Of a stretch of 37,684 nt of DNA, positions 1 through 37,684 are shown piece after piece (position 1 is the first letter of the stretch; every line of letters starts with the position of its first letter). The position numbers were made by a program, and so were the translations under genes. This DNA is from an uncultured Candidatus Saccharibacteria bacterium (GTDB lineage: Bacteria > Patescibacteriota > Minisyncoccia > Phycocordibacterales > WO2-35-19). The notes under the pieces were generated by a model. That model was not told the DNA's origin and made no database searches. It saw only the letters and a program-made list of their open reading frames with translations. The DNA lies in contig CAYICK010000001.1 in assembly GCA_964361905.1 (NCBI GenBank), positions 1 through 37,684 of the forward strand, written 5' to 3'.

Positions 1-225
1 ACGAGAGGACCGAGTTGAACTGACCTCTGGTGTACCTGCTGTTTTGCCAAAAGCACCGCAGGGTAGCTAAGTCGGGTTTGGATAACCTCTGAAAGCATAT
101 AAGAGGGAAGCCAGCCCCAAGATTAGGAATCGTTAAGGATCGTGAGAGATGATCACGTGATAGGCGCTAGGTGTAAGGCGAGTAATCGTTTAAGCCGAGG
201 CGTACTAATTTTCCGATTCTATTAG
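1..225 (+). rRNA. rrl: 23S rRNA, 3'-terminal ~225 nt (partial; the rest lies upstream of the window)
   Basis: The window starts inside the sarcin-ricin loop consensus (ACGAGAGGACC at 1-11). Following blocks GGTAGCTAA, CTGAAAGCAT, GATAGGC..GGTGTAAG and CGTACTAAT match domain VI of bacterial 23S. The exact 3' end (about 215-228) cannot be fixed by eye. Confidence 0.9.
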
Positions 226-328
226 GAAATTTGAAAATACACTTTTTCTTTTTAATTTTTTCTCCTGCCACATAAGACTGTTTCTTGTCCCGCGAAGCTT
301 TTAGCGAAGTGGGAGTGCGGTCTTTATT

Positions 329-473
329 GAGGTCACACCCGGTCACGCATAATTTTTTGCTAAAAATTTGCGCGACCTCGCCTCGCACCGTCGTGCTCCG
401 GCCCTGAAATGCTCCAAGTATTCGCATTTCAGCTCATTCCGAACACGGCAGTTCCGAAGTGAAATTTGAAAAT
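329..473 (+). pseudogene. Possible decayed 5S-like fragments inside the 23S-5S spacer
   Basis: GAGGTCACACCCG (329-341) resembles the 5S helix II/loop B consensus. CTCATTCCGAACACGGCAGTT (433-453) is a perfect 21-nt copy of 528-548 of the real 5S and is followed by CCGAAGTGAAA, which is also 5S-like. No 3' half is present. Confidence 0.3.
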
Positions 474-635
474 TAAATAAAGTTGAGCATTTTGTCTTGG
501 TGGTTTAACGTAAGGGAAACACCCGTTCTCATTCCGAACACGGCAGTTAAGCCTTATAGTAGCGATGGTACTCGCAAGGGGAGAGTAGCTAACTGCCAAG
601 ACAAAGCGTTTAACATTTTCAAATTTCTACTTCGG
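454..635 (+). promoter_or_regulatory. Predicted pre-5S processing stem (inverted repeat arms 454-473 and 615-635 enclosing the 5S gene)
   Basis: CCGAAGTGAAATTTGAAAAT (454-473) is complementary to ATTTTCAAATTTCTACTTCGG (615-635) with one bulged base. The arms lie 20 nt upstream and 12 nt downstream of the 5S. Confidence 0.5.
493..603 (+). rRNA. rrf: 5S rRNA
   Basis: Terminal helix TGTCTTGG...CCAAGACA. Internal CACCCGTTCTCATTCCGAACACGGCAGTTAAGCC and GATGGTACT...GAGAGTAG match the bacterial 5S consensus. Length is about 110 nt. Confidence 0.92.
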
Positions 636-645
636 ATTAATTTTC

Positions 646-691
646 CCCCTCACCTTAGATAAGGTGAGGGGCAGTTTCGCTTTAGCGAAAC
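646..691 (+). terminator. Tandem stem-loops downstream of the 5S gene (11-bp stem 646-671; 7-bp stem 674-691), candidate rRNA operon terminator or structured element
   Basis: CCCCTCACCTT-agat-AAGGTGAGGGG, then GTTTCGC-ttta-GCGAAAC. No clear U-tract follows. Confidence 0.4.
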
Positions 692-734
692 GGGGTGGGG
701 TTAGATTAGGACTTCTGGGAAAAAAAGAGCAGAG

Positions 735-743
735 TGATATAAT
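735..743 (+). promoter_or_regulatory. Extended -10 box (TGATATAAT) for the vWA gene
   Basis: Perfect TGnTATAAT. Only 6 nt separate the hexamer from the ATG at 750, which implies a leaderless or near-leaderless mRNA. Confidence 0.35.
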
Positions 744-749
744 TAAATT

Positions 750-2174
750 ATGGATCCGATACCATTGGACAATAGTTGGGCGACGCGCAGAAGGGCGGTC
801 ATTTTGGCGGCGATAGTTTTGGGACTATCGGCTGTTGCTTTTGCCGTATTTTGGAATTTTTGGTATCAAGCTCCGACCTGTTTTGATAAATTAAAAAATG
901 GCGACGAAACCGGTATTGATTGCGGCGGTTCTTGTTCTCTTATTTGCAACGCGGATGTGATTAAGCCTATTGTAAGATGGGACCCGAGAATATTTGAGGT
1001 TAACCCCGGACTTTGGTCGGTTTTGGTTTATGTGGAAAATCCAAATACCAATGCGGACGCGACTTACGCTCCTTACAGCTTTACTATTTATGATGAAAAC
1101 AATGCAGTTTTGGAAAAGATAGAAAAAGCTACTATTTTACCAAGAAACAAAACCGTCGGAATATTTGAAGGAGGGATTGAAGTTAAAGGAGACAAGAAAC
1201 CACGGCGCGCTGTATTTGAACTTGGTGATGGTATTGTTTGGGATAAAAACCAAAAAAAATATGACATAACCATAACCATAACCCATAGCCCACTCCTTCG
1301 ACTGGATAGTACACCCAGAGTAGAAGCCAATGTTAAAAACAACAGCACCGAGGAAATAAAAAACATTGAGCTCGTCATCGCCATATTTGACGGGTCCGAT
1401 AATGCCATTGCCGCATCTAGAACATTTATAGAAAGTTTGAAAAAAAACGAGGATACAAATGTGCTTTTCACGTGGCCCAGAGCCTTCAAACTTGGCTCTA
1501 AAGCTTGCGAAAAATCTTCAAATGTAATGTTGCTTTTGGATAGGTCTGGTTCAATGTCTTCTTTAAATATTAATCCCCCAGAGCCTTTAACTACCGCCAA
1601 AACAGCAGCATCTTCTTTTGTAGAACAACTTGGACCCAGAGACAGAGTTGGTGTGGTTTCTTTTGCAACCAAAGCCAAAGACCCGATAGATTTGAATCTT
1701 ACTTCGGATTTCAATTCGGCCAAGACCGCAATTGATTCTATAAATATTGAAGCCAGCAGTACCCAATACACAAATATTTATGAAGCCCTCCATTCAGCTT
1801 GGCAAGAACTGGGCTCTGCCGGAGTAGATGATGAGTCGTCAAAAATAGTAGTACTTCTTACCGATGGAGTAGCAAATAATCCAAGGGATCCGAAAGGTCA
1901 TACCGAAGCCGATGATATAAAATATGCGGAAAACGCGGCCATTAAAGAATCAGTCAACGCCAAGAGAGACAGTATTTCTATCTACACTATCGGTTTGGGC
2001 AATAAAATAAACGAGCCTTTCCTTAAAACCGTAGCCTCTGGAGATACGAACTATTTCTTCGCGCCGTCTGCCGCAAATTTGGAAGATATCTACAAAAACA
2101 TATCCTCATACATATGTGAGGAAATTCCTGCTAGGATAGAAATAACTTATAAGGTATTTGGCAATGCTATATAA
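750..2174 (+). CDS. Membrane-anchored von Willebrand factor A (vWA) domain protein with an N-terminal Cys-rich module
   Basis: 474-aa ORF with a TM anchor (AVILAAIVLGLSAVAFAVFW) and a CFDKLKNGDETGIDCGGSCSLIC module. The C-terminal vWA fold has the MIDAS motif LLLDRSGSMSS and VVLLTDG. Confidence 0.85.
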   Translation: MDPIPLDNSWATRRRAVILAAIVLGLSAVAFAVFWNFWYQAPTCFDKLKNGDETGIDCGGSCSLICNADVIKPIVRWDPRIFEVNPGLWSVLVYVENPNTNADATYAPYSFTIYDENNAVLEKIEKATILPRNKTVGIFEGGIEVKGDKKPRRAVFELGDGIVWDKNQKKYDITITITHSPLLRLDSTPRVEANVKNNSTEEIKNIELVIAIFDGSDNAIAASRTFIESLKKNEDTNVLFTWPRAFKLGSKACEKSSNVMLLLDRSGSMSSLNINPPEPLTTAKTAASSFVEQLGPRDRVGVVSFATKAKDPIDLNLTSDFNSAKTAIDSINIEASSTQYTNIYEALHSAWQELGSAGVDDESSKIVVLLTDGVANNPRDPKGHTEADDIKYAENAAIKESVNAKRDSISIYTIGLGNKINEPFLKTVASGDTNYFFAPSAANLEDIYKNISSYICEEIPARIEITYKVFGNAI

Positions 2175-3294
2175 AAAACTTATTTATTCCATGGATTGGC
2201 TGCTTTTCGGAGCTGTATTTTTTATATCGGTAGCCGGTATTTTGACAATGAATTCTTTCGCGGAAAAAAATGTTTTTTTCATCAGACAAATAATCTGGCT
2301 CTTAATTTCTATTGGCGCGCTATTTGCAACCAGTCTCGTTGACTGGAGATTTTTACGCCGCAGCAGTTCCATTATTATTCTTTTCTCCGTATCGTCTTTT
2401 TTGCTTTTATTTTTGTTCATAGCGGGTTCGGTATTTAAAGGGGCCCAAAGTTGGTTTAATCTGGGAGCTTTTGCTTTCCAGCCGGTAGATTTTGTTAAAT
2501 TGGTTTTGGTTATTTTACTCGCCAAATATTTTTCCAGACGTCATATAGAAATCGCCAATGTCAGACATATTTTAACTTCCGGTTTTTACACTTTTATACT
2601 TTTTATTTTGGTATTCCTCCAGCCGGATTTTGGTTCGGCTATTATTATTTTCCTCATTTGGTTTTCAATGGTTTTAATTTCCGGCATTTCAAAAAAACAT
2701 TTATTGGTAGTATTCCTGACCGGTCTCGTGGCTTTCGGAGGACTTTGGTTTTTGGTTTTTAAAGATTATCAAAAGACCAGAATTATCTCTTTCATCCATC
2801 CTTTAACCGACCTTACCGGTAGCGGTTACAATGCTTACCAATCAACCATCGCCGTAGGTTCCGGAGAAATTTTCGGTAAAGGAGTAGGGCTCGGCAGTCA
2901 GTCCAAATTGAAATTCTTACCCGAATACGAAACCGATTTTATTTTTGCCGCTTTTAGCGAAGAATGGGGTTTTGTCGGAGTGGTTGTTATTTTTGGTTTA
3001 TATGGGCTGGTTTTTTGGAGAATCATTTCCATATCAAAAAGAGGAGCGACTAACTTTGAAACTTTGTACGGTTTAGGTCTCTTCTCGATATTCCTATCAC
3101 ACTTTGTCATTCATGTCGGTATGAATATCGGTCTCTTACCGGTTACCGGTATCACCATGCCGTTTATGAGTTATGGCGGAAGCCATATGCTGGCGGAATT
3201 TCTCGGCCTTGGTATTCTTATGGGCCAGCGGTCATATGCCAGAGCGACAAACAAAATTGACACCAAAAATGAGATTATCGGTATAACCGAGTAG
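2164..3294 (+). CDS. rodA: SEDS-family peptidoglycan glycosyltransferase, RodA-like (FtsW/RodA/SpoVE family)
   Basis: Motifs QPDFGSAIIIF, GYNAYQSTIAVGSGEIFGKGVGLGSQSKLKFLPEYETDFIFAAFSEEWGF and MPFMSYGGSH; multi-TM. The ORF opens at TTG 2158, but ATG 2164 is preferred. It overlaps the vWA stop codon. Confidence 0.88.
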   Translation: MLYKKLIYSMDWLLFGAVFFISVAGILTMNSFAEKNVFFIRQIIWLLISIGALFATSLVDWRFLRRSSSIIILFSVSSFLLLFLFIAGSVFKGAQSWFNLGAFAFQPVDFVKLVLVILLAKYFSRRHIEIANVRHILTSGFYTFILFILVFLQPDFGSAIIIFLIWFSMVLISGISKKHLLVVFLTGLVAFGGLWFLVFKDYQKTRIISFIHPLTDLTGSGYNAYQSTIAVGSGEIFGKGVGLGSQSKLKFLPEYETDFIFAAFSEEWGFVGVVVIFGLYGLVFWRIISISKRGATNFETLYGLGLFSIFLSHFVIHVGMNIGLLPVTGITMPFMSYGGSHMLAEFLGLGILMGQRSYARATNKIDTKNEIIGITE

Positions 3295-4399
3295 TCTCTT
3301 CAAGCATTGTGTTCAGAGAGAAAAAGTTTGTCACTGTCTTTTTTATTTCGTTTCCAAATTCTTTTTGTTTTTCTGGATGGCTCAATAAATATAAAATTGC
3401 TTCGGCTATTTCTTTGGGATTTTGGGGGTGTATCAAAATGCCGTTTTGCATATCGTGAATTATTTCCGGTATACCACCGACACTGGTCGCTATGATTGGT
3501 GAACCTGCCATACCGGCTTCAAGTATTGCATAAGGGAAAGCTTCGGTGCGGGAGGGAAGCAAAAATATGTCGCAATCCGATAAAAGTTTTTTGGCATCCG
3601 GCACAAATCCCAAAAATCTGACCAAATTTTCAATTTGCAATTCTTTAGCCATTTTTTCCAAACCTGCTCTTTCTTCGCCATCGCCGGCTACAGCGTAAAT
3701 TATTTTTTCTCGGATTTCTTTCGGTAAAAGAGAGATGGCTTTTAAAGCCACATCAATGCCTTTATTTTTATGAAGTTCTGAAATGGAAAAAATTCTGGTT
3801 TTATCTGACGCTTCTCTTGGTGCTAAATCAAATTTTCCTATGCCGTTATAAACCACTTTTATTTTTTCTTTTATAAACGGCAGCCAGTCTATATCTTTTT
3901 TGGCTTTTTCCGATACTGCAATAGTGGTGTTGCATAATAAAATAGTCAACCAATGTAAAAATAAAATAAGATTTTTTTGTAAAAAATTTCTGTTTTCGTT
4001 AAAAGCCCAGCCATGCCCGGTGAAAATTATTTTTGGCACTTTACAAATTCTGCCAGCCAGGCTGCCCAACCCGCCTATTTTGGAACTGTTCAAATGGATG
4101 ATATCGGGTTTTTCTTGTTTAATTATTTTTATTAAATTTTTGAAAACCGTGAAATCTTTAAAAGTTTTTATGTCTCTGTCCAGACTTTCTATTTCTATTG
4201 TCCTAATCTTTGCCTGCCCGACTGCGTCATGCGGGCGGGCTTCTTTTAATCTTTCAATTAACAATCCTCCCTGGCCACAAGCTACTGTAACTTCAAATTT
4301 GTCTTTAGGTAGGGAAGTTGCGAGGTCGTAAACATACCTCTGAGCGCCGCCGAAGTTGCCTTTGGTTATTAAAAATAAGATTTTCTTTTTGTCCGGCAT
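3275..4399 (-). CDS. GT-B fold glycosyltransferase, family 4-like
   Basis: 374 aa. N-terminal KILFLITKGNFGGAQRYV and C-terminal SRTEAFPYAILEAGMAGSPIIATSVGGIPEII. The 3' end overlaps the rodA 3' end by 20 nt (convergent). Confidence 0.85.
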   Translation of the reverse strand: MPDKKKILFLITKGNFGGAQRYVYDLATSLPKDKFEVTVACGQGGLLIERLKEARPHDAVGQAKIRTIEIESLDRDIKTFKDFTVFKNLIKIIKQEKPDIIHLNSSKIGGLGSLAGRICKVPKIIFTGHGWAFNENRNFLQKNLILFLHWLTILLCNTTIAVSEKAKKDIDWLPFIKEKIKVVYNGIGKFDLAPREASDKTRIFSISELHKNKGIDVALKAISLLPKEIREKIIYAVAGDGEERAGLEKMAKELQIENLVRFLGFVPDAKKLLSDCDIFLLPSRTEAFPYAILEAGMAGSPIIATSVGGIPEIIHDMQNGILIHPQNPKEIAEAILYLLSHPEKQKEFGNEIKKTVTNFFSLNTMLEETTRLYR

Positions 4400-4422
4400 A
4401 TAATAAAGAATTCTTGCATAAA

Positions 4423-4451
4423 TTGATTAAAATTGCCAGTTGTTGTATTAT
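4423..4451 (+). promoter_or_regulatory. Candidate promoter (TTGATT -17 bp- TATTAT) for the sugar transferase gene
   Basis: Hexamers at 4423-4428 and 4446-4451. The ATG at 4463 lies 11 nt after the -10 box. Confidence 0.3.
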
Positions 4452-4462
4452 ACTCCTTTGAT

Positions 4463-5800
4463 ATGACCATATCGGGCAAAAAGGAAACCGCAGCGCTTTT
4501 TTTTGGCGATATCGCTATTTTGTATTTTTCTCTTTGGTCGGCTTTAACCTTGAGAGAGTGGAGGATTCCTTCGGGAGAAACTTGGGGACTGCACTTTTGG
4601 CCCTTCACTATAATCATAGGCGTCTGGGTTTTGGTGTTTTTTATATCCGGGCTTTATGAAAAGCATACTCTTATATTAAAAAGCCGTTTGCCTTCCACTG
4701 TTTTCAATGCTCAAATCGCCAATAGTTTTATTGCGGTTCTCTTCTTTTATTTTATTCCTTATTTTGGCATTACTCCCAAAACCAACCTTTTTATTTATTT
4801 AGTTATCTCTTTCGCTCTGGTTCTTCTTTGGAGAATATATGGCGACAGAGTTTTACATCCACTGGTCAAACAAAAAGGCATAATTGTTGGAAGCGGGGAA
4901 GAGATGAAAGAGCTTTTGGAAGAAGTAAACAACAATCCCAAATATGGACTCATGTTTATTTCCTCGGTAGACCTTAATCGTGTCGCCGGTCTGGATTTTC
5001 AAGAAGAAATTTTGTCCCGGATTTATTCCGAAGAAGTGCAGATTATTGCCATTGATTTGAAAAATGAAAAAGTGGAACCCATATTACCGCATCTCTACAA
5101 TCTCATTTTTTCTCGGGTGAAGTTTATAGACATGTATAAAATTTACGAAGATATTTTTGACCGGGTGCCGCTTTCTTTGGTTCGTTACAATTGGTTTTTA
5201 GAAAATATTTCGACAGAATCTCGAACGGCCTATGATTTTGTAAAACGCATCATGGATATAGTATTGTCTTTTATCGGAGGCGTGATTTCTCTGGTTTTTT
5301 ATCCTTTTGTTTTTTTGGCAATCAAATTTGATGATAAAGGAAGTATATTTTTTGAACAAGAAAGAGTAGGAAAAAATAATAAAATAATAAAAGTAAAAAA
5401 ATTCAGAACAATGGAAGATACCAATGCTCCAGCTTTCAATAAAAAAATAACCAAAATTGGTAAATGGCTCAGAAAATTAAGAATAGACGAACTACCTCAG
5501 CTTTGGAGTGTTTTTAACGGTGATATGTCTATGATAGGCCCTCGGCCTGAAATTCCTGTTTTAGTGAAAAATTATGAAGCAAAAATTCCGTATTATAATA
5601 TTCGCCATCTCATAAAACCCGGACTTTCGGGTTGGGCACAACTTTACCACACCAACCCACCAAAAATGGTAGCTGATAATGATAAAACTCGCCGTAAACT
5701 TTCTTACGACCTCTATTACATCAAAAATCGCTCTTTCATGCTTGATTTGAAAATCGCGCTGAAGACTATCAAGGCGTTGTTGAGTAGAAGTGGGGTCTAA
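4463..5800 (+). CDS. Polyprenyl-phosphate hexose-1-phosphate transferase (WbaP-like 'bacterial sugar transferase', glycan initiation)
   Basis: N-terminal TM bundle and a C-terminal catalytic domain with KKFRTM, DELPQLWSVFNGDMSMIGPRPE and SGWAQ. The ORF opens at TTG 4433, but ATG 4463 (MTISGKK) is preferred. Confidence 0.88.
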   Translation: MTISGKKETAALFFGDIAILYFSLWSALTLREWRIPSGETWGLHFWPFTIIIGVWVLVFFISGLYEKHTLILKSRLPSTVFNAQIANSFIAVLFFYFIPYFGITPKTNLFIYLVISFALVLLWRIYGDRVLHPLVKQKGIIVGSGEEMKELLEEVNNNPKYGLMFISSVDLNRVAGLDFQEEILSRIYSEEVQIIAIDLKNEKVEPILPHLYNLIFSRVKFIDMYKIYEDIFDRVPLSLVRYNWFLENISTESRTAYDFVKRIMDIVLSFIGGVISLVFYPFVFLAIKFDDKGSIFFEQERVGKNNKIIKVKKFRTMEDTNAPAFNKKITKIGKWLRKLRIDELPQLWSVFNGDMSMIGPRPEIPVLVKNYEAKIPYYNIRHLIKPGLSGWAQLYHTNPPKMVADNDKTRRKLSYDLYYIKNRSFMLDLKIALKTIKALLSRSGV

Positions 5801-5829
5801 TTGCAGAAATCCCTTAAATTAGCTATTAT
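5801..5829 (+). promoter_or_regulatory. Candidate sigma70-type promoter for secD (TTGCAG -17 bp- TATTAT)
   Basis: Hexamers at 5801-5806 and 5824-5829 with exact 17-bp spacing. The ATG at 5838 lies 8 nt after the -10 box. Confidence 0.45.
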
Positions 5830-5837
5830 CTACGGGT

Positions 5838-7133
5838 ATGGCGAAATACAAATTTTGGGCGATTATAATAGTGGCGGCGGGTATAGCTCTGGGTTTTTTT
5901 GTATGGAACAGCCAACAACCTGATTCTCAGCATAAATTCAAACTCGGACTTGACCTTTCCGGCGGGGCGCATCTGGTTTATAAAGCCGATACTTCTCAAA
6001 TTCAAGGCGGTGATATTTCTTCGGCCATGCAGTCTCTGAAAGATGTCATAGAAAGGCGCATAAATATTTTCGGAGTTTCCGAACCGATTGTTCAAGTGGA
6101 ACAAGGCGGTGTTTTCGGCACAACCAATACCGAGCAGAGGCTCATCGTGGAATTGCCCGGAGTGACCGATATAAATCAAGCTATAAAAAGCATAGGCGCG
6201 ACTCCGGTCTTGGAGTTTAAACTTCTATCCAAGGATGCTCAAGACAAAATAAAAGCCGGCGTGGCGAGCAAAGATGTTTTAGGCACACCGGGCGTATTTA
6301 TAGACACCGGACTTACCGGCAGAATGTTGCAGAATGCTAATATTCAGTTTGACCAAAATTTAGGCAATAAGCCGATTATCGGCCTGAAGTTTAATAACGA
6401 GGGTTCGGACCTTTTTGCCAAAATCACCAAAGAAAATGTAGGCGCCGTTTTGGGTATTTTCTTGGACGGTAAACTTATAGAAGCACCCTCCATCAGAGAA
6501 CAAATAACCGGCGGTCAGGCGGTCATTACCGGAGATTTCACTTCGGATTCCGCCAAGCAAATAGTGCGCGATTTAAATTATGGCGCGCTACCTATGCCGA
6601 TTAATCTGGTAAGCACTGAAACTATCGGCGCCACTTTGGGAGACCAGGCAGTCACTGCATCAGTCAAAGCCGGTATGTATGCTTTTTTGGTGGTAGCCTT
6701 GTTCCTAATGGCCTGGTATCGTTTCAAGGGGCTGGTAGCGGTTCTGGCTCTGGCTATTTACACCACCATAAACTTGGTCTTGTTTCAGTTAATACCGGTG
6801 ACACTAACCGCTGCCGGCATTGCCGGATTCATTCTCTCTATCGGTATGGCGGTGGATGCGAACATTTTAATTTTTGAAAGGACCAAAGAAGAATTGAAAA
6901 GAGGCAAGAGTAAAAATGACGCTTTGAAAGAAGGTTTCCATAGAGCTTGGAGTTCTATTCGCGATTCTAATTCTTCAAGTATTATTACCGCAATCATTTT
7001 GTATTACTTCGCCTCCACGCCGGTTATCAAAGGTTTTGCGCTGGTTTTCCTTATAGGCGTTTTGGTTTCCATGTTTAGCGCCGTGACTGCTTCAAGGACA
7101 ATATTATTTGCGGTTAGTAAAGAAGAAAAATAA
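5838..7133 (+). CDS. secD: Protein translocase subunit SecD
   Basis: 431 aa with an N-terminal TM. Motifs LGLDLSGGAHLVY and SIGMAVDANILIFERTKEE, followed by a C-terminal 5-6 TM bundle. It sits immediately before secF. Confidence 0.93.
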   Translation: MAKYKFWAIIIVAAGIALGFFVWNSQQPDSQHKFKLGLDLSGGAHLVYKADTSQIQGGDISSAMQSLKDVIERRINIFGVSEPIVQVEQGGVFGTTNTEQRLIVELPGVTDINQAIKSIGATPVLEFKLLSKDAQDKIKAGVASKDVLGTPGVFIDTGLTGRMLQNANIQFDQNLGNKPIIGLKFNNEGSDLFAKITKENVGAVLGIFLDGKLIEAPSIREQITGGQAVITGDFTSDSAKQIVRDLNYGALPMPINLVSTETIGATLGDQAVTASVKAGMYAFLVVALFLMAWYRFKGLVAVLALAIYTTINLVLFQLIPVTLTAAGIAGFILSIGMAVDANILIFERTKEELKRGKSKNDALKEGFHRAWSSIRDSNSSSIITAIILYYFASTPVIKGFALVFLIGVLVSMFSAVTASRTILFAVSKEEK

Positions 7134-7135
7134 AT

Positions 7136-8047
7136 ATGTATATTGTTAAACACAGAAAAATATTTTACATAATATCGAGCGTCTTGGTCTTGAGTTCAAT
7201 ATTTGCGATTGTTTTTTGGGGGCTGAAACCGAGTATCGATTTTGCCGGCGGCAGTTTGCTTGACATATCTTTTGACCAGAACAAACCAACGTCCGAAGAG
7301 GTGGGTAAAGTTTTAAATAATTTGAATTTTAAAGATGCTTCAGTCAGATCTTCCGGTGAAGGTTTTATTTTAAGATTAAAAGAAATATCACAAGCCGAAA
7401 AAGATTCTATAATGTCTGGCCTTTCTTTGGACGGAAAATATTCTCCCGTGGAAAAAACTTTCTCTACGGTAGGACCGATTTTAGGTCAAGAAGCCATCCA
7501 AAAATCTTTCGTATCAATAATTTTGGTGCTTCTGGCCATCGTGCTTTTTATCGCGTTTGCTTTCAGAAAAGTTTCGGAACCGGTATCTTCATGGATTTAC
7601 GGATTGGTGACGGTGTTGGCTCTTTTGCACGATGTTTTGGTTCCTGCCGGTGTATTTGCTATTCTCGGTCATTTTTACGGATTTGAAGTTGATACGCTTT
7701 TCGTTACCGCCCTCCTCGTGATACTGGGTTTTTCCGTCCATGATACTATTGTGGTTTTTGACCGCATCAGGGAGAATTTACATAAAAATGAAAGTTATGG
7801 CAGCAAAAAAAATTTTGAGACCATAGTAGGGGAGAGTATTAACGAAACTTTCATCCGTTCGGTAAATACTTCTGTGACTGTGCTATTGGCCATTTTGGTT
7901 CTTTATATTTTCGGACCACAAACTATAAGCAATTTCACCCTGGCGCTCCTTATCGGTATTTTCATCGGCACCTATTCTTCTATATTCATAGGCTCTACTC
8001 TTCTGGTGACTGTGAATAATTTGAGGCGAAGCAAGAATAGAGTATAA
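7136..8047 (+). CDS. secF: Protein translocase subunit SecF
   Basis: 303 aa. Motifs IDFAGGSLL and GFSVHDTIVVFDRIREN, with a 6-TM pattern. It starts 2 nt after the secD stop. Confidence 0.93.
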   Translation: MYIVKHRKIFYIISSVLVLSSIFAIVFWGLKPSIDFAGGSLLDISFDQNKPTSEEVGKVLNNLNFKDASVRSSGEGFILRLKEISQAEKDSIMSGLSLDGKYSPVEKTFSTVGPILGQEAIQKSFVSIILVLLAIVLFIAFAFRKVSEPVSSWIYGLVTVLALLHDVLVPAGVFAILGHFYGFEVDTLFVTALLVILGFSVHDTIVVFDRIRENLHKNESYGSKKNFETIVGESINETFIRSVNTSVTVLLAILVLYIFGPQTISNFTLALLIGIFIGTYSSIFIGSTLLVTVNNLRRSKNRV

Positions 8048-8054
8048 TAGCCCT

Positions 8055-8306
8055 ATGCATAAAAATAATTTTTATATTTCATTCGGTATTTGGATTGCTA
8101 TCTTGCCTTTCCTTGGTATTCCAGGAACCTGGAAAAATGCACTGGTTACTTTGTCCGGGATATTTTTGGCTCTGGTTTTTTCCGGTCCTATGATATTAAA
8201 AAAATTACAGGTTAAACCAAAACCAAAGAAAAAACAGGAATTACCAAAGGAAGAACTAAAATTTTCATCAGATAATGATATAAATCCAAAACCTCCCACT
8301 CCTTAA
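8055..8306 (+). CDS. Small hypothetical membrane protein (2 TM, Lys/Pro-rich tail)
   Basis: 83-aa ORF that exactly fills the gap between secF and the next gene. It has two hydrophobic segments followed by KPKPKKKQELPKEE. Confidence 0.55.
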   Translation: MHKNNFYISFGIWIAILPFLGIPGTWKNALVTLSGIFLALVFSGPMILKKLQVKPKPKKKQELPKEELKFSSDNDINPKPPTP

Positions 8307-8308
8307 AC

Positions 8309-9562
8309 ATGAGAAATAAGGCCAAGATTACCGGTATTATTATAGGCAGCACAGCCCTGATTTTTTTTGTCTCATCTTTCGTTTTTCCTTCAAATGAATC
8401 TTATAGCAATACTGTAAATATTATTCAGCCTGAAATTGTAAAGCAGAAAGAAATACAACACTTAAAAACCCCGGAACCTCTGAAAGGCATCTATATGACG
8501 CAGTGCGTCGCCAGCATGCCATCATTGCGGGAAAAGCTGGCAAAACTCATCGGTGAGACAGAGCTCAATGCAGTGGTTATAGATATCAAAGATTATTCGG
8601 GCACGGTTTCTTTTCAGACCGGCAATAGCGAAATTGATACTTTAAATAAAAATGCCACAGGCTGTAAAGTGGCCGATATGCCCAAGCTTGTTGAAGAGTT
8701 GCACAGTAAAAATATTTATGTCATAGGCCGGGTGACGGTCTTCCAAGATCCTCTTTACGTCAAAGCTCATCCGGAACTGGCTGTCAAAAGGAAACCCTCC
8801 TCCGCTAAAGCTTCGGCGGGCGAGAGTGACTTGACCATATGGAAGGATCGTAAGGGGATATCTTACGTAGATGTTGGCGCCAAGCCTTTTTGGGATCACA
8901 TAATTGCTATTGCCACCTCTTCTTATGTTATCGGTTTTGATGAAATAAATTTTGACTATATACGATTTCCGTCCGATGGCGATATGACGGATATTGCTTT
9001 TACTCATACCGGCACCACCACTAAAAGGGAAATGCTAAGACAATTTTTTGCTTATCTTGACTCTAAGCTTTCAGATACAGGTTTGGTGACCTCGGCTGAC
9101 CTTTTCGGTATGACGACTACCAATATTGATGATTTAAACATTGGACAGGTTTTGGAATATGCTCTTATGAATTTTGATTATGTTTCTCCGATGGTCTATC
9201 CCTCTCACTACCCACCGACATTTAACGGTTGGCCTGACCCAAATAAAGTGCCGTATGAAATTGTGAAGTTTAGTATGGATGCGGCTGTGGCCAGAACGAA
9301 ATTTTTGCGTTCCGAGATTTCTACCACGACTACTGTTTTAGTAAACGGTGTCATAAAGACCAATCCTCCCGATACTCACTTAATGAAAAGAATCAATCCT
9401 TTGCAGCTGCGGCCATGGCTGCAAGACAATGATTATCCGGTGCCTTACACTCCGACTATGGTACGAGCCCAAATTCAGGCCACCTATGATGCCGGCCTGA
9501 CTTCCTGGATGCTCTGGGACCCGGCCAATACTTACACCAAAGAGGCGTTGCTTCCGGAATAA
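8309..9562 (+). CDS. Membrane-anchored putative glycoside-hydrolase-like TIM-barrel protein (DUF4015/GHL-type)
   Basis: 417 aa with an N-terminal anchor. Motifs ELNAVVIDIKDYSGTVSF and FDEINFDYIRFPSDGD are typical of that family as I remember it. Family assignment is not verified. Confidence 0.7.
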   Translation: MRNKAKITGIIIGSTALIFFVSSFVFPSNESYSNTVNIIQPEIVKQKEIQHLKTPEPLKGIYMTQCVASMPSLREKLAKLIGETELNAVVIDIKDYSGTVSFQTGNSEIDTLNKNATGCKVADMPKLVEELHSKNIYVIGRVTVFQDPLYVKAHPELAVKRKPSSAKASAGESDLTIWKDRKGISYVDVGAKPFWDHIIAIATSSYVIGFDEINFDYIRFPSDGDMTDIAFTHTGTTTKREMLRQFFAYLDSKLSDTGLVTSADLFGMTTTNIDDLNIGQVLEYALMNFDYVSPMVYPSHYPPTFNGWPDPNKVPYEIVKFSMDAAVARTKFLRSEISTTTTVLVNGVIKTNPPDTHLMKRINPLQLRPWLQDNDYPVPYTPTMVRAQIQATYDAGLTSWMLWDPANTYTKEALLPE

Positions 9563-9574
9563 CTCATCCTCCAA

Positions 9575-9630
9575 CCCCTTCCCTTACAACAAGGGAAGGG
9601 GCTTTGGAACCCTCTCTTGTAGTAAGAGAG
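9575..9630 (+). terminator. Tandem stem-loops (11-bp stem 9575-9601; 7-bp stem 9612-9630), candidate intrinsic terminator
   Basis: CCCCTTCCCTT-acaac-AAGGGAAGGGG followed by CTTT, then CTCTCTT-gtagt-AAGAGAG. The architecture matches the element at 646-691. Confidence 0.45.
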
Positions 9631-9642
9631 AGCAGGGTGAGT

Positions 9643-9648
9643 TATAAT
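9643..9648 (+). promoter_or_regulatory. Candidate -10 box (TATAAT) for the TraD-like ATPase gene
   Basis: Consensus hexamer 7 nt upstream of the ATG at 9656. Confidence 0.3.
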
Positions 9649-9655
9649 AAAGTCA

Positions 9656-11356
9656 ATGTATCCTGAAAATAAAATTACATACTTTGCCGAGACCGATGCG
9701 CGCAACAAGCGAGTTAAGTTTGGTATCAAGGCCGAAGATAGACTTAGGCATATTTACTCCATCGGGAAAACAGGTATGGGTAAGTCCACAATGTTAGAGA
9801 ATATGGCTATTCAAGATATTCAAAATGGCGAGGGTATGGCATTTTTAGATCCGCATGGATCAACCGCTGATAAATTACTTGATTATGTTCCGGAAGAGAG
9901 GATAAAAGATGTTATTTATTTCGCCCCTTTTGATATTGAACATCCAATCGCTTTTAATGTTATGGAAGATGTGGGTCCGGAAAGGCGGCATCTTGTCGTC
10001 TCGGGGCTTATGAGCGCTTTCGAGAAATCATTCGGAGAAGAAAGTTTTTCCGACCGTATGCAGTATATTTTGCAAAATACTATATTGGCTCTTTTGGAAT
10101 ATCCGGGAGCGACGATGCTTGGTATAAACAGGATGCTTTCCGACAAAGTTTACCGCAATAATGTGATTGCCAATATTACCGACCCGTCGGTCAAAAATTA
10201 TTGGACCAAAGAATATGCGGGTTATACCGAAAGATTCGCGGCCGAAGCTATACCGGCCATCCAAAACAAAATCGGTCAGTTCACTTCCAATCCTTTAATC
10301 AGAAACATTATCGGCCAACCGAAATCGTCTTTTGATATGAGGAAAATAATGGATGACAAGAAAATTCTCATTGTAAACTTATCCAAAGGCCTGGTAGGAG
10401 AGGGCAACGCAAATTTGTTGGGTTCAATGATTGTCACTAAAATGTATCTGGCCGCTATGTCTCGTGCTGATGCTGACCCGAAAGAGTTGAAAAAATTACC
10501 AAACTTTTATTTATATGTAGATGAATTCCAATCTTTTGCAAACAAAAGCTTTGCCGACATTTTGTCAGAGGCCAGGAAATACAAATTGAGTTTAAATATT
10601 ACTCACCAATACATTGAGCAGATGGCCGATGAGGTGCGAGCAGCGGTGTTTGGCAACGTGGGCACAATGATTGCTTTTCGTGTCGGCTCGTTCGATGCTG
10701 AAGTGCTGGAGAAAGAGTTTGCTCCGGTGTTTACTATGGAAGATATTGTTAATCTGGGATTTGTGCAAATTTATCTCAAACTTATGATTGACGGAGTAGC
10801 ATCCCAACCATTTTCGGCTACTACTTTGCCGCCAGCTCCAAAACCAGAGATTTCCTTCAGAGGGCAAGTGGTAGAAATGTCCCGCAAAGATTTTACCAAA
10901 CCGAAAGCAGAAGTGGAAAAAGCTATAGCAGACTGGCACGAACCGGAAGTGAAAGTAGCAAGTAGCAAGCAGCCAGTAGCAAGGGTAGAAACTAAACCAG
11001 AAATAAAATTAGAACCAAAATCGGAATATAAACCCAGGGAACAAAATTTTGAAAAGCCCAAACCTGATCAACCCAAGTTTCAACAGCAACCTCAGAGTAA
11101 ACCTGTTTTGGCTAAAGCAATAGAGGAAGCGGTGAAGCATAGAAATGAATCAAATGAACCGAAAAAAGAAACAATATCCTTAAATCAACTTAAACCAAAC
11201 ATTGAAAAAAGTAGAAATAAAGAGGTGTCGCCGGAACACAAAAATGCTCTTAAAGAAGCGATAGAGAAAGCAAAACTCAACGAACCGATAAAAGCGGAAG
11301 AAAAAAACAAAGAAGTGCCGGAAGAAACTTTACGTGAAATTCTGAAAGGCGAATAG
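9656..11356 (+). CDS. TraD/TrwB/VirD4-family (type IV coupling-protein-like) P-loop ATPase, soluble, with a disordered Lys/Glu/Pro-rich C-terminal tail
   Basis: 566 aa. Walker A GKTGMGKST, FLDPHG and Walker B FYLYVDEFQSFA, then ARKYKLSLNITHQYIEQM (TraG-D_C-like). There is no N-terminal TM segment. The last ~170 aa are low complexity. Confidence 0.75.
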   Translation: MYPENKITYFAETDARNKRVKFGIKAEDRLRHIYSIGKTGMGKSTMLENMAIQDIQNGEGMAFLDPHGSTADKLLDYVPEERIKDVIYFAPFDIEHPIAFNVMEDVGPERRHLVVSGLMSAFEKSFGEESFSDRMQYILQNTILALLEYPGATMLGINRMLSDKVYRNNVIANITDPSVKNYWTKEYAGYTERFAAEAIPAIQNKIGQFTSNPLIRNIIGQPKSSFDMRKIMDDKKILIVNLSKGLVGEGNANLLGSMIVTKMYLAAMSRADADPKELKKLPNFYLYVDEFQSFANKSFADILSEARKYKLSLNITHQYIEQMADEVRAAVFGNVGTMIAFRVGSFDAEVLEKEFAPVFTMEDIVNLGFVQIYLKLMIDGVASQPFSATTLPPAPKPEISFRGQVVEMSRKDFTKPKAEVEKAIADWHEPEVKVASSKQPVARVETKPEIKLEPKSEYKPREQNFEKPKPDQPKFQQQPQSKPVLAKAIEEAVKHRNESNEPKKETISLNQLKPNIEKSRNKEVSPEHKNALKEAIEKAKLNEPIKAEEKNKEVPEETLREILKGE

Positions 11357-11376
11357 TGGCTTAAATGCTTGATTTT

Positions 11377-11385
11377 TGGTATATT
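11377..11385 (+). promoter_or_regulatory. Candidate extended -10 box (TGGTATATT) ahead of the glycan operon
   Basis: TGn + TATATT. The GTG start at 11392 lies 6 nt downstream. Confidence 0.3.
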
Positions 11386-11391
11386 TAGGGT

Positions 11392-12540
11392 GTGGAAAAA
11401 ACCAAAAAAATACTTATATTTTCAACCGCATATTATCCGTTTGTGGGTGGGGCAGAGGTGGCTGTAAAGGAAATTACTGACAGAGTTCCTGATATACAAT
11501 TTGATTTGATTACCGCGAAATTAAAAGGCGGTCTGCCAAAATTTGAAAAAATCGGCAATATAAATGTTTATAGATTGGGAATCGGCGTTCCTATTTTGGA
11601 TAAATTACTCTTGCCATTTTGGGGAGCTATAAAAACTATCCAACTCAATAACACAAATAATTACTCTGGCTATTGGTGTATGATGGTGACTTTTGCATCG
11701 GGGGCCGCATATCTCGCAAATATTTTTTCAGAAAATAAAGTCCCCATTATCTTAACTTTACAAGAAGGAGATTCGGAAGAATATATGAGAACAAAATGGT
11801 TTGGCCTGATAGATTTGTCATGGAAACTTGCTCTGGAAAGATCCTCCGAGGTTACCGTCATAAGTAATTATTTAGGAGAGAGAGCTAAAAGATTGGGGTT
11901 TCAAGGAGAGTCGGTGCTTATACCAAACGGAGTGGACACAGATCATTACTCGGAATTTTTTACAGAAGAGGAATTAAATGAACTAAGTGATAAGTTAGGC
12001 AGGAAAGAGGAAAATATAATTATGCTTATAAGCACTTCCAGATTAACTGAAAAAAACGGTATAGATATTATTATAAAATCTTTGAAATATCTCCCGGATA
12101 ATTTTCATTTTTATAATTTCGGCTCCGGCCAAGATAAAAAAGATCTTATTAATCTTGCCAGTTCTCTAGGTTTGGGTTCGCGGGTTCATTTAGAAGATTA
12201 TATAGAACATGATGAATTGCCTAAATATCTCAAAATTGCCGATATTTTCATCCGTCCGTCACGGTCGGAAGGGCAGGGCATATCATTTCTTGAAGCTATG
12301 GCTGCTAAATTGCCCGTTATTGCTACGCCGGTTGGCGGCATTGTTGATTTTCTCAAAGATGGCGAGACCGGTTATTTTTGTCAGCCGGAAAATCCGGAAA
12401 GTGTAGCCAAAACGGTGCAAAGAGTGATTAACGATCTAAATAAAAACCAAATAACAGAAAACGCCTACAATATGGTTTGTGAAAAATATAATTGGAATTT
12501 GATTGCCCAAAAAATGGAAGAAGTTTTCAAAAGCGTATGA
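11392..12540 (+). CDS. GT-B fold glycosyltransferase, family 4-like
   Basis: 382 aa with a GTG start. Motifs FSTAYYPFVGGAEVAV and RPSRSEGQGISFLEAMAAKLPVIATPVGGIVDFL. Confidence 0.85.
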   Translation: MEKTKKILIFSTAYYPFVGGAEVAVKEITDRVPDIQFDLITAKLKGGLPKFEKIGNINVYRLGIGVPILDKLLLPFWGAIKTIQLNNTNNYSGYWCMMVTFASGAAYLANIFSENKVPIILTLQEGDSEEYMRTKWFGLIDLSWKLALERSSEVTVISNYLGERAKRLGFQGESVLIPNGVDTDHYSEFFTEEELNELSDKLGRKEENIIMLISTSRLTEKNGIDIIIKSLKYLPDNFHFYNFGSGQDKKDLINLASSLGLGSRVHLEDYIEHDELPKYLKIADIFIRPSRSEGQGISFLEAMAAKLPVIATPVGGIVDFLKDGETGYFCQPENPESVAKTVQRVINDLNKNQITENAYNMVCEKYNWNLIAQKMEEVFKSV

Positions 12541-13979
12541 CTATAGAAAACAAAAAAATAATTCTAATTCAAATAAACCACTCGGAAGACCATTCTGAAA
12601 AAATTTTGCCGTTAGGCATTTTGTCTGTTGGTAGCGCTTTGAAAAAGAACGGTTTTGATGTGGAACTCATAAATATTACCGAAAAGGAAATTGACCAAAC
12701 TGCAACTGCCGTTATAGACAAAAAACCGTTTTGTGTCGGTTTGTCCGTAATGACCGGACGTCAAACATTGTATAGCGCCAAATTATCACAAAAAATAAAA
12801 GCTGGCTCAAATTTACCTGTTATTTGGGGCGGTATTCATCCGTCACTTTTGCCTGAGCAATGTTTGTCTGAAAATTATATAGATTATGTGATTATTGGTG
12901 AAGGTGAAGAAACTATAATTGAGTTTTTGAATAAATTACAAAAAGGAGAAAATTTAACAGATGTTTTGGGATTGGGATATAAAGAAAAGTTTGAGGTCAA
13001 AATAAATCAAGCCAGGCCTTTTATAAAAAATTTAGACCAGTGGCCTCTGGATTTTTCTCTGCTTGATATGGATAAATATTTATTTAAATTGGGTGAATTC
13101 AAAAGGGTTATAGCTTATAAAGCCAGCCGTGGCTGCCCATTTAATTGCGCTTTTTGTTATAACAAGGCTTTCAATCAAAGCCGGTACAGAGACTGGTCTA
13201 TGGAACATGTGATAACAGACATGGAGTTTTTGAAAAAAAAATATAACATAGATGCCGTTAAGTTTTATGACGATAATTTTTTTGTAAACAAAAGTCGCGC
13301 TCTGGAGATTTTAAAAAAGATTAATTTGCCGGCTCATCTTGAGGTCAGGATAGATATGATAGATGATGAACTGGCGAAAGAACTGAAAGATCGCAAAGTA
13401 TTTGACCTGCTTATCGGTGCCGAAGCGGGGAGTGACAGAATTTTATCAATGATTAATAAAAGAATTACCGTTGAGCGTATTTTTTCTGCTGTGAAATCCC
13501 TATCCAAATTTAATGTGCCGGCTTGCTATTCCGTTATCGTCGGCCTGCCTAGCGAGACCAAGGGGGAATTTGAAGCCACGATAGATTTGCTGTACAAGAT
13601 ATACAAAATTCATCCGGAGGCCACTTTCACTCTCGGAGCTTATATGCCTTATCCGGGGTCTATAATGTATGACATGGCAATAAAAGCCGGTTTTAAACCG
13701 CCATCAAAAACCGAGGATTGGGGCAAAATGGACCGTTTCCGCAAAGATTTTTCTTCACCTTGGATAGACGGCGGGCAGGTCTGGGTTATTAGAGAATGTT
13801 TTAAATTGTTGAAATTTAAATTGGGACCGATAAATAAAATTTTTGAACTCAGAATCAAGCATCGATTTTTTGCTTGGCCGATCGATATTTATCTTGTAGA
13901 ATGGCTGTCTGGCTTGGCCATCGAAGAGAAGAATTGGTTTGGCAGACTGCTAAGGGGTGTATATAAATTTATAAAATGA
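12537..13979 (+). CDS. B12-binding-domain radical SAM enzyme (class-B-like), paralog 1
   Basis: N-terminal Rossmann-like domain with VIWGGIHPSLLPEQ and VIIGEGEETIIEF. The radical SAM cluster motif is SRGCPFNCAFCYN (CxxxCxxC). ATG 12537 forms an ATGA overlap with the upstream stop; the TTG 12492 extension was rejected. Confidence 0.88.
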   Translation: MTIENKKIILIQINHSEDHSEKILPLGILSVGSALKKNGFDVELINITEKEIDQTATAVIDKKPFCVGLSVMTGRQTLYSAKLSQKIKAGSNLPVIWGGIHPSLLPEQCLSENYIDYVIIGEGEETIIEFLNKLQKGENLTDVLGLGYKEKFEVKINQARPFIKNLDQWPLDFSLLDMDKYLFKLGEFKRVIAYKASRGCPFNCAFCYNKAFNQSRYRDWSMEHVITDMEFLKKKYNIDAVKFYDDNFFVNKSRALEILKKINLPAHLEVRIDMIDDELAKELKDRKVFDLLIGAEAGSDRILSMINKRITVERIFSAVKSLSKFNVPACYSVIVGLPSETKGEFEATIDLLYKIYKIHPEATFTLGAYMPYPGSIMYDMAIKAGFKPPSKTEDWGKMDRFRKDFSSPWIDGGQVWVIRECFKLLKFKLGPINKIFELRIKHRFFAWPIDIYLVEWLSGLAIEEKNWFGRLLRGVYKFIK

Positions 13980-14692
13980 TAATCAATATTAATTTTAATA
14001 AAGGCAAACAACTCTCGGGTAGAGTTTACCCGGAGTTTTTTGCAATAAACAAGGAGGATACGGTTTTGAATGTTGGCTGTGGAGACGGTGTTCAGGCGGT
14101 TATCTACGGGGGTAATTATAAAAAGATGGTCGGGGTTGATTTGAATACGGACAGATTAAATATGTCTAAATCGATAAAAGAGTATTTTCCTTTTGAAACC
14201 ATCTGCGCCAATGTGGAAGCAATACCGCTTACAGACACTTTTGATAAAATAATCGCGATAGATATAGTTGAACATGTTCAAAACCCTCAAAAAATGTTGG
14301 GTGAAGTCTATAGATTATTAAAAGATGGCGGACAACTTCTTATAACTTTTCCCACGATGCACGACAGATGGGAAAACTTTTTTAGATTTGTCGGCCGTAA
14401 AATTCTCAGACGCAAAGGAAAGACCATAATCACAAAAGAATGGAATCCAGATGCTCATGCCTCAGATTTTAAGTTGAAAAAATGGTTTGAACTGATGAAT
14501 AACGGAGGCTTTGAACTGATTAAATATAGGGCAAGTTCTATGTTTCCTCCGCTTCACTACCTGGGTATTCCAAAGTTTTGGTTTTCTAACAACATAATTC
14601 ACACTATTGATAAGTTTATTTGCGAACAACCGGTATTTAGGGATTATGGACAAGCGGCGGTTTGTGTTTTTAAAAAGAAAAATTATGACTAA
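13976..14692 (+). CDS. Class I SAM-dependent methyltransferase
   Basis: 238 aa. Motif I is VLNVGCGDGVQA; also DKIIAIDIVEHV and LKDGGQLLITFP. ATGA overlap with rSAM paralog 1. Confidence 0.85.
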   Translation: MIININFNKGKQLSGRVYPEFFAINKEDTVLNVGCGDGVQAVIYGGNYKKMVGVDLNTDRLNMSKSIKEYFPFETICANVEAIPLTDTFDKIIAIDIVEHVQNPQKMLGEVYRLLKDGGQLLITFPTMHDRWENFFRFVGRKILRRKGKTIITKEWNPDAHASDFKLKKWFELMNNGGFELIKYRASSMFPPLHYLGIPKFWFSNNIIHTIDKFICEQPVFRDYGQAAVCVFKKKNYD

Positions 14693-14885
14693 AATATCAA
14701 TCAATCAAGAGTGTATAGGATGCAACTTTTGCGAAAGTTGCGCCCCGACAATATTTCAAGTTGACCAAACGGATTTTAAATGCAAACTGAAAAAGGAAGG
14801 TAATTTTTCGCCTGAAGAACTGAAACAGATTAAAGAAGCGGCTGACGGTTGTCCCGTTAATGCAATTGAGTTAAATGAACAATAA
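14685..14885 (+). CDS. Small single-cluster ferredoxin ([4Fe-4S] or [3Fe-4S] type)
   Basis: 66 aa from ATG 14685. Motifs CIGCNFCESCAP and a distal GCPVNAI. It overlaps the upstream methyltransferase by 8 nt and the downstream GT by 11 nt. Confidence 0.8.
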   Translation: MTKISINQECIGCNFCESCAPTIFQVDQTDFKCKLKKEGNFSPEELKQIKEAADGCPVNAIELNEQ

Positions 14886-15891
14886 GAAAATTTTAATCAC
14901 CACCGGCATATATCCGCCCCAAATAGGCGGTCCGGCTCAATATGCCAAAAATCTCAAAGAGGCGCTTGAGAAAATCGGCTATACCGTGAGAGTTAAAACT
15001 TATGGAACAGAGAATAAACTGCCCACAGGCATCAGGCATTTATTTTTCTTTTTCAAAATATTTTTTCAAGTTGCAAAAAGCGAAGTTGTTTTTATTTTAG
15101 ATACTTTTAGCGTTGGGTGGCCAACCATTCTGGCTTGCAAAATTTTTGGCAAAAAGGGGATTATAAGGACCGGCGGAGATTTCTTGTGGGAAGAATATGT
15201 GGAAAGAACAGGCAAAAAAGTTTTATTGAGGAATTTCTATAATACGGAGATCCCGTACTTCTCTTTAAAAGAAAGAATTATCTTTAAACTAACCAGATGG
15301 GCTCTGAAAAATACTTCAAAAATTATTTTTTCCACAAATTGGCAAAGAGGTATTTTTATCAAGGGCTACGGTCTTAAAAAAGAAAATACCTGTATAGTTG
15401 AAAATTATTATGGACCAAAAGAATCAGATAATGATTTTGAATCGAAGACATTTATTGCTTCAACACGTAATTTGGTATGGAAAAATCTTGATGTTTTAAA
15501 AGGCATTTTTGAAAGAATTAAGCTCGGACATCCTGAAATAGCACTTTTTACCGACAATCTTCCCTACGGTCAATTTATGGATAAAATAAGGGGTTCTTAT
15601 GCCGTAATATTGGCTTCAATCGGGGATATAAGCCCCAATATGATTACAGACGCCATAAGGTTAAACAGGCCTTTTATATGTACCAAGGAAGTCGGTATTT
15701 ACGAAAGAATCAAAGATGCCGGAATTTTTGTTAATCCCCTAAACGAAAAAGAAATTGAAGAAGCGGTTTTGAATTTATTGACAGAAGACGGTTATAAAGA
15801 AGCTAAAGCAAAAGTCAGAAATTTCAATTTCACGCATACCTGGGACGAAATAGTGCATGAATTTTTAGAAGTAGCTGAAAAAATAAAATGA
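14875..15891 (+). CDS. GT-B-like glycosyltransferase (divergent GT4-type)
   Basis: 338 aa. N-terminal KILITTGIYPPQIGGPAQYAKNL is typical of the GT4 N-domain. The C-domain is divergent. Confidence 0.7.
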   Translation: MNNKKILITTGIYPPQIGGPAQYAKNLKEALEKIGYTVRVKTYGTENKLPTGIRHLFFFFKIFFQVAKSEVVFILDTFSVGWPTILACKIFGKKGIIRTGGDFLWEEYVERTGKKVLLRNFYNTEIPYFSLKERIIFKLTRWALKNTSKIIFSTNWQRGIFIKGYGLKKENTCIVENYYGPKESDNDFESKTFIASTRNLVWKNLDVLKGIFERIKLGHPEIALFTDNLPYGQFMDKIRGSYAVILASIGDISPNMITDAIRLNRPFICTKEVGIYERIKDAGIFVNPLNEKEIEEAVLNLLTEDGYKEAKAKVRNFNFTHTWDEIVHEFLEVAEKIK

Positions 15892-17420
15892 AAGTTATAT
15901 CAATAGGCACGGATAGGAAAATATTTGAAAAAAATTCTGATGTTCAGCAAAGGCTTATAGAATATGGGAAATTTTTTGATGAAATGCACGTGATTGTATT
16001 TAACAAACGAGACACGAAGAATGAGATAAAAATTACGAAAATAAGTGAAAATGTTTGGGCCCATCCAACAAACTCAAACAGCAAGCTGTTTTATGTTTGG
16101 GATGCATTTAAAATCTGCAAAAAAGTTTATAGTAATGATTTCATAGTAACTGTAGGCGATTCTTTTGAAACAGGTATGGTTGGTGTTTTGACAAAACTTT
16201 TTTTAGGGTTGCCTCTTCATGTACAAGTGCACACCGATTTGATGCATAAGTATTTTAGAAACTTGTCTGTTTTAAACAAGCTTCGTTTTTTTGTGTCCGA
16301 ATTTGTTTTAAGATACGCCGATAGGGTGAGAGTAGTTTCAGAAAGGATCAAGCAGTCCATAGAACAATTTTCCAAAAATATTGATGTCTTGCCTATACAA
16401 ACAAAATTGAAAGAAGAAAAGATTGAAAGATTGAAAGATTGGGAAAACATAAAAAATATTCTGACAGTGTGCAGATTGGAAAAAGAAAAAAATTTAGAAA
16501 CAGCAATTAAAGCTTTCAAAACTATTTCTGAAAAATTTCCAGAGGCCGTCTTTGCAATTGTTGGTGATGGTAGTGAACGAGAAAATCTTGAAAAATTTGT
16601 AGTAAAATTGGGATTGGAAAACAAAGTGGTTTTTGCTGGATGGCGAGACGATTTGGAAAAATATTATAGAAACGCGGATATTTACATTTCAACTTCTTTG
16701 TACGAGGGGTACGGTATTTCAACTGTAGAGGCTGCTTATTTTGGAAAGCCCTTAATTCTTTCCGAAACTGGAGTGGCCGGAGAAATTTTCAAAGATGGGG
16801 AGTCGGCTTTGGTTTGTGATGCTAAAGATACGGCTTGTTTTGCTAAAAATATTTTAAAAATTTATCAAAACAAAAATTTAGCTCAAAAAATGGGACAATC
16901 TGCAAAATTAGCAGCAGATAAACATTTAAATTCGGGAGTAAATTATTTCAGAGAATATGCCGATTCTGTTTTAAAAACAGCTGAAAGTTTCAAGAAAAGA
17001 GGTTTTGTTGCAAGGTTTCTTGATTTCAAAAAAACATTTTGGCATTCCTTCATATTTTTACGTTATTTGGTTTGCGGAGTTACTGCGGCGGTTGTAAATA
17101 TAAGCTCACTTTATGTTTTTACGGAAACTGCAGGTATCTGGTACCTGTATTCTTCTATTTTAGCGTTCTTTTTGGCTCTTATCGTAAGTTTCTCACTGCA
17201 GAAATTTGTGGTTTTTAAGGATAATGGAATGGAAAAAATGCATCATCAGTTTTCCAAATTCTTTGTAATCGCGGTTTTGGGGGTGGCGACGAACACTATT
17301 TTGGTGTTTGTTTGTGTTGAAGCTTTGGGTGTTTGGTATATTTTGTCGCAAATAATTGCTGGTATTTTCGTAATGTTCCAAAATTTCGCCTTTTACAAAC
17401 TTTTTATATTTAATAAATAA
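15888..17420 (+). CDS. Fusion protein: GT4 glycosyltransferase (aa 1-~370) + GtrA-like 4-TM domain (aa ~385-510)
   Basis: GT4 motifs CRLEKEKNLETAIKAF and STSLYEGYGISTVEAAYFGKPLILSETGVAGEIF. The C-terminal FLRYLVCGVTAAVVNISSLYVFTE plus three further hydrophobic helices match the GtrA family pattern. Confidence 0.8.
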   Translation: MKVISIGTDRKIFEKNSDVQQRLIEYGKFFDEMHVIVFNKRDTKNEIKITKISENVWAHPTNSNSKLFYVWDAFKICKKVYSNDFIVTVGDSFETGMVGVLTKLFLGLPLHVQVHTDLMHKYFRNLSVLNKLRFFVSEFVLRYADRVRVVSERIKQSIEQFSKNIDVLPIQTKLKEEKIERLKDWENIKNILTVCRLEKEKNLETAIKAFKTISEKFPEAVFAIVGDGSERENLEKFVVKLGLENKVVFAGWRDDLEKYYRNADIYISTSLYEGYGISTVEAAYFGKPLILSETGVAGEIFKDGESALVCDAKDTACFAKNILKIYQNKNLAQKMGQSAKLAADKHLNSGVNYFREYADSVLKTAESFKKRGFVARFLDFKKTFWHSFIFLRYLVCGVTAAVVNISSLYVFTETAGIWYLYSSILAFFLALIVSFSLQKFVVFKDNGMEKMHHQFSKFFVIAVLGVATNTILVFVCVEALGVWYILSQIIAGIFVMFQNFAFYKLFIFNK

Positions 17421-17423
17421 TAA

Positions 17424-18458
17424 ATGAGACTTTTAATTATTACTCAAAAAGTTGATAAAGAAGATCCGATTTTGGGCTTTTTCCATAATTGGATTCTGGA
17501 GCTTTCAAAAAAATTTGAAAAAATATCAGTTATTTGCCTGGAAAAGGGGAATTATAATCTACCCCAAAATGTCAGAGTATTTTCTTTGGGTAAAGAATCC
17601 GGCAGAAGCAAAATAAAATATGTAAATAATTTTCTAAATTTAATTCTTGGCTTACATAAAGAGTATGATTCTGTTTTTGTGCATATGAACCAAGAGTATA
17701 TTTTGCTGGGCGGATTTATCTGGAAAATTTTGAGAAAGAAAATTTATTTTTGGCGTAATCATCAATATGGAAATTTGTTGACCCAAATTGCCATCTGGTT
17801 TTCTAATAAAGTCTTTTACACTTCCAAATTTGCTTTTGTAACTAGATACAAAAAAGCATCTGTTATGCCGGTGGGTGTGGACATTGAAAGTTTTAAAGTT
17901 TTAAAGATTGAAAGATTAAAAAACTCAATTTTGTTTTTGGGTAGGATTGGCACCATCAAAAAACCGGACATTTTAATTGAAGCATTGGATATATTAAATA
18001 AAAAAAGAATTGATTTTAATTGCGATTTTTATGGAGATCCGCAATCGAAGGACGAAGAATACTATAATTTTCTAAAAAACAAAATTAAAGAATTTGGATT
18101 AAATAATAGGGTTAATTTCTATAAAGCGGTGCCAAATTATGAGACGCCAAAAATTTATAATGAACACGAAATTTTTGTTAATCTCACACCAACTGGTAGT
18201 TTTGATAAAACTATTTTAGAAGCGGCTGCTTGCGGCTGCATACCGATTATTGCAAATGAATCACTATCGGGAGAAATAGATAAAAGAATGATTTTAGAGA
18301 ACGACAAACCGGAGAGTGTTGCAAAAACAATAGAATTTTGGCTCAATGTAAGCAATGAAGAAAGAGTTGAAGCTTCAAAAAAACTCCAAAAATACGTTTT
18401 GGAAAATCACAGTTTAAGTGCTTTAATTGAAAGGCTATGTATCACAATAAAAAAATAA
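17424..18458 (+). CDS. GT-B fold glycosyltransferase, family 4-like
   Basis: 344 aa. Motifs ILFLGRIGTIKKPDILIEAL and FDKTILEAAACGCIPIIANE. Confidence 0.8.
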   Translation: MRLLIITQKVDKEDPILGFFHNWILELSKKFEKISVICLEKGNYNLPQNVRVFSLGKESGRSKIKYVNNFLNLILGLHKEYDSVFVHMNQEYILLGGFIWKILRKKIYFWRNHQYGNLLTQIAIWFSNKVFYTSKFAFVTRYKKASVMPVGVDIESFKVLKIERLKNSILFLGRIGTIKKPDILIEALDILNKKRIDFNCDFYGDPQSKDEEYYNFLKNKIKEFGLNNRVNFYKAVPNYETPKIYNEHEIFVNLTPTGSFDKTILEAAACGCIPIIANESLSGEIDKRMILENDKPESVAKTIEFWLNVSNEERVEASKKLQKYVLENHSLSALIERLCITIKK

Positions 18459-19153
18459 GCGTGGTTATACCCACCTATAACGAAGCAGAAAGCATAAAGG
18501 GAGTGATAGAGGAGTTTTTTAAAACCGGTTTGGTTGATGAAGTGGTGGTGGTTGATAATAATGCTCTAGGAAATACAGCAGAAGAAATAAAAAAGACTAA
18601 GGCGGTCTATGTGAAAGAAAGCGAAAAGCAAGGATACGGTTATGCTTTAATGAGGGGCATGCTTGAGGCGAAAGGGGATATTGTGGTAATGGTTGAGGCT
18701 GACGGCACTTTTTTACCGAAAGATATTGAGAAACTTTTGTCTTACAGTGATGAATTTGACGCGGTACTCGGTACTCGTACCTCGCGTTCGGCTATCTGGT
18801 CCGGAGCCTTTATGCCCTTCCCGGTGCGTTTCGGCAACTGGCTTTGGGCGAAAATAATTGAAGTTTTGTTTAATGGGCCGGTTTTGACAGATGTTGGCTG
18901 TACTTATAAATTGATTTCTAGAAAGGCTCTTGAAAAAATAAAACCACTCTTCCCGATGTCGAAAGGCGATGGCAAGTTTTCTCCTGAACTTATGATCTGG
19001 CTTATAAAGAAAAATATTTCTTTGATAGAAATCCCTGTTATTTTTAAAGAAAGGGTGGGGCAGTCAACTTATACCGGCAGTACTTGGAAAGCCGCCAAAT
19101 TGGGTATCAAGATGTTGCCCCTGATTATAAAGTATAAATTTAAAAAAATATAA
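18437..19153 (+). CDS. GT2 glycosyltransferase, Dpm1/ArnC-like (polyprenyl-phosphate sugar synthase type)
   Basis: 238 aa. Motifs ISVVIPTYNEAESI, VVVVDNNALGNT and VMVEADGTF. There is no TM segment. Confidence 0.82.
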   Translation: MYHNKKISVVIPTYNEAESIKGVIEEFFKTGLVDEVVVVDNNALGNTAEEIKKTKAVYVKESEKQGYGYALMRGMLEAKGDIVVMVEADGTFLPKDIEKLLSYSDEFDAVLGTRTSRSAIWSGAFMPFPVRFGNWLWAKIIEVLFNGPVLTDVGCTYKLISRKALEKIKPLFPMSKGDGKFSPELMIWLIKKNISLIEIPVIFKERVGQSTYTGSTWKAAKLGIKMLPLIIKYKFKKI

Positions 19154-20629
19154 ATGAACACAAAAAAGGAAAAAATAATCTTATTTTCCATTTTTATTTT
19201 AGCCATCTTTCTAATTACATTTCAATATACTGATACTCCAAGAGTCTGGATTGACGAGGGAGTATATACAAGTATTGCAAGAAGCGTAGCGGAAAGCGGA
19301 GTATTCGGGTTGCAGACTGAGCCGGGGAGTTTCTTTCAATTTGGAGCTTTGCTTACAACTAACTATCCTGCTATTTTTCCCGTGGCGGCATCCATCAAAC
19401 TTTTGGGTACAGGTGTATGGCAGGCTCGTTTGCCTATGATGCTTTACATGTTTGCCCTAGTTATCATTTTTTATTTATACACTAAAAAGAAATACGGTTT
19501 TTATCCTGCGATTTTGTCGGTTTTGATGCTCATTTCCTTTTCTCCTTTTTATGGCAACGGCCGGCCCGTCCAAGGAGAAGTTCCGGGGCTGGTCTTTTTA
19601 TGCTTGGGAGCCGTGATGCTTTTGTATTTTGAAGGAACCAATTTTGAAAATAAAAAATTTGCCGTGTTGGCAGGCCTGTCTTTAGGATTGGCCGCAGCCA
19701 CTAAACCCATTTATTTGCTTCTGCTTTGTGCAATCCTGCCCCTCTCTCTATTTTTTTGGATTAAGAAAATTAAGAATAAAAAAAATATATTGATACTCTT
19801 ATTGGCGTTTATCGTTCCAATATTTTTTTGGTTCGTGATAAATTTTCCGACTCTGGATTCAATTACAAAAATTATTCCAACGATGATTTTGCAATCCGGT
19901 AATAACAGCGCATCTTCTCTGTCTGGCACGTCTTTGCCACTTACAGAGACCGTTTCCGCAAATTTATTTAGATTTGTAAGCGAATCCACTCCCATACTTT
20001 TCACCTTTCTTTTTATTGCATCGATTTTTTTCTTCGGGCTAAAATACTTTAAAAAAGATAAATCAGATTTCAGTATATCCGAATTTATTTTGTTTTTTTT
20101 CATATTATTCAATTGGCTCGGTTACCTTATCGGGACAGGCTGGTATCGCTACTTTTTCCCGGCCAATATTTTGCTGTATTTATTTTTTCCGATAGCCGTC
20201 ATAGCTTTTGCAAAAACAATCAGTAATGGATATGTGAAAAAAATCGCGATGCTTGTTCCCGCAGTTTTAATACTGTTTCAGTTTTATCATTTAATTTTTC
20301 TTTCCGACACCTCCTTTTTTGTCTCGTATACTAGAAATATTACCCTTTTTCGGGCATTATCTGCTGTATCCCCGACCCAGAAAGTCTTTTTTTACAATTC
20401 TCCGGAAGCGGTGGTTTTTTTGGAAGGAAATAATTATTCTCAATACATCGCTTTTTCGGGGTTGTTTGAAGCGGGGGACAAAAACGCCCTAACTTACACA
20501 ACAAATGATTTTATTTTGACGGGAAACGATCCTAAATATGCAGATGTTGTTTCTCCTTGTTACACAAAAAAAGAATTTGATCGTTATTTTTTATTTCAAA
20601 AGACGATTAACTGCAAAAACAAAAAATGA
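19154..20629 (+). CDS. Multi-TM GT-C-type glycosyltransferase (ArnT/PMT family-like), paralog 1
   Basis: 491 aa with more than 10 hydrophobic helices. An acidic pair follows TM1 (RVWIDEGVY). The gene starts at the nucleotide after the GT2 stop. Confidence 0.72.
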   Translation: MNTKKEKIILFSIFILAIFLITFQYTDTPRVWIDEGVYTSIARSVAESGVFGLQTEPGSFFQFGALLTTNYPAIFPVAASIKLLGTGVWQARLPMMLYMFALVIIFYLYTKKKYGFYPAILSVLMLISFSPFYGNGRPVQGEVPGLVFLCLGAVMLLYFEGTNFENKKFAVLAGLSLGLAAATKPIYLLLLCAILPLSLFFWIKKIKNKKNILILLLAFIVPIFFWFVINFPTLDSITKIIPTMILQSGNNSASSLSGTSLPLTETVSANLFRFVSESTPILFTFLFIASIFFFGLKYFKKDKSDFSISEFILFFFILFNWLGYLIGTGWYRYFFPANILLYLFFPIAVIAFAKTISNGYVKKIAMLVPAVLILFQFYHLIFLSDTSFFVSYTRNITLFRALSAVSPTQKVFFYNSPEAVVFLEGNNYSQYIAFSGLFEAGDKNALTYTTNDFILTGNDPKYADVVSPCYTKKEFDRYFLFQKTINCKNKK

Positions 20630-20632
20630 AGT

Positions 20633-22093
20633 TTATTTTTTATCTAAAAATCCAAGAAAAAATCTGAATCCCTTAAGGTATCTTTTTATATCTTCCCAGC
20701 TATTTATTTTTTTTAACCGGCCCCAAATATATTTTGGCCGAAGATAAAATTCTTTCATGGCCATCTTTTCCATCGCCTCAATTTCTTCCTTGTTTTTGTA
20801 GCCATATGGCACGAAAACCGCATTCCAGATATTGTATTCGGAAAAATTTTTATTCAAGATTCCATATTTGGGCGCTTCTTCAAAAAGTTTCGTCCCTGGA
20901 TAAGGAGTGGTGATGCAAAACTGGGCATAATCGGGATTTAATTTTTTAGCAAAAGCTATCGTCTTTTTCGCCATTTCTGGAGTCTCTCCGGGCAGAGCAA
21001 TCATAAAAGATGCTCTGATTTCTATACCAACCTTCTTACAAAGCATATTGGCGATTTCTATCTGTTTAAGGGTTGTCCCTTTGCCTATGTTGTTTAAAAG
21101 TTCCTGACATCCCGACTCGTAGCCGAAAAAAATATTCCAACAACCCGCTTTTCTCATGCGACGGAGCATTTCTTCGTCAACGCAGTCAACCCGTGAATAG
21201 CAAGTCCAGGTAATATCAATTTTGTCTTTAATTAATAAATCGCAAAATTCGTATATCCATTTTTTATTGGCCGTCATCATGTCATCCCAAAAAGATATTT
21301 CTCTGATGCCGTAATTTTCCATTACATGCCGGATTTGTTCCACCACTCTTTTAGGACTCATAGCTCTGATTTTTCTGCCAAAAACGGAGTTGTTGGAGCA
21401 AAAACTGCAATTAAATGGACATCCTCTTATAACCACCATGTTTATCACAGGTGTCCTTTTATATTGGTTGGCTAGGGGAATATATTTATTCATCGACAAA
21501 AGATCCCAGGCGGGGAATGGCAGTTCGTCCAGATTTTGAATCAACTCTCTTGGGGGCGTGATCACAATTTCTTTTCCGTGCCTGAATACGATTCCTTTTA
21601 CGCTAGATAGAATATTGTAATTATTTAAAAATACATTTTTACTCCAAGTGCTGTTTTTGTATTTACTGATTATTTCTTCGGCCGTAAGCTCTCCCTCTCC
21701 GTAAACAATTAAATCAAAACAATCATTCTGTTCCAATATTTCCCTCGGTAAAATCGTGGCGTGATGTCCGCCCAAAATAATTAAAATTTCCGGCTTTCTT
21801 TTTTTCATTAGATCGGCAAATTCGACTGCTCGGTGAAAATTCGGAGTCAAGGCCGAAAGCCCTATGATTTTGGGGTCATACTCAAGCGCTTTTTCAACCA
21901 TTTGATCAGTTGAAAAATCTTCGGTCACGCCGTCAATCAAACCGACTTTAACTCCTTTTTCTCTGAGATAAGAAGAAAGCTGGGCGATTCCCAGGGGCGG
22001 CAAATTACCGCCGGTACCTTTTCCCACATTTCTGACGTATCTTTCGCTAACGGAAATTGGAGGATAAATAAATAAAATATCCATACTACTCAT
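20633..22093 (-). CDS. B12-binding-domain radical SAM enzyme (class-B-like), paralog 2
   Basis: 486 aa. Motifs ILGGHHATILPREIL, IVYGEGELTAEEI and IRGCPFNCSFCSN. The gene is convergent with GT-C paralog 1, with a 3-nt gap. Confidence 0.88.
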   Translation of the reverse strand: MSSMDILFIYPPISVSERYVRNVGKGTGGNLPPLGIAQLSSYLREKGVKVGLIDGVTEDFSTDQMVEKALEYDPKIIGLSALTPNFHRAVEFADLMKKRKPEILIILGGHHATILPREILEQNDCFDLIVYGEGELTAEEIISKYKNSTWSKNVFLNNYNILSSVKGIVFRHGKEIVITPPRELIQNLDELPFPAWDLLSMNKYIPLANQYKRTPVINMVVIRGCPFNCSFCSNNSVFGRKIRAMSPKRVVEQIRHVMENYGIREISFWDDMMTANKKWIYEFCDLLIKDKIDITWTCYSRVDCVDEEMLRRMRKAGCWNIFFGYESGCQELLNNIGKGTTLKQIEIANMLCKKVGIEIRASFMIALPGETPEMAKKTIAFAKKLNPDYAQFCITTPYPGTKLFEEAPKYGILNKNFSEYNIWNAVFVPYGYKNKEEIEAMEKMAMKEFYLRPKYIWGRLKKINSWEDIKRYLKGFRFFLGFLDKK

Positions 22094-22151
22094 AATAAAA
22101 TGACTTCTTCATATCTTTGCAAATAAGTATGGCATATAATACCATATTATA

Positions 22152-22871
22152 ATGTCAAAAAATATGCTTTCCATTATCATTCCGGCGTACAACGAGGAAT
22201 ACCGTATAACTAGGACTTTGTTGGATATCAAAAACACCCTGTCCGGACAATTCTTTGATTACGAAATTTTAGTGGTGAATGACGGCTCTTTGGATAATAC
22301 CGTTTTTGTCGTGGAAAAGTTAAAAAAACAAATTCCTAAGCTTCGTTTAATCGATAACAATAAAAATCACGGCAAAGGCTTCGCAGTTAAGGAAGGTATG
22401 CTTAAAGCCTCTGGTGATTTTCGGTTATTTATGGATGCTGATAATTCCACAAAAGTTTCGGAAATTATAAAAATACTCCCTTATTTTGCCCGGGGTTTTG
22501 ATATTATTATAGGTTCCAGGCGTCTCCCTGACTCTAAAGTTGTAATTGAACACAATTGGGTGAGAGACTTCCTGGGTTCTGTTTTCAGAATGCTTGTTCG
22601 CGTAATTGTTCCTTTGGGGGTTACCGATTCACAGTGTGGTTTTAAAATTTTTACAAAAAAGGCGGCAAATATGATATTCCCAGAACAGTCTGTACTTGGT
22701 TGGGCTTTTGATGTGGAGATTTTGGCTATTGCCAGAAAAAATAAATTAAAGATAAAAGAGGTTCCCGTTGTCTGGGAAAATAATGCAGACAGCCAAATGA
22801 ATTTTTCCGGTATGGTCAAATCCTTTTTTGAAATTATTAAAATCAGACTGAAGTTATGGAGAATAAAATGA
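22152..22871 (+). CDS. GT2 glycosyltransferase, Alg5/Dpm1/GtrB-like (polyprenyl-phosphate sugar synthase type)
   Basis: 239 aa. Motifs LSIIIPAYNEEYRI, ILVVNDGSLDNT, FMDADNST and DSQCGFKIF. Confidence 0.85.
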   Translation: MSKNMLSIIIPAYNEEYRITRTLLDIKNTLSGQFFDYEILVVNDGSLDNTVFVVEKLKKQIPKLRLIDNNKNHGKGFAVKEGMLKASGDFRLFMDADNSTKVSEIIKILPYFARGFDIIIGSRRLPDSKVVIEHNWVRDFLGSVFRMLVRVIVPLGVTDSQCGFKIFTKKAANMIFPEQSVLGWAFDVEILAIARKNKLKIKEVPVVWENNADSQMNFSGMVKSFFEIIKIRLKLWRIK

Positions 22872-24574
22872 CGAGATGGCTTCGCACAAGCGAGAAGGTT
22901 TTACCGGTTATTTTGGTGTTAGTTTTTATTTTAATGCGCTTGCCGGCAACTCATTCTCCTTATCACCAAGATGAATATAAATGGGTGCAATATTCTCATC
23001 CGGAAATAACACTACCTGGTACGGTACCTCATCCGCCGTTAACAGAATTTATCTATGCTGGTTCTTTGGGGCCTTTGGTTGGCGATGATAATTTTAGATT
23101 AATACCACTTGTTTTTGGTTTGATTAATCTGCTCCTTATTTTTTATCTGGCAAAAATTATTTTTGACCGGAAAGCCGCATTCTGGGTGGCTCTACTTTTT
23201 ACCGTTTCTTTTTATTCCGTTCTGGCCTCTCTTATGGTAGATGTGGATGGGGCAGTAATGCCGGCGTTCTTTTTAGTTATGTGTATCGGCTATTTCAAAT
23301 TAAAAAGAACGAATTTTCAATTTTCAATTTCCAATTTTCAAAACTGGATTTGGTTGGCGCTGATAATAGTCGGAGCGGTCGGAGGGTTTATGGTAAAAGT
23401 CAGCGGTATTCTGCCAATTTTCGCTTTATTTTTGGATTTTTCTATAGAAAAAGGCGTTTTTTCTGATAAAAAGAGAATTCTTAAATATGCGGGTCTGGGG
23501 TTATTGGGGCTTATTGGTTTGGTTGCGGTTTTGTTTTTGGCAAGGTTTGTTTTTCCGTTCTTCAACCTGGAGTATTCGTTCAATTATTGGAAACATTTTT
23601 GGACCGCATCCAGTTTTTTTAATAGGGGATGGATGCAGACTTTTATCCAATTTGCTAAGGCTATAATGTATACCTCGCCCCTATTGCTCTTGCCGGTATT
23701 TTTTATAGATAAAGAAATTTGGCGAAAACTTAGGCCCTTCTTTTTCTTTATTTTCATCGGTCTCGCATTCTATCTTTTTGCTTTTGATTTTTCTATCGGG
23801 GCGCTGGACAGATATTTCCAATTTTTAGTAGTACCTCTTTGTATTATTTCGGGGGCCGTATTCGCGAAAATATTTGGAAGCAAAGAAATAAAGTTAAAAA
23901 AAGAAGATTTTATTATTATATCCATAATAGCAATTTCAATTTTTGCTCTTCAGTTTTTCAATCATGTTGCGCCGCCACTTCATCCTAAGACGGAATGGAT
24001 AAGCAGATTCTTTTCTTTTAAGTGGAATTTCCTTTTCCCCTTTACCGGCGGATCCGGGCCTCTGGGTTTTTATATTTCTTTTCTTTTTTTGGCCATACTA
24101 TATATTTGTTCTATTGTTCTTGCGATTGCAATATTTATTAAAAAAGAGCTGAAGCAGAAAGTTTTCGTCGCAATTTTAATCATAGGTCTGATTTACAATT
24201 TTTCTTTTATCGAAGAATATCTTTTTGGCAAAATAAACGGTTTTGCTCCTAAATTGCTTTACGATGCCACGGAATTTATAAAAAACAATCCTGATATAAA
24301 AGCCGTAACGGTTTATAATGATAACGGAGGTTATGAAATAATGAAAATCGGGAAGTATAGAAGAAGGCTTTATACCAGCCCCGCTTTTGATGTAAATCAG
24401 AAAATAGCCACCTTAAATGCGACCAAAGATTATTACCTGGAAATAAATATTCCACGGATAGACCCAAACAGCGTTTTCAGGAAATATTTTGATTCATGCA
24501 ATATTGTTTATAAGCAAACTGACCGTTATATTTCTGCCATTGTTTACGATTGTAGAAATGCAACCAATTTATGA
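22868..24574 (+). CDS. Multi-TM GT-C-type glycosyltransferase (ArnT/PMT family-like), paralog 2
   Basis: About 568 aa from ATG 22868 (ATGA overlap with the GT2 stop); an in-frame ATG at 22856 is also possible. An acidic pair follows TM1 (SPYHQDEYKW). Many TM helices. Confidence 0.72.
   Translation: MTRWLRTSEKVLPVILVLVFILMRLPATHSPYHQDEYKWVQYSHPEITLPGTVPHPPLTEFIYAGSLGPLVGDDNFRLIPLVFGLINLLLIFYLAKIIFDRKAAFWVALLFTVSFYSVLASLMVDVDGAVMPAFFLVMCIGYFKLKRTNFQFSISNFQNWIWLALIIVGAVGGFMVKVSGILPIFALFLDFSIEKGVFSDKKRILKYAGLGLLGLIGLVAVLFLARFVFPFFNLEYSFNYWKHFWTASSFFNRGWMQTFIQFAKAIMYTSPLLLLPVFFIDKEIWRKLRPFFFFIFIGLAFYLFAFDFSIGALDRYFQFLVVPLCIISGAVFAKIFGSKEIKLKKEDFIIISIIAISIFALQFFNHVAPPLHPKTEWISRFFSFKWNFLFPFTGGSGPLGFYISFLFLAILYICSIVLAIAIFIKKELKQKVFVAILIIGLIYNFSFIEEYLFGKINGFAPKLLYDATEFIKNNPDIKAVTVYNDNGGYEIMKIGKYRRRLYTSPAFDVNQKIATLNATKDYYLEINIPRIDPNSVFRKYFDSCNIVYKQTDRYISAIVYDCRNATNL
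23312..23339 (+). repeat. Four tandem copies of heptanucleotide AATTTTC (third copy AATTTCC) inside the GT-C paralog 2 gene
   Basis: Direct reading: aattttc aattttc aatttcc aattttc. The unit length is not a multiple of 3. Confidence 0.9.
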
Positions 24575-25992
24575 AAAAAGTTTTATTGATTTATCCGACA
24601 AGTTCCATAGAAGCATTTTCACGTTCTAAAATTAGCGTTGCTATTCCGCTTATTCCCTATATTTCTTTAGCCAGTTTGGCTGGCGCCTTGCTTGCGGCAA
24701 AACAAGAAGTAAAAATTTTGGATTTGAGCGCTTCTTCCGAACCGGAACAAGAGTTTTATTCCATTATAAATGATTTTAAGCCGGATTATGCGGGTATAAG
24801 TTTTACCAGCGCCCTGAGTAAGGAAGCGGGCGAATTGGCGAAGAAAATTAAAGAGATAGATCAAAAGATTGTGGTGATTGGGGGCGGGGTTCATGCTACT
24901 ACATTGCCGGAAGAAACATTAAAAAAATACGATTTTGACATAGCGGTAGTTGGTGAAGGTGAAGAAACTATAGTTGAGATAGTCAATGGTAAAAATCTAA
25001 AGGATATTTTAGGCATTGTTTATAAAGACAAAGATGGGATTCATTCCAATTCTCGCCGGCCGCTCATTGCAAATTTGGATGATTTACCTATGCCCGCTTG
25101 GCATCTTTATAATCTGTCCAAATACCATACCCCAAGGATTAATGCCAGAAAAAACCCGGTAGGAGCGATAGAAACAAGTCGAGGGTGTCCTTTCGGTTGC
25201 TGTTTTTGCAATAAAACTGTTTTTGACAAAGTTTTTAGAGCCAAGTCGCCGAAGCGGGTCGTTGATGAAATGGAAGCAATGTTAAGCCTTGGTTTTAAGG
25301 AAATTCACATCTGGGAAGATGGTTTTTCAACCAATTTGAATAGAGCCAAAGATATTTGCCGTCTGATTATAAAGAGAGGGCTGCACTTTCCTTGGAATAT
25401 ATATAACGGAATGAGAATAGACCGTTTGGATGAGGAGTTGTTAAGGCTTCTGAAAGAGGCGGGGTGTTACCGCACCAGTATCGGTGTTGAGTCTGGCAAT
25501 GAAAAAGTTTTGTCCGGTTTGGGCAAAAATATTACTTTGAATCAGATAAGAAGGTCAGTAAAACTTATAAAAAAATCCGGTGTTGAATCGCTGGGGTTTT
25601 TTATGGTTGGTTTGCCGGGGGATACCGAAGAATCTATGCGGGATACTATTAATTTTGCCAAGGAACTGAATCTTGATTTAGCCAAGGTGGGGATTTTGAT
25701 GCCTCTCCCCGGGACGCCTGTTTTTGCGGATTGGGATAAAAAAGGGCTTATTGTTTCCAAAGATTGGTCAAAGTATATTTTCCACGCAGATATTAGTCCT
25801 GTTTATAAACACCCCAATTTGGATTACAAAACAATTCGCCGGTATTACGATAAGTTTTATCAGGAACTTTATCTCAGCCCCAAATTCATTGCAAAAAGAT
25901 TGTGGCGCGGATTGAAAACCGGCGATGTTATATGGGATGCTTATTATTTTTTAAAAACATTACCACATGGATGGTTCTCAAAAAAAGAATAA
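24571..25992 (+). CDS. B12-binding-domain radical SAM enzyme (class-B-like), paralog 3
   Basis: 473 aa. Motifs VIGGGVHATTLPEETL, AVVGEGEETIVEI and SRGCPFGCCFCNK. ATGA overlap with GT-C paralog 2. Confidence 0.88.
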   Translation: MKKVLLIYPTSSIEAFSRSKISVAIPLIPYISLASLAGALLAAKQEVKILDLSASSEPEQEFYSIINDFKPDYAGISFTSALSKEAGELAKKIKEIDQKIVVIGGGVHATTLPEETLKKYDFDIAVVGEGEETIVEIVNGKNLKDILGIVYKDKDGIHSNSRRPLIANLDDLPMPAWHLYNLSKYHTPRINARKNPVGAIETSRGCPFGCCFCNKTVFDKVFRAKSPKRVVDEMEAMLSLGFKEIHIWEDGFSTNLNRAKDICRLIIKRGLHFPWNIYNGMRIDRLDEELLRLLKEAGCYRTSIGVESGNEKVLSGLGKNITLNQIRRSVKLIKKSGVESLGFFMVGLPGDTEESMRDTINFAKELNLDLAKVGILMPLPGTPVFADWDKKGLIVSKDWSKYIFHADISPVYKHPNLDYKTIRRYYDKFYQELYLSPKFIAKRLWRGLKTGDVIWDAYYFLKTLPHGWFSKKE

Positions 25993-27397
25993 AAAGGCTG
26001 TTATCATAGGCGCAGGACCGGCTGGTCTGGCCGCAGGATACGAACTCAGTAAGCATGGGGTCGAAACTGTTATTTTGGAAAAAAGCGATTCCGTCGGTGG
26101 CTTAGCCAGAACTATCGAACATGAAGGATATCTTTTTGATGTCGGTCCTCATCGTTTTTATACCAAGAGCAAGATAGTGGGGGATTTGTGGCAAAACCTT
26201 CTGGGGCCGGATTTTTTAATTGTTCCTCGGTTGACCAGAATTTTTTACCGCAAAAAATTTTTTTCTTATCCGGTTAAACCTTTTCAAGTTTTGTTGAATT
26301 TGGGGCCAGTGACCAGTGCCTTGGTTATGATAAGTTACATAAAATCCAAAATTTCCCTCCGCAATCTCAAGCCCAAAACTTTTGAAGAATGGATAACAAA
26401 AAATTTCGGTTCGCGTCTCTTTGAAATGTTTTTTAAAACTTATACCGAAAAAGTGTGGGGTATTCCTTGTGATCAAATCGGCGCGGAATGGGCGTCGCAA
26501 AGAATTAAAAACTTGAGCTTCTGGTCAACCCTGTGGAACGCTTTTGGCAGCATAAAAGGCAAAGATGTCAAAAGTTTGATTGAAGAGTTTAATTATCCCA
26601 AGTACGGCGCGGGTATGATGTATGAAAAAATGGCGGAAGAAATAAAAAAAAATGGCGGGCAAATCCTATTTGGCGAAGATGTCAGCTCAATTGAATACAA
26701 AGATAATCAAATAATTTCTGTAACCAGCCGTGGAGCGATTGGCGGGAATAAAAAATGGCAAGCGGGTTATTTTTTTTCCAGTATGCCCATGACCGAGCTG
26801 GTTAAAAAAATGTCACCTATACCTTTGCCGGAAATTGGTAAAGCTGCAAATAGTCTTTATTTTCGGTCTCATATAGCGGTTAATTTGATAGTAAAAAAAG
26901 CAAATCCTTTCCCCGATAATTGGATATACATACACGAACCTGATATAAAAATGGCGAGACTGTCTAATTTCAAGAATTTTTCAAAGCATATGTCCAAAGA
27001 TGACAATACTCCGGTCTGCTGTGAATATTTTGTTTTTAAAGATGATGAAATGTGGCGTAAATCAGATGAAGAACTTAAAATTTTGGCCTCTAATGAACTG
27101 GAAAAATTGGGTTTTTTGGAGGAAGGCGATGTTGTGGGGGGATTTGTGGTCCGTGAAGAGTTTGCATACCCGACTTATTACATAGGGCACAAAAAACCTT
27201 TTGAAATGATTAAAAATTTTTTCAGGAAGTTTAAAAATATTACACTTATAGGACGAGGAGGCACGTACCGTTATAACAATCAGGATCACTCTTTGGAAAT
27301 GGGAATCTTGGCCGCCAGGAGTATTATTGAGAGCAAGGAATATGATTTGGATAAAATAGGGGACGAGCAAGAATATTATGAAGAACATAAAGGATAG
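25967..27397 (+). CDS. FAD/NAD(P)-binding flavoprotein oxidoreductase (amine-oxidase / UDP-galactopyranose-mutase / HemY-like superfamily)
   Basis: 476 aa with the dinucleotide-binding motif KAVIIGAGPAGLAAGYELSKHG..ILEK. It overlaps rSAM paralog 3 by 26 nt. Confidence 0.78.
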   Translation: MDGSQKKNKKAVIIGAGPAGLAAGYELSKHGVETVILEKSDSVGGLARTIEHEGYLFDVGPHRFYTKSKIVGDLWQNLLGPDFLIVPRLTRIFYRKKFFSYPVKPFQVLLNLGPVTSALVMISYIKSKISLRNLKPKTFEEWITKNFGSRLFEMFFKTYTEKVWGIPCDQIGAEWASQRIKNLSFWSTLWNAFGSIKGKDVKSLIEEFNYPKYGAGMMYEKMAEEIKKNGGQILFGEDVSSIEYKDNQIISVTSRGAIGGNKKWQAGYFFSSMPMTELVKKMSPIPLPEIGKAANSLYFRSHIAVNLIVKKANPFPDNWIYIHEPDIKMARLSNFKNFSKHMSKDDNTPVCCEYFVFKDDEMWRKSDEELKILASNELEKLGFLEEGDVVGGFVVREEFAYPTYYIGHKKPFEMIKNFFRKFKNITLIGRGGTYRYNNQDHSLEMGILAARSIIESKEYDLDKIGDEQEYYEEHKG

Positions 27398-29771
27398 AAA
27401 TAAAATTCTGGCTTTGATTTTTATCACGCTGGCTATTTATCTGCCTTTTTATTTTTGGACTATCAAAACAGCTGATCTTCAGACTGCAAATGGTTCTGCT
27501 GTTGTATTACCAGTTGTGGGAGAAGATTCTTTGGAATATAAGATATTGGCGGAAAATATGATTTCAGCTAAACAATTCTCATTGGATTCATTAGCGCCTT
27601 CTGTACTAGAGACCTTTCGTACGCCAGGTTACCCTCTTTTCCTGGCTTTTTTTAAAACAATTTTTAATAATTATTGGCTGGCGACACTTGTTCAGATCAT
27701 GCTCACGGCTTTGACGGCTGTCATTATCTTCAAAATCGGCCAAAAAATATTCAATTGGCAAACCGGATTTGTCGCCGCTCTTCTCTATATAATCGAGCCG
27801 TCTGTCATTATGCAAAGCATCCTCGTTTTATCGGATAATTTGTTTATGTTTTTATTTATACTCTTTATCTATCTCCTGTTTTTTGCGGAGAAACATCATG
27901 CCTGGTTCATTGCCGGTTCGGCTGGGGCCGTACTGGGAGTGGCCACTTTGGTCAGGCCGGTTTCGGTTTTCATACTCATTCTTCTTGCCCCGTTATATTG
28001 GCTGATTGAAAAGAAAAATATTCCTATTAAAAAAATAATACTTGTATTTGGTACTGTTGCAGTGTGTTATTTGGTAGTGGTCGTACCTTGGATGGCCAGG
28101 AATTATAAAGTGAGTCGTGTTTTCAACATCTCTTCTTTGATCGCTTTTAACCCGATTTATTACAATGTGCCGGATTTTTTGTCTTCTAAATCAAGCAAGA
28201 GTCCGGATTATTTCAGAGCGCAGCTTATAGGCGAAGCGGGTGATCTTTCGGAGAGGGAGTTGCGTTCGCTTTCAAATTCAGACAGGATTTTGGCAGTCGC
28301 TTTAAAATATATAAAAGAAGATCCTGTCGGCTATTTAAAATTCCATTTGATTAAAACTCCACCCTTCTTCTTTTCGTCAAGTATAAAAACTTTTCAAGAT
28401 TTTTCCAGCCGGCTTCTTCCGAGCAATAAAATATCTTCCGATATTCAAACCCATAAAGCCATTCTTTCCGATCTTTTTGCTAAAGGGCAGTTTGTGGATA
28501 TGTTTGGTGTCATTATGAAATCAGCCTGGTACATCACTTTTGAGAGAATATTGTGGTTAGTAATATTATTTTTATCTTTTGTTCCCTTGTTATTTAAGAA
28601 ACAAAGATTGTATGCTGTTCTTTTTCTTTCCTTAATTTTTTATTTCGCTCTGCTTACTGGCCCGGTGGCTTATGCCAGGTACAGGTTGCCGGCCGAACCT
28701 TTCATGTTTCTTTTGGCATCAATTGGAGGAGCTATGATAATAAAATATTTATATGGTATTCTGGTAATTATGAGAAAGACTCTGGGAGTGTTTACTGACA
28801 AAAATTCAGGCATATTTCACCGTTTTACGGATTTTTTTCGGGGTATCTTCATTAACACAACTGAAGACAAACGCCCCAAAATACTCATAACCGGCGGATT
28901 GGGTTTTATTTTCTCGCACGTTACGGAATATTATGTGAAAAAAGGATGGAACGTCGTTGTTATAGACAACCAATCGGAAGGCTCGCACCCGGAAATCATA
29001 GACGGATCTTTTAAATATCACAATTTTCACGTTGCAGATCCTAAAGTGGTTGATATTATTCTTAGAGAAAATCCGGATTATGTGATACACGCTGCGGCCA
29101 TATCTGATGTAGACTATTCTATTCGCGAATCGTATAGGACGCTCAAAAAAAATATAATGATGAATATAAATGTTTTTGATGCCTGCAGGCAATTAAAAAA
29201 TTTGAAGAAGTTTATTTATGTGGCAACGGATGAAGTCTATGGAGAATGCGATCACAAAAAAAGAGAAGATGAGGTCATGTCTCCCAGAAATCCATATTCA
29301 TGTTCAAAAGCGACAGGCTCTCTCATAAGGATTGCTTACGATAGTACTTATTCAGAGTTGAAGAACAAAACAGCAGAGACAAGATTTTGCAATGTATTTG
29401 GTCCAAGGCAGGATGAAAGGAAAATAATGGGGGCGATAAAAAAATCTTTAAAAACGGGCGACTCCATTCCGCTTCATAATGAAGGTACGGGTTTCCGCGA
29501 ATATATTTACGTCAAAAATATACCGCCGGCAGTTGATTTGATTTTGGAAAAAGGCAATCAAGTTTATAATGTAACTCTGAATAATGGCTATACTGTGAGG
29601 CAACTCTTGCAAAAAGTTGAGGAGGTAACCGGCAACAAAATAAATACTTACTCAAATAACCGACCAGGTATGGATATGAAATATCAAATGGACAACTCGC
29701 GCATATTGGGTCTTGGCTGGGAACCTCTCTATACGTTTGAAGAAGGATTAAAAGAATATTTATTATCATGA
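27378..29771 (+). CDS. Fusion protein: GT-C-type membrane glycosyltransferase (aa 1-~460) + NAD-dependent 4,6-dehydratase/epimerase-type SDR (aa ~490-797)
   Basis: The N-terminal multi-TM part has GEDSLEYK after TM1 and TFRTPGYPLFLAFF (PMT_2-like). The C-terminal part has KILITGGLGFIFSHV (GxxGxxG), YVATDEVYGEC and PYSCSKATG (YxxxK). One uninterrupted ORF, with an internal in-frame ATG at 28770. Confidence 0.8.
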   Translation: MKNIKDRNKILALIFITLAIYLPFYFWTIKTADLQTANGSAVVLPVVGEDSLEYKILAENMISAKQFSLDSLAPSVLETFRTPGYPLFLAFFKTIFNNYWLATLVQIMLTALTAVIIFKIGQKIFNWQTGFVAALLYIIEPSVIMQSILVLSDNLFMFLFILFIYLLFFAEKHHAWFIAGSAGAVLGVATLVRPVSVFILILLAPLYWLIEKKNIPIKKIILVFGTVAVCYLVVVVPWMARNYKVSRVFNISSLIAFNPIYYNVPDFLSSKSSKSPDYFRAQLIGEAGDLSERELRSLSNSDRILAVALKYIKEDPVGYLKFHLIKTPPFFFSSSIKTFQDFSSRLLPSNKISSDIQTHKAILSDLFAKGQFVDMFGVIMKSAWYITFERILWLVILFLSFVPLLFKKQRLYAVLFLSLIFYFALLTGPVAYARYRLPAEPFMFLLASIGGAMIIKYLYGILVIMRKTLGVFTDKNSGIFHRFTDFFRGIFINTTEDKRPKILITGGLGFIFSHVTEYYVKKGWNVVVIDNQSEGSHPEIIDGSFKYHNFHVADPKVVDIILRENPDYVIHAAAISDVDYSIRESYRTLKKNIMMNINVFDACRQLKNLKKFIYVATDEVYGECDHKKREDEVMSPRNPYSCSKATGSLIRIAYDSTYSELKNKTAETRFCNVFGPRQDERKIMGAIKKSLKTGDSIPLHNEGTGFREYIYVKNIPPAVDLILEKGNQVYNVTLNNGYTVRQLLQKVEEVTGNKINTYSNNRPGMDMKYQMDNSRILGLGWEPLYTFEEGLKEYLLS

Positions 29772-30802
29772 TTAAATTATTTAAACCGTATGTTTCTTGG
29801 TGGTCCGTGTGGAATGTCGTCAAAGTGCTCCGAGGCACTCAGCTCGCTGAAGGCCCGTTGGTTAAAGAATTTGAGAGACAATTTGCCGAAAAGTTCGGAT
29901 TGTCCAATGTGTTAGCGGTCAATTCCGGCACAGCGGCGCTTGAACTTGCTTATGAAGTTGCCGGCATAGGTCCGGGAGATGAAGTGGTCACCACGGTATT
30001 CACTTGCACAGCTACCAATATTCCGCTTATTCACCGCGGAGCAAAAATTATTTTTGCCGATATTGATTCTGATTTGAATATTTCCGTTGAAGATGTAAAG
30101 AAAAAAATTACACCCAAAACCAAAGCTATTGTTTTTGTTCATTTTGGCGGTAACAACAGGGGATTGAAAGAATTACTTGAAATTGCAAAAGAAAAGAAAA
30201 TAATTTTGATAGAAGATGCCGCTCAAGCCGTAGGCTCCGATTTTTGGGGAAAAGCCGATTTTACTTGCGTATCTCTGCAAGCTATAAAAGCGCTGACCTC
30301 GGGCGACGGCGGGATGCTTGCTTGCAAAAACATAGAACATTATAAAAAAGCAAAAAGATTGCGCTGGTTCGGGTATGACAGAGATGAGAAACAAAAAAAA
30401 GGCGACACGGACCTGCTTGAAGCCGGCTATAAATATCATATGAACGATATCACTGCCGCTATCGGACTCGGTAATATGAAAGTAATAGGTAAGATAATAG
30501 ATCACAGAAAAAAATTGATTGAAGCTTATAAAAGCCACGGCATCAAGGCTTACCCGTGGTTTGCCGTGGTGATGACGAATCGCCGTAAGGAACTTATCGC
30601 CTATCTCAAAGAGAATGGGGTAGAATCCGGCATGCACCATTACAGGAATGACCAATACACTATATTTGGCGGCAGAAAAGCATTCCTAAATATGGACGCG
30701 CTGGAAAATGATTATTTGCTTTTGCCTCTGCATATGGATGTATCGGTTAGTGACGTTTCTATGATCGCAAACCTTATTAAAGAGTTTAATAGTAAAAAAT
30801 AA
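29768..30802 (+). CDS. DegT/DnrJ/EryC1/StrS-family PLP-dependent sugar aminotransferase
   Basis: 344 aa. Motifs VNSGTAALELAYEVAG and EDAAQAVGS, and SLQAIKALTSGDGGML with the candidate PLP lysine. ATGA overlap with the upstream fusion gene. Confidence 0.85.
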   Translation: MIKLFKPYVSWWSVWNVVKVLRGTQLAEGPLVKEFERQFAEKFGLSNVLAVNSGTAALELAYEVAGIGPGDEVVTTVFTCTATNIPLIHRGAKIIFADIDSDLNISVEDVKKKITPKTKAIVFVHFGGNNRGLKELLEIAKEKKIILIEDAAQAVGSDFWGKADFTCVSLQAIKALTSGDGGMLACKNIEHYKKAKRLRWFGYDRDEKQKKGDTDLLEAGYKYHMNDITAAIGLGNMKVIGKIIDHRKKLIEAYKSHGIKAYPWFAVVMTNRRKELIAYLKENGVESGMHHYRNDQYTIFGGRKAFLNMDALENDYLLLPLHMDVSVSDVSMIANLIKEFNSKK

Positions 30803-30803
30803 T

Positions 30804-31631
30804 ATGAAAAAAATTGCAGTAATCGCAGGTGGGTGGCATTTTCCAATAGGATTTTTTGAGCAGATTGCAAACCAAAAAATTCCGGCGGGGTGGACTGCCG
30901 ATTTATTCTTGGTATCTCATAGAGATCCCTCTTACGCTATAGAAGAAAAAAAAGAAACACTTGCTAAATTGGGTTATACACGCAGAGAATTATATGACCG
31001 TATTTTGTATCGAAAAGTGGCGACTGTGGCAGATATGGAAGCGCTCGGCTGGAAATACACTTTAGAGCCCAATACTATGGGCGACTTCGGCAATACCAAT
31101 CAGTGGCTTGAAAAAAATGATTATAAACAGTATGACAAATTGCTCATAACTCATGATGATAATTTTATTTTGACTGGCAATATGTTTATGGATATCCTGC
31201 CTCAGGATGACTGGTTGATTTTAACTAATTCTACAGGTAATGCCCAGAGAAGACTCAGGCAGTATTTGGGACTGCCCAAACCATTTGGTCTCCGTGGCTC
31301 GTTTGAATTTTTCACCCGAGAAATGATGGACACTCTTGGCGGCTCTTTTGATTTGTCCCGCACGACTCTCACGAGAGAAGGCCAGTTTAATACGACCATG
31401 GACATGACGGAACTCACTGACTGGAACCAGAACGATAAGCCGCTACGCGACTTGATTATAAAAAATAATCTTTTGCCAAAAATTAAATCCCTATCTCCGT
31501 TTTATCGCATGAGCAAATATTGCTTGGAAGGCGAACGGGGATACATATTTAAAACTGAAAAAAGCAATACGAAGGAAGAGGAGAAAGGACTTGATATGAT
31601 TGAGAAATTATACGAGAAAAAACTTTCATAA
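30804..31631 (+). CDS. Hypothetical protein, no family recognised
   Basis: 275-aa ORF in an operon position between the aminotransferase and a methyltransferase. N-terminal KIAVIAGGWHFP and a central LLITHDDNF. No TM segment and no motif I can name. Confidence 0.7.
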   Translation: MKKIAVIAGGWHFPIGFFEQIANQKIPAGWTADLFLVSHRDPSYAIEEKKETLAKLGYTRRELYDRILYRKVATVADMEALGWKYTLEPNTMGDFGNTNQWLEKNDYKQYDKLLITHDDNFILTGNMFMDILPQDDWLILTNSTGNAQRRLRQYLGLPKPFGLRGSFEFFTREMMDTLGGSFDLSRTTLTREGQFNTTMDMTELTDWNQNDKPLRDLIIKNNLLPKIKSLSPFYRMSKYCLEGERGYIFKTEKSNTKEEEKGLDMIEKLYEKKLS

Positions 31632-31636
31632 TATAC

Positions 31637-32341
31637 ATGCCAGAATTTAAAAATAAAACCATGCGCGAGATTGCTCAAAATAAAAAATTTGGAGTAATCA
31701 GAAAATTGGAAAATTATTATAACGAATATGACATAATGTTTTCTCGTTTCCGGGATAATCCCATAAATCTTCTTGAGATTGGCGTCCAAAAAGGGGGGTC
31801 AATTGCCACATGGCTAGAATACTTTCCTAAAGCGCATATAGTCGGGATCGATATTGACCCGGAGTGCAAACAGTATGAGCGCGATGGCGCAAAGATTTAC
31901 ATCGGTTCGCAGGAAGATGCAAATTTTCTTAAAAAAGTTGAAAAATCAGAGGGCCCGTTTGATATCGTGATTGACGACGGGGGGCACACAATGAAGCAAA
32001 ACTTAACGACGTTTAATACATTATTTCCTCTTTTAAAAGAAGACGGAATATATGTAGTTGAAGATCTGCACACTTCATATTGGGGAAAATTTGGCGGCGG
32101 TTTGCATAAAGGGAGAACCATGATAAATAGGATAAAGCATCTGATTGATGATATGCATTATTGGGCAACCGACCACCCGCGAGTGAATATTTTTAAAAAA
32201 ATAAAACATAAACTTTCCAACACACCGCACGGTAAAGCTTCAAATGTATTTGAGGAAACTGTCAGGTCGATATACATTGCCGATAGCATATGTTTTGTGA
32301 GGAAAGGAAAAATTGATAAAGATATAACGAATAAAATATAA
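31637..32341 (+). CDS. Class I SAM-dependent methyltransferase (Methyltransf_24 / CmcI-like)
   Basis: 234 aa. Motifs LLEIGVQKGGSIATWLEYF, HIVGIDID and FDIVIDDGGHTM..DGIYVVEDL. Confidence 0.78.
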   Translation: MPEFKNKTMREIAQNKKFGVIRKLENYYNEYDIMFSRFRDNPINLLEIGVQKGGSIATWLEYFPKAHIVGIDIDPECKQYERDGAKIYIGSQEDANFLKKVEKSEGPFDIVIDDGGHTMKQNLTTFNTLFPLLKEDGIYVVEDLHTSYWGKFGGGLHKGRTMINRIKHLIDDMHYWATDHPRVNIFKKIKHKLSNTPHGKASNVFEETVRSIYIADSICFVRKGKIDKDITNKI

Positions 32342-32348
32342 ATACACA

Positions 32349-33470
32349 ATGAAATTTGCCTACATCGCAAATACCGGATTAGCCAACGAATGGGCGCATT
32401 CGGTCCAAATAATGAACATGTGCAAAGCCTTTAGTGATATAGGCGCGGATATAACACTTGTGGTTCCAAAAAGGAGTTTTTTAAAGGAAGACCCGTTTGA
32501 ATATTATAAAATACATAAAACTTTTTCTATAAAAAAATTACCCTGTATTGATTTGCTGGTTGGCAGCCCGCACCCGCTTTTCTACTGGCTTCGATTAGTT
32601 TCTTTTTATATTTCAGCTAGATTTTATATATGGTTTAAGCATTTTGATATCCTGTACTCCAGAGATTTGTATTCAGCATTATTTTTTCCGGGCATTATTT
32701 TGGAACAGCATTCGTTCCCAAAGGAAATATCGCTCCAACATAAATTTATGTTTTCTTTGGCAGAAAAGCTGGTAGTGCTCACTTCGTTTATAAAGGATAG
32801 ATTTGTTACTGTAGGTGTGCTGGCCGGCAAAATCCTCGTTGCCTCTGACGGGGTGGATTTGGATAAGTTTAAAAATTATTCCAGCCACTTTGAAATCGGA
32901 GGCCTTTCGGAAAAAGATTTTGTGTATGGTTACATAGGCACATTAAAAACTATGGGCACAGAAAAGGGAGTAGCCGATGGCCTGCAGGCCCTCAAAAAAC
33001 TTCCATCGGAGTATAAATTTTTAGTTATAGGAGGTGAAAAACCGGACGTTGAGTATTATAAAGACATGTCTCTTAAATTAGGCGTTTTCGGCAGGGCGAT
33101 TTTTATCGGCCAGGTTGCTTATTCCGATATTCCAAAATATGCTTCAAAATGCGATGCGCTCATCGCGCCTTTTCCAAAGAATGAACATTATAGTTTTTAT
33201 ATGTCACCACTCAAAATTTTTGAATATATGGCCGGTAAAAAGCCTATTATAACTACGGATTTGCCATCGCTTAAAGAAGTGCTAACTGACGGAAAAAACG
33301 CTCTGTTGGTGCCTCCTGGCGATCCACAGGCTCTGGCAGACGCCATTATAAAAATCAAAGGAAATCCCGAATATGGCAAGAAACTGGCTGAGAGGGCTTA
33401 CCGGGACGTATCGGAAAAATATACTTGGAAAACAAGGGCAGAAAAAATTATCTCGTTTATACAATCTTAA
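32349..33470 (+). CDS. GT-B fold glycosyltransferase, family 4-like
   Basis: 373 aa. Motifs YIGTLKTMGTEKGV and SPLKIFEYMAGKKPIITTDLPSLKEVL. Confidence 0.82.
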   Translation: MKFAYIANTGLANEWAHSVQIMNMCKAFSDIGADITLVVPKRSFLKEDPFEYYKIHKTFSIKKLPCIDLLVGSPHPLFYWLRLVSFYISARFYIWFKHFDILYSRDLYSALFFPGIILEQHSFPKEISLQHKFMFSLAEKLVVLTSFIKDRFVTVGVLAGKILVASDGVDLDKFKNYSSHFEIGGLSEKDFVYGYIGTLKTMGTEKGVADGLQALKKLPSEYKFLVIGGEKPDVEYYKDMSLKLGVFGRAIFIGQVAYSDIPKYASKCDALIAPFPKNEHYSFYMSPLKIFEYMAGKKPIITTDLPSLKEVLTDGKNALLVPPGDPQALADAIIKIKGNPEYGKKLAERAYRDVSEKYTWKTRAEKIISFIQS

Positions 33471-34171
33471 TTAATAAGTGAATACAACCTGTCAGAAATT
33501 TTTTGCAGATTTTCAAAATTAAACTCCCGTCTCTGGTCGGTGGTTTTTTTGTTTTTACATATGAGGAGAACGTGGCGGTTCTGAGAGCGGAACGAACAAG
33601 TTAGATATTCAAGTCGGCTCAAAAACCATGAGAAAATCCTGAAAGGCAAAAGATTGGCTATAGGATGCGAACCGAGATAACCGTTCTGCTCAAAAAAGCG
33701 CTCATATATAAAACTTATGAAATTTCTGTAATATATTTTTTTAACGTAGTTAAAATTATTCTCTAACAGTTTTAATTCTTCGCCAAAATCGTCAGACAAA
33801 GATAATTCACAAATGAAATTACCCTGAGGAGTCGTAATTCGCGAAAGCCCAGAGATTGCCCGAAGTCTCCTTTGAGGCGGTAAGTAATTGAGAGTATTTG
33901 TTGAAACAACGACGTCTATGCTATTTCCCGCAACAGCGTCGAGATTTGCTATATCAGCATGCAAGCCGAGAGTTTTGGAGTCAGGGTATTTTTTAAGGCC
34001 GATTTCAAGTGATGCTCGATCAATATCAAGCCCGATATACACATCGGTCTTAAACATATGCCTATTTTTCATCCCGGCAGAAGCTGCATCCAAACCGACC
34101 CCGCTTTTTATTTTGGAAAGTTCTTTTTGCAAAACCGGAAAGATAAAATTTTTTGAAGGCCTTGTATACAT
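33467..34171 (-). CDS. Class I SAM-dependent methyltransferase
   Basis: 234 aa. Motifs GVGLDAASAG, VYIGLDID and IDVVVSTNTLNYL. Its 3' end overlaps the convergent GT4 gene by 4 nt. Confidence 0.72.
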   Translation of the reverse strand: MYTRPSKNFIFPVLQKELSKIKSGVGLDAASAGMKNRHMFKTDVYIGLDIDRASLEIGLKKYPDSKTLGLHADIANLDAVAGNSIDVVVSTNTLNYLPPQRRLRAISGLSRITTPQGNFICELSLSDDFGEELKLLENNFNYVKKIYYRNFISFIYERFFEQNGYLGSHPIANLLPFRIFSWFLSRLEYLTCSFRSQNRHVLLICKNKKTTDQRREFNFENLQKISDRLYSLIN

Positions 34172-34302
34172 TTATTTAAATATTACCCCGATTCCGGCCC
34201 AATTTTGGTTAGGATTTTCAATTAATTCTTTGTAATTTTTTCCAACTTTAACTTCGTCCCAAAATTTATCCGCATCGCATCTCTCTTTGTGTTTGCAAAC
34301 AT
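34172..34302 (-). pseudogene. Relic 3' end of a methyltransferase gene (copy 1 of a 131-bp direct repeat)
   Basis: 122 of 131 nt are identical, without indels, to 35805-35935. On the minus strand it translates to VCKHKERCDADKFWDEVKVGKNYKELIENPNQNWAGIGVIFK-stop. A TAG lies upstream in frame and there is no start codon. Its TAA abuts the ATG of the 33467-34171 gene. Confidence 0.85.
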
Positions 34303-34313
34303 TTATTGTTTTA

Positions 34314-35699
34314 TTAATTAACTATGAAATAACTCAGACAAGCCTTGTTTTTAGAAACATTAGCACTGGATTTTATAGTAAAACTTGTACCTGCTGTGCG
34401 GGAATTTACACTGTAATTACGATTCGTTCCTGTGTTACAAGTGATTTCCAAGCGCGAACTGAGAGATGAGTCTTCTGTGATAAATATCTGACTATTTGCG
34501 GTCACAGCGGTTGTATCTACAACTAGAGTACTACCACCTGTATCCATCGCCACATTTCCAGCGGAAGCCGAACCACAAACCGCAGGTGATGCGGTTGAGG
34601 CACAATTTGAATTTGTACTCATACTATTAGCAGAAATATTGCCATTCACATCGAGGGTGGCTACTGGTGTGCTTGTTCCAATGCCAACCCTGCTGTTAAT
34701 TATCATGTTTTGTCCAGAGCGACCGAAAGTCATTGTCGTTGTCAGAGATGTTCCAAAATTAAGCGCTCCGTTTGTTATTGAATCAATCATTCCCCCTACT
34801 TGCATTAGCAGATTACCAGACGTAAGAGCGACATTGGAGCCATCATCTGACAGTAAAGAATCACCTATTACTAATGCACCGGTAAATTTTACGATTCTGT
34901 TTGTTGTCCCTGATCCAGTAACTGAATAAGTCGGGGGAGTCGGTGTTGAATTAAATGGATATGAAAGTCCTGCACTGTCGTTATAAAGCGCTGTTACCTC
35001 AGTTGGGGTTAACACCCTATGCCAAAAACCCACTTCATCTATTGAACCATCAAAATCGTACGGAGCCCAAGTTAAATCACCCCCCACAAGAAAGGCCGAA
35101 CTCGTTTGACCTATACTAGTTGCTGTTCCGCTTTTTGCGGACATACTTTGTGCTACCCCATTTTTATAAATAATTCCGCCTGTTGCAGAACTTGAGTCTA
35201 ATGTCCAAACTAAATGAACCCAGGTGCCAATATCTGAACTGGTTAAAAGATTGGTTGCGTACCATTGACCATAATCATCGCCATTGTAAAAGGTTGCATA
35301 AGCATTTGGGGGTTGGAGGTTCAATATGTAGGAATTTCCATTGACATCTGATTTGCGGATGAGCTCATATACCACCGAAGGAACTGAAGCCAGTTTCACC
35401 CACATTGAGACCGAAAAGACATCTGTCATCCCCAACCCTATTTGAGCGGCATCGGTAATAGAAAAATACTGATTACTAGCATTAATCAAATTTGTTGCAT
35501 TATTTATTTTTCCAGCACTAAATCCCACCGAATTATTGTTAGTTAAATTGTTTGAACCAACACTGTCGGTAGTATTTCCTGATGATTCGTCAAATTTCCA
35601 ATACGAGACCAAATTGTCAGTGAGCGCCGCTGATGCTGAAACAGGAAGAACAGCTAAAACAAAAAGCGCTAATGGCACGAAAACAGTTAATTTCTTCAT
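34314..35699 (-). CDS. Secreted LamG (concanavalin-A-like lectin) domain protein with a Ser/Thr/Gly/Asn-rich fibre-like C-terminal half
   Basis: 461 aa with signal peptide MKKLTVFVPLALFVLAVLPVSASA. LamG_3-type motifs LVSYWKFDESSGNTTDSVGSNNLT and GSIDEVGFWHRVLTPTEVTALY. The C-terminal half contains VGIGTSTPVATLDVNGN and four Cys. Confidence 0.85.
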   Translation of the reverse strand: MKKLTVFVPLALFVLAVLPVSASAALTDNLVSYWKFDESSGNTTDSVGSNNLTNNNSVGFSAGKINNATNLINASNQYFSITDAAQIGLGMTDVFSVSMWVKLASVPSVVYELIRKSDVNGNSYILNLQPPNAYATFYNGDDYGQWYATNLLTSSDIGTWVHLVWTLDSSSATGGIIYKNGVAQSMSAKSGTATSIGQTSSAFLVGGDLTWAPYDFDGSIDEVGFWHRVLTPTEVTALYNDSAGLSYPFNSTPTPPTYSVTGSGTTNRIVKFTGALVIGDSLLSDDGSNVALTSGNLLMQVGGMIDSITNGALNFGTSLTTTMTFGRSGQNMIINSRVGIGTSTPVATLDVNGNISANSMSTNSNCASTASPAVCGSASAGNVAMDTGGSTLVVDTTAVTANSQIFITEDSSLSSRLEITCNTGTNRNYSVNSRTAGTSFTIKSSANVSKNKACLSYFIVN

Positions 35700-35752
35700 A
35701 AATTTAATATTAAAGTTCTATTAAGCATAGTTAATTTTAATAGACCCCAGAC

Positions 35753-35760
35753 ATTATACA
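35753..35760 (-). promoter_or_regulatory. Candidate extended -10 box (TGTATAAT on the minus strand) for the LamG gene
   Basis: The reverse complement of 35753-35760 reads TGTATAAT. It lies about 54 nt upstream of the ATG at 35699. A TTGACT (35785-35790) is also present but is 26 bp away. Confidence 0.3.
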
Positions 35761-35804
35761 ACTTAATATGGTGTATAAAAAAGGAGTCAATCGATTTTTG
35801 GCAA

Positions 35805-35935
35805 TTATTTGAATATTACCCCGATTCCGGCCCAATTTTGATTAGGATTTTCAATTAATTCTTTGCAATTCTTGCCAACTTTAATTTCGTCCCAAAATTT
35901 ATCCGCATCGCATCTTTCTCTGTGTTTGCACACAT
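35805..35935 (-). repeat. Copy 2 of the 131-bp direct repeat (functional 3' end of the 502-aa methyltransferase gene)
   Basis: Offset is exactly 1633 nt from copy 1, with 9 mismatches (6 synonymous, 3 non-synonymous in the shared frame). Confidence 0.9.
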
Positions 35936-37313
35936 CATGGAAAGCGATTATCCCCCCCTTTTTTACCAGAGGCGAGTATAGCTCATAATCTTGCTTAACA
36001 CCTTCATAACTGTGGTCGCCGTCTATGAAAAGAAAATCTATTTCTTTGTTTTTCGTTGTACTTTTTAACAGTTCAACGGTTTCTTTTTTGTGAGAATCTT
36101 TTCGCAGAAGCGTCATTTTTTGAAGAGGGGATTTAAACTTTTTGTACAATGACTCGGCCAACTTCGCATAGAATCCTCCAGAAGCCCCCTTTGGCAGATC
36201 TATGCTGATTATGTTTGCATTCGGGGAAACAAAACGCGAAAAAAGAAAAAGCGATCCTCCTGTAGCCGTGCCTATTTCCAGTACTGTTTTGGGTTGGGCT
36301 TTCTCCACAATTTCGCACAAACCACTTATCTCCGAGCGCACTTGCTGAGGGGCAAATATGCGCCCAAATCCATCAAATATTAAACTAATCGCCGAAGGTA
36401 TGCTGTGTTTCTTGGCAGCTTCTTTTGGGAGTTTCCAGCTTGCATACGGGTATACTAATATCCTCACGGCGCGTTTTTCCCAGAGGGTATAAAACTCCCT
36501 CAATTTTATAAAGAAAGGCTTAAATCCTTCATGTGTCAATACATACCAAGCTCTATAAATTTTTTTAATTAAACTTTTAATTGGTTTTGGTAGATTTTTT
36601 GATAGAGAATACAATTTATACATTGTGTATTTAAAAAACATATATAGCAAACAAATTTTATTGTTCAATCTGTCGATCCAAGAATTTCTAACGCATTTTG
36701 TGGCATACGTAATACTTCCCACGATACCGATGTTTTTAAACTCCAGAGATTTGAAAATATATTTTTCCACAACTTTTCTTGGTCCGGGTATTCCTGAAAC
36801 CAGGAGGCTCTTGAATATAGTTTGAAGATTTGGAGCGGTATCGTGAAAAGCGATCACTCCGCCGGGGATAAGATGGGGAGAATAAAGCAGGAAATCTTTT
36901 TCCGCACCCTCATATTCGTGGGCACCATCGATAAAAAGAAATTCTATGGGTTTATTCCAATCTTTTGCCGCCATTTCAGAAGTAGAGACTACTGGCGTAA
37001 CTACGTCTTGAACTCCAGCTTTATTTATATTGTTCTTAAAATCTGTCAAAGTAGAATCTCCGTGGTCCCTCAGACCGTCGCTTCCGGCAAACGGGTCAAT
37101 GGCGTAAACTCTTCCTGCCGAGCCGTCCTTTATCCCTTGAGCAATCCAAATCGTTGACTTGCCTTTCCAAGAACCGATCTCTACGACACACCCTTTTCCC
37201 GTCACATTTTTGGCGCAATGATAGAGAAATATCAACTCATTGGATCCAACCCAACCTTGCACCAATTTGGTCTGCTCCTCCAGTTGCTCAATTATTTTTT
37301 CTTTATTGCTCAT
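35805..37313 (-). CDS. Tandem two-domain class I SAM-dependent methyltransferase (two Methyltransf_24-like domains)
   Basis: 502 aa. Domain 1 has VVEIGSWKGKSTIWIA and FLFIDGAHEYEGAEKDFLLYSPHLIPGGVIAFHD. Domain 2 has VLEIGTATGGSLFLFS and FLFIDGDHSYEGVKQDYELYSPLVKKGGIIAFHD. Confidence 0.8.
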   Translation of the reverse strand: MSNKEKIIEQLEEQTKLVQGWVGSNELIFLYHCAKNVTGKGCVVEIGSWKGKSTIWIAQGIKDGSAGRVYAIDPFAGSDGLRDHGDSTLTDFKNNINKAGVQDVVTPVVSTSEMAAKDWNKPIEFLFIDGAHEYEGAEKDFLLYSPHLIPGGVIAFHDTAPNLQTIFKSLLVSGIPGPRKVVEKYIFKSLEFKNIGIVGSITYATKCVRNSWIDRLNNKICLLYMFFKYTMYKLYSLSKNLPKPIKSLIKKIYRAWYVLTHEGFKPFFIKLREFYTLWEKRAVRILVYPYASWKLPKEAAKKHSIPSAISLIFDGFGRIFAPQQVRSEISGLCEIVEKAQPKTVLEIGTATGGSLFLFSRFVSPNANIISIDLPKGASGGFYAKLAESLYKKFKSPLQKMTLLRKDSHKKETVELLKSTTKNKEIDFLFIDGDHSYEGVKQDYELYSPLVKKGGIIAFHDVCKHRERCDADKFWDEIKVGKNCKELIENPNQNWAGIGVIFK

Positions 37314-37684
37314 CTTTGTTGATTTTTGTTAAATATTTTTTATATTTGCGTAATTTGGGCGCGGTATTGGTGATAAACTTTGGAGCTATTATCATACTCA
37401 AAAATTGAATGTTTTCTGGGAAACAATCCAAGTGTTTGAGCAGGGCATCCCATGCGAATTTCCGTATGTCCACGCCCTTTTCTGTTTCTACCATAAACCC
37501 TTTCGTAATAAAAGCCGCCTGAAGTTTTTTGTATTGTTTGTACTCACTAGGTATATAATCTTTCAACAGCCTGCAGATTTCCATACTATCAAACAAACTT
37601 ATAAAGAAAAAACCTCTGGGGTCATTGGTCCAATTCGTTTCATTTTTACGATGGAGAACAAAACATTCAGAAATGACCAGCAGT
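37303..37684 (-). CDS. Hypothetical protein, C-terminal part only (the ORF runs off the window end)
   Basis: The minus-strand frame is open from the window edge to TAA at 37303-37305. It overlaps the start of the downstream methyltransferase gene by 11 nt. No motif recognised. Confidence 0.6.
   Translation of the reverse strand, partial: LLVISECFVLHRKNETNWTNDPRGFFFISLFDSMEICRLLKDYIPSEYKQYKKLQAAFITKGFMVETEKGVDIRKFAWDALLKHLDCFPENIQFLSMIIAPKFITNTAPKLRKYKKYLTKINKDEQ

Follow-up and report, generated by a model that had tools for sequence, protein, structure and literature searches.

B12-domain radical SAM genes as putative optional partners of a predicted GT2/GT-C glycosylation system in a Parcubacteria surface-glycan island

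Introduction

The DNA analysed here, a stretch of 37,684 nucleotides (the window), contains two consecutive gene sets of the order GT2, GT-C and B12-domain radical SAM (rSAM). This raises the question of whether the rSAM proteins belong to the glycosylation system encoded beside them, and what they would do in it. The original prediction took each triad for a functional unit, and the pair for the product of an en-bloc duplication that gave two specificities.

Results

Open reading frames for both sets were found where they had been predicted, and their junctions were read off the sequence. The first set comprises GT2_1 (18437..19153, plus strand), GTC_1 (19154..20629, plus strand) and rSAM_1 (20633..22093, minus strand): the TAA of GT2_1 abuts the ATG of GTC_1 at 19153/19154, and the convergent GTC_1 and rSAM_1 are separated by a 3-nt gap (20629 versus 20633). 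The second set, GT2_2 (22152..22871), GTC_2 (22868..24574) and rSAM_2 (24571..25992), lies on the plus strand, with ATGA overlaps at both junctions (22868, 24571). The public gene call for GTC_2 (P0121, 568 aa, 100% identical) likewise starts at 22868; an alternative ATG lies upstream at 22856. The predicted motifs are in place in the rSAM proteins (GGHHATILP and GGGVHATTLP, GEGE, CPFNCSFC and CPFGCCFC), as are the acidic motifs WIDEGVY, after TM1 of GTC_1, and HQDEYKW of GTC_2.

Pfam profile searches, supplemented with AF2 models and Foldseek for GTC_2 and rSAM_2, upheld the assignment of GT2, GT-C and B12-domain rSAM folds. GT2_1 (238 aa; PF00535, 4.8e-24) is similar to short polyprenyl-phosphate sugar synthases, with Dol-P-Man synthase 5mlz (2e-11) and ArnC as the best PDB relatives and AglJ and Dol-P-hexose transferase as the best NCBIfam matches. 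GT2_2 (239 aa; PF00535, 4.1e-28) resembles ALG5/DPMS-type polyprenyl-phosphate hexose synthases and matches DPMS 5mlz (7.2e-17, residues 5-231), GtrB (3.8e-14) and ArnC; it has thousands of homologs in Patescibacteria at 55-69% identity, carrying the source name dolichyl-phosphate beta-glucosyltransferase. For the membrane proteins, profile and structure comparison agree on PMT_2/ArnT-like GT-C glycosyltransferases: GTC_1 scores 35.5 bits against PMT_2 (cut-off 26.1) and GTC_2 32.1 bits. The AF2 model of GTC_2 (pLDDT 89, pTM 0.90), which carries a C-terminal extracytoplasmic domain, recovers ArnT (5f15/5ezm) on top in Foldseek (prob 1.0, TM 0.50-0.56), followed by STT3, AglB, ALG9/12, PMT1 and EmbB. 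Its residues H33-Q34-D35-E36 are unchanged in 38 orthologs, and D35 is near-invariant over 50 divergent GT-Cs. The proposed logic of a lipid-linked donor is upheld by the best solved relatives of both GT2s, which are polyprenyl-phosphate sugar synthases, by the GT-C fold, and by a GtrA/DPMS-type TM domain fused to a GT4 encoded at 15888..17420 on the plus strand (Glycos_transf_1, 2.1e-39; GtrA_DPMS_TM, 5.7e-21, residues 392-508). This domain may serve the system as flippase or membrane anchor, and the fusion gene is syntenic in four related loci (L087, L088, L089, L171). Between it and GT2_1 lies another GT4 gene, GT4c (17424..18458, plus strand; Glycos_transf_1, 6.5e-18), a conserved upstream neighbour of GT2_1 with 73% identical orthologs in L171 and L089. 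By these profiles and models, the three-component glycosylation core is shown as far as folds and families go.

The repetition of the gene order is real in the window, with genes abutting or overlapping, but it is not a conserved repeat. BLAST comparison of the two copies gives 38% identity for the rSAMs and 28% for the GT2s, and no match between GTC_1 and GTC_2. By sequence the two copies are ancient paralogs, alike in gene order and fold only, which does not bear out an en-bloc duplication. The exact order is not kept even in the nearest relatives, so the repetition is local to this genome. Orthology mapping shows that Parcubacteria relatives share instead a backbone GT2_1-GTC_2-GTC_1-GT2_2. 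In L171 this backbone is accompanied by rSAM_1 (83%, opposite strand), with identities of 60% for the GT4::GtrA fusion, 73% for GT4c, 88% for GT2_1, 69% for GTC_2, 60% for GTC_1 and 65% for GT2_2; L172 has the same arrangement with rSAM_1 missing, and L088 also lacks it. Orthologs of GT2_1 (69-88%) lie directly 5' of GTC_2 orthologs in L086-L089, L171 and L172, and GTC_1 orthologs (43-60%) follow GTC_2 orthologs in L088, L171 and L172. No rSAM gene adjoins the backbone genes in L172, L086, L087 or L088; L086-L088 have GT2_1 and GTC_2 orthologs without a B12-rSAM, and in L087 and L088 a UGM-like gene is paired with a GT-C. On this mapping the window is a rearranged form of a backbone made up of GT2_1, GT2_2, GTC_1 and GTC_2, and the rSAMs are optional. 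Synteny therefore contradicts the reading of the locus as two duplicated triads whose three enzymes would in each case form an obligate unit of distinct specificity, and we consider this reading highly improbable: GT2_1, not GT2_2, stands beside GTC_2 in relatives, both GT-Cs lie side by side there, the backbone persists while the rSAMs come and go independently, and within the window rSAM_1 lies on the strand opposite to all other genes of both sets.

Two other associations survive rearrangement. The rSAM_1 gene adjoins GT2_2 in divergent orientation in the window, in convergent orientation in L171 and in tandem in L099 (rSAM_1 ortholog 54%, adjoining GT2_2-like gene 41%), and more distant rSAM_1-like and GT2_2-like genes are also adjacent in L014. 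The rSAM_2 gene adjoins a UGM-like gene in the window and in L090 (61%), and such a gene is close to rSAM_2 orthologs in the DPANN loci L001, L009 and L014. The conserved neighbourhoods suggest that rSAM_1 is the partner of GT2_2, and rSAM_2 that of the UGM homolog. The latter, encoded at 25967..27397 on the plus strand and originally called a flavoprotein, is indeed an FAD protein and, more specifically, a homolog of UDP-galactopyranose mutase (PDB UGMs, 2e-25; T. cruzi UGM 4dsg, alignment of residues 9-451; NCBIfam PRK07208.1-4, 592 bits over a cut-off of 389). Its pairing with rSAM_2 suggests a furanose-type sugar in this branch. GT2_2 orthologs of 61-65% identity occur both with and without an adjacent rSAM, which fits an rSAM acting after a common GT2 step; the GT2_2 donor is probably a common nucleotide sugar, since orthologs this close lack the rSAM neighbour. 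The GT-C orthologs are about equally conserved with or without rSAMs, so that a change of GT-C donor is not indicated.

The surrounding genes extend the picture. Upstream, a third B12-domain radical SAM protein, rSAM_0 (12492..13979, plus strand; B12-binding, 9.4e-21; Radical_SAM, 7.1e-24), is 30-32% identical to rSAM_1 and rSAM_2. Its gene is followed by those of a class-I SAM-dependent methyltransferase (13976..14692, plus strand; Methyltransf_11, 7e-17) and of a small single-cluster [4Fe-4S] ferredoxin (14607..14885, plus strand; Fer4_13, 5.9e-11, residues 33-88), whose actual start is probably downstream of 14607. In L089 a ferredoxin ortholog (59%) lies immediately 3' of the rSAM_0 ortholog (76%), and the ferredoxin is a plausible electron donor to the rSAM enzymes. 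Downstream of the UGM homolog are GTC_3::SDR (27378..29771, plus strand) and a DegT/DnrJ/EryC1-type sugar aminotransferase (29768..30802, plus strand; Pfam, 5.2e-73). GTC_3::SDR joins an N-terminal PMT_2 GT-C domain (1.9e-12, residues 82-238) to a C-terminal NAD-dependent sugar 4,6-dehydratase/epimerase-like domain (Epimerase, 8.5e-44, residues 502-732), which scores 178 bits against dTDP-glucose 4,6-dehydratase TIGR01181, under the cut-off of 365.

The association of the rSAM family with glycosyltransferases was measured in other genomes by a distance-decay control, comparing 0-1.5 kb with 5-10 kb inside the same flanks. In a first set of 84 species-representative loci from many phyla, GT2 genes are 6.1-fold (p=9e-8) and GT-C genes 3.6-fold (p=5e-4) enriched within 1.5 kb of the rSAM, and GT4 genes are not enriched (0.6-fold, not significant). 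A second set of 79 metagenome loci replicates the GT2 enrichment (2.3-fold, p=0.012), and GT-C linkage is not significant in it. The loci sampled are related to one another by phylogeny, their ORFs were called by a crude procedure, and GT2 enzymes form a widespread family. The expected linkage to GT2 and GT-C was thus found in the first set, and for GT2 alone in the second. Sets of rSAM, GT2 and GT-C recur in Woese-, Pace- and Nanoarchaeota, Omnitrophota, Elusimicrobia, Vicinamibacterales, Actinomycetes and Bathyarchaeia. Judged from gene neighbourhoods, the rSAM-GT2 link is real and broad across many phyla.

The same data bear on the possibility that the adjacency is incidental, with the rSAMs acting on a peptide, cofactor or RNA and merely gathering in variable islands. 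About 75% of the loci have no GT2 inside 1 kb of the rSAM, B12-rSAM paralogs line up in tandem at many related loci that lack glycosylation genes (L127, L120, L100, L126), and models of ApyD (RiPP) and PhpK (P-methylase) also match the rSAMs at 140-210 bits. However, the GT2 enrichment falls with distance in two independent samples, with none for GT4, the rSAM_1-GT2_2 and rSAM_2-UGM pairs span bacteria and archaea, and no precursor-peptide-like or cofactor-pathway gene occurs among the 30 Pfam-annotated ORFs of the window, a set that leaves out small ORFs. We regard an incidental adjacency as very unlikely.

Both accessory rSAM proteins match the Pfam models B12-binding (7.7e-25 for rSAM_1, 2.4e-18 for rSAM_2) and Radical_SAM (2.1e-23 and 2.4e-25). 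Cobalamin binding is predicted from the former match; cobalamin synthesis is not known from Parcubacteria. The two proteins lie outside characterised families, as originally expected, all NCBIfam equivalogs scoring far under their cut-offs. HpnJ comes first for each, with 250 bits for rSAM_1 (cut-off 577.6) and 206 bits for rSAM_2, followed by BchE with 246 and 178 bits. These scores bring in another reading: a GT2-rSAM pair could build a modified head group for a glycolipid, in the manner of HpnI/HpnJ and calditol synthase, or the rSAM could act on the polyprenyl or membrane lipid chain itself, the GT-C genes being neighbours in the same envelope island but from a different pathway. For HpnJ and Cds alike, ring contraction of a membrane-lipid-bound hexose has been proposed, the lipid-biosynthesis B12 rSAM model TIGR04072 scores 130-139 bits, and GT2-rSAM pairs without GT-C occur in six loci (L002, L030, L031, L043, L050, L051). 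Yet the bits for HpnJ do not reach half of its cut-off and about equal those for BchE, so the likeness is one of superfamily level. GT-C is significantly enriched beside the rSAM in the first set, polyprenyl phosphate is the acceptor of the closest solved relatives of the GT2s, and the Pfam scan of 30 window ORFs revealed no gene for hopanoid or other lipid synthesis. Such a head-group or lipid-chain pathway appears distinctly unlikely.

The rSAM_2 protein has 1219 homologs at E<1e-20, with about 50% identity in CPR, DPANN, Elusimicrobia, Omnitrophota and Planctomycetota, and invariant cysteines C206/C210/C213, C263 and C299. The best fold match of its AF2 model (pLDDT 91) is the sugar 1,2-diol dehydratase AprD4 (TM 0.77/0.80, full length), which is also the best PDB sequence match (E=4.9e-25). 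Because of this match methylation is not assured: C-methylation stands as one option for the rSAM chemistry and not as the default, the nearest families being HpnJ and BchE and the nearest structure the cobalamin-free AprD4, and HpnJ and BchE outscore the models of the methylases KedN5, TsrM and RiPP C-methyltransferase. The AprD4 fold also suggests that the rSAMs might tailor nucleotide sugars upstream of GT2, by AprD4/AprD3-style radical dehydration and SDR reduction to a deoxysugar or by GenK-style C-methylation, so that GT2 and GT-C would carry a pre-modified sugar. Of the 18 close-clade loci, 5 have SDR genes inside 2.5 kb, and such genes are rare beyond; in the window an SDR domain, the DegT aminotransferase and the UGM homolog, all nucleotide-sugar enzymes, are encoded immediately 3'. 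Close rSAM_2 relatives without a GT2 in reach (L003, L011, L012, L016) fit a nucleotide-sugar substrate equally well, and in L003 (Elusimicrobia) the place of GT2 is taken by two SDRs and a SPASM rSAM, with the order SDR-SDR-rSAM. On the other side, the sequence likeness to AprD4 is limited to the radical SAM core (residues 158-394), the AprD4-type model NF033070 gives the rSAMs 106-113 bits against a cut-off of 500, SDR genes are not significantly enriched near the rSAM overall (p=0.09 and 0.68) whereas GT2 genes are, and the GT2_2 orthologs described above exist without any rSAM beside them. We consider tailoring of nucleotide sugars rather unlikely.

Discussion

The model that we favour, with slightly better than even confidence, is a GtrABC/PMT-like system in which an auxiliary rSAM tailors a sugar intermediate in the cytoplasm, the polyprenyl-phosphate sugar being the likeliest one. 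The region is part of a tightly packed surface-glycan island of about 22 kb in a Parcubacteria (Patescibacteria) bacterium, with a multi-copy extracytoplasmic glycosylation core of the GtrABC, CsbB-YfhO or Dpm1-PMT type. The short, cytoplasmic GT2_1 and GT2_2 would transfer a hexose from a nucleotide sugar to polyprenyl phosphate, the GtrA-type domain on the GT4 may aid in presenting or flipping the product, and the ArnT/PMT-like GTC_1, GTC_2 and GTC_3 would pass the sugar to acceptors at the outer face of the membrane. The rSAM genes appear as optional tailoring inserts in the backbone rather than as obligate third subunits, rSAM_1 probably working with GT2_2 and rSAM_2 with the UGM homolog. 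Since radical SAM chemistry depends on SAM and on a low-potential reductant, the enzymes must act in the cytoplasm, before export; a ferredoxin gene lies nearby, beside rSAM_0. The likeliest substrate is the GT2 product, as suggested by gene adjacency and precedent. Ring rearrangement, deoxygenation, C-methylation or epimerisation could remodel the sugar, which a donor-tolerant GT-C would afterwards move to the acceptor. The family probably acts in such remodelling before export, a role so far undescribed in the literature searched.

The original claim that no described version of such a system has a radical SAM partner holds for GtrB/GT-C systems, for which we found no description of a B12-rSAM in the literature searched. 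It is too strong in general, because HpnI with HpnJ and calditol synthase are precedents for rSAM remodelling of a lipid-linked hexose. In the bacteriohopanetetrol cyclitol ether pathway (HpnI, HpnK, HpnJ), a glycosyltransferase places a hexose on a membrane lipid and the radical SAM enzyme HpnJ is then proposed to contract its ring; the radical SAM enzyme Cds is likewise proposed to remodel a membrane-lipid-linked hexose. HpnJ, the best-scoring curated family for both rSAMs, aligns nearly over their full length, although far under its cut-off. Unlike the Hpn pathway, the locus has no hopanoid genes among its scanned ORFs and its GT2s resemble polyprenyl-phosphate synthases, not HpnI; the presence of GT-C transferases argues that the sugar is passed on and not kept as a head group.

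AprD4, which acts with AprD3 in apramycin C3'-deoxygenation, shares with rSAM_2 the fold and possibly a sugar substrate, and the NAD(P)H-dependent reductase partner of AprD4 has a parallel in the frequent SDR neighbours of close-clade rSAM loci. AprD4 differs in binding no cobalamin, whereas the N-terminal domains here match B12-binding strongly. The cobalamin radical SAM C-methyltransferases GenK, GenD1, Fms7 and MoeK5 share the B12-binding and Radical_SAM architecture and act on carbohydrates. MoeK5, which probably modifies a lipid-phosphoglycerate-linked sugar in the moenomycin pathway, is classed as a Csp3-methyltransferase. The rSAMs show no specific sequence relationship to these four enzymes, which belong to antibiotic pathways and not to cell-surface GT2/GT-C systems.

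In ArnC/ArnD/ArnT a GT2 likewise builds a polyprenyl-phosphate sugar that a GT-C transfers, and ArnT is the top structural match of GTC_2. The ArnC equivalog gives the GT2s only 40-46 bits against a cut-off of 529, and lipid A, the ArnT acceptor, is not expected in Parcubacteria. The deformylase ArnD, a hydrolase rather than a radical enzyme, alters the lipid-linked sugar at the cytoplasmic face before flipping, in parallel to the proposed rSAM role. The locus also resembles the three-component systems GtrA/GtrB/GtrC, CsbB/GtcA/YfhO, PgfS/PgfM and that of Citrobacter. In these, a cytoplasmic polyprenyl-phosphate sugar synthase of GT2 type is encoded together with a GtrA-type membrane component and a GT-C, with several gene copies in one glycan island. 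GtrB and ArnC have C-terminal membrane helices that the GT2s here lack, and the GtrA domain here is fused to a GT4, unlike in the known systems. In the Citrobacter PPPRS/MATE/GT136 system a donor-promiscuous GT-C is accompanied by an optional cytoplasmic epimerase, which acts on undP-Ribf ahead of export (Kelly et al. 2024, PMC11127046). There, as here, an auxiliary cytoplasmic enzyme is gained or lost while synthase and GT-C are retained; the known auxiliaries are SDR or DprE1/E2 epimerases, and here the auxiliary would be a B12-domain radical SAM protein. If the model holds, the surface glycan would grow more diverse as rSAM genes come and go, in much the way that gaining or losing the SDR epimerase has this effect in the Citrobacter pentofuranose system.

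Results

All six open reading frames of the two predicted gene sets are present in the window, and their junctions match the sequence. In the first set, the GT2 glycosyltransferase gene GT2_1 (18437-19153, + strand) has its stop at 19153, and the GT-C membrane glycosyltransferase gene GTC_1 (19154-20629, +) starts at 19154 and converges, across a gap of 3 nt, with the reverse-strand gene of a B12-domain radical SAM enzyme, rSAM_1 (20633-22093, −). The second set comprises GT2_2 (22152-22871), GTC_2 (22868-24574) and rSAM_2 (24571-25992), all on the + strand, with ATGA overlaps at both GT2_2/GTC_2 and GTC_2/rSAM_2. The motifs cited in the original prediction were all found in the window proteins, and each claimed fold was confirmed by Pfam (GT2, PMT_2, B12-binding plus Radical_SAM). 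The genes belong to a glycan island spanning ~11.4 to 33.5 kb, which is densely packed, with nearly all genes on the + strand. It also encodes a third B12-domain radical SAM enzyme, rSAM_0 (12492-13979), with a class-I methyltransferase and a small [4Fe-4S] ferredoxin (~14.7-14.9 kb) behind it; several GT4 glycosyltransferases, one of which (15888-17420) is fused at its C-terminus to a GtrA/DPMS transmembrane domain (PF04138, 5.7e-21); a homolog of UDP-galactopyranose mutase (UGM; 25967-27397), previously described as a flavoprotein; a third GT-C, GTC_3 (27378-29771), in fusion with an SDR domain of the sugar dehydratase/epimerase-like type; and a DegT aminotransferase. A Bac_transf phosphoglycosyl transferase (4433-5800) is encoded upstream of the island. 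The closest relatives of the window are Parcubacteria, e.g. Candidatus Zambryskibacteria.

At the start of the window lie the 3' end of a bacterial 23S rRNA gene (1-229; model positions 2683-2925, 183 bits) and, after it, a complete 5S rRNA gene (496-601, 78 bits), which places the glycan island ~10 kb downstream of an rRNA operon. No tRNA gene in the window was found by ARAGORN. The island's first GT4 gene is directly preceded by a gene for a TraG/VirD4/TrwB-like coupling-protein ATPase (9656-11356; weak Pfam matches, 2-6e-4), and a T4SS-DNA_transf-type gene occupies the equivalent position (1-218) in the Parcubacteria locus L088. This suggests conserved synteny of a secretion or competence ATPase with the glycan island. 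Two − strand genes lie at the far end of the island (34314-35699 and 35805-37313). Their products are a LamG/concanavalin-like protein that looks secreted and has a K1-capsule-lyase domain at its C-terminus, and a protein in which two Methyltransf_24 domains (CmcI/rhamnosyl O-methyltransferase-like) stand in tandem. A promoter and terminator scan, aimed at the transcription units around the divergent rSAM_1/GT2_2 junction, counted 58 promoter-like sites against 59.7 in shuffled sequence, and 27 terminator-like sites against 19.3 ± 3.8; it delimited no transcription units and was uninformative.

The predicted Arn/Gtr/PMT-like lipid-linked glycosylation is supported at the fold and family level by the GT2s, the GtrA domain and the three GT-Cs. 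GT2_1 (238 aa) and GT2_2 (239 aa) score 85.6 and 98.9 bits against PF00535 (cut-off 23.3). The nearest solved relative of GT2_2 is the Pyrococcus Dol-P-Man synthase (5mlz; 7.2e-17, residues 5-231), with GtrB (3.8e-14) and ArnC also recovered; GT2_1 aligns to DPMS (2e-11) and ArnC over its N-terminal ~115 residues only. GT2_2 falls into a very large Patescibacteria family with the public name dolichyl-phosphate beta-glucosyltransferase. Neither GT2 reaches the cut-off of a curated equivalog among ArnC, AglJ, PgfS, PpgS and Dol-P-hexose transferase (AglJ, 86 against 325; PgfS, 74 against 500; ArnC, 40-46 against 529). At the fold and family level, the GT2s are probably of the polyprenyl-phosphate sugar synthase type, and transfer to polyprenyl phosphate is predicted. 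A GtrA-family membrane component (PF04138) is encoded together with the GT2 and GT-C genes and is syntenic in relatives; with it, the island holds each of the three components that make up an extracytoplasmic glycosylation system of the Gtr type.

All three GT-Cs exceed the PMT_2 cut-off of 26.1 bits (GTC_1, 35.5; GTC_2, 32.1; GTC_3, 48.1). An AlphaFold model of GTC_2 was built from 38 orthologs (pLDDT 89, pTM 0.90), and the top ~30 Foldseek matches to it in the PDB are all GT-C enzymes or their homologs: ArnT is the best (prob 1.0, TM 0.50-0.56), followed by STT3/AglB, ALG9/ALG12, PMT1 and EmbB. The fold evidence for GTC_1 is a family profile rather than a model of its own. This profile of 50 GT-C-like neighbours, both window proteins included, matches ArnT at 5.1e-29, then PMTs and oligosaccharyltransferases, and gives significant E-values in the PDB for GT-C enzymes only. 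Structural comparison for GTC_2 and the profile for GTC_1 bear out the GT-C fold of the membrane proteins. Drift of the home-made HMM during its growth from 9 to 25 to 50 matches was excluded, since 43 of the 50 members match Pfam PMT_2 independently. The acidic D-E pair predicted after the first transmembrane helix (TM1) holds as well: H33-Q34-D35-E36 is invariant in the 38 GTC_2 orthologs, and GTC_1 has WIDEGVY. D35 is the sole near-invariant column among the 50 divergent GT-Cs (at least 90% conserved), and its position just after TM1 is one at which ArnT-/PMT-type enzymes bear catalytic acidic residues.

Two cysteines, C544 and C562, are also invariant in the GTC_2 orthologs; they lie in a beta-rich C-terminal domain and are consistent with a disulfide in an extracytoplasmic acceptor-binding domain. 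The fusion at 27378-29771 is an unusual single open reading frame with a PMT_2 GT-C part (residues ~80-240 and the following TM helices) and a C-terminal SDR part (500-797), the latter being NAD-dependent 4,6-dehydratase/epimerase-like. As the NAD enzyme must be cytoplasmic, the topology of the GT-C part is constrained. The two parts are separate in relatives (GT-C in L087 and L088; SDR in L171, a 61% match), and the fusion might be an assembly or frameshift artefact.

The two gene sets had been taken for an en-bloc duplication of a GT2/GT-C/radical SAM triad. Paralog identities and the synteny of Parcubacteria relatives (L086-L089, L171, L172) contradict this. By BLAST, rSAM_1 and rSAM_2 are 38% identical, and GT2_1 and GT2_2 28%; no matches were found among the three window GT-C domains. 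The window paralogs are ancient, and en-bloc duplication was rejected on their low or undetectable identity and on the gene order. The order conserved in related Parcubacteria is GT4::GtrA – GT4c (the GT4 at 17424-18458 in the window) – GT2_1 – GTC_2 – GTC_1 – GT2_2, with identities along this backbone of 60, 73, 88, 69, 60 and 65% in L171 and of 31, 44, 74, 63, 60 and 62% in L172; L088 carries GT2_1–GTC_2–GTC_1. In the relatives, GTC_2 has GT2_1 rather than GT2_2 as its GT2 neighbour, and GTC_1 and GTC_2 adjoin each other. Given this gene order, the window arrangement GT2_1–GTC_1–rSAM_1(−)–GT2_2–GTC_2–rSAM_2 is a local rearrangement that reads as a repeated triad by chance.

The view of each triad as an obligate unit fails too: the radical SAM genes come and go independently of the backbone. 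L171 has an 83% ortholog of rSAM_1, convergent with GT2_2, and L172 has the same backbone without rSAM_1. No B12-domain radical SAM gene occurs within 6 kb of the GTC_2 ortholog in L086, L087 or L088, and class-I methyltransferases fill comparable slots there. The closest relative, L089, has an ortholog of rSAM_0 with its ferredoxin, plus an unrelated B12-domain radical SAM gene with a methyltransferase, in different positions. In gene content, the radical SAM enzymes are optional to the backbone. Class-I SAM methyltransferase genes are interleaved with the GT2 and GT-C genes of relatives lacking them (L086, 7700-8599; L087, 5349-5996), and methyltransferase genes follow a B12-domain radical SAM gene in the window (13976-14692) and in L089 (14361-14993). 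As accessories of the backbone, ordinary methylation and tailoring by radical SAM enzymes seem able to replace each other.

Both rSAM_1 and rSAM_2 combine a CxxxCxxC core with an N-terminal Rossmann-type domain (Pfam Radical_SAM, 84-90 bits; B12-binding, 67-88 bits). They score, respectively, 250.3 and 205.9 bits against HpnJ (TIGR03471; cut-off 577.6), 246.5 and 178.1 bits against BchE (TIGR02026; cut-off 481), and 106 and 113 bits, in the core domain only, against AprD4 (NF033070; cut-off 500). ApyD, PhpK, the ladderane-type lipid radical SAM family, QCMT and BzaD, like AprD4, score below HpnJ and BchE. Membership of the HpnJ, BchE, AprD4, PhpK, QCMT and ladderane-type families was rejected, since all scores are under the curated cut-offs; no curated family claims either enzyme as already characterised. 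In Pfam searches, the 30 window ORFs scanned matched no families of the hopanoid pathway (the shc, hpnH, hpnI, hpnK context) or of the bacteriochlorophyll pathway. The best structural match of the rSAM_2 model (pLDDT 91) is AprD4 (TM 0.77/0.80), followed by the cobalamin-dependent enzymes TsrM, MgmA/QCMT (9ccb), OxsB, CysS and TokK (Foldseek E ~1e-20 to 1e-26). AprD4 is a radical 1,2-diol dehydratase whose substrate is an aminoglycoside sugar. Its Rossmann domain is related, yet AprD4 does not bind cobalamin, and no B12-domain radical SAM enzyme catalogued in the same source comes from a GT2/GT-C glycosylation system (2026 review). A cobalamin riboswitch, which could have pointed to B12 dependence, was not found in the window, where Rfam matches are confined to the rRNA at its start. 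Outside the CxxxCxxC motif, C263 and C299 (rSAM_2 numbering) are invariant in 22 clade members including rSAM_1, and could serve as radical-quenching H-atom donors, a role that such residues have in radical epimerases, or as ligands of an additional centre.

The radical SAM family is linked to GT2 and GT-C genes in other genomes, over a wider range than originally proposed. rSAM_2 has 1219 homologs at E<1e-20, and members ~50% identical to it occur in Parcubacteria, Woese-, Pace- and Nanoarchaeota, Elusimicrobia, Omnitrophota and Planctomycetota. By Pfam, a Woesearchaeota locus (L001) reads SDR, NTP-transferase, GT2 (232 aa), PMT_2, FAD oxidase, two radical SAM genes and PMT_2; a Pacearchaeota locus (L005) reads GT2 (232 aa), a 549-aa multi-TM protein, two radical SAM genes and SDR; and a GT2 gene (245 aa) stands immediately upstream of the radical SAM gene in Planctomycetota (L002). 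An Elusimicrobia locus (L003) has two SDRs and a SPASM radical SAM gene, with GT2 absent.

We annotated 84 species-representative loci (set 1; L001-L085, minus L004, a duplicate of L003) with iterated profiles seeded by window proteins, with the fall in gene density away from the radical SAM gene serving as an internal control. GT2 density falls from 1.41 per 10 kb within 1 kb to 0.10-0.16 per 10 kb at 6-10 kb, and GT-C density from 0.92 to 0.19-0.32, whereas that of GT4, also a glycan-island family, is flat. The corresponding rate ratios for 0-1.5 kb against 5-10 kb are 6.1 for GT2 (p=9e-8), 3.6 for GT-C (p=5e-4) and 0.6 for GT4, as estimated from crude ORF calls and phylogenetically non-independent loci. 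In set 2, an independent sample of 80 metagenome loci with rSAM_1-related genes, GT2 was enriched 2.3-fold (p=0.012) and the GT-C enrichment was not replicated. A GT2 gene lies within 1 kb in 21 of the 84 loci of set 1 and in 17 of 79 in set 2, leaving about three-quarters without one. The GT2s adjacent to radical SAM genes do not separate clearly as a GT2_2-like subclade, GT2s at all distances being mostly nearer to GT2_2.

Combinations of a radical SAM gene, a GT2 and one or two GT-Cs were found in Vicinamibacterales/Acidobacteriota (L046, L053, L054, L059, L057), an Actinomycetes MAG (L044), Bathyarchaeia (L048) and others, and GT2–radical SAM pairs in Brocadia, Omnitrophota, Flavobacteria, SAR324 and Desulfobacteraceae. 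Compact sets, in which the GT2 has 250-300 aa and the one or two PMT_2 GT-Cs 550-630 aa, are seen in L046, L053, L054, L059, L057 and L071 (Vicinamibacterales/Acidobacteriota), L044 and L060. The radical SAM enzymes of the compact soil sets are distant from those of the window (26-33% identity). The presence of such sets in soil Acidobacteriota and Actinobacteria extends the association beyond CPR and DPANN. In some metagenome contigs, B12-domain radical SAM paralogs form tandem arrays of as many as nine copies (L127, nine; L120, six; L100, L126, L141, L105), and few or no glycosylation genes lie nearby.

Two finer pairings recur. The adjacency of rSAM_1 and GT2_2 survives rearrangement: the two genes diverge in the window, converge in L171 and stand in tandem in L099 (54% and 41% identity, respectively), and rSAM_1-like (39%) and GT2_2-like (30%) genes also adjoin in a Nanoarchaeia locus (L014). 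rSAM_2 adjoins the UGM-like gene (25967-27397) in the window, with an overlap of 26 nt. The same two genes end the order 595-aa membrane protein – GT2 – radical SAM – UGM-like in L090 (rSAM_2, 71%; UGM-like, 61%), and in the DPANN loci L001, L009 and L014 a UGM-like gene lies beside an rSAM_2-like gene or one gene off. In the Parcubacteria L087 and L088, which lack the radical SAM gene, the UGM-like gene is paired with a GT-C. The UGM-like genes of L087, L088 and L090 are at 11662-13119, 10635-12113 and 11434-12834; the pair of UGM-like gene and PMT_2 GT-C is conserved in Parcubacteria, often overlapping, even without a radical SAM gene. This pair hints at a furanose sugar delivered by the GT-C. 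The window protein scores 52.8 bits against TIGR00031 (cut-off 303.75), and its GLF domain is under the Pfam cut-off. It is nonetheless homologous over its full length to eukaryote-type UGMs (2e-25), and its 592 bits (cut-off 389) place it in PRK07208.1-4, an uncharacterised NCBIfam family; it thus represents a UGM-like family of putative function.

Discussion

The proposed functional tie between an uncharacterised clade of B12-domain radical SAM enzymes and GT2/GT-C glycosylation genes survives our analysis and, as judged from gene neighbourhoods, is strengthened. The core GT2/GT-C system is ordinary, and its duplicated-triad geometry is local rearrangement. In fold and family terms, the GT2s, the GtrA domain and three ArnT/PMT-like GT-Cs would make up a multi-copy three-component system decorating an extracytoplasmic acceptor. 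The radical SAM enzymes would act as auxiliaries in the cytoplasm, supplied with electrons by ferredoxin, and would edit a sugar intermediate ahead of its export.

Their substrate and reaction are wholly inferential. We favour a polyprenyl-phosphate-linked sugar as the substrate, because no other neighbour is linked as strongly and as reproducibly as GT2. That GT2_2 orthologs are of similar identity with and without the radical SAM gene suggests that they share a common nucleotide-sugar donor and that the edit is made downstream. The main rival, to which we give about half the weight, places the tailoring at the nucleotide-sugar level; it draws on the resemblance to AprD4, on the SDR neighbours and on loci without GT2, such as L003. 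Precedents favour a lipid-linked substrate: with HpnI/HpnK/HpnJ and with calditol synthase, a radical SAM enzyme remodels a lipid-linked hexose, and a Citrobacter O-antigen system has the same evolutionary pattern. There, an optional cytoplasmic epimerase turns undP-Ribf into undP-Xylf before export, the GT-C accepts both donors, and the serotype switches when the auxiliary gene is gained or lost (Kelly et al. 2024, PMC11127046).

With AprD4 as the best fold match and no fit to a curated family, methylation should not be assumed. By analogy, rearrangement or ring contraction (HpnJ, Cds, OxsB), dehydration then reduction (AprD4/AprD3), C-methylation and epimerisation are possible. We tentatively propose, with rather less than even confidence, that this large, uncharacterised HpnJ/BchE-like clade, which has relatives also in Acidobacteriota and Actinomycetes, adds to three-component glycosylation systems an auxiliary fourth component. 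Acting on the cytoplasmic face, it would remodel the polyprenyl-phosphate sugar by radical chemistry ahead of flipping and of transfer by the GT-C, the rSAM_2 branch perhaps acting on a furanose made with its UGM-like partner. The product would be a carbocyclic, ring-contracted, deoxygenated or C-methylated surface sugar new to cell-envelope glycans.

If the radical SAM enzymes do edit a lipid-linked donor, the chemical space of surface sugars would be much larger, and one of the many orphan clades of B12-domain radical SAM enzymes would gain a function. CPR bacteria and DPANN archaea have conspicuously many such clades; these organisms depend on cell–cell contact with their hosts, and their envelopes are almost unstudied. 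The proposal is directly testable: it involves small genes and an accessible candidate substrate, polyprenyl-P-glucose, and L171 and L172 form a natural pair with and without the enzyme. It could reveal new surface-sugar chemistry.

The polyprenyl-phosphate sugar plus GT-C route is universal in surface decoration, from O antigens, teichoic acids and mycobacterial arabinan to protein O-mannosylation. An auxiliary enzyme that edits the lipid-linked donor is an established idea (ArnD, DprE1/E2, ORF13); to our knowledge, the diversifiers of such donors are few, namely the ArnD deformylase, DprE1/E2 and an SDR epimerase. The original prediction held a radical SAM partner to be new to the described systems. 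We found no report combining B12-domain radical SAM enzymes with GT-C, polyprenyl or CPR glycosylation in a literature search that mostly left out subscription journals and is thus weak evidence; the novelty is tempered by HpnI/HpnJ, a precedent for a glycosyltransferase plus a radical SAM enzyme acting on a lipid-linked sugar. The core of the island is of the same well-known kind as Gtr/Arn/PMT-like lipid-linked glycosylation, but whereas the described systems of that kind have no radical SAM component, the island in the window carries such enzymes.

Follow-up and report, generated by a model that had tools for sequence, protein, structure and literature searches.

Does an open reading frame (ORF) that joins a membrane glycosyltransferase of the GT-C type to an SDR encode a genuine protein, and if so, does the join connect two steps of a single sugar pathway? 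This question is raised by a Patescibacteria locus contained in the window, i.e. the whole 37,684-nucleotide stretch of DNA that was analysed, in which the first-pass annotation had described one 797-aa ORF with a PMT_2-like membrane part followed by an SDR. The frame and the motifs were all located as claimed, and the fusion ORF was divided into the following features:

27378..29771, plus strand: GT-C::extended-SDR fusion ORF, 797 aa in a single open frame, with Pfam PMT_2 and Epimerase/GDP_Man_Dehyd domains
27378..28784, plus strand: GT-C module (aa 1 to ~469), with 10 TM helices and both ends inside by AF2 model and positive-inside rule
27519..27542, plus strand: GEDSLEYK of the first extracytoplasmic loop (aa 48-55), with D50 (27525-27527) as candidate catalytic acid
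27615..27653, plus strand: FRTPGYPLFLAFF (aa 80-92), family signature R81-x-P-G-Y-P with juxtamembrane helix 2
28770..28790, plus strand: ATG 28770 (M465) and GTG 28788 (V471), both in frame, from which a free SDR might be started internally
28785..28868, plus strand: linker, ~30 residues long (aa ~470-497), in which AF2 predicts a helix at aa 478-491 (GIFHRFTDFFRGIF)
28869..29771, plus strand: extended-SDR domain (aa ~498-797), by Pfam, NCBIfam, structural matches and active-site alignment
within 28887-28919, plus strand: SDR NAD motif GGLGFIFSH (aa 504-514), by motif search
29223-29246, plus strand: SDR T-D-E motif ATDEVYGE (aa 616-623), by motif search and alignment
29295-29309, plus strand: SDR YSCSK, a YxxxK motif (aa 640-644), by motif search and alignment

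The fusion frame contains no in-frame stop, as compared to 53 and 43 stops in frames 2 and 3 over the same span. PMT_2 was matched at aa 82-238 (PF13231, 48.1 bits versus a cut-off of 26.1) and Epimerase/GDP_Man_Dehyd at aa 502-793 (150 and 146 bits), and the GT-C and extended-SDR halves are both intact. All close homologues were from Patescibacteria MAGs. The end of a bacterial 23S rRNA and a 5S rRNA were noted at window positions 1-601.

The membrane half was identified as a distant member of the GT-C superfamily (Pfam PMT_2) by model score, TM helices and structure. When given a mixed alignment, AF2 modelled the entire protein poorly at aa 180-500 (pLDDT 72), and a model of the GT-C only was used instead (pLDDT 93.2, pTM 0.93), which places a helix at aa 84-96 and an extracytoplasmic helical domain of about 140 aa at aa 247-383. 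Its top match in Foldseek was ArnT (5f15, E 2e-5, probability 1.0), followed by STT3, AglB, PglB, Pmt4 and AftB; TM-scores to solved GT-C enzymes of just 0.35-0.48 mark it as a distant relative of these. No ArnT model was found among the NCBIfam matches to this half at E up to 0.01, the sole GT-C model matched being NF047440 (28 bits versus a cut-off of 200), and its nearest relative in the protein collection is 42% identical. The family-invariant residues are all retained (D50, Y54, R81, PGYP, R193-P194, W238, R241-N242, R434 and P438), and D50 and Y54, as well as R81, P83, G84, Y85 and P86, are kept in at least 90% of 112 family members. The K/R density across 11 segments of these 112 sequences alternates (0.21, 0.06, 0.20, 0.00, 0.17, 0.08, 0.26, 0.10, 0.20, 0.15 and 0.27), the low value of the first outer loop (0.06) being consistent with a location outside. 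Furthermore, GT-C homologues carry cytoplasmic GT9, GT4 or GtrA plus GT2 domains directly past the same C-terminus, and a GT4 ahead of the N-terminus was also seen. The 10-TM model, the K/R densities and the C-terminal domains of the homologues thus all predict that the SDR end of the fusion is cytoplasmic, and the join appears topologically sensible; an extracytoplasmic SDR, named in the first-pass annotation as a refutation, is accordingly not what is predicted.

The Rossmann fold of the SDR half was modelled confidently by AF2, and the residues that are near-invariant among its homologues (GGLGF, T-D-E and YxxxK) are kept in the window protein. ATDEVYGE aligns with STDEVYG of DesIV, RfbB and PH0414, and YSCSK with YAASK, whereas the aligned epimerases 6dnt (SSSAVYGE), 2p5u and 4zrm (STGGAIYGE) have no Asp-Glu pair and present SSA or TGG at the T-D-E position. 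The best structural match was the RmlB-like PH0414 (2hun), and the top-scoring model was TIGR01181 (RmlB), at 178 bits but below its trusted cut-off of 365.1; the GalE model TIGR01179 reached 119.8 bits (cut-off 262.3), and the decarboxylase models PRK11908 and ArnA reached 31 and 26 bits, respectively. The NAD motif reads GGLGFIF (GxxGxxF), with Phe in place of the third Gly of GxxGxxG; F74 is kept in at least 90% of the aligned family. The NVFGPRQD segment resembles the GalE/UXS type. Stand-alone homologues of about 302 aa, with up to 83% identity, are the closest in the protein collection, and the clade is Patescibacteria-specific, with a basic N-terminal extension in 31% of its members. 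The T-D-E and YxxxK motifs had been put forward as a 4,6-dehydratase signature, and this holds in so far as the residues are of the dehydratase type and not those of a simple 4-epimerase; however, because T-D-E is also present in the characterised decarboxylase EvdS6 (PMC10338323), it is necessary but not sufficient for such an assignment. The SDR is most likely an RmlB-like, NAD-dependent 4-oxidising nucleotide-sugar enzyme that would act as an NDP-hexose 4,6-dehydratase.

Before any meaning is attached to the join, it must be asked whether an error in base calling or consensus has merged two separate genes. One change would be enough, whether a stop substitution, e.g. TAA to TAT at 28752, or a 1-nt indel within 28744-28764, close to the A4 run (28742-28745), since it would restore a GT-C ending in W* with ATG 28770 following after 2 nt. 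The fusion protein is moreover a singleton, and L101, a low-coverage mosaic contig with the same SDR, indicates that assemblies of the locus are imperfect; this contig (replicate R3) was rejected as an independent haplotype, being mosaic within the SDR and stopping short of the junction. Conversely, ENA contig Hain_H43_01um_R1_4811 (9,695 bp), despite its low coverage of 4, is 100% identical to window positions 26346-36040 and encodes the same 797-aa gene (second assembly, L104/L106). Because this separately deposited 9.7-kb contig is identical over the entire ORF, an assembler quirk is an unlikely source of the join, with the proviso that the two assemblies may share reads. The ORF map of the 37.7-kb window contains no apparent split or frameshifted gene, which speaks against an error-prone assembly, and an in-frame junction in non-repeated sequence is not explained by a chimeric join. 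We therefore regard an artefact as distinctly unlikely, and a genuine, lineage-specific in-frame merger of two adjacent genes in a Patescibacteria surface-glycan locus forms part of the explanation that we favour with a probability of roughly 0.55.

The first-pass annotation had not recognised this architecture from described systems, and neither database nor literature searches yielded a second case. A further GT-C::SDR protein was absent from 1.84 billion representative proteins, from 98 related loci and from the homologue lists of either half, the relatives having two separate genes, and the literature search returned no description of a GT-C::SDR fusion and nothing relevant on CPR GT-C fusions or PRK07208. 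One candidate, L041, in which a tblastn match reached residue 523, proved to be a GT-C followed by a separate GT2. The fusion is thus known from a single groundwater Patescibacteria population at low coverage.

A single point mutation or 1-nt indel separates the fusion from the two-gene state of the relatives, and frame 2 near the junction has TAA at 28765 and TGA at 28771 (ATGA). Most likely, the fusion originated where two conserved modules meet, when the GT-C gene lost its stop codon. The suggestion that the internal ATG 28770 could yield a free SDR proved plausible, as GT-C homologues terminate at aa 462-468, which corresponds to this codon, and as the 25 nt 5' of it have a GC content of 20%, the lowest among the in-frame ATGs of the ORF and similar to that of real starts (mean 24%). 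SD motifs are essentially absent in this genome, rendering a ribosome-binding-site test of the internal start uninformative and the GGAGGAG ahead of ATG 28734 not meaningful. GTG 28788 (V471) represents a further possible start that had not been listed before. An alternative view of the fusion is accordingly a neutral one: the stop codon would have been lost recently, so that translation of the GT-C continues into the SDR, but most active SDR would still be produced as a free protein from ATG 28770 or GTG 28788, and the cell would in effect keep an ordinary two-protein system. An SDR starting at M465 or V471 would carry an extension of ~33 or ~27 residues before PKILITGG, and many stand-alone SDR homologues possess similar N-terminal extensions of 28-31 aa. 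The separate genes in all relatives also fit this view, and the uniqueness of the fusion argues against a selected architecture. However, as there is no upstream stop, coupling by termination and reinitiation, by which other overlapping genes of the operon are apparently organised, is impossible, and fusions of cytoplasmic domains to the GT-C C-terminus are tolerated and recurrent in the family. Neutrality is thus a possible explanation, albeit on the unlikely side. The linker helix has a hydrophobic moment of 0.64, within a background that reaches 0.68. A common ancestry of the linker and the N-terminal extensions found in stand-alone SDRs was also considered and set aside, as an HMM built from 16 such extensions had no match on the protein; by eye, MIIKYLYGILVIMRK of the linker resembles MIVYLIRIFREK of the extensions, for which homology is not claimed.

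Whether the two halves act on the same sugar may be judged from the genes that accompany them, both here and in related loci:

15888-17420: GtrA domain fused to a GT4, by Pfam
18437-19153 and 22152-22871: GT2 genes, each abutting another PMT_2 gene
25967..27397, plus strand: FAD 'amine-oxidase-like' protein (NCBIfam PRK07208.1-4, 592 bits versus a cut-off of 389), with a 20-nt overlap with the start of the fusion ORF
29768..30802, plus strand: DegT-family PLP aminotransferase (PF01041, 246.8 bits versus 19.8), with an ATGA overlap with the fusion ORF (TCATGATTAA)
30804..31631, plus strand: conserved 275-aa protein (unk275) of the SDR-DegT cassette, a Patescibacteria family with 61-87% identity
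31637-32341, plus strand: Methyltransf_24 methyltransferase, cassette member by Pfam and by synteny in L003, L007, L008, L011, L013 and L020
32349-33470, plus strand: GT4 glycosyltransferase, cassette member by Pfam and by synteny in the same six loci

The gene following the fusion is, as had been stated, a DegT-family aminotransferase, and it is 4-aminotransferase-like by its best solved relatives, the sugar 4-aminotransferases 4lc3, 4zwv/AtmS13 and CalS13; the lysine of SLQAIKALT, which we take to be the Schiff-base lysine, aligns with that of SFQALKHLT in 4zwv. The 275-aa protein had no match in Pfam (E up to 1), NCBIfam or a PDB profile search. The reported absence of an RmlA-like nucleotidyltransferase from the window was borne out both by Pfam, applied to those 29 of the 44 ORFs (minimum 100 aa) that were long and presumed to be genes, and by phmmer with the L001 NTP_transferase as query against the six-frame ORFs. 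In L001 and L002, the SDR orthologue is followed by a nucleotidyltransferase and a DegT gene.

These partners bear on the possibility that the SDR is an EvdS6/ArnA-like NDP-glucuronate decarboxylase, giving a 4-keto-pentose that, with the DegT enzyme, would become a 4-amino-4-deoxypentose, which would bring the locus functionally nearer to the Arn pathway. EvdS6, which is among the better structural matches of the SDR, shares T-D-E and YxxxK and is labelled 'dTDP-glucose 4,6-dehydratase' by sequence (PMC10338323); the best solved relative of the DegT protein (4lc3) is a putative UDP-Ara4N aminotransferase; and L001 has a UDP-glucose/GDP-mannose dehydrogenase-family gene ~6.5 kb upstream of its SDR orthologue. 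Weighed against this, no sugar dehydrogenase was found among the 29 presumed genes of the window, the nucleotidyltransferase that directly adjoins the SDR in L001 and L002 fits an NDP-glucose substrate, and the RmlB models outscore all decarboxylase models, making a decarboxylase very unlikely.

The fusion ORF sits at the seam of two modules, one consisting of the FAD protein and the GT-C, and the other of the SDR, DegT, the 275-aa protein of unknown function and GT4. Of 18 related loci, 11 have the DegT gene after the SDR and eight contain the 275-aa protein. The conserved partner of the GT-C family is the FAD protein, which lies beside its genes in 23 of 80 loci, and also in L003 and L006, whereas the SDR was a neighbour in none of the 80, as sampled from the GT-C side. 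Since there is no general linkage between the GT-C family and the SDR cassette, the fusion may join enzymes from different branches of glycan synthesis, and the earlier proposal that the SDR product is coupled to the GT-C donor finds no support in this pattern. The cassette GT4 could use the amino sugar, or its nucleotide-linked form, directly in the cytoplasm. No small GT2 adjoins the fused GT-C, although GT-C family members in L007 and L008 do have one. The FAD protein and the SDR were also considered as a DprE1/DprE2-like lipid-sugar epimerase pair, which was rejected as the main reading because the former is of the amine-oxidase/PRK07208 type and the latter an extended nucleotide-sugar SDR with T-D-E.

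A more ambitious 'Rosetta stone' reading holds that the fusion reveals a Patescibacteria-specific, membrane-bound amino-sugar assembly line, which we consider unlikely. The SDR, DegT and 275-aa proteins would dock to the GT-C at the inner membrane face and possibly act on a polyprenyl-phosphate-linked sugar instead of a free nucleotide sugar, and the GT-C would then place that same modified amino-deoxysugar on the cell surface. The DprE1/DprE2-like idea survives just within this reading. If this were true, bacteria that have no lipid A would bear a cationic modification of their surface akin to that of the Arn pathway; Patescibacteria are known to lack LPS.

The explanation favoured overall, with the slight preference given above, is that of a membrane GT-C fused to a cytoplasmic dehydratase of amino-sugar synthesis. 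The 10-TM GT-C would have its two termini in the cytoplasm and an external active site around D50 of the first outer loop, and is predicted to glycosylate an extracytoplasmic acceptor from a polyprenyl-phosphate-linked sugar donor, while the linker would tether the SDR module to the inner membrane face. The DegT enzyme, being translationally coupled, would add an amino group to the 4-keto product of the SDR, giving an NDP-4-amino-4,6-dideoxyhexose, which the methyltransferase, the 275-aa protein and the GT4 of the cassette may then process or transfer. Loss of the GT-C stop codon at the module seam would have created the fusion, which may keep the first committed amino-sugar step at the membrane and in a fixed ratio with the GT-C. 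These enzyme specificities are predicted from sequence and models, and the fusion protein is presumed to be made and active; any substrate link between its halves is likewise putative.

Patescibacteria are ultra-small, mostly uncultured episymbionts, the surface-glycan biochemistry of which is almost blank. The fusion would offer a testable hint as to which cytoplasmic and extracytoplasmic steps pair up, a ready-made construct for the membrane topology of a compact 10-TM GT-C, and an entry to a very widespread and highly conserved Patescibacteria cassette (SDR, DegT, 275-aa protein and GT4). Its significance is limited: only one population has it, a single mutation separates it from the usual gene order, and the modules that it unites show no general linkage.

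Among known systems, the Arn pathway had been proposed as the model for this locus, and the parallel, though loose, is valid in that an SDR plus DegT for a 4-amino sugar mirrors ArnA/ArnB, and in that no solved structure matches the GT-C half better than ArnT of Cupriavidus metallidurans (PDB 5EZM, 5F15), at 12-14% identity and TM-scores of 0.35-0.38. The fused GT-C is, however, no ArnT orthologue, as it matches no ArnT model and has 10 TM helices and a predicted cytoplasmic C-terminus where ArnT has 13 and a periplasmic C-terminal domain; ArnA has T-S-E where the window SDR has T-D-E. Neither the ArnA formyltransferase, the ArnD deformylase nor the ArnE/F flippase was found by Pfam/NCBIfam among the window's 29 presumed genes, a GtrA domain being present instead. 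The routes to dTDP-viosamine and dTDP-Fuc4N, which combine RmlB/DesIV with a 4-aminotransferase, share the extended-SDR fold, T-D-E, YxxxK and an adjacent DegT gene, as well as, in relatives of the window locus, an adjacent glucose-1-phosphate nucleotidyltransferase-like gene. The window SDR differs from these in its score below the TIGR01181 trusted cut-off, its GxxGxxF motif, its length of ~300 aa (shorter than classical RmlB), its Patescibacteria-specific clade and its fusion to a membrane protein.

The membrane-anchored sugar 4,6-dehydratases PglF, WbpM and CapD, which N-terminal TM helices fix to the cytoplasmic face, set a precedent for a nucleotide-sugar dehydratase in this position. 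They combine a Polysacc_synt_2-type SDR with a simple 4-TM anchor for which we know of no catalytic role, whereas the 'anchor' of the fusion is a complete, apparently catalytic GT-C enzyme. Homologous GT-C proteins with other fused domains (GT9 in P0268, P0290 and P0347; GT4 in P0353 and P0004; GtrA plus GT2 in P0325) belong to the same GT-C family and have their fusion point directly past TM10 and a cytoplasmic, nucleotide-sugar-using partner. Their partners are, in contrast, glycosyltransferases and recur in several divergent representatives, while an SDR partner was seen in the window only. Finally, in the GT2/GtrA/GT-C systems (GtrABC, CsbB/GtcA/YfhO and the pentofuranose systems of PMC11127046), a polyprenyl-phosphate-sugar synthase, a flippase and a transferase cooperate, and the window has candidates for every part of such a system: three GT-C genes, a GtrA domain and two small GT2, each of the latter beside a PMT_2 GT-C other than the fused one. 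For the pentofuranose systems, an accessory SDR is described that works in the cytoplasm and alters the sugar ahead of the GT-C step (PMC11127046). The parts are separate proteins in those systems, whereas the window combines the GT-C and a nucleotide-sugar SDR in one covalent chain, and the fusion is best viewed as a lineage-specific variant of known multi-component glycosylation machinery.

Densely packed with genes, the window represents a surface-glycan locus of a Patescibacteria (CPR) bacterium. It begins with the end of a bacterial 23S rRNA and a 5S rRNA (1-601), and its proteins have close homologues that all derive from Patescibacteria MAGs. The observation of an ORF joining a GT-C glycosyltransferase to an SDR, followed by a DegT aminotransferase gene, was confirmed: its 797 codons are open in a single frame (the other two forward frames have 53 and 43 stops there), and each motif quoted in the first-pass annotation was found in its assigned place. 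The reported lack of a nucleotidyltransferase was also borne out, as no match came from Pfam analysis of the 29 long window ORFs taken as genes or from phmmer with the NTP_transferase of a relative as query. The fusion ORF and the gene that follows it comprise:

27378-29771 (+), fusion ORF, 797 aa
aa 82-238 of the fusion ORF, PMT_2 (GT-C) domain (Pfam)
aa 247-383, helical soluble domain of ~140 residues between TM7 and TM8 (AlphaFold model)
aa 478-491, short linker helix (AlphaFold model)
aa 502-793, extended-SDR domain (Pfam)
29768-30802, DegT aminotransferase gene, next after the fusion ORF and starting within an ATGA overlap

An AlphaFold model of the GT-C half only, built on 112 homologues (pLDDT 93.2, pTM 0.93), displays TM1, two juxtamembrane helices, TM2-TM7, the soluble domain, TM8-TM10 and the linker helix, in that order. 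Foldseek analysis of this half retrieved ArnT first (5f15, E 2e-5), followed by OST catalytic subunits, Pmt4 and AftB, and the modelled fold points to a true but distant GT-C. The K/R density of successive loops in the family alternates cleanly (0.21, 0.06, 0.20, 0.00, 0.17, 0.08, 0.26, 0.10, 0.20, 0.15 and 0.27), which predicts an N-in and C-in orientation, with the first outer loop and the aa 247-383 domain on the outer side. Additionally, GT-C homologues were identified in which a cytoplasmic nucleotide-sugar-dependent domain is attached right after TM10 (GT9 in three divergent representatives, GT4, or GtrA plus GT2), with no extra TM helix between TM10 and the attached domain in these homologues, while one homologue carries a GT4 ahead of TM1. 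From this alternation and these fused domains, the SDR is thus predicted to lie on the cytoplasmic side, the opposite of the extracytoplasmic location named in the first-pass annotation as refuting its reading.

The two halves differ widely in their histories: stand-alone homologues of the SDR half (~302 aa, 66-83% identity) number in the hundreds, and the GT-C half has a best relative of just 42% identity and relatives that nearly all measure 440-480 aa. Aligned GT-C homologues stop no more than a few residues away from aa 462-468, corresponding to an internal ATG at 28770 (M465), and frame 2 near the junction contains TAA at 28765 and TGA at 28771, so that a 1-nt indel in 28744-28764, or one substitution (e.g. 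in codon TAT at 28752), would restore two ordinary genes. When 1.84 billion representative proteins were searched exhaustively with phmmer, none matched both halves; this library is not a complete census, since the window's own protein was absent from the list. No ORF with both domains emerged when 18 SDR loci and 80 GT-C loci were examined in all six frames. It is improbable that the join is a sequence artefact, as the ENA contig Hain_H43_01um_R1_4811 (9,695 bp, coverage 4) matches window 26346-36040 at 100% identity and includes the 797-aa gene, and the ORF map of all 37.7 kb showed no apparent split or frameshifted genes. The two contigs are likely, though not provenly, independent, since the window contig was possibly built partly from reads of this replicate (R1). 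Logan single-run contigs and one contig of replicate R2 match the flanks and end short of the junction. A contig of replicate R3 (Hain_H43_01um_R3_29454, equivalent to window 29170-31866) is a mosaic: its 97 differences from the window are all confined to the 5' part of the SDR fragment, where it is similar to the allele of homologues P0146/P0176, while the remainder, including the DegT gene and that of a 275-aa protein (unk275), is 100% identical. Either this contig stems from a recombinant haplotype of the same aquifer, or it is a chimera of low coverage whose join falls inside the conserved SDR gene.

We assign a probability of roughly 0.55 to a genuine, lineage-specific stop-loss fusion, in which loss of a stop codon would have joined the GT-C and SDR genes in this lineage, and the product would keep the first step of amino-deoxysugar synthesis tethered to the GT-C at the inner membrane face. 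The GT-C half keeps every residue invariant in its family, including D50 of the first outer loop, the SDR half keeps the residues near-invariant among its homologues, and neither has the look of a gene in decay. A possible, though less probable, alternative is that internal initiation lets the same sequence still function as two proteins; the ATG at 28770 has a leader of 20% GC, like those of real starts.

Among NCBIfam models, dTDP-glucose 4,6-dehydratase scored highest against the SDR (178 bits, under the cut-off of 365), followed by GalE (120 bits). The catalytic segment of the SDR, ATDEVYGE...YSCSK, corresponds in the alignment to STDEVYG...YxxSK in DesIV, B. anthracis RfbB and P. horikoshii PH0414. 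A simple 4-epimerase was ruled out by this T-D-E segment, aligned 4-epimerases having SSSAVYG or STGGAIYG at the catalytic position. T-D-E is not exclusive to dehydratases, because the characterised NDP-glucuronate decarboxylase EvdS6 possesses T126-D127-E128/Y150/K154, and the authors of that study emphasise that sequence is no safe guide to SDR subclass (PMC10338323). That the window SDR is a decarboxylase is nevertheless very unlikely given its gene context, which favours a hexose dehydratase: in two related loci (L001 and L002) the orthologue is directly followed by NTP_transferase and DegT genes, and DegT follows the SDR in 11 of the 18 loci. The nearest relatives of the DegT protein are sugar 4-aminotransferases and the aligned lysine is kept; the most likely chemistry would be NDP-glucose to NDP-4-keto-6-deoxyglucose to NDP-4-amino-4,6-dideoxyhexose.

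The NAD-binding motif of the SDR clade, GGLGFIF(S) (28887-28919 in the window), has Phe for the third glycine of GxxGxxG, and this Phe is kept by at least 90% of aligned family members. Among 106 close stand-alone homologues (P0145-P0236), 33 have a basic N-terminal stretch of 18 aa or more in front of the Rossmann fold; these extensions span 18-31 aa (one 60 aa), about half fit the pattern MIxxLIRxIRxKI..., and they could represent membrane-association helices. No significant similarity was found between them and the window's linker. In a 589-aa protein (P0256), whose N-terminus is apparently cut by the contig end, the C-terminal part of the same SDR family runs directly into a GT4 glycosyltransferase.

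The SDR, DegT, unk275 and GT4 genes constitute a recurrent Patescibacteria cassette, together with a Methyltransf_24 (MT24) gene at varying positions, and a same-family GT-C lies within 6-8 kb of the SDR in 6 of the 18 SDR loci. Arrangements in related loci, and the positions of two associated proteins, are as follows:

L007 and L008, GT2, GT-C, MT24, SDR, DegT, unk275, GT4
L001 and L020, GT-C directly after unk275
L016 and L017, GT-C close by but encoded on the other strand
L003, separate SDR with a different PMT_2 gene lying 61 bp upstream
Window 30804-31631, L003 10585-11406, L007 7913-8743, L020 9216-10052 and L001 12364-13191, unk275 family, ~275 aa
Window 25967-27397, L003 5289-6851 and L006 7385-8854, FAD 'amine-oxidase-like' protein (NCBIfam PRK07208.1-4, 592 bits against a cut-off of 389)

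The unk275 genes travel with the SDR and DegT genes. Their products had no match in Pfam, NCBIfam or PDB-profile searches; the best 120 matches (61-87% identity) are all 'hypothetical protein' where a source name is given and from Patescibacteria where an organism is named. Invariant residues include W11-H12-F13, S38-H39-R40, H117-D118-D119-N120 and E242-G-E-R-G246, and the protein may provide the step of the amino-sugar pathway to which no gene has been assigned.

The FAD protein gene, which in the window runs into the 5' end of the fusion ORF, adjoins the GT-C family in 23 of the 80 GT-C loci, which come from several phyla, and looks like one partner of a conserved, uncharacterised FAD-enzyme/GT-C pair. 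Its NCBIfam name is merely 'hypothetical protein', weak similarity to UDP-galactopyranose mutase was observed, and no mention of PRK07208 was found in the literature. The fusion ORF thus lies at the seam between two separately conserved modules, and the proposal that the GT-C takes the SDR product as its donor sugar is weakened accordingly: an SDR was near the GT-C in none of the 80 GT-C loci and a DegT in two. The GT4 that belongs to the cassette could itself act on the nucleotide sugar, directly in the cytoplasm. All parts needed for GT2/GtrA/GT-C glycosylation outside the membrane are present in the window, whose two small GT2 genes adjoin other PMT_2 genes and not the fused GT-C. These and further window features are:

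15888-17420, GtrA flippase-type domain fused to a GT4 C-terminus
18437-20629 and 22152-24574, two classic pairs of a small GT2 (238-239 aa) then directly a PMT_2 GT-C
12492-13979 (+), 20633-22093 (-) and 24571-25992 (+), three B12-binding radical-SAM genes (HpnJ/BchE/P-methylase-like) adjoining GT and GT-C genes
34169-34302 and 35802-35935, 134-nt direct repeat, 93% identity, copies 1,633 nt apart

Three such radical-SAM genes in one glycan locus suggest unusual C-methylation or rearrangement of sugars. The repeat copies flank a minus-strand Laminin_G_3 gene (34314-35699), the first being mostly intergenic and the second overlapping the 3' end of a double Methyltransf_24 gene.

Overall, the earlier interpretation is partly supported. 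'Arn-like' holds as an analogy, in that SDR, DegT and GT-C occur together; the fused GT-C, however, matches no ArnT model and differs from ArnT in TM number and C-terminus, the SDR has T-D-E where ArnA has T-S-E, and the ArnA formyltransferase domain, ArnD and ArnE/F are absent. The membrane-anchored dehydratases PglF and WbpM provide a precedent for tethering, but their tether is not known to be a catalytic GT-C. The fusion is unique and sensible, but its significance is moderated by its occurrence in a single population, by its lying one mutation from the ordinary state and by the hypothetical nature of any substrate link between the halves. Multi-component transmembrane glycosylation systems constitute the nearest framework for the locus, an auxiliary cytoplasmic SDR modifying the sugar upstream of the GT-C in one of them (PMC11127046); fusions are mentioned neither there nor in a review of Gram-positive systems. 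The domain architecture described here was seen nowhere else, and it belongs to a GT-C family in which fusion of cytoplasmic partners to the same terminus has occurred repeatedly.

Follow-up and report, generated by a model that had tools for sequence, protein, structure and literature searches.

The 37.7-kb window, that is, the whole stretch of DNA analysed here, has 29 main ORFs and carries a glycan cluster with glycosyltransferases, methyltransferases, B12-radical SAM enzymes, PMT_2 proteins, an aminotransferase and an epimerase. The locus under study consists of two methyltransferase genes, the gene of a LamG protein between them and two copies of a methyltransferase gene end around the latter, in the order MT502, spacer, LamG, 11 nt, remnant, MT234. 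Its parts are the following:

35805..37313, minus strand: MT502, 502 aa, with two Methyltransf_24 / CmcI-type SAM-methyltransferase domains; its last 131 nt are repeat copy 2
35805..35935, minus strand: repeat copy 2, the functional 3′ end of MT502 (2 nt, 42 codons and TAA)
35700..35804, minus strand: spacer of 105 nt, AT-rich (24.8% GC), upstream of LamG
34314..35699, minus strand: LamG gene, coding for a 461-aa secreted protein with a predicted signal peptide
34303..34313, minus strand: 11-nt gap from the LamG stop to the relic
34172..34302, minus strand: repeat copy 1 (the remnant), an MT502-type 3′ end whose own TAA abuts the ATG of MT234
33467..34171, minus strand: MT234, a 234-aa class I SAM methyltransferase (Methyltransf_11/25, Pfam)
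32349..33470, plus strand: GT373, a GT4 glycosyltransferase, convergent with MT234 and overlapping it by 4 nt

MT502 matches Pfam PF13578 twice, as well as PF04989 and PF01596, and has 6g7d and 3r3h as relatives in the PDB; its two domains are 34% identical to each other. The LamG protein carries a ConA-like / Laminin_G_3 jelly roll (Pfam, approximately residues 30–245), and its AlphaFold2 model (mean pLDDT 73) also has a low-confidence linker and a small C-terminal beta domain (365–461, K1-lyase_C-like). Foldseek matches were lectin-like neurotoxin Hc domains and domain 4 of AbnA (5hon). Promoter-like boxes had been proposed upstream of this gene from the sequence alone: a perfect TATAAT is indeed present in the spacer at 35758–35753, but the −35 element is weak and a consensus promoter scan gave no minus-strand promoter there. 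As had also been noticed, no integrase or transposase is present, nor any other recombinase domain, among the 29 main ORFs of the window. The cassette ends show no terminal or significant inverted repeats and no integron, IS or terminator signatures, and an Rfam search matched rRNA alone.

The two copies (34172–34302 and 35805–35935) lie on the same strand and in the same frame and align without gaps, with 122 of 131 nt identical and an offset of 1,633 nt; realignment bore out the coordinates, identity and offset first read from the sequence alone. In a repeat search the pair grows to 134 nt at 93%, 3 nt longer (34169–34302 / 35802–35935), and BLAST E-values for it range from 7e-51 to 3e-50. 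No other repeat of comparable size and quality exists in the window according to a whole-window repeat scan, and no third copy was found, whether tblastn was run with the relic peptide or with the C-terminal domain of MT502. Copy 2 is the 3′ end of MT502, as claimed, but comprises 42 whole codons, the stop and 2 nt of the preceding codon rather than 43 codons; similarly, the copies enclose the LamG gene and its 105-nt upstream region but not only these, since the 11 nt at 34303–34313 lie between them as well. The nine differences are 7 transitions and 2 transversions, and a recheck returned the same split into six synonymous changes, all at third codon positions, and three replacements (K/R, V/I, Y/C). 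The longest identical run is 30 nt, with three perfect runs of 24–30 nt. When a crossover was placed in silico anywhere in the repeat, exactly 1,633 bp were lost and an intact 502-aa ORF was joined by TAAATG onto MT234, so the predicted restoration of a methyltransferase–methyltransferase junction holds for every crossover point, as a matter of geometry only.

The reading-frame check agrees with what had been said of copy 1: the frame is kept, it has no start (neither ATG, GTG nor TTG), an in-frame TAG lies 7 codons upstream (the translation reads stop-LINKTIN/VCKH...) and the terminal TAA does abut the ATG of the 234-aa methyltransferase. Judged by its frame, copy 1 cannot be translated; it is the non-coding remainder of an MT502-type 3′ end, and very probably what is left of a second MT502-type gene end. 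The relic is 93% identical to the last 42 codons of MT502. In an alignment of 30 homologues, read by eye, each of the three replacements is conservative and hits a position that varies, and the remnant still has the conserved C, W and W-x-GIG residues. Two candidate functions were rejected. A structured RNA is contradicted by a z of +0.53, not above shuffles, and a role as Shine-Dalgarno donor for MT234 by the genes of the window, which are essentially without SD motifs, and by the position of the relic's GGGG, 14 nt from the ATG. The remnant does nothing now.

Such a fragment has good precedents. Like the wzy remnants of Salmonella O-antigen clusters (groups B1 and D1; PMC3715488), it is a truncated, untranslatable gene fragment between intact genes of a mosaic glycan cluster, and it records an older gene order at a junction whose gene content varies among relatives. 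Unlike them, it has its functional counterpart 1.6 kb away in the same orientation, which makes a direct repeat around one gene, and its junction is without an IS or H-repeat element.

Nucleotide divergence between the copies is about 7%, with a dS of about 0.35; replacement-site divergence is 0.029 versus 0.277 at synonymous sites (pN/pS approximately 0.10). The test for synonymous excess, which has nine differences in total to work with, rejects an all-neutral divergence (P of at most 3 replacements = 0.010). The same probability is 0.60–0.90 if both copies were coding and 0.06–0.11 if the relic decayed in place with MT502 under selection, the latter not being rejected at 5%, and the likelihood ratio is approximately 3 in favour of both copies coding. 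The sequence-only reading had taken the excess of synonymous changes to mean that both copies were coding beforehand; this stands against fully neutral divergence, but in-place decay is only weakly disfavoured. We consider it probable that most of the divergence arose while both copies were coding, either in separate lineages or as paralogs.

The same arrangement occurs in four independent contigs from the same groundwater samples (L001–L004), which come from two ENA assemblies and one Logan assembly. L002 (9,695 nt) spans both copies, L001 covers copy 2 and both its flanks, and L003 and L004 do the same for copy 1. We rejected strain polymorphism or gene conversion within the repeats, the contigs being identical there and mismatches with the window being confined to contig ends. 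An assembly artefact, in which two strains were joined chimerically via the common 131 nt, could appeal to the low coverage of the short contigs (2–4x). Against it, four contigs from three assemblies agree and one of them spans both copies, which carry 9 fixed differences and identical runs of at most 30 nt; furthermore, a k-mer chimera is implausible because the LamG/relic joint has just 2 nt in common with MT502, and no shared k-mer. The chance of such an artefact is negligible.

MT502 is an isolated protein: its best match among 5.8 billion proteins has 45% identity over half its length, and none exceeds approximately 50%. Searches with MT502 in GTDB genomes returned no empty site or second full-length copy. 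The exact 28-mer and 30-mer common to both copies matched the same-sample contig alone in metagenome, viral and genome collections, and a degenerate pattern for the tail (...W[AG]GIG[VI]IFK) matched unrelated phyla only in GTDB. No donor arrangement, second MT502 allele or alternative cassette behind an MT502-type gene was found either, MT502 relatives all being below about 50% identity, and the assembled contigs, all of the integrated form, contain no circle junction. That the searched collections hold no empty site, second copy or circle junction is explained by this lack of relatives above approximately 50%, which leaves the negative result for the empty site without power.

MT234 has relatives at 84, 81, 67 and 63% identity, and nine distinct related loci carry a homologue (L009 duplicates L006), none with an MT502-like neighbour. 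L006, L007 and L008 each have a different gene upstream of MT234. Nucleotide homology between the window and L006 stops 6 nt upstream of the MT234 ATG, and the gene meets its upstream neighbour by TAAATG in L007 and by a 10-nt overlap in L006. MT234 and GT373 form a conserved two-gene module in L006 (79% nt) and L007, with different flanks. Since the upstream gene is different in each relative, the MT234 start is a recurrent synteny breakpoint in a mosaic glycan cluster. No flanking repeats surround the MT234 genes of L006 and L007 or the LamG gene of L020.

We hypothesize that the present order came from recombination between two diverged versions of one surface-glycan cluster (about 7% nucleotide divergence, dS about 0.35), the first holding MT502′-spacer-LamG and the second MT502-MT234. 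An MT502-type gene would once have stood directly before MT234, with a TAAATG stop-start junction, and copy 1 would be its last 131 nt. The simplest route is a single homologous crossover. A circular or circularised DNA of 1,633 bp, made of the 131-nt MT502′ tail, the spacer, LamG and the 11 nt, would cross over once with the 3′ end of the resident MT502; the 131 nt would be duplicated, MT502 would stay intact and MT234 would keep its native upstream sequence. One repeat edge would fall exactly on a gene boundary because homology between the two versions ends at the MT502 stop codon. The other, at 34302/34303, would be a single, putatively illegitimate joint 11 nt past the LamG stop, and the alignment has a 2-nt “AT” microhomology with MT502 at the corresponding position. 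We infer, rather than observe, that there were two coding lineages, which way the event ran and that a circle came in between; the repeat, the state of copy 1, the geometry, the breakpoint at the MT234 start and the lack of recombinase genes are observed.

As in Campbell-type integration, the insert is bracketed by an in-register direct duplication of the target-homologous segment. When a plasmid of one-sided homology was used in E. coli, single crossovers accounted for 56 of 60 recombinants and had duplicated 109–950 bp of the homologous segment (PMC3240628), a range that brackets our 131 bp. Suicide-plasmid and circularised-fragment integrants of this kind likewise have a direct duplication flanking the insert, need no site-specific recombinase, and are reversed by homologous recombination with exact restoration of the target. 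Unlike them, our locus belongs to an uncultured Parcubacteria genome and has no known circular form, vector backbone or empty site, and the 7% divergence of its repeats implies that the donor was not identical or that the event is of considerable age. Patescibacteria are documented to be naturally competent (PMC10633639). On the other side of the balance, a 1.6-kb circle of exactly this fragment needs an illegitimate end-joining step of its own, and the crossover must fall within 131 bp at 93% identity with perfect runs of at most 30 nt, both steps being rare; neither the empty site, the donor arrangement, the circle junction nor a second MT502 allele is present in the collections searched. 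The Campbell-type integration put forward in the sequence-only reading thus has the geometry and an experimental precedent in its favour, but the breakpoint at the MT234 start and the habitual presence of LamG genes in glycan clusters shift the emphasis: a foreign cassette on a small circle is only one of three routes with the same end state, and public data cannot show how the scar formed. We adopt the Campbell-type route, specifically, as a tentative choice.

Two of these three routes dispense with the circle. A second full-length copy may have been deleted, in which case an order MT502a, LamG, MT502b, MT234, with copies about 93% identical (paralogs, or one of them acquired), would have lost the first ~1,375 nt of MT502b (a stretch running from 11 nt past the LamG stop up to codon 459) and kept the 131-nt tail. 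The end state is identical, with one deletion joint at 34302/34303, and the coding-type divergence is accounted for. Given the deletion bias of small, streamlined genomes, a redundant copy is likely to be lost. The Salmonella O-antigen clusters, moreover, offer well-documented cases of serially deleted gene remnants (PMC3715488). However, more steps are required, as some prior event must have made two MT502 copies flanking LamG; two 1.5-kb direct repeats at 93% would be unstable; and no two-copy genome or second MT502 allele was found in the collections searched. We rate this deletion as rather unlikely, and as slightly less likely again an exchange between cluster versions by HFIR (one-sided, homology-facilitated illegitimate recombination) or unequal crossover. 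Here, a long linear fragment (..., MT502′, spacer, LamG) with its end 11 nt past LamG would recombine by homology at some upstream point while its far end joins the resident MT502 illegitimately at codon 460, so that the first 459 codons of the resident gene are replaced and its tail is left; alternatively, the MT234-GT373 block would have been imported and brought along 131 nt of the gene that used to be next to it. In favour of this explanation, the joint has only 2-nt microhomology, and MT234-GT373 behaves as a module in L006 (79% nt) and L007 while the flanks differ. HFIR in naturally transformable bacteria combines one homology-limited boundary with one joint of minimal microhomology, which the locus, with its 2 nt, may resemble, and PMC10633639 documents competence for Patescibacteria; transformation, here a conjectural route, can also produce duplications via alternative repeat pairing (PMC3784515). 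The “AT” joint at 34302/34303 with the other edge at the stop codon is compatible with such a two-joint event but non-specific to it. Classical HFIR, however, deletes recipient DNA, whereas here the homologous anchor is duplicated, so the comparison holds only if the resident gene body was the replaced part, and not DNA farther downstream. One would also expect strand exchange to carry on across the homologous 131 nt as far as the stop codon and not to end at codon 459, and in the E. coli system true HFIR made up 4 of 60 recombinants versus 56 of 60 single crossovers with duplication (PMC3240628).

The remaining explanations do without a second gene lineage or give the repeats a purpose. The 131-nt tail could have been duplicated in place, as a by-product of LamG insertion or by replication slippage, with subsequent neutral decay of the untranslated copy. 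At most 3 replacements in 9 would then be seen with P = 0.06–0.11, no stop codon after 9 random changes with P = 0.64, and a second MT502 lineage is in fact unseen in protein data. Nevertheless, replacement divergence (0.029) is about one tenth of the synonymous (0.277), with conservative replacements at variable positions, and 131 neutral nt free of indels at a dS of about 0.35 would be unexpected for a compact genome. A target duplication of 131 bp in the absence of a recombinase matches no known insertion mechanism, and the 29 main ORFs encode no recombinase. In-place duplication is accordingly improbable. Still more so, in our view, is a repeat pair maintained for function, with RecA-type recombination switching LamG out and in for surface heterogeneity or as an integrase-free mobile cassette. 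The geometry is perfect for damage-free loss, the three perfect runs measure 24–30 nt, and LamG-type proteins have been proposed as attachment mediators in Patescibacteria (PMC12911398). However, the four contigs all show the occupied form and the protein collection has no recombined MT502 variant; active recombination or conversion would homogenise repeats that are 7% diverged; and L020, the sole LamG relative with scannable flanking DNA, has no such repeats.

Known mobile systems share traits with the locus in that a single promoter-bearing gene sits between two genes, with direct repeats around it. Unlike integron cassettes, IS and transposons, the locus lacks an integrase, attC, a transposase and terminal inverted repeats, and a 131-bp, 7%-diverged repeat is far longer than target-site duplications of IS and transposons (2–14 bp). 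We accordingly rejected an integron cassette (no IntI or recombinase in the 29 ORFs, no attC and no significant inverted repeat at the ends, rRNA alone in Rfam) and an IS or transposon insertion (no transposase, no terminal inverted repeats, a repeat of 131 bp). The tandem lpl paralogs of S. aureus, whose evolutionary unit comprises the 3′ end of an ORF, the intergenic region and the next ORF (PMC2568036), are similar in that here, too, the stretch kept together, the MT502 tail and MT234, crosses a gene boundary and does not follow ORF limits; there, recombination is repeated among tandem paralogs, whereas here we see a single scar between unrelated genes.

In the boldest reading, the 131-nt methyltransferase tail, spacer and LamG would together make a self-propagating, recombinase-free mobile cassette. 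With the illegitimate joint in place, homologous recombination between the repeats would free a 1.6-kb circle, which could be taken up and re-inserted by single crossover in any related genome with the MT502 tail, and Patescibacteria could in this way swap or switch a surface lectin-like protein inside their glycan clusters. We regard this as highly improbable. Overall, the locus is a known kind of recombination scar, real but ordinary, and reveals no new mechanism, gene remnants and insertion-duplications being well known from O-antigen/capsule loci and from laboratory single-crossover integration. Its practical effect is to place the gene of a lectin-fold secreted protein, with its own AT-rich upstream region, inside a methyltransferase operon. 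We see it as a clean, datable footprint of how surface-glycan clusters of uncultured groundwater Parcubacteria may be rebuilt one gene at a time when diverged lineages recombine by homology, with breakpoints at gene boundaries and mobile-element enzymes not involved, and it offers background on surface variation in ultra-small episymbionts.

As to LamG itself, a foreign origin by composition was rejected, with GC, GC3, synonymous codon usage and tetranucleotides all non-diagnostic. The gene has 41.1% GC versus 38.2% for the window and the largest tetranucleotide distance among the 29 genes, but its product is a secreted protein rich in Ser/Thr/Gly/Asn, so this deviation is not diagnostic; the earlier view that composition does not settle the origin was right in its conclusion, although a deviation does exist. 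A phage origin was also rejected: IMG/VR relatives match the LamG domain only, with 42% identity at best, and the one PHROGs match is a weak hit to a structural protein. LamG relatives are usual residents of such glycan clusters, and in L020 the gene lies there without flanking repeats; LamG therefore need not be a foreign cassette, and the secreted lectin-fold protein may be seen as a regular, movable member of these clusters.

A 131-bp direct repeat brackets the gene of a secreted lectin-like protein, LamG (461 aa). Aligned within the window, 34172–34302 (copy 1) and 35805–35935 (copy 2) agree ungapped at 122/131 positions with an offset of 1,633 nt (BLAST E-values 7e-51 to 3e-50), exactly where the sequence-only reading had placed them. 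A repeat scan found no other long repeat across the 37,684-nt window, and a peptide-level search found no third copy. From MT502 to MT234, everything lies on the minus strand, and the order along that strand is the following:

minus strand, first in order, before MT502: a 97-aa ORF
35805–37313, minus strand, second in order: MT502, a 502-aa double methyltransferase
105 nt, 24.8% GC: spacer between MT502 and LamG
34314–35699, minus strand: LamG gene
11 nt: joint segment between LamG and the remnant
34302–34172, minus strand: remnant of an MT502-type gene end (copy 1)
34171–33467, minus strand: MT234, a 234-aa methyltransferase, with a 4-nt overlap with the convergent GT4 glycosyltransferase gene

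Copy 2 is the working 3′ end of MT502, namely its final 42 codons plus the stop (42 whole codons by alignment, not the 43 first counted). Copy 1 is still in frame and ends in the TAA, yet lacks a start codon, carries an in-frame TAG 7 codons upstream and abuts the MT234 ATG with its TAA, all as described from the sequence. The nine differences, six synonymous (third-position) and three replacements (K/R, V/I, Y/C), were likewise reproduced. LamG and the 105-nt spacer had been said to be the only contents between the copies; both are there, together with the overlooked 11-nt joint segment. As for promoter-like boxes, the spacer holds a perfect TATAAT (35758–35753) without a convincing −35. The observation is correct, while the interpretation given to the repeat is plausible but unproven.

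Four independent contigs from Hainich H43 groundwater (two ENA assemblies and one Logan assembly) reproduce the arrangement, one of them across both copies, with mismatches to the window confined to contig ends; this agreement rules out an assembly artefact, to which we give a negligible chance. Among JGI metagenome contigs, the sole MT502 match is a same-sample contig, and a second MT502 allele is absent from the indexed assemblies of these samples.

The contig is chromosomal, since the window begins with the 3′ end of a 23S rRNA gene (1–229) and a complete 5S rRNA gene (496–601), directly upstream of VWA/FtsW genes and the glycan cluster. Most of the remaining window is this one large glycan-biosynthesis cluster, with GT4 and GT2 glycosyltransferases, several methyltransferases, three B12-binding radical-SAM enzymes, three PMT_2 proteins, a DegT aminotransferase and an epimerase/dehydratase fusion. 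Domain annotation of the 29 main ORFs found no integrase, transposase or other recombinase domain, in agreement with the earlier statement on the first two. The defining features of an integron cassette and of an IS/transposon insertion were tested and are absent, so the structure is neither of these. Because the closest relative of MT234 (84% identity) belongs to a Candidatus Zambryskibacteria MAG, the organism belongs to the Parcubacteria/Paceibacteria-type Patescibacteria.

LamG has a signal peptide, a Laminin_G_3/ConA-like jelly roll (residues about 30–245), a low-confidence linker and a small C-terminal beta domain matching K1-lyase_C. In structural comparison its model (mean pLDDT 73) comes closest to the lectin-like domain found in the receptor-binding fragments of clostridial neurotoxins, and it also resembles carbohydrate-binding domain 4 of the AbnA arabinanase (5hon, target-normalised TM-score 0.75). 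Relatives at 39–44% identity occur in three other Parcubacteria contigs (L020, 6001–7491; L028, 6001–7389; JGI 3300071358), all embedded in glycan clusters between glycosyltransferase and methyltransferase genes, and at L020 and on the JGI contig the gene runs in the same direction as its neighbours, from which spacers of 60–105 nt separate it. LamG is therefore a habitual cluster member rather than obviously foreign cargo. Flanking repeats are absent at L020, the only one of these loci with scannable DNA. No sign of a phage origin was found, and composition is uninformative on origin, as had been anticipated. Attachment is thought to be mediated by LamG-type proteins (PMC12911398); the recurrent association of a predicted secreted lectin-fold protein with glycan clusters may mean that it is a glycosylation substrate or glycan-binding partner of the cluster. 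The C-terminal ~200 residues (about 250–461; 34314–35050) are 55–77% identical to many Parcubacteria proteins that differ in their N-terminal domain (Gly-rich PF21722, SPRY, pectate-lyase-like), so that a conserved C-terminal module is combined with shuffled N-terminal binding domains.

Among 5.8 billion proteins, none is related to MT502 at more than about 50% identity, and GTDB species representatives and IMG/VR contain no relative either; the best match, at 45% over half the length, is with proteins of about 280 aa that have a single domain. Internally, MT502 repeats the Methyltransf_24 domain in tandem, with just 34% identity between the two domains, and nearly all database relatives, single-domain and about 280 aa long, match the C-terminal half. 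At L006, a relative's locus (84% amino acid, 79% nucleotide identity), MT234 and the convergent glycosyltransferase are both kept, and an unrelated 416-aa GT overlaps the MT234 start by 10 nt. At L007 (63%) an Epimerase_2 gene is joined by TAAATG, and at L008 (67%) yet another GT precedes. An MT502-like neighbour is found at 0/9 distinct MT234-bearing loci (L009 being a duplicate of L006). Nucleotide homology with L006 covers 32849–34177, ending 6 nt before the MT234 ATG. The upstream gene thus differs from relative to relative, and synteny breaks repeatedly at the 5′ edge of MT234. As a rule MT234 is joined tightly to whichever gene precedes it, and the remnant points to an MT502-type gene as its former neighbour in this lineage. 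MT234 and the convergent GT4 gene form a conserved two-gene module with variable outer flanks, their 3′ ends overlapping by 4 to 12 nt in three genomes (window, 33467–33470; L006, 10701–10711; L007, 8691–8702).

Nothing in the sequence suggests a functional remnant. Its translation is impossible, its fold is no better than shuffles (z = +0.53), and retention as a ribosome-binding site was rejected, genes here being essentially devoid of Shine-Dalgarno motifs. Since a terminator scan found none after LamG, MT234 is probably co-transcribed with it.

The structure could have arisen from two cluster versions, one carrying MT502′-spacer-LamG and the other MT502-MT234. One repeat edge is the MT502 stop codon, as expected if homology between the versions ends there; the other breaks off sharply, with 2 nt of microhomology, and so indicates an illegitimate joint. 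Three routes would lead to this same structure. Ranked first, at somewhat below an even chance, is the Campbell topology, in which a circular DNA of 1.6 kb enters by a single crossover. Wherever in the repeat the crossover was placed in silico, 1,633 bp were lost and the 502-aa ORF stayed whole, joined by TAAATG to MT234, which bears out the claim that recombination restores the methyltransferase junction. In an E. coli system for detecting homology-facilitated illegitimate recombination (HFIR), 56/60 recombinants were instead single crossovers duplicating 109–950 bp of the homologous segment (PMC3240628), so a 131-bp duplication is a typical single-crossover footprint. It is rather unlikely that most of a second full-length MT502 copy was deleted, a route for which the serially deleted gene remnants common in Salmonella O-antigen clusters (PMC3715488) are a precedent. 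Exchange of a longer fragment, homologous on one side and illegitimate on the other, or import of the MT234-GT373 block (GT373 being the convergent GT4 gene) with a hitch-hiking tail, we consider unlikely. Programmed or otherwise functional excision is highly improbable.

Duplication of the tail in place followed by neutral decay, which we hold very unlikely, bears on whether copy 1 was once coding. With 21.7 synonymous and 104.3 non-synonymous sites, pS is 0.277 and pN 0.029 (ratio 0.10). Given transitions and transversions in the observed ratio of 7:2, a count of at most three replacements has P = 0.010 if all nine changes were neutral, P = 0.06–0.11 if the remnant decayed in place beside a constrained MT502, and P = 0.60–0.90 if both copies were constrained (omega 0.1–0.2), a likelihood ratio of about 3 for two coding lineages. 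The argument from synonymous excess thus holds against all-neutral change and falls short of clearly excluding in-place decay. Read by eye, the three replacements are conservative and at positions variable among 30 homologues, and the remnant retains conserved Cys, Trp and W-x-GIG residues. That both copies evolved as coding sequence is a reasonable but weak conclusion. A pS of 0.28 corresponds to a dS of about 0.35 (Jukes-Cantor). Such a distance implies either a donor from a clearly diverged lineage or a paralog that is old.

The structure behaves as a Campbell-type integrant would, and at the same time it is a gene remnant lying at a block junction in a mosaic polysaccharide cluster; both are already known kinds. 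Classical HFIR fits only in part, since here the event doubled the anchor instead of deleting recipient DNA. Patescibacteria are a group with demonstrated natural competence (PMC10633639). The case, of modest scientific weight, adds a further example from an uncultured Patescibacteria genome and records a secreted protein with a lectin fold as one of the cluster's movable parts.

Shine-Dalgarno motifs are almost absent window-wide (e.g., genes starting at 750, 9656 and 22152), and at several first-in-operon genes a TATAAT ends 7–11 nt before the ATG, a spacing that suggests leaderless mRNAs. The 566-aa protein adjoining the cluster (9656–11356) gives weak matches to TraG/TrwB (type IV coupling protein); a conjugation-type T4SS has been described in Patescibacteria (PMC12102498). 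Two adjacent GT4 glycosyltransferase genes share an imperfect 8-nt tandem array, (ATTGAAAG) × about 4.5, at 16406–16441 and 17883–17921, 1,477 nt apart and with a unit length not divisible by 3.
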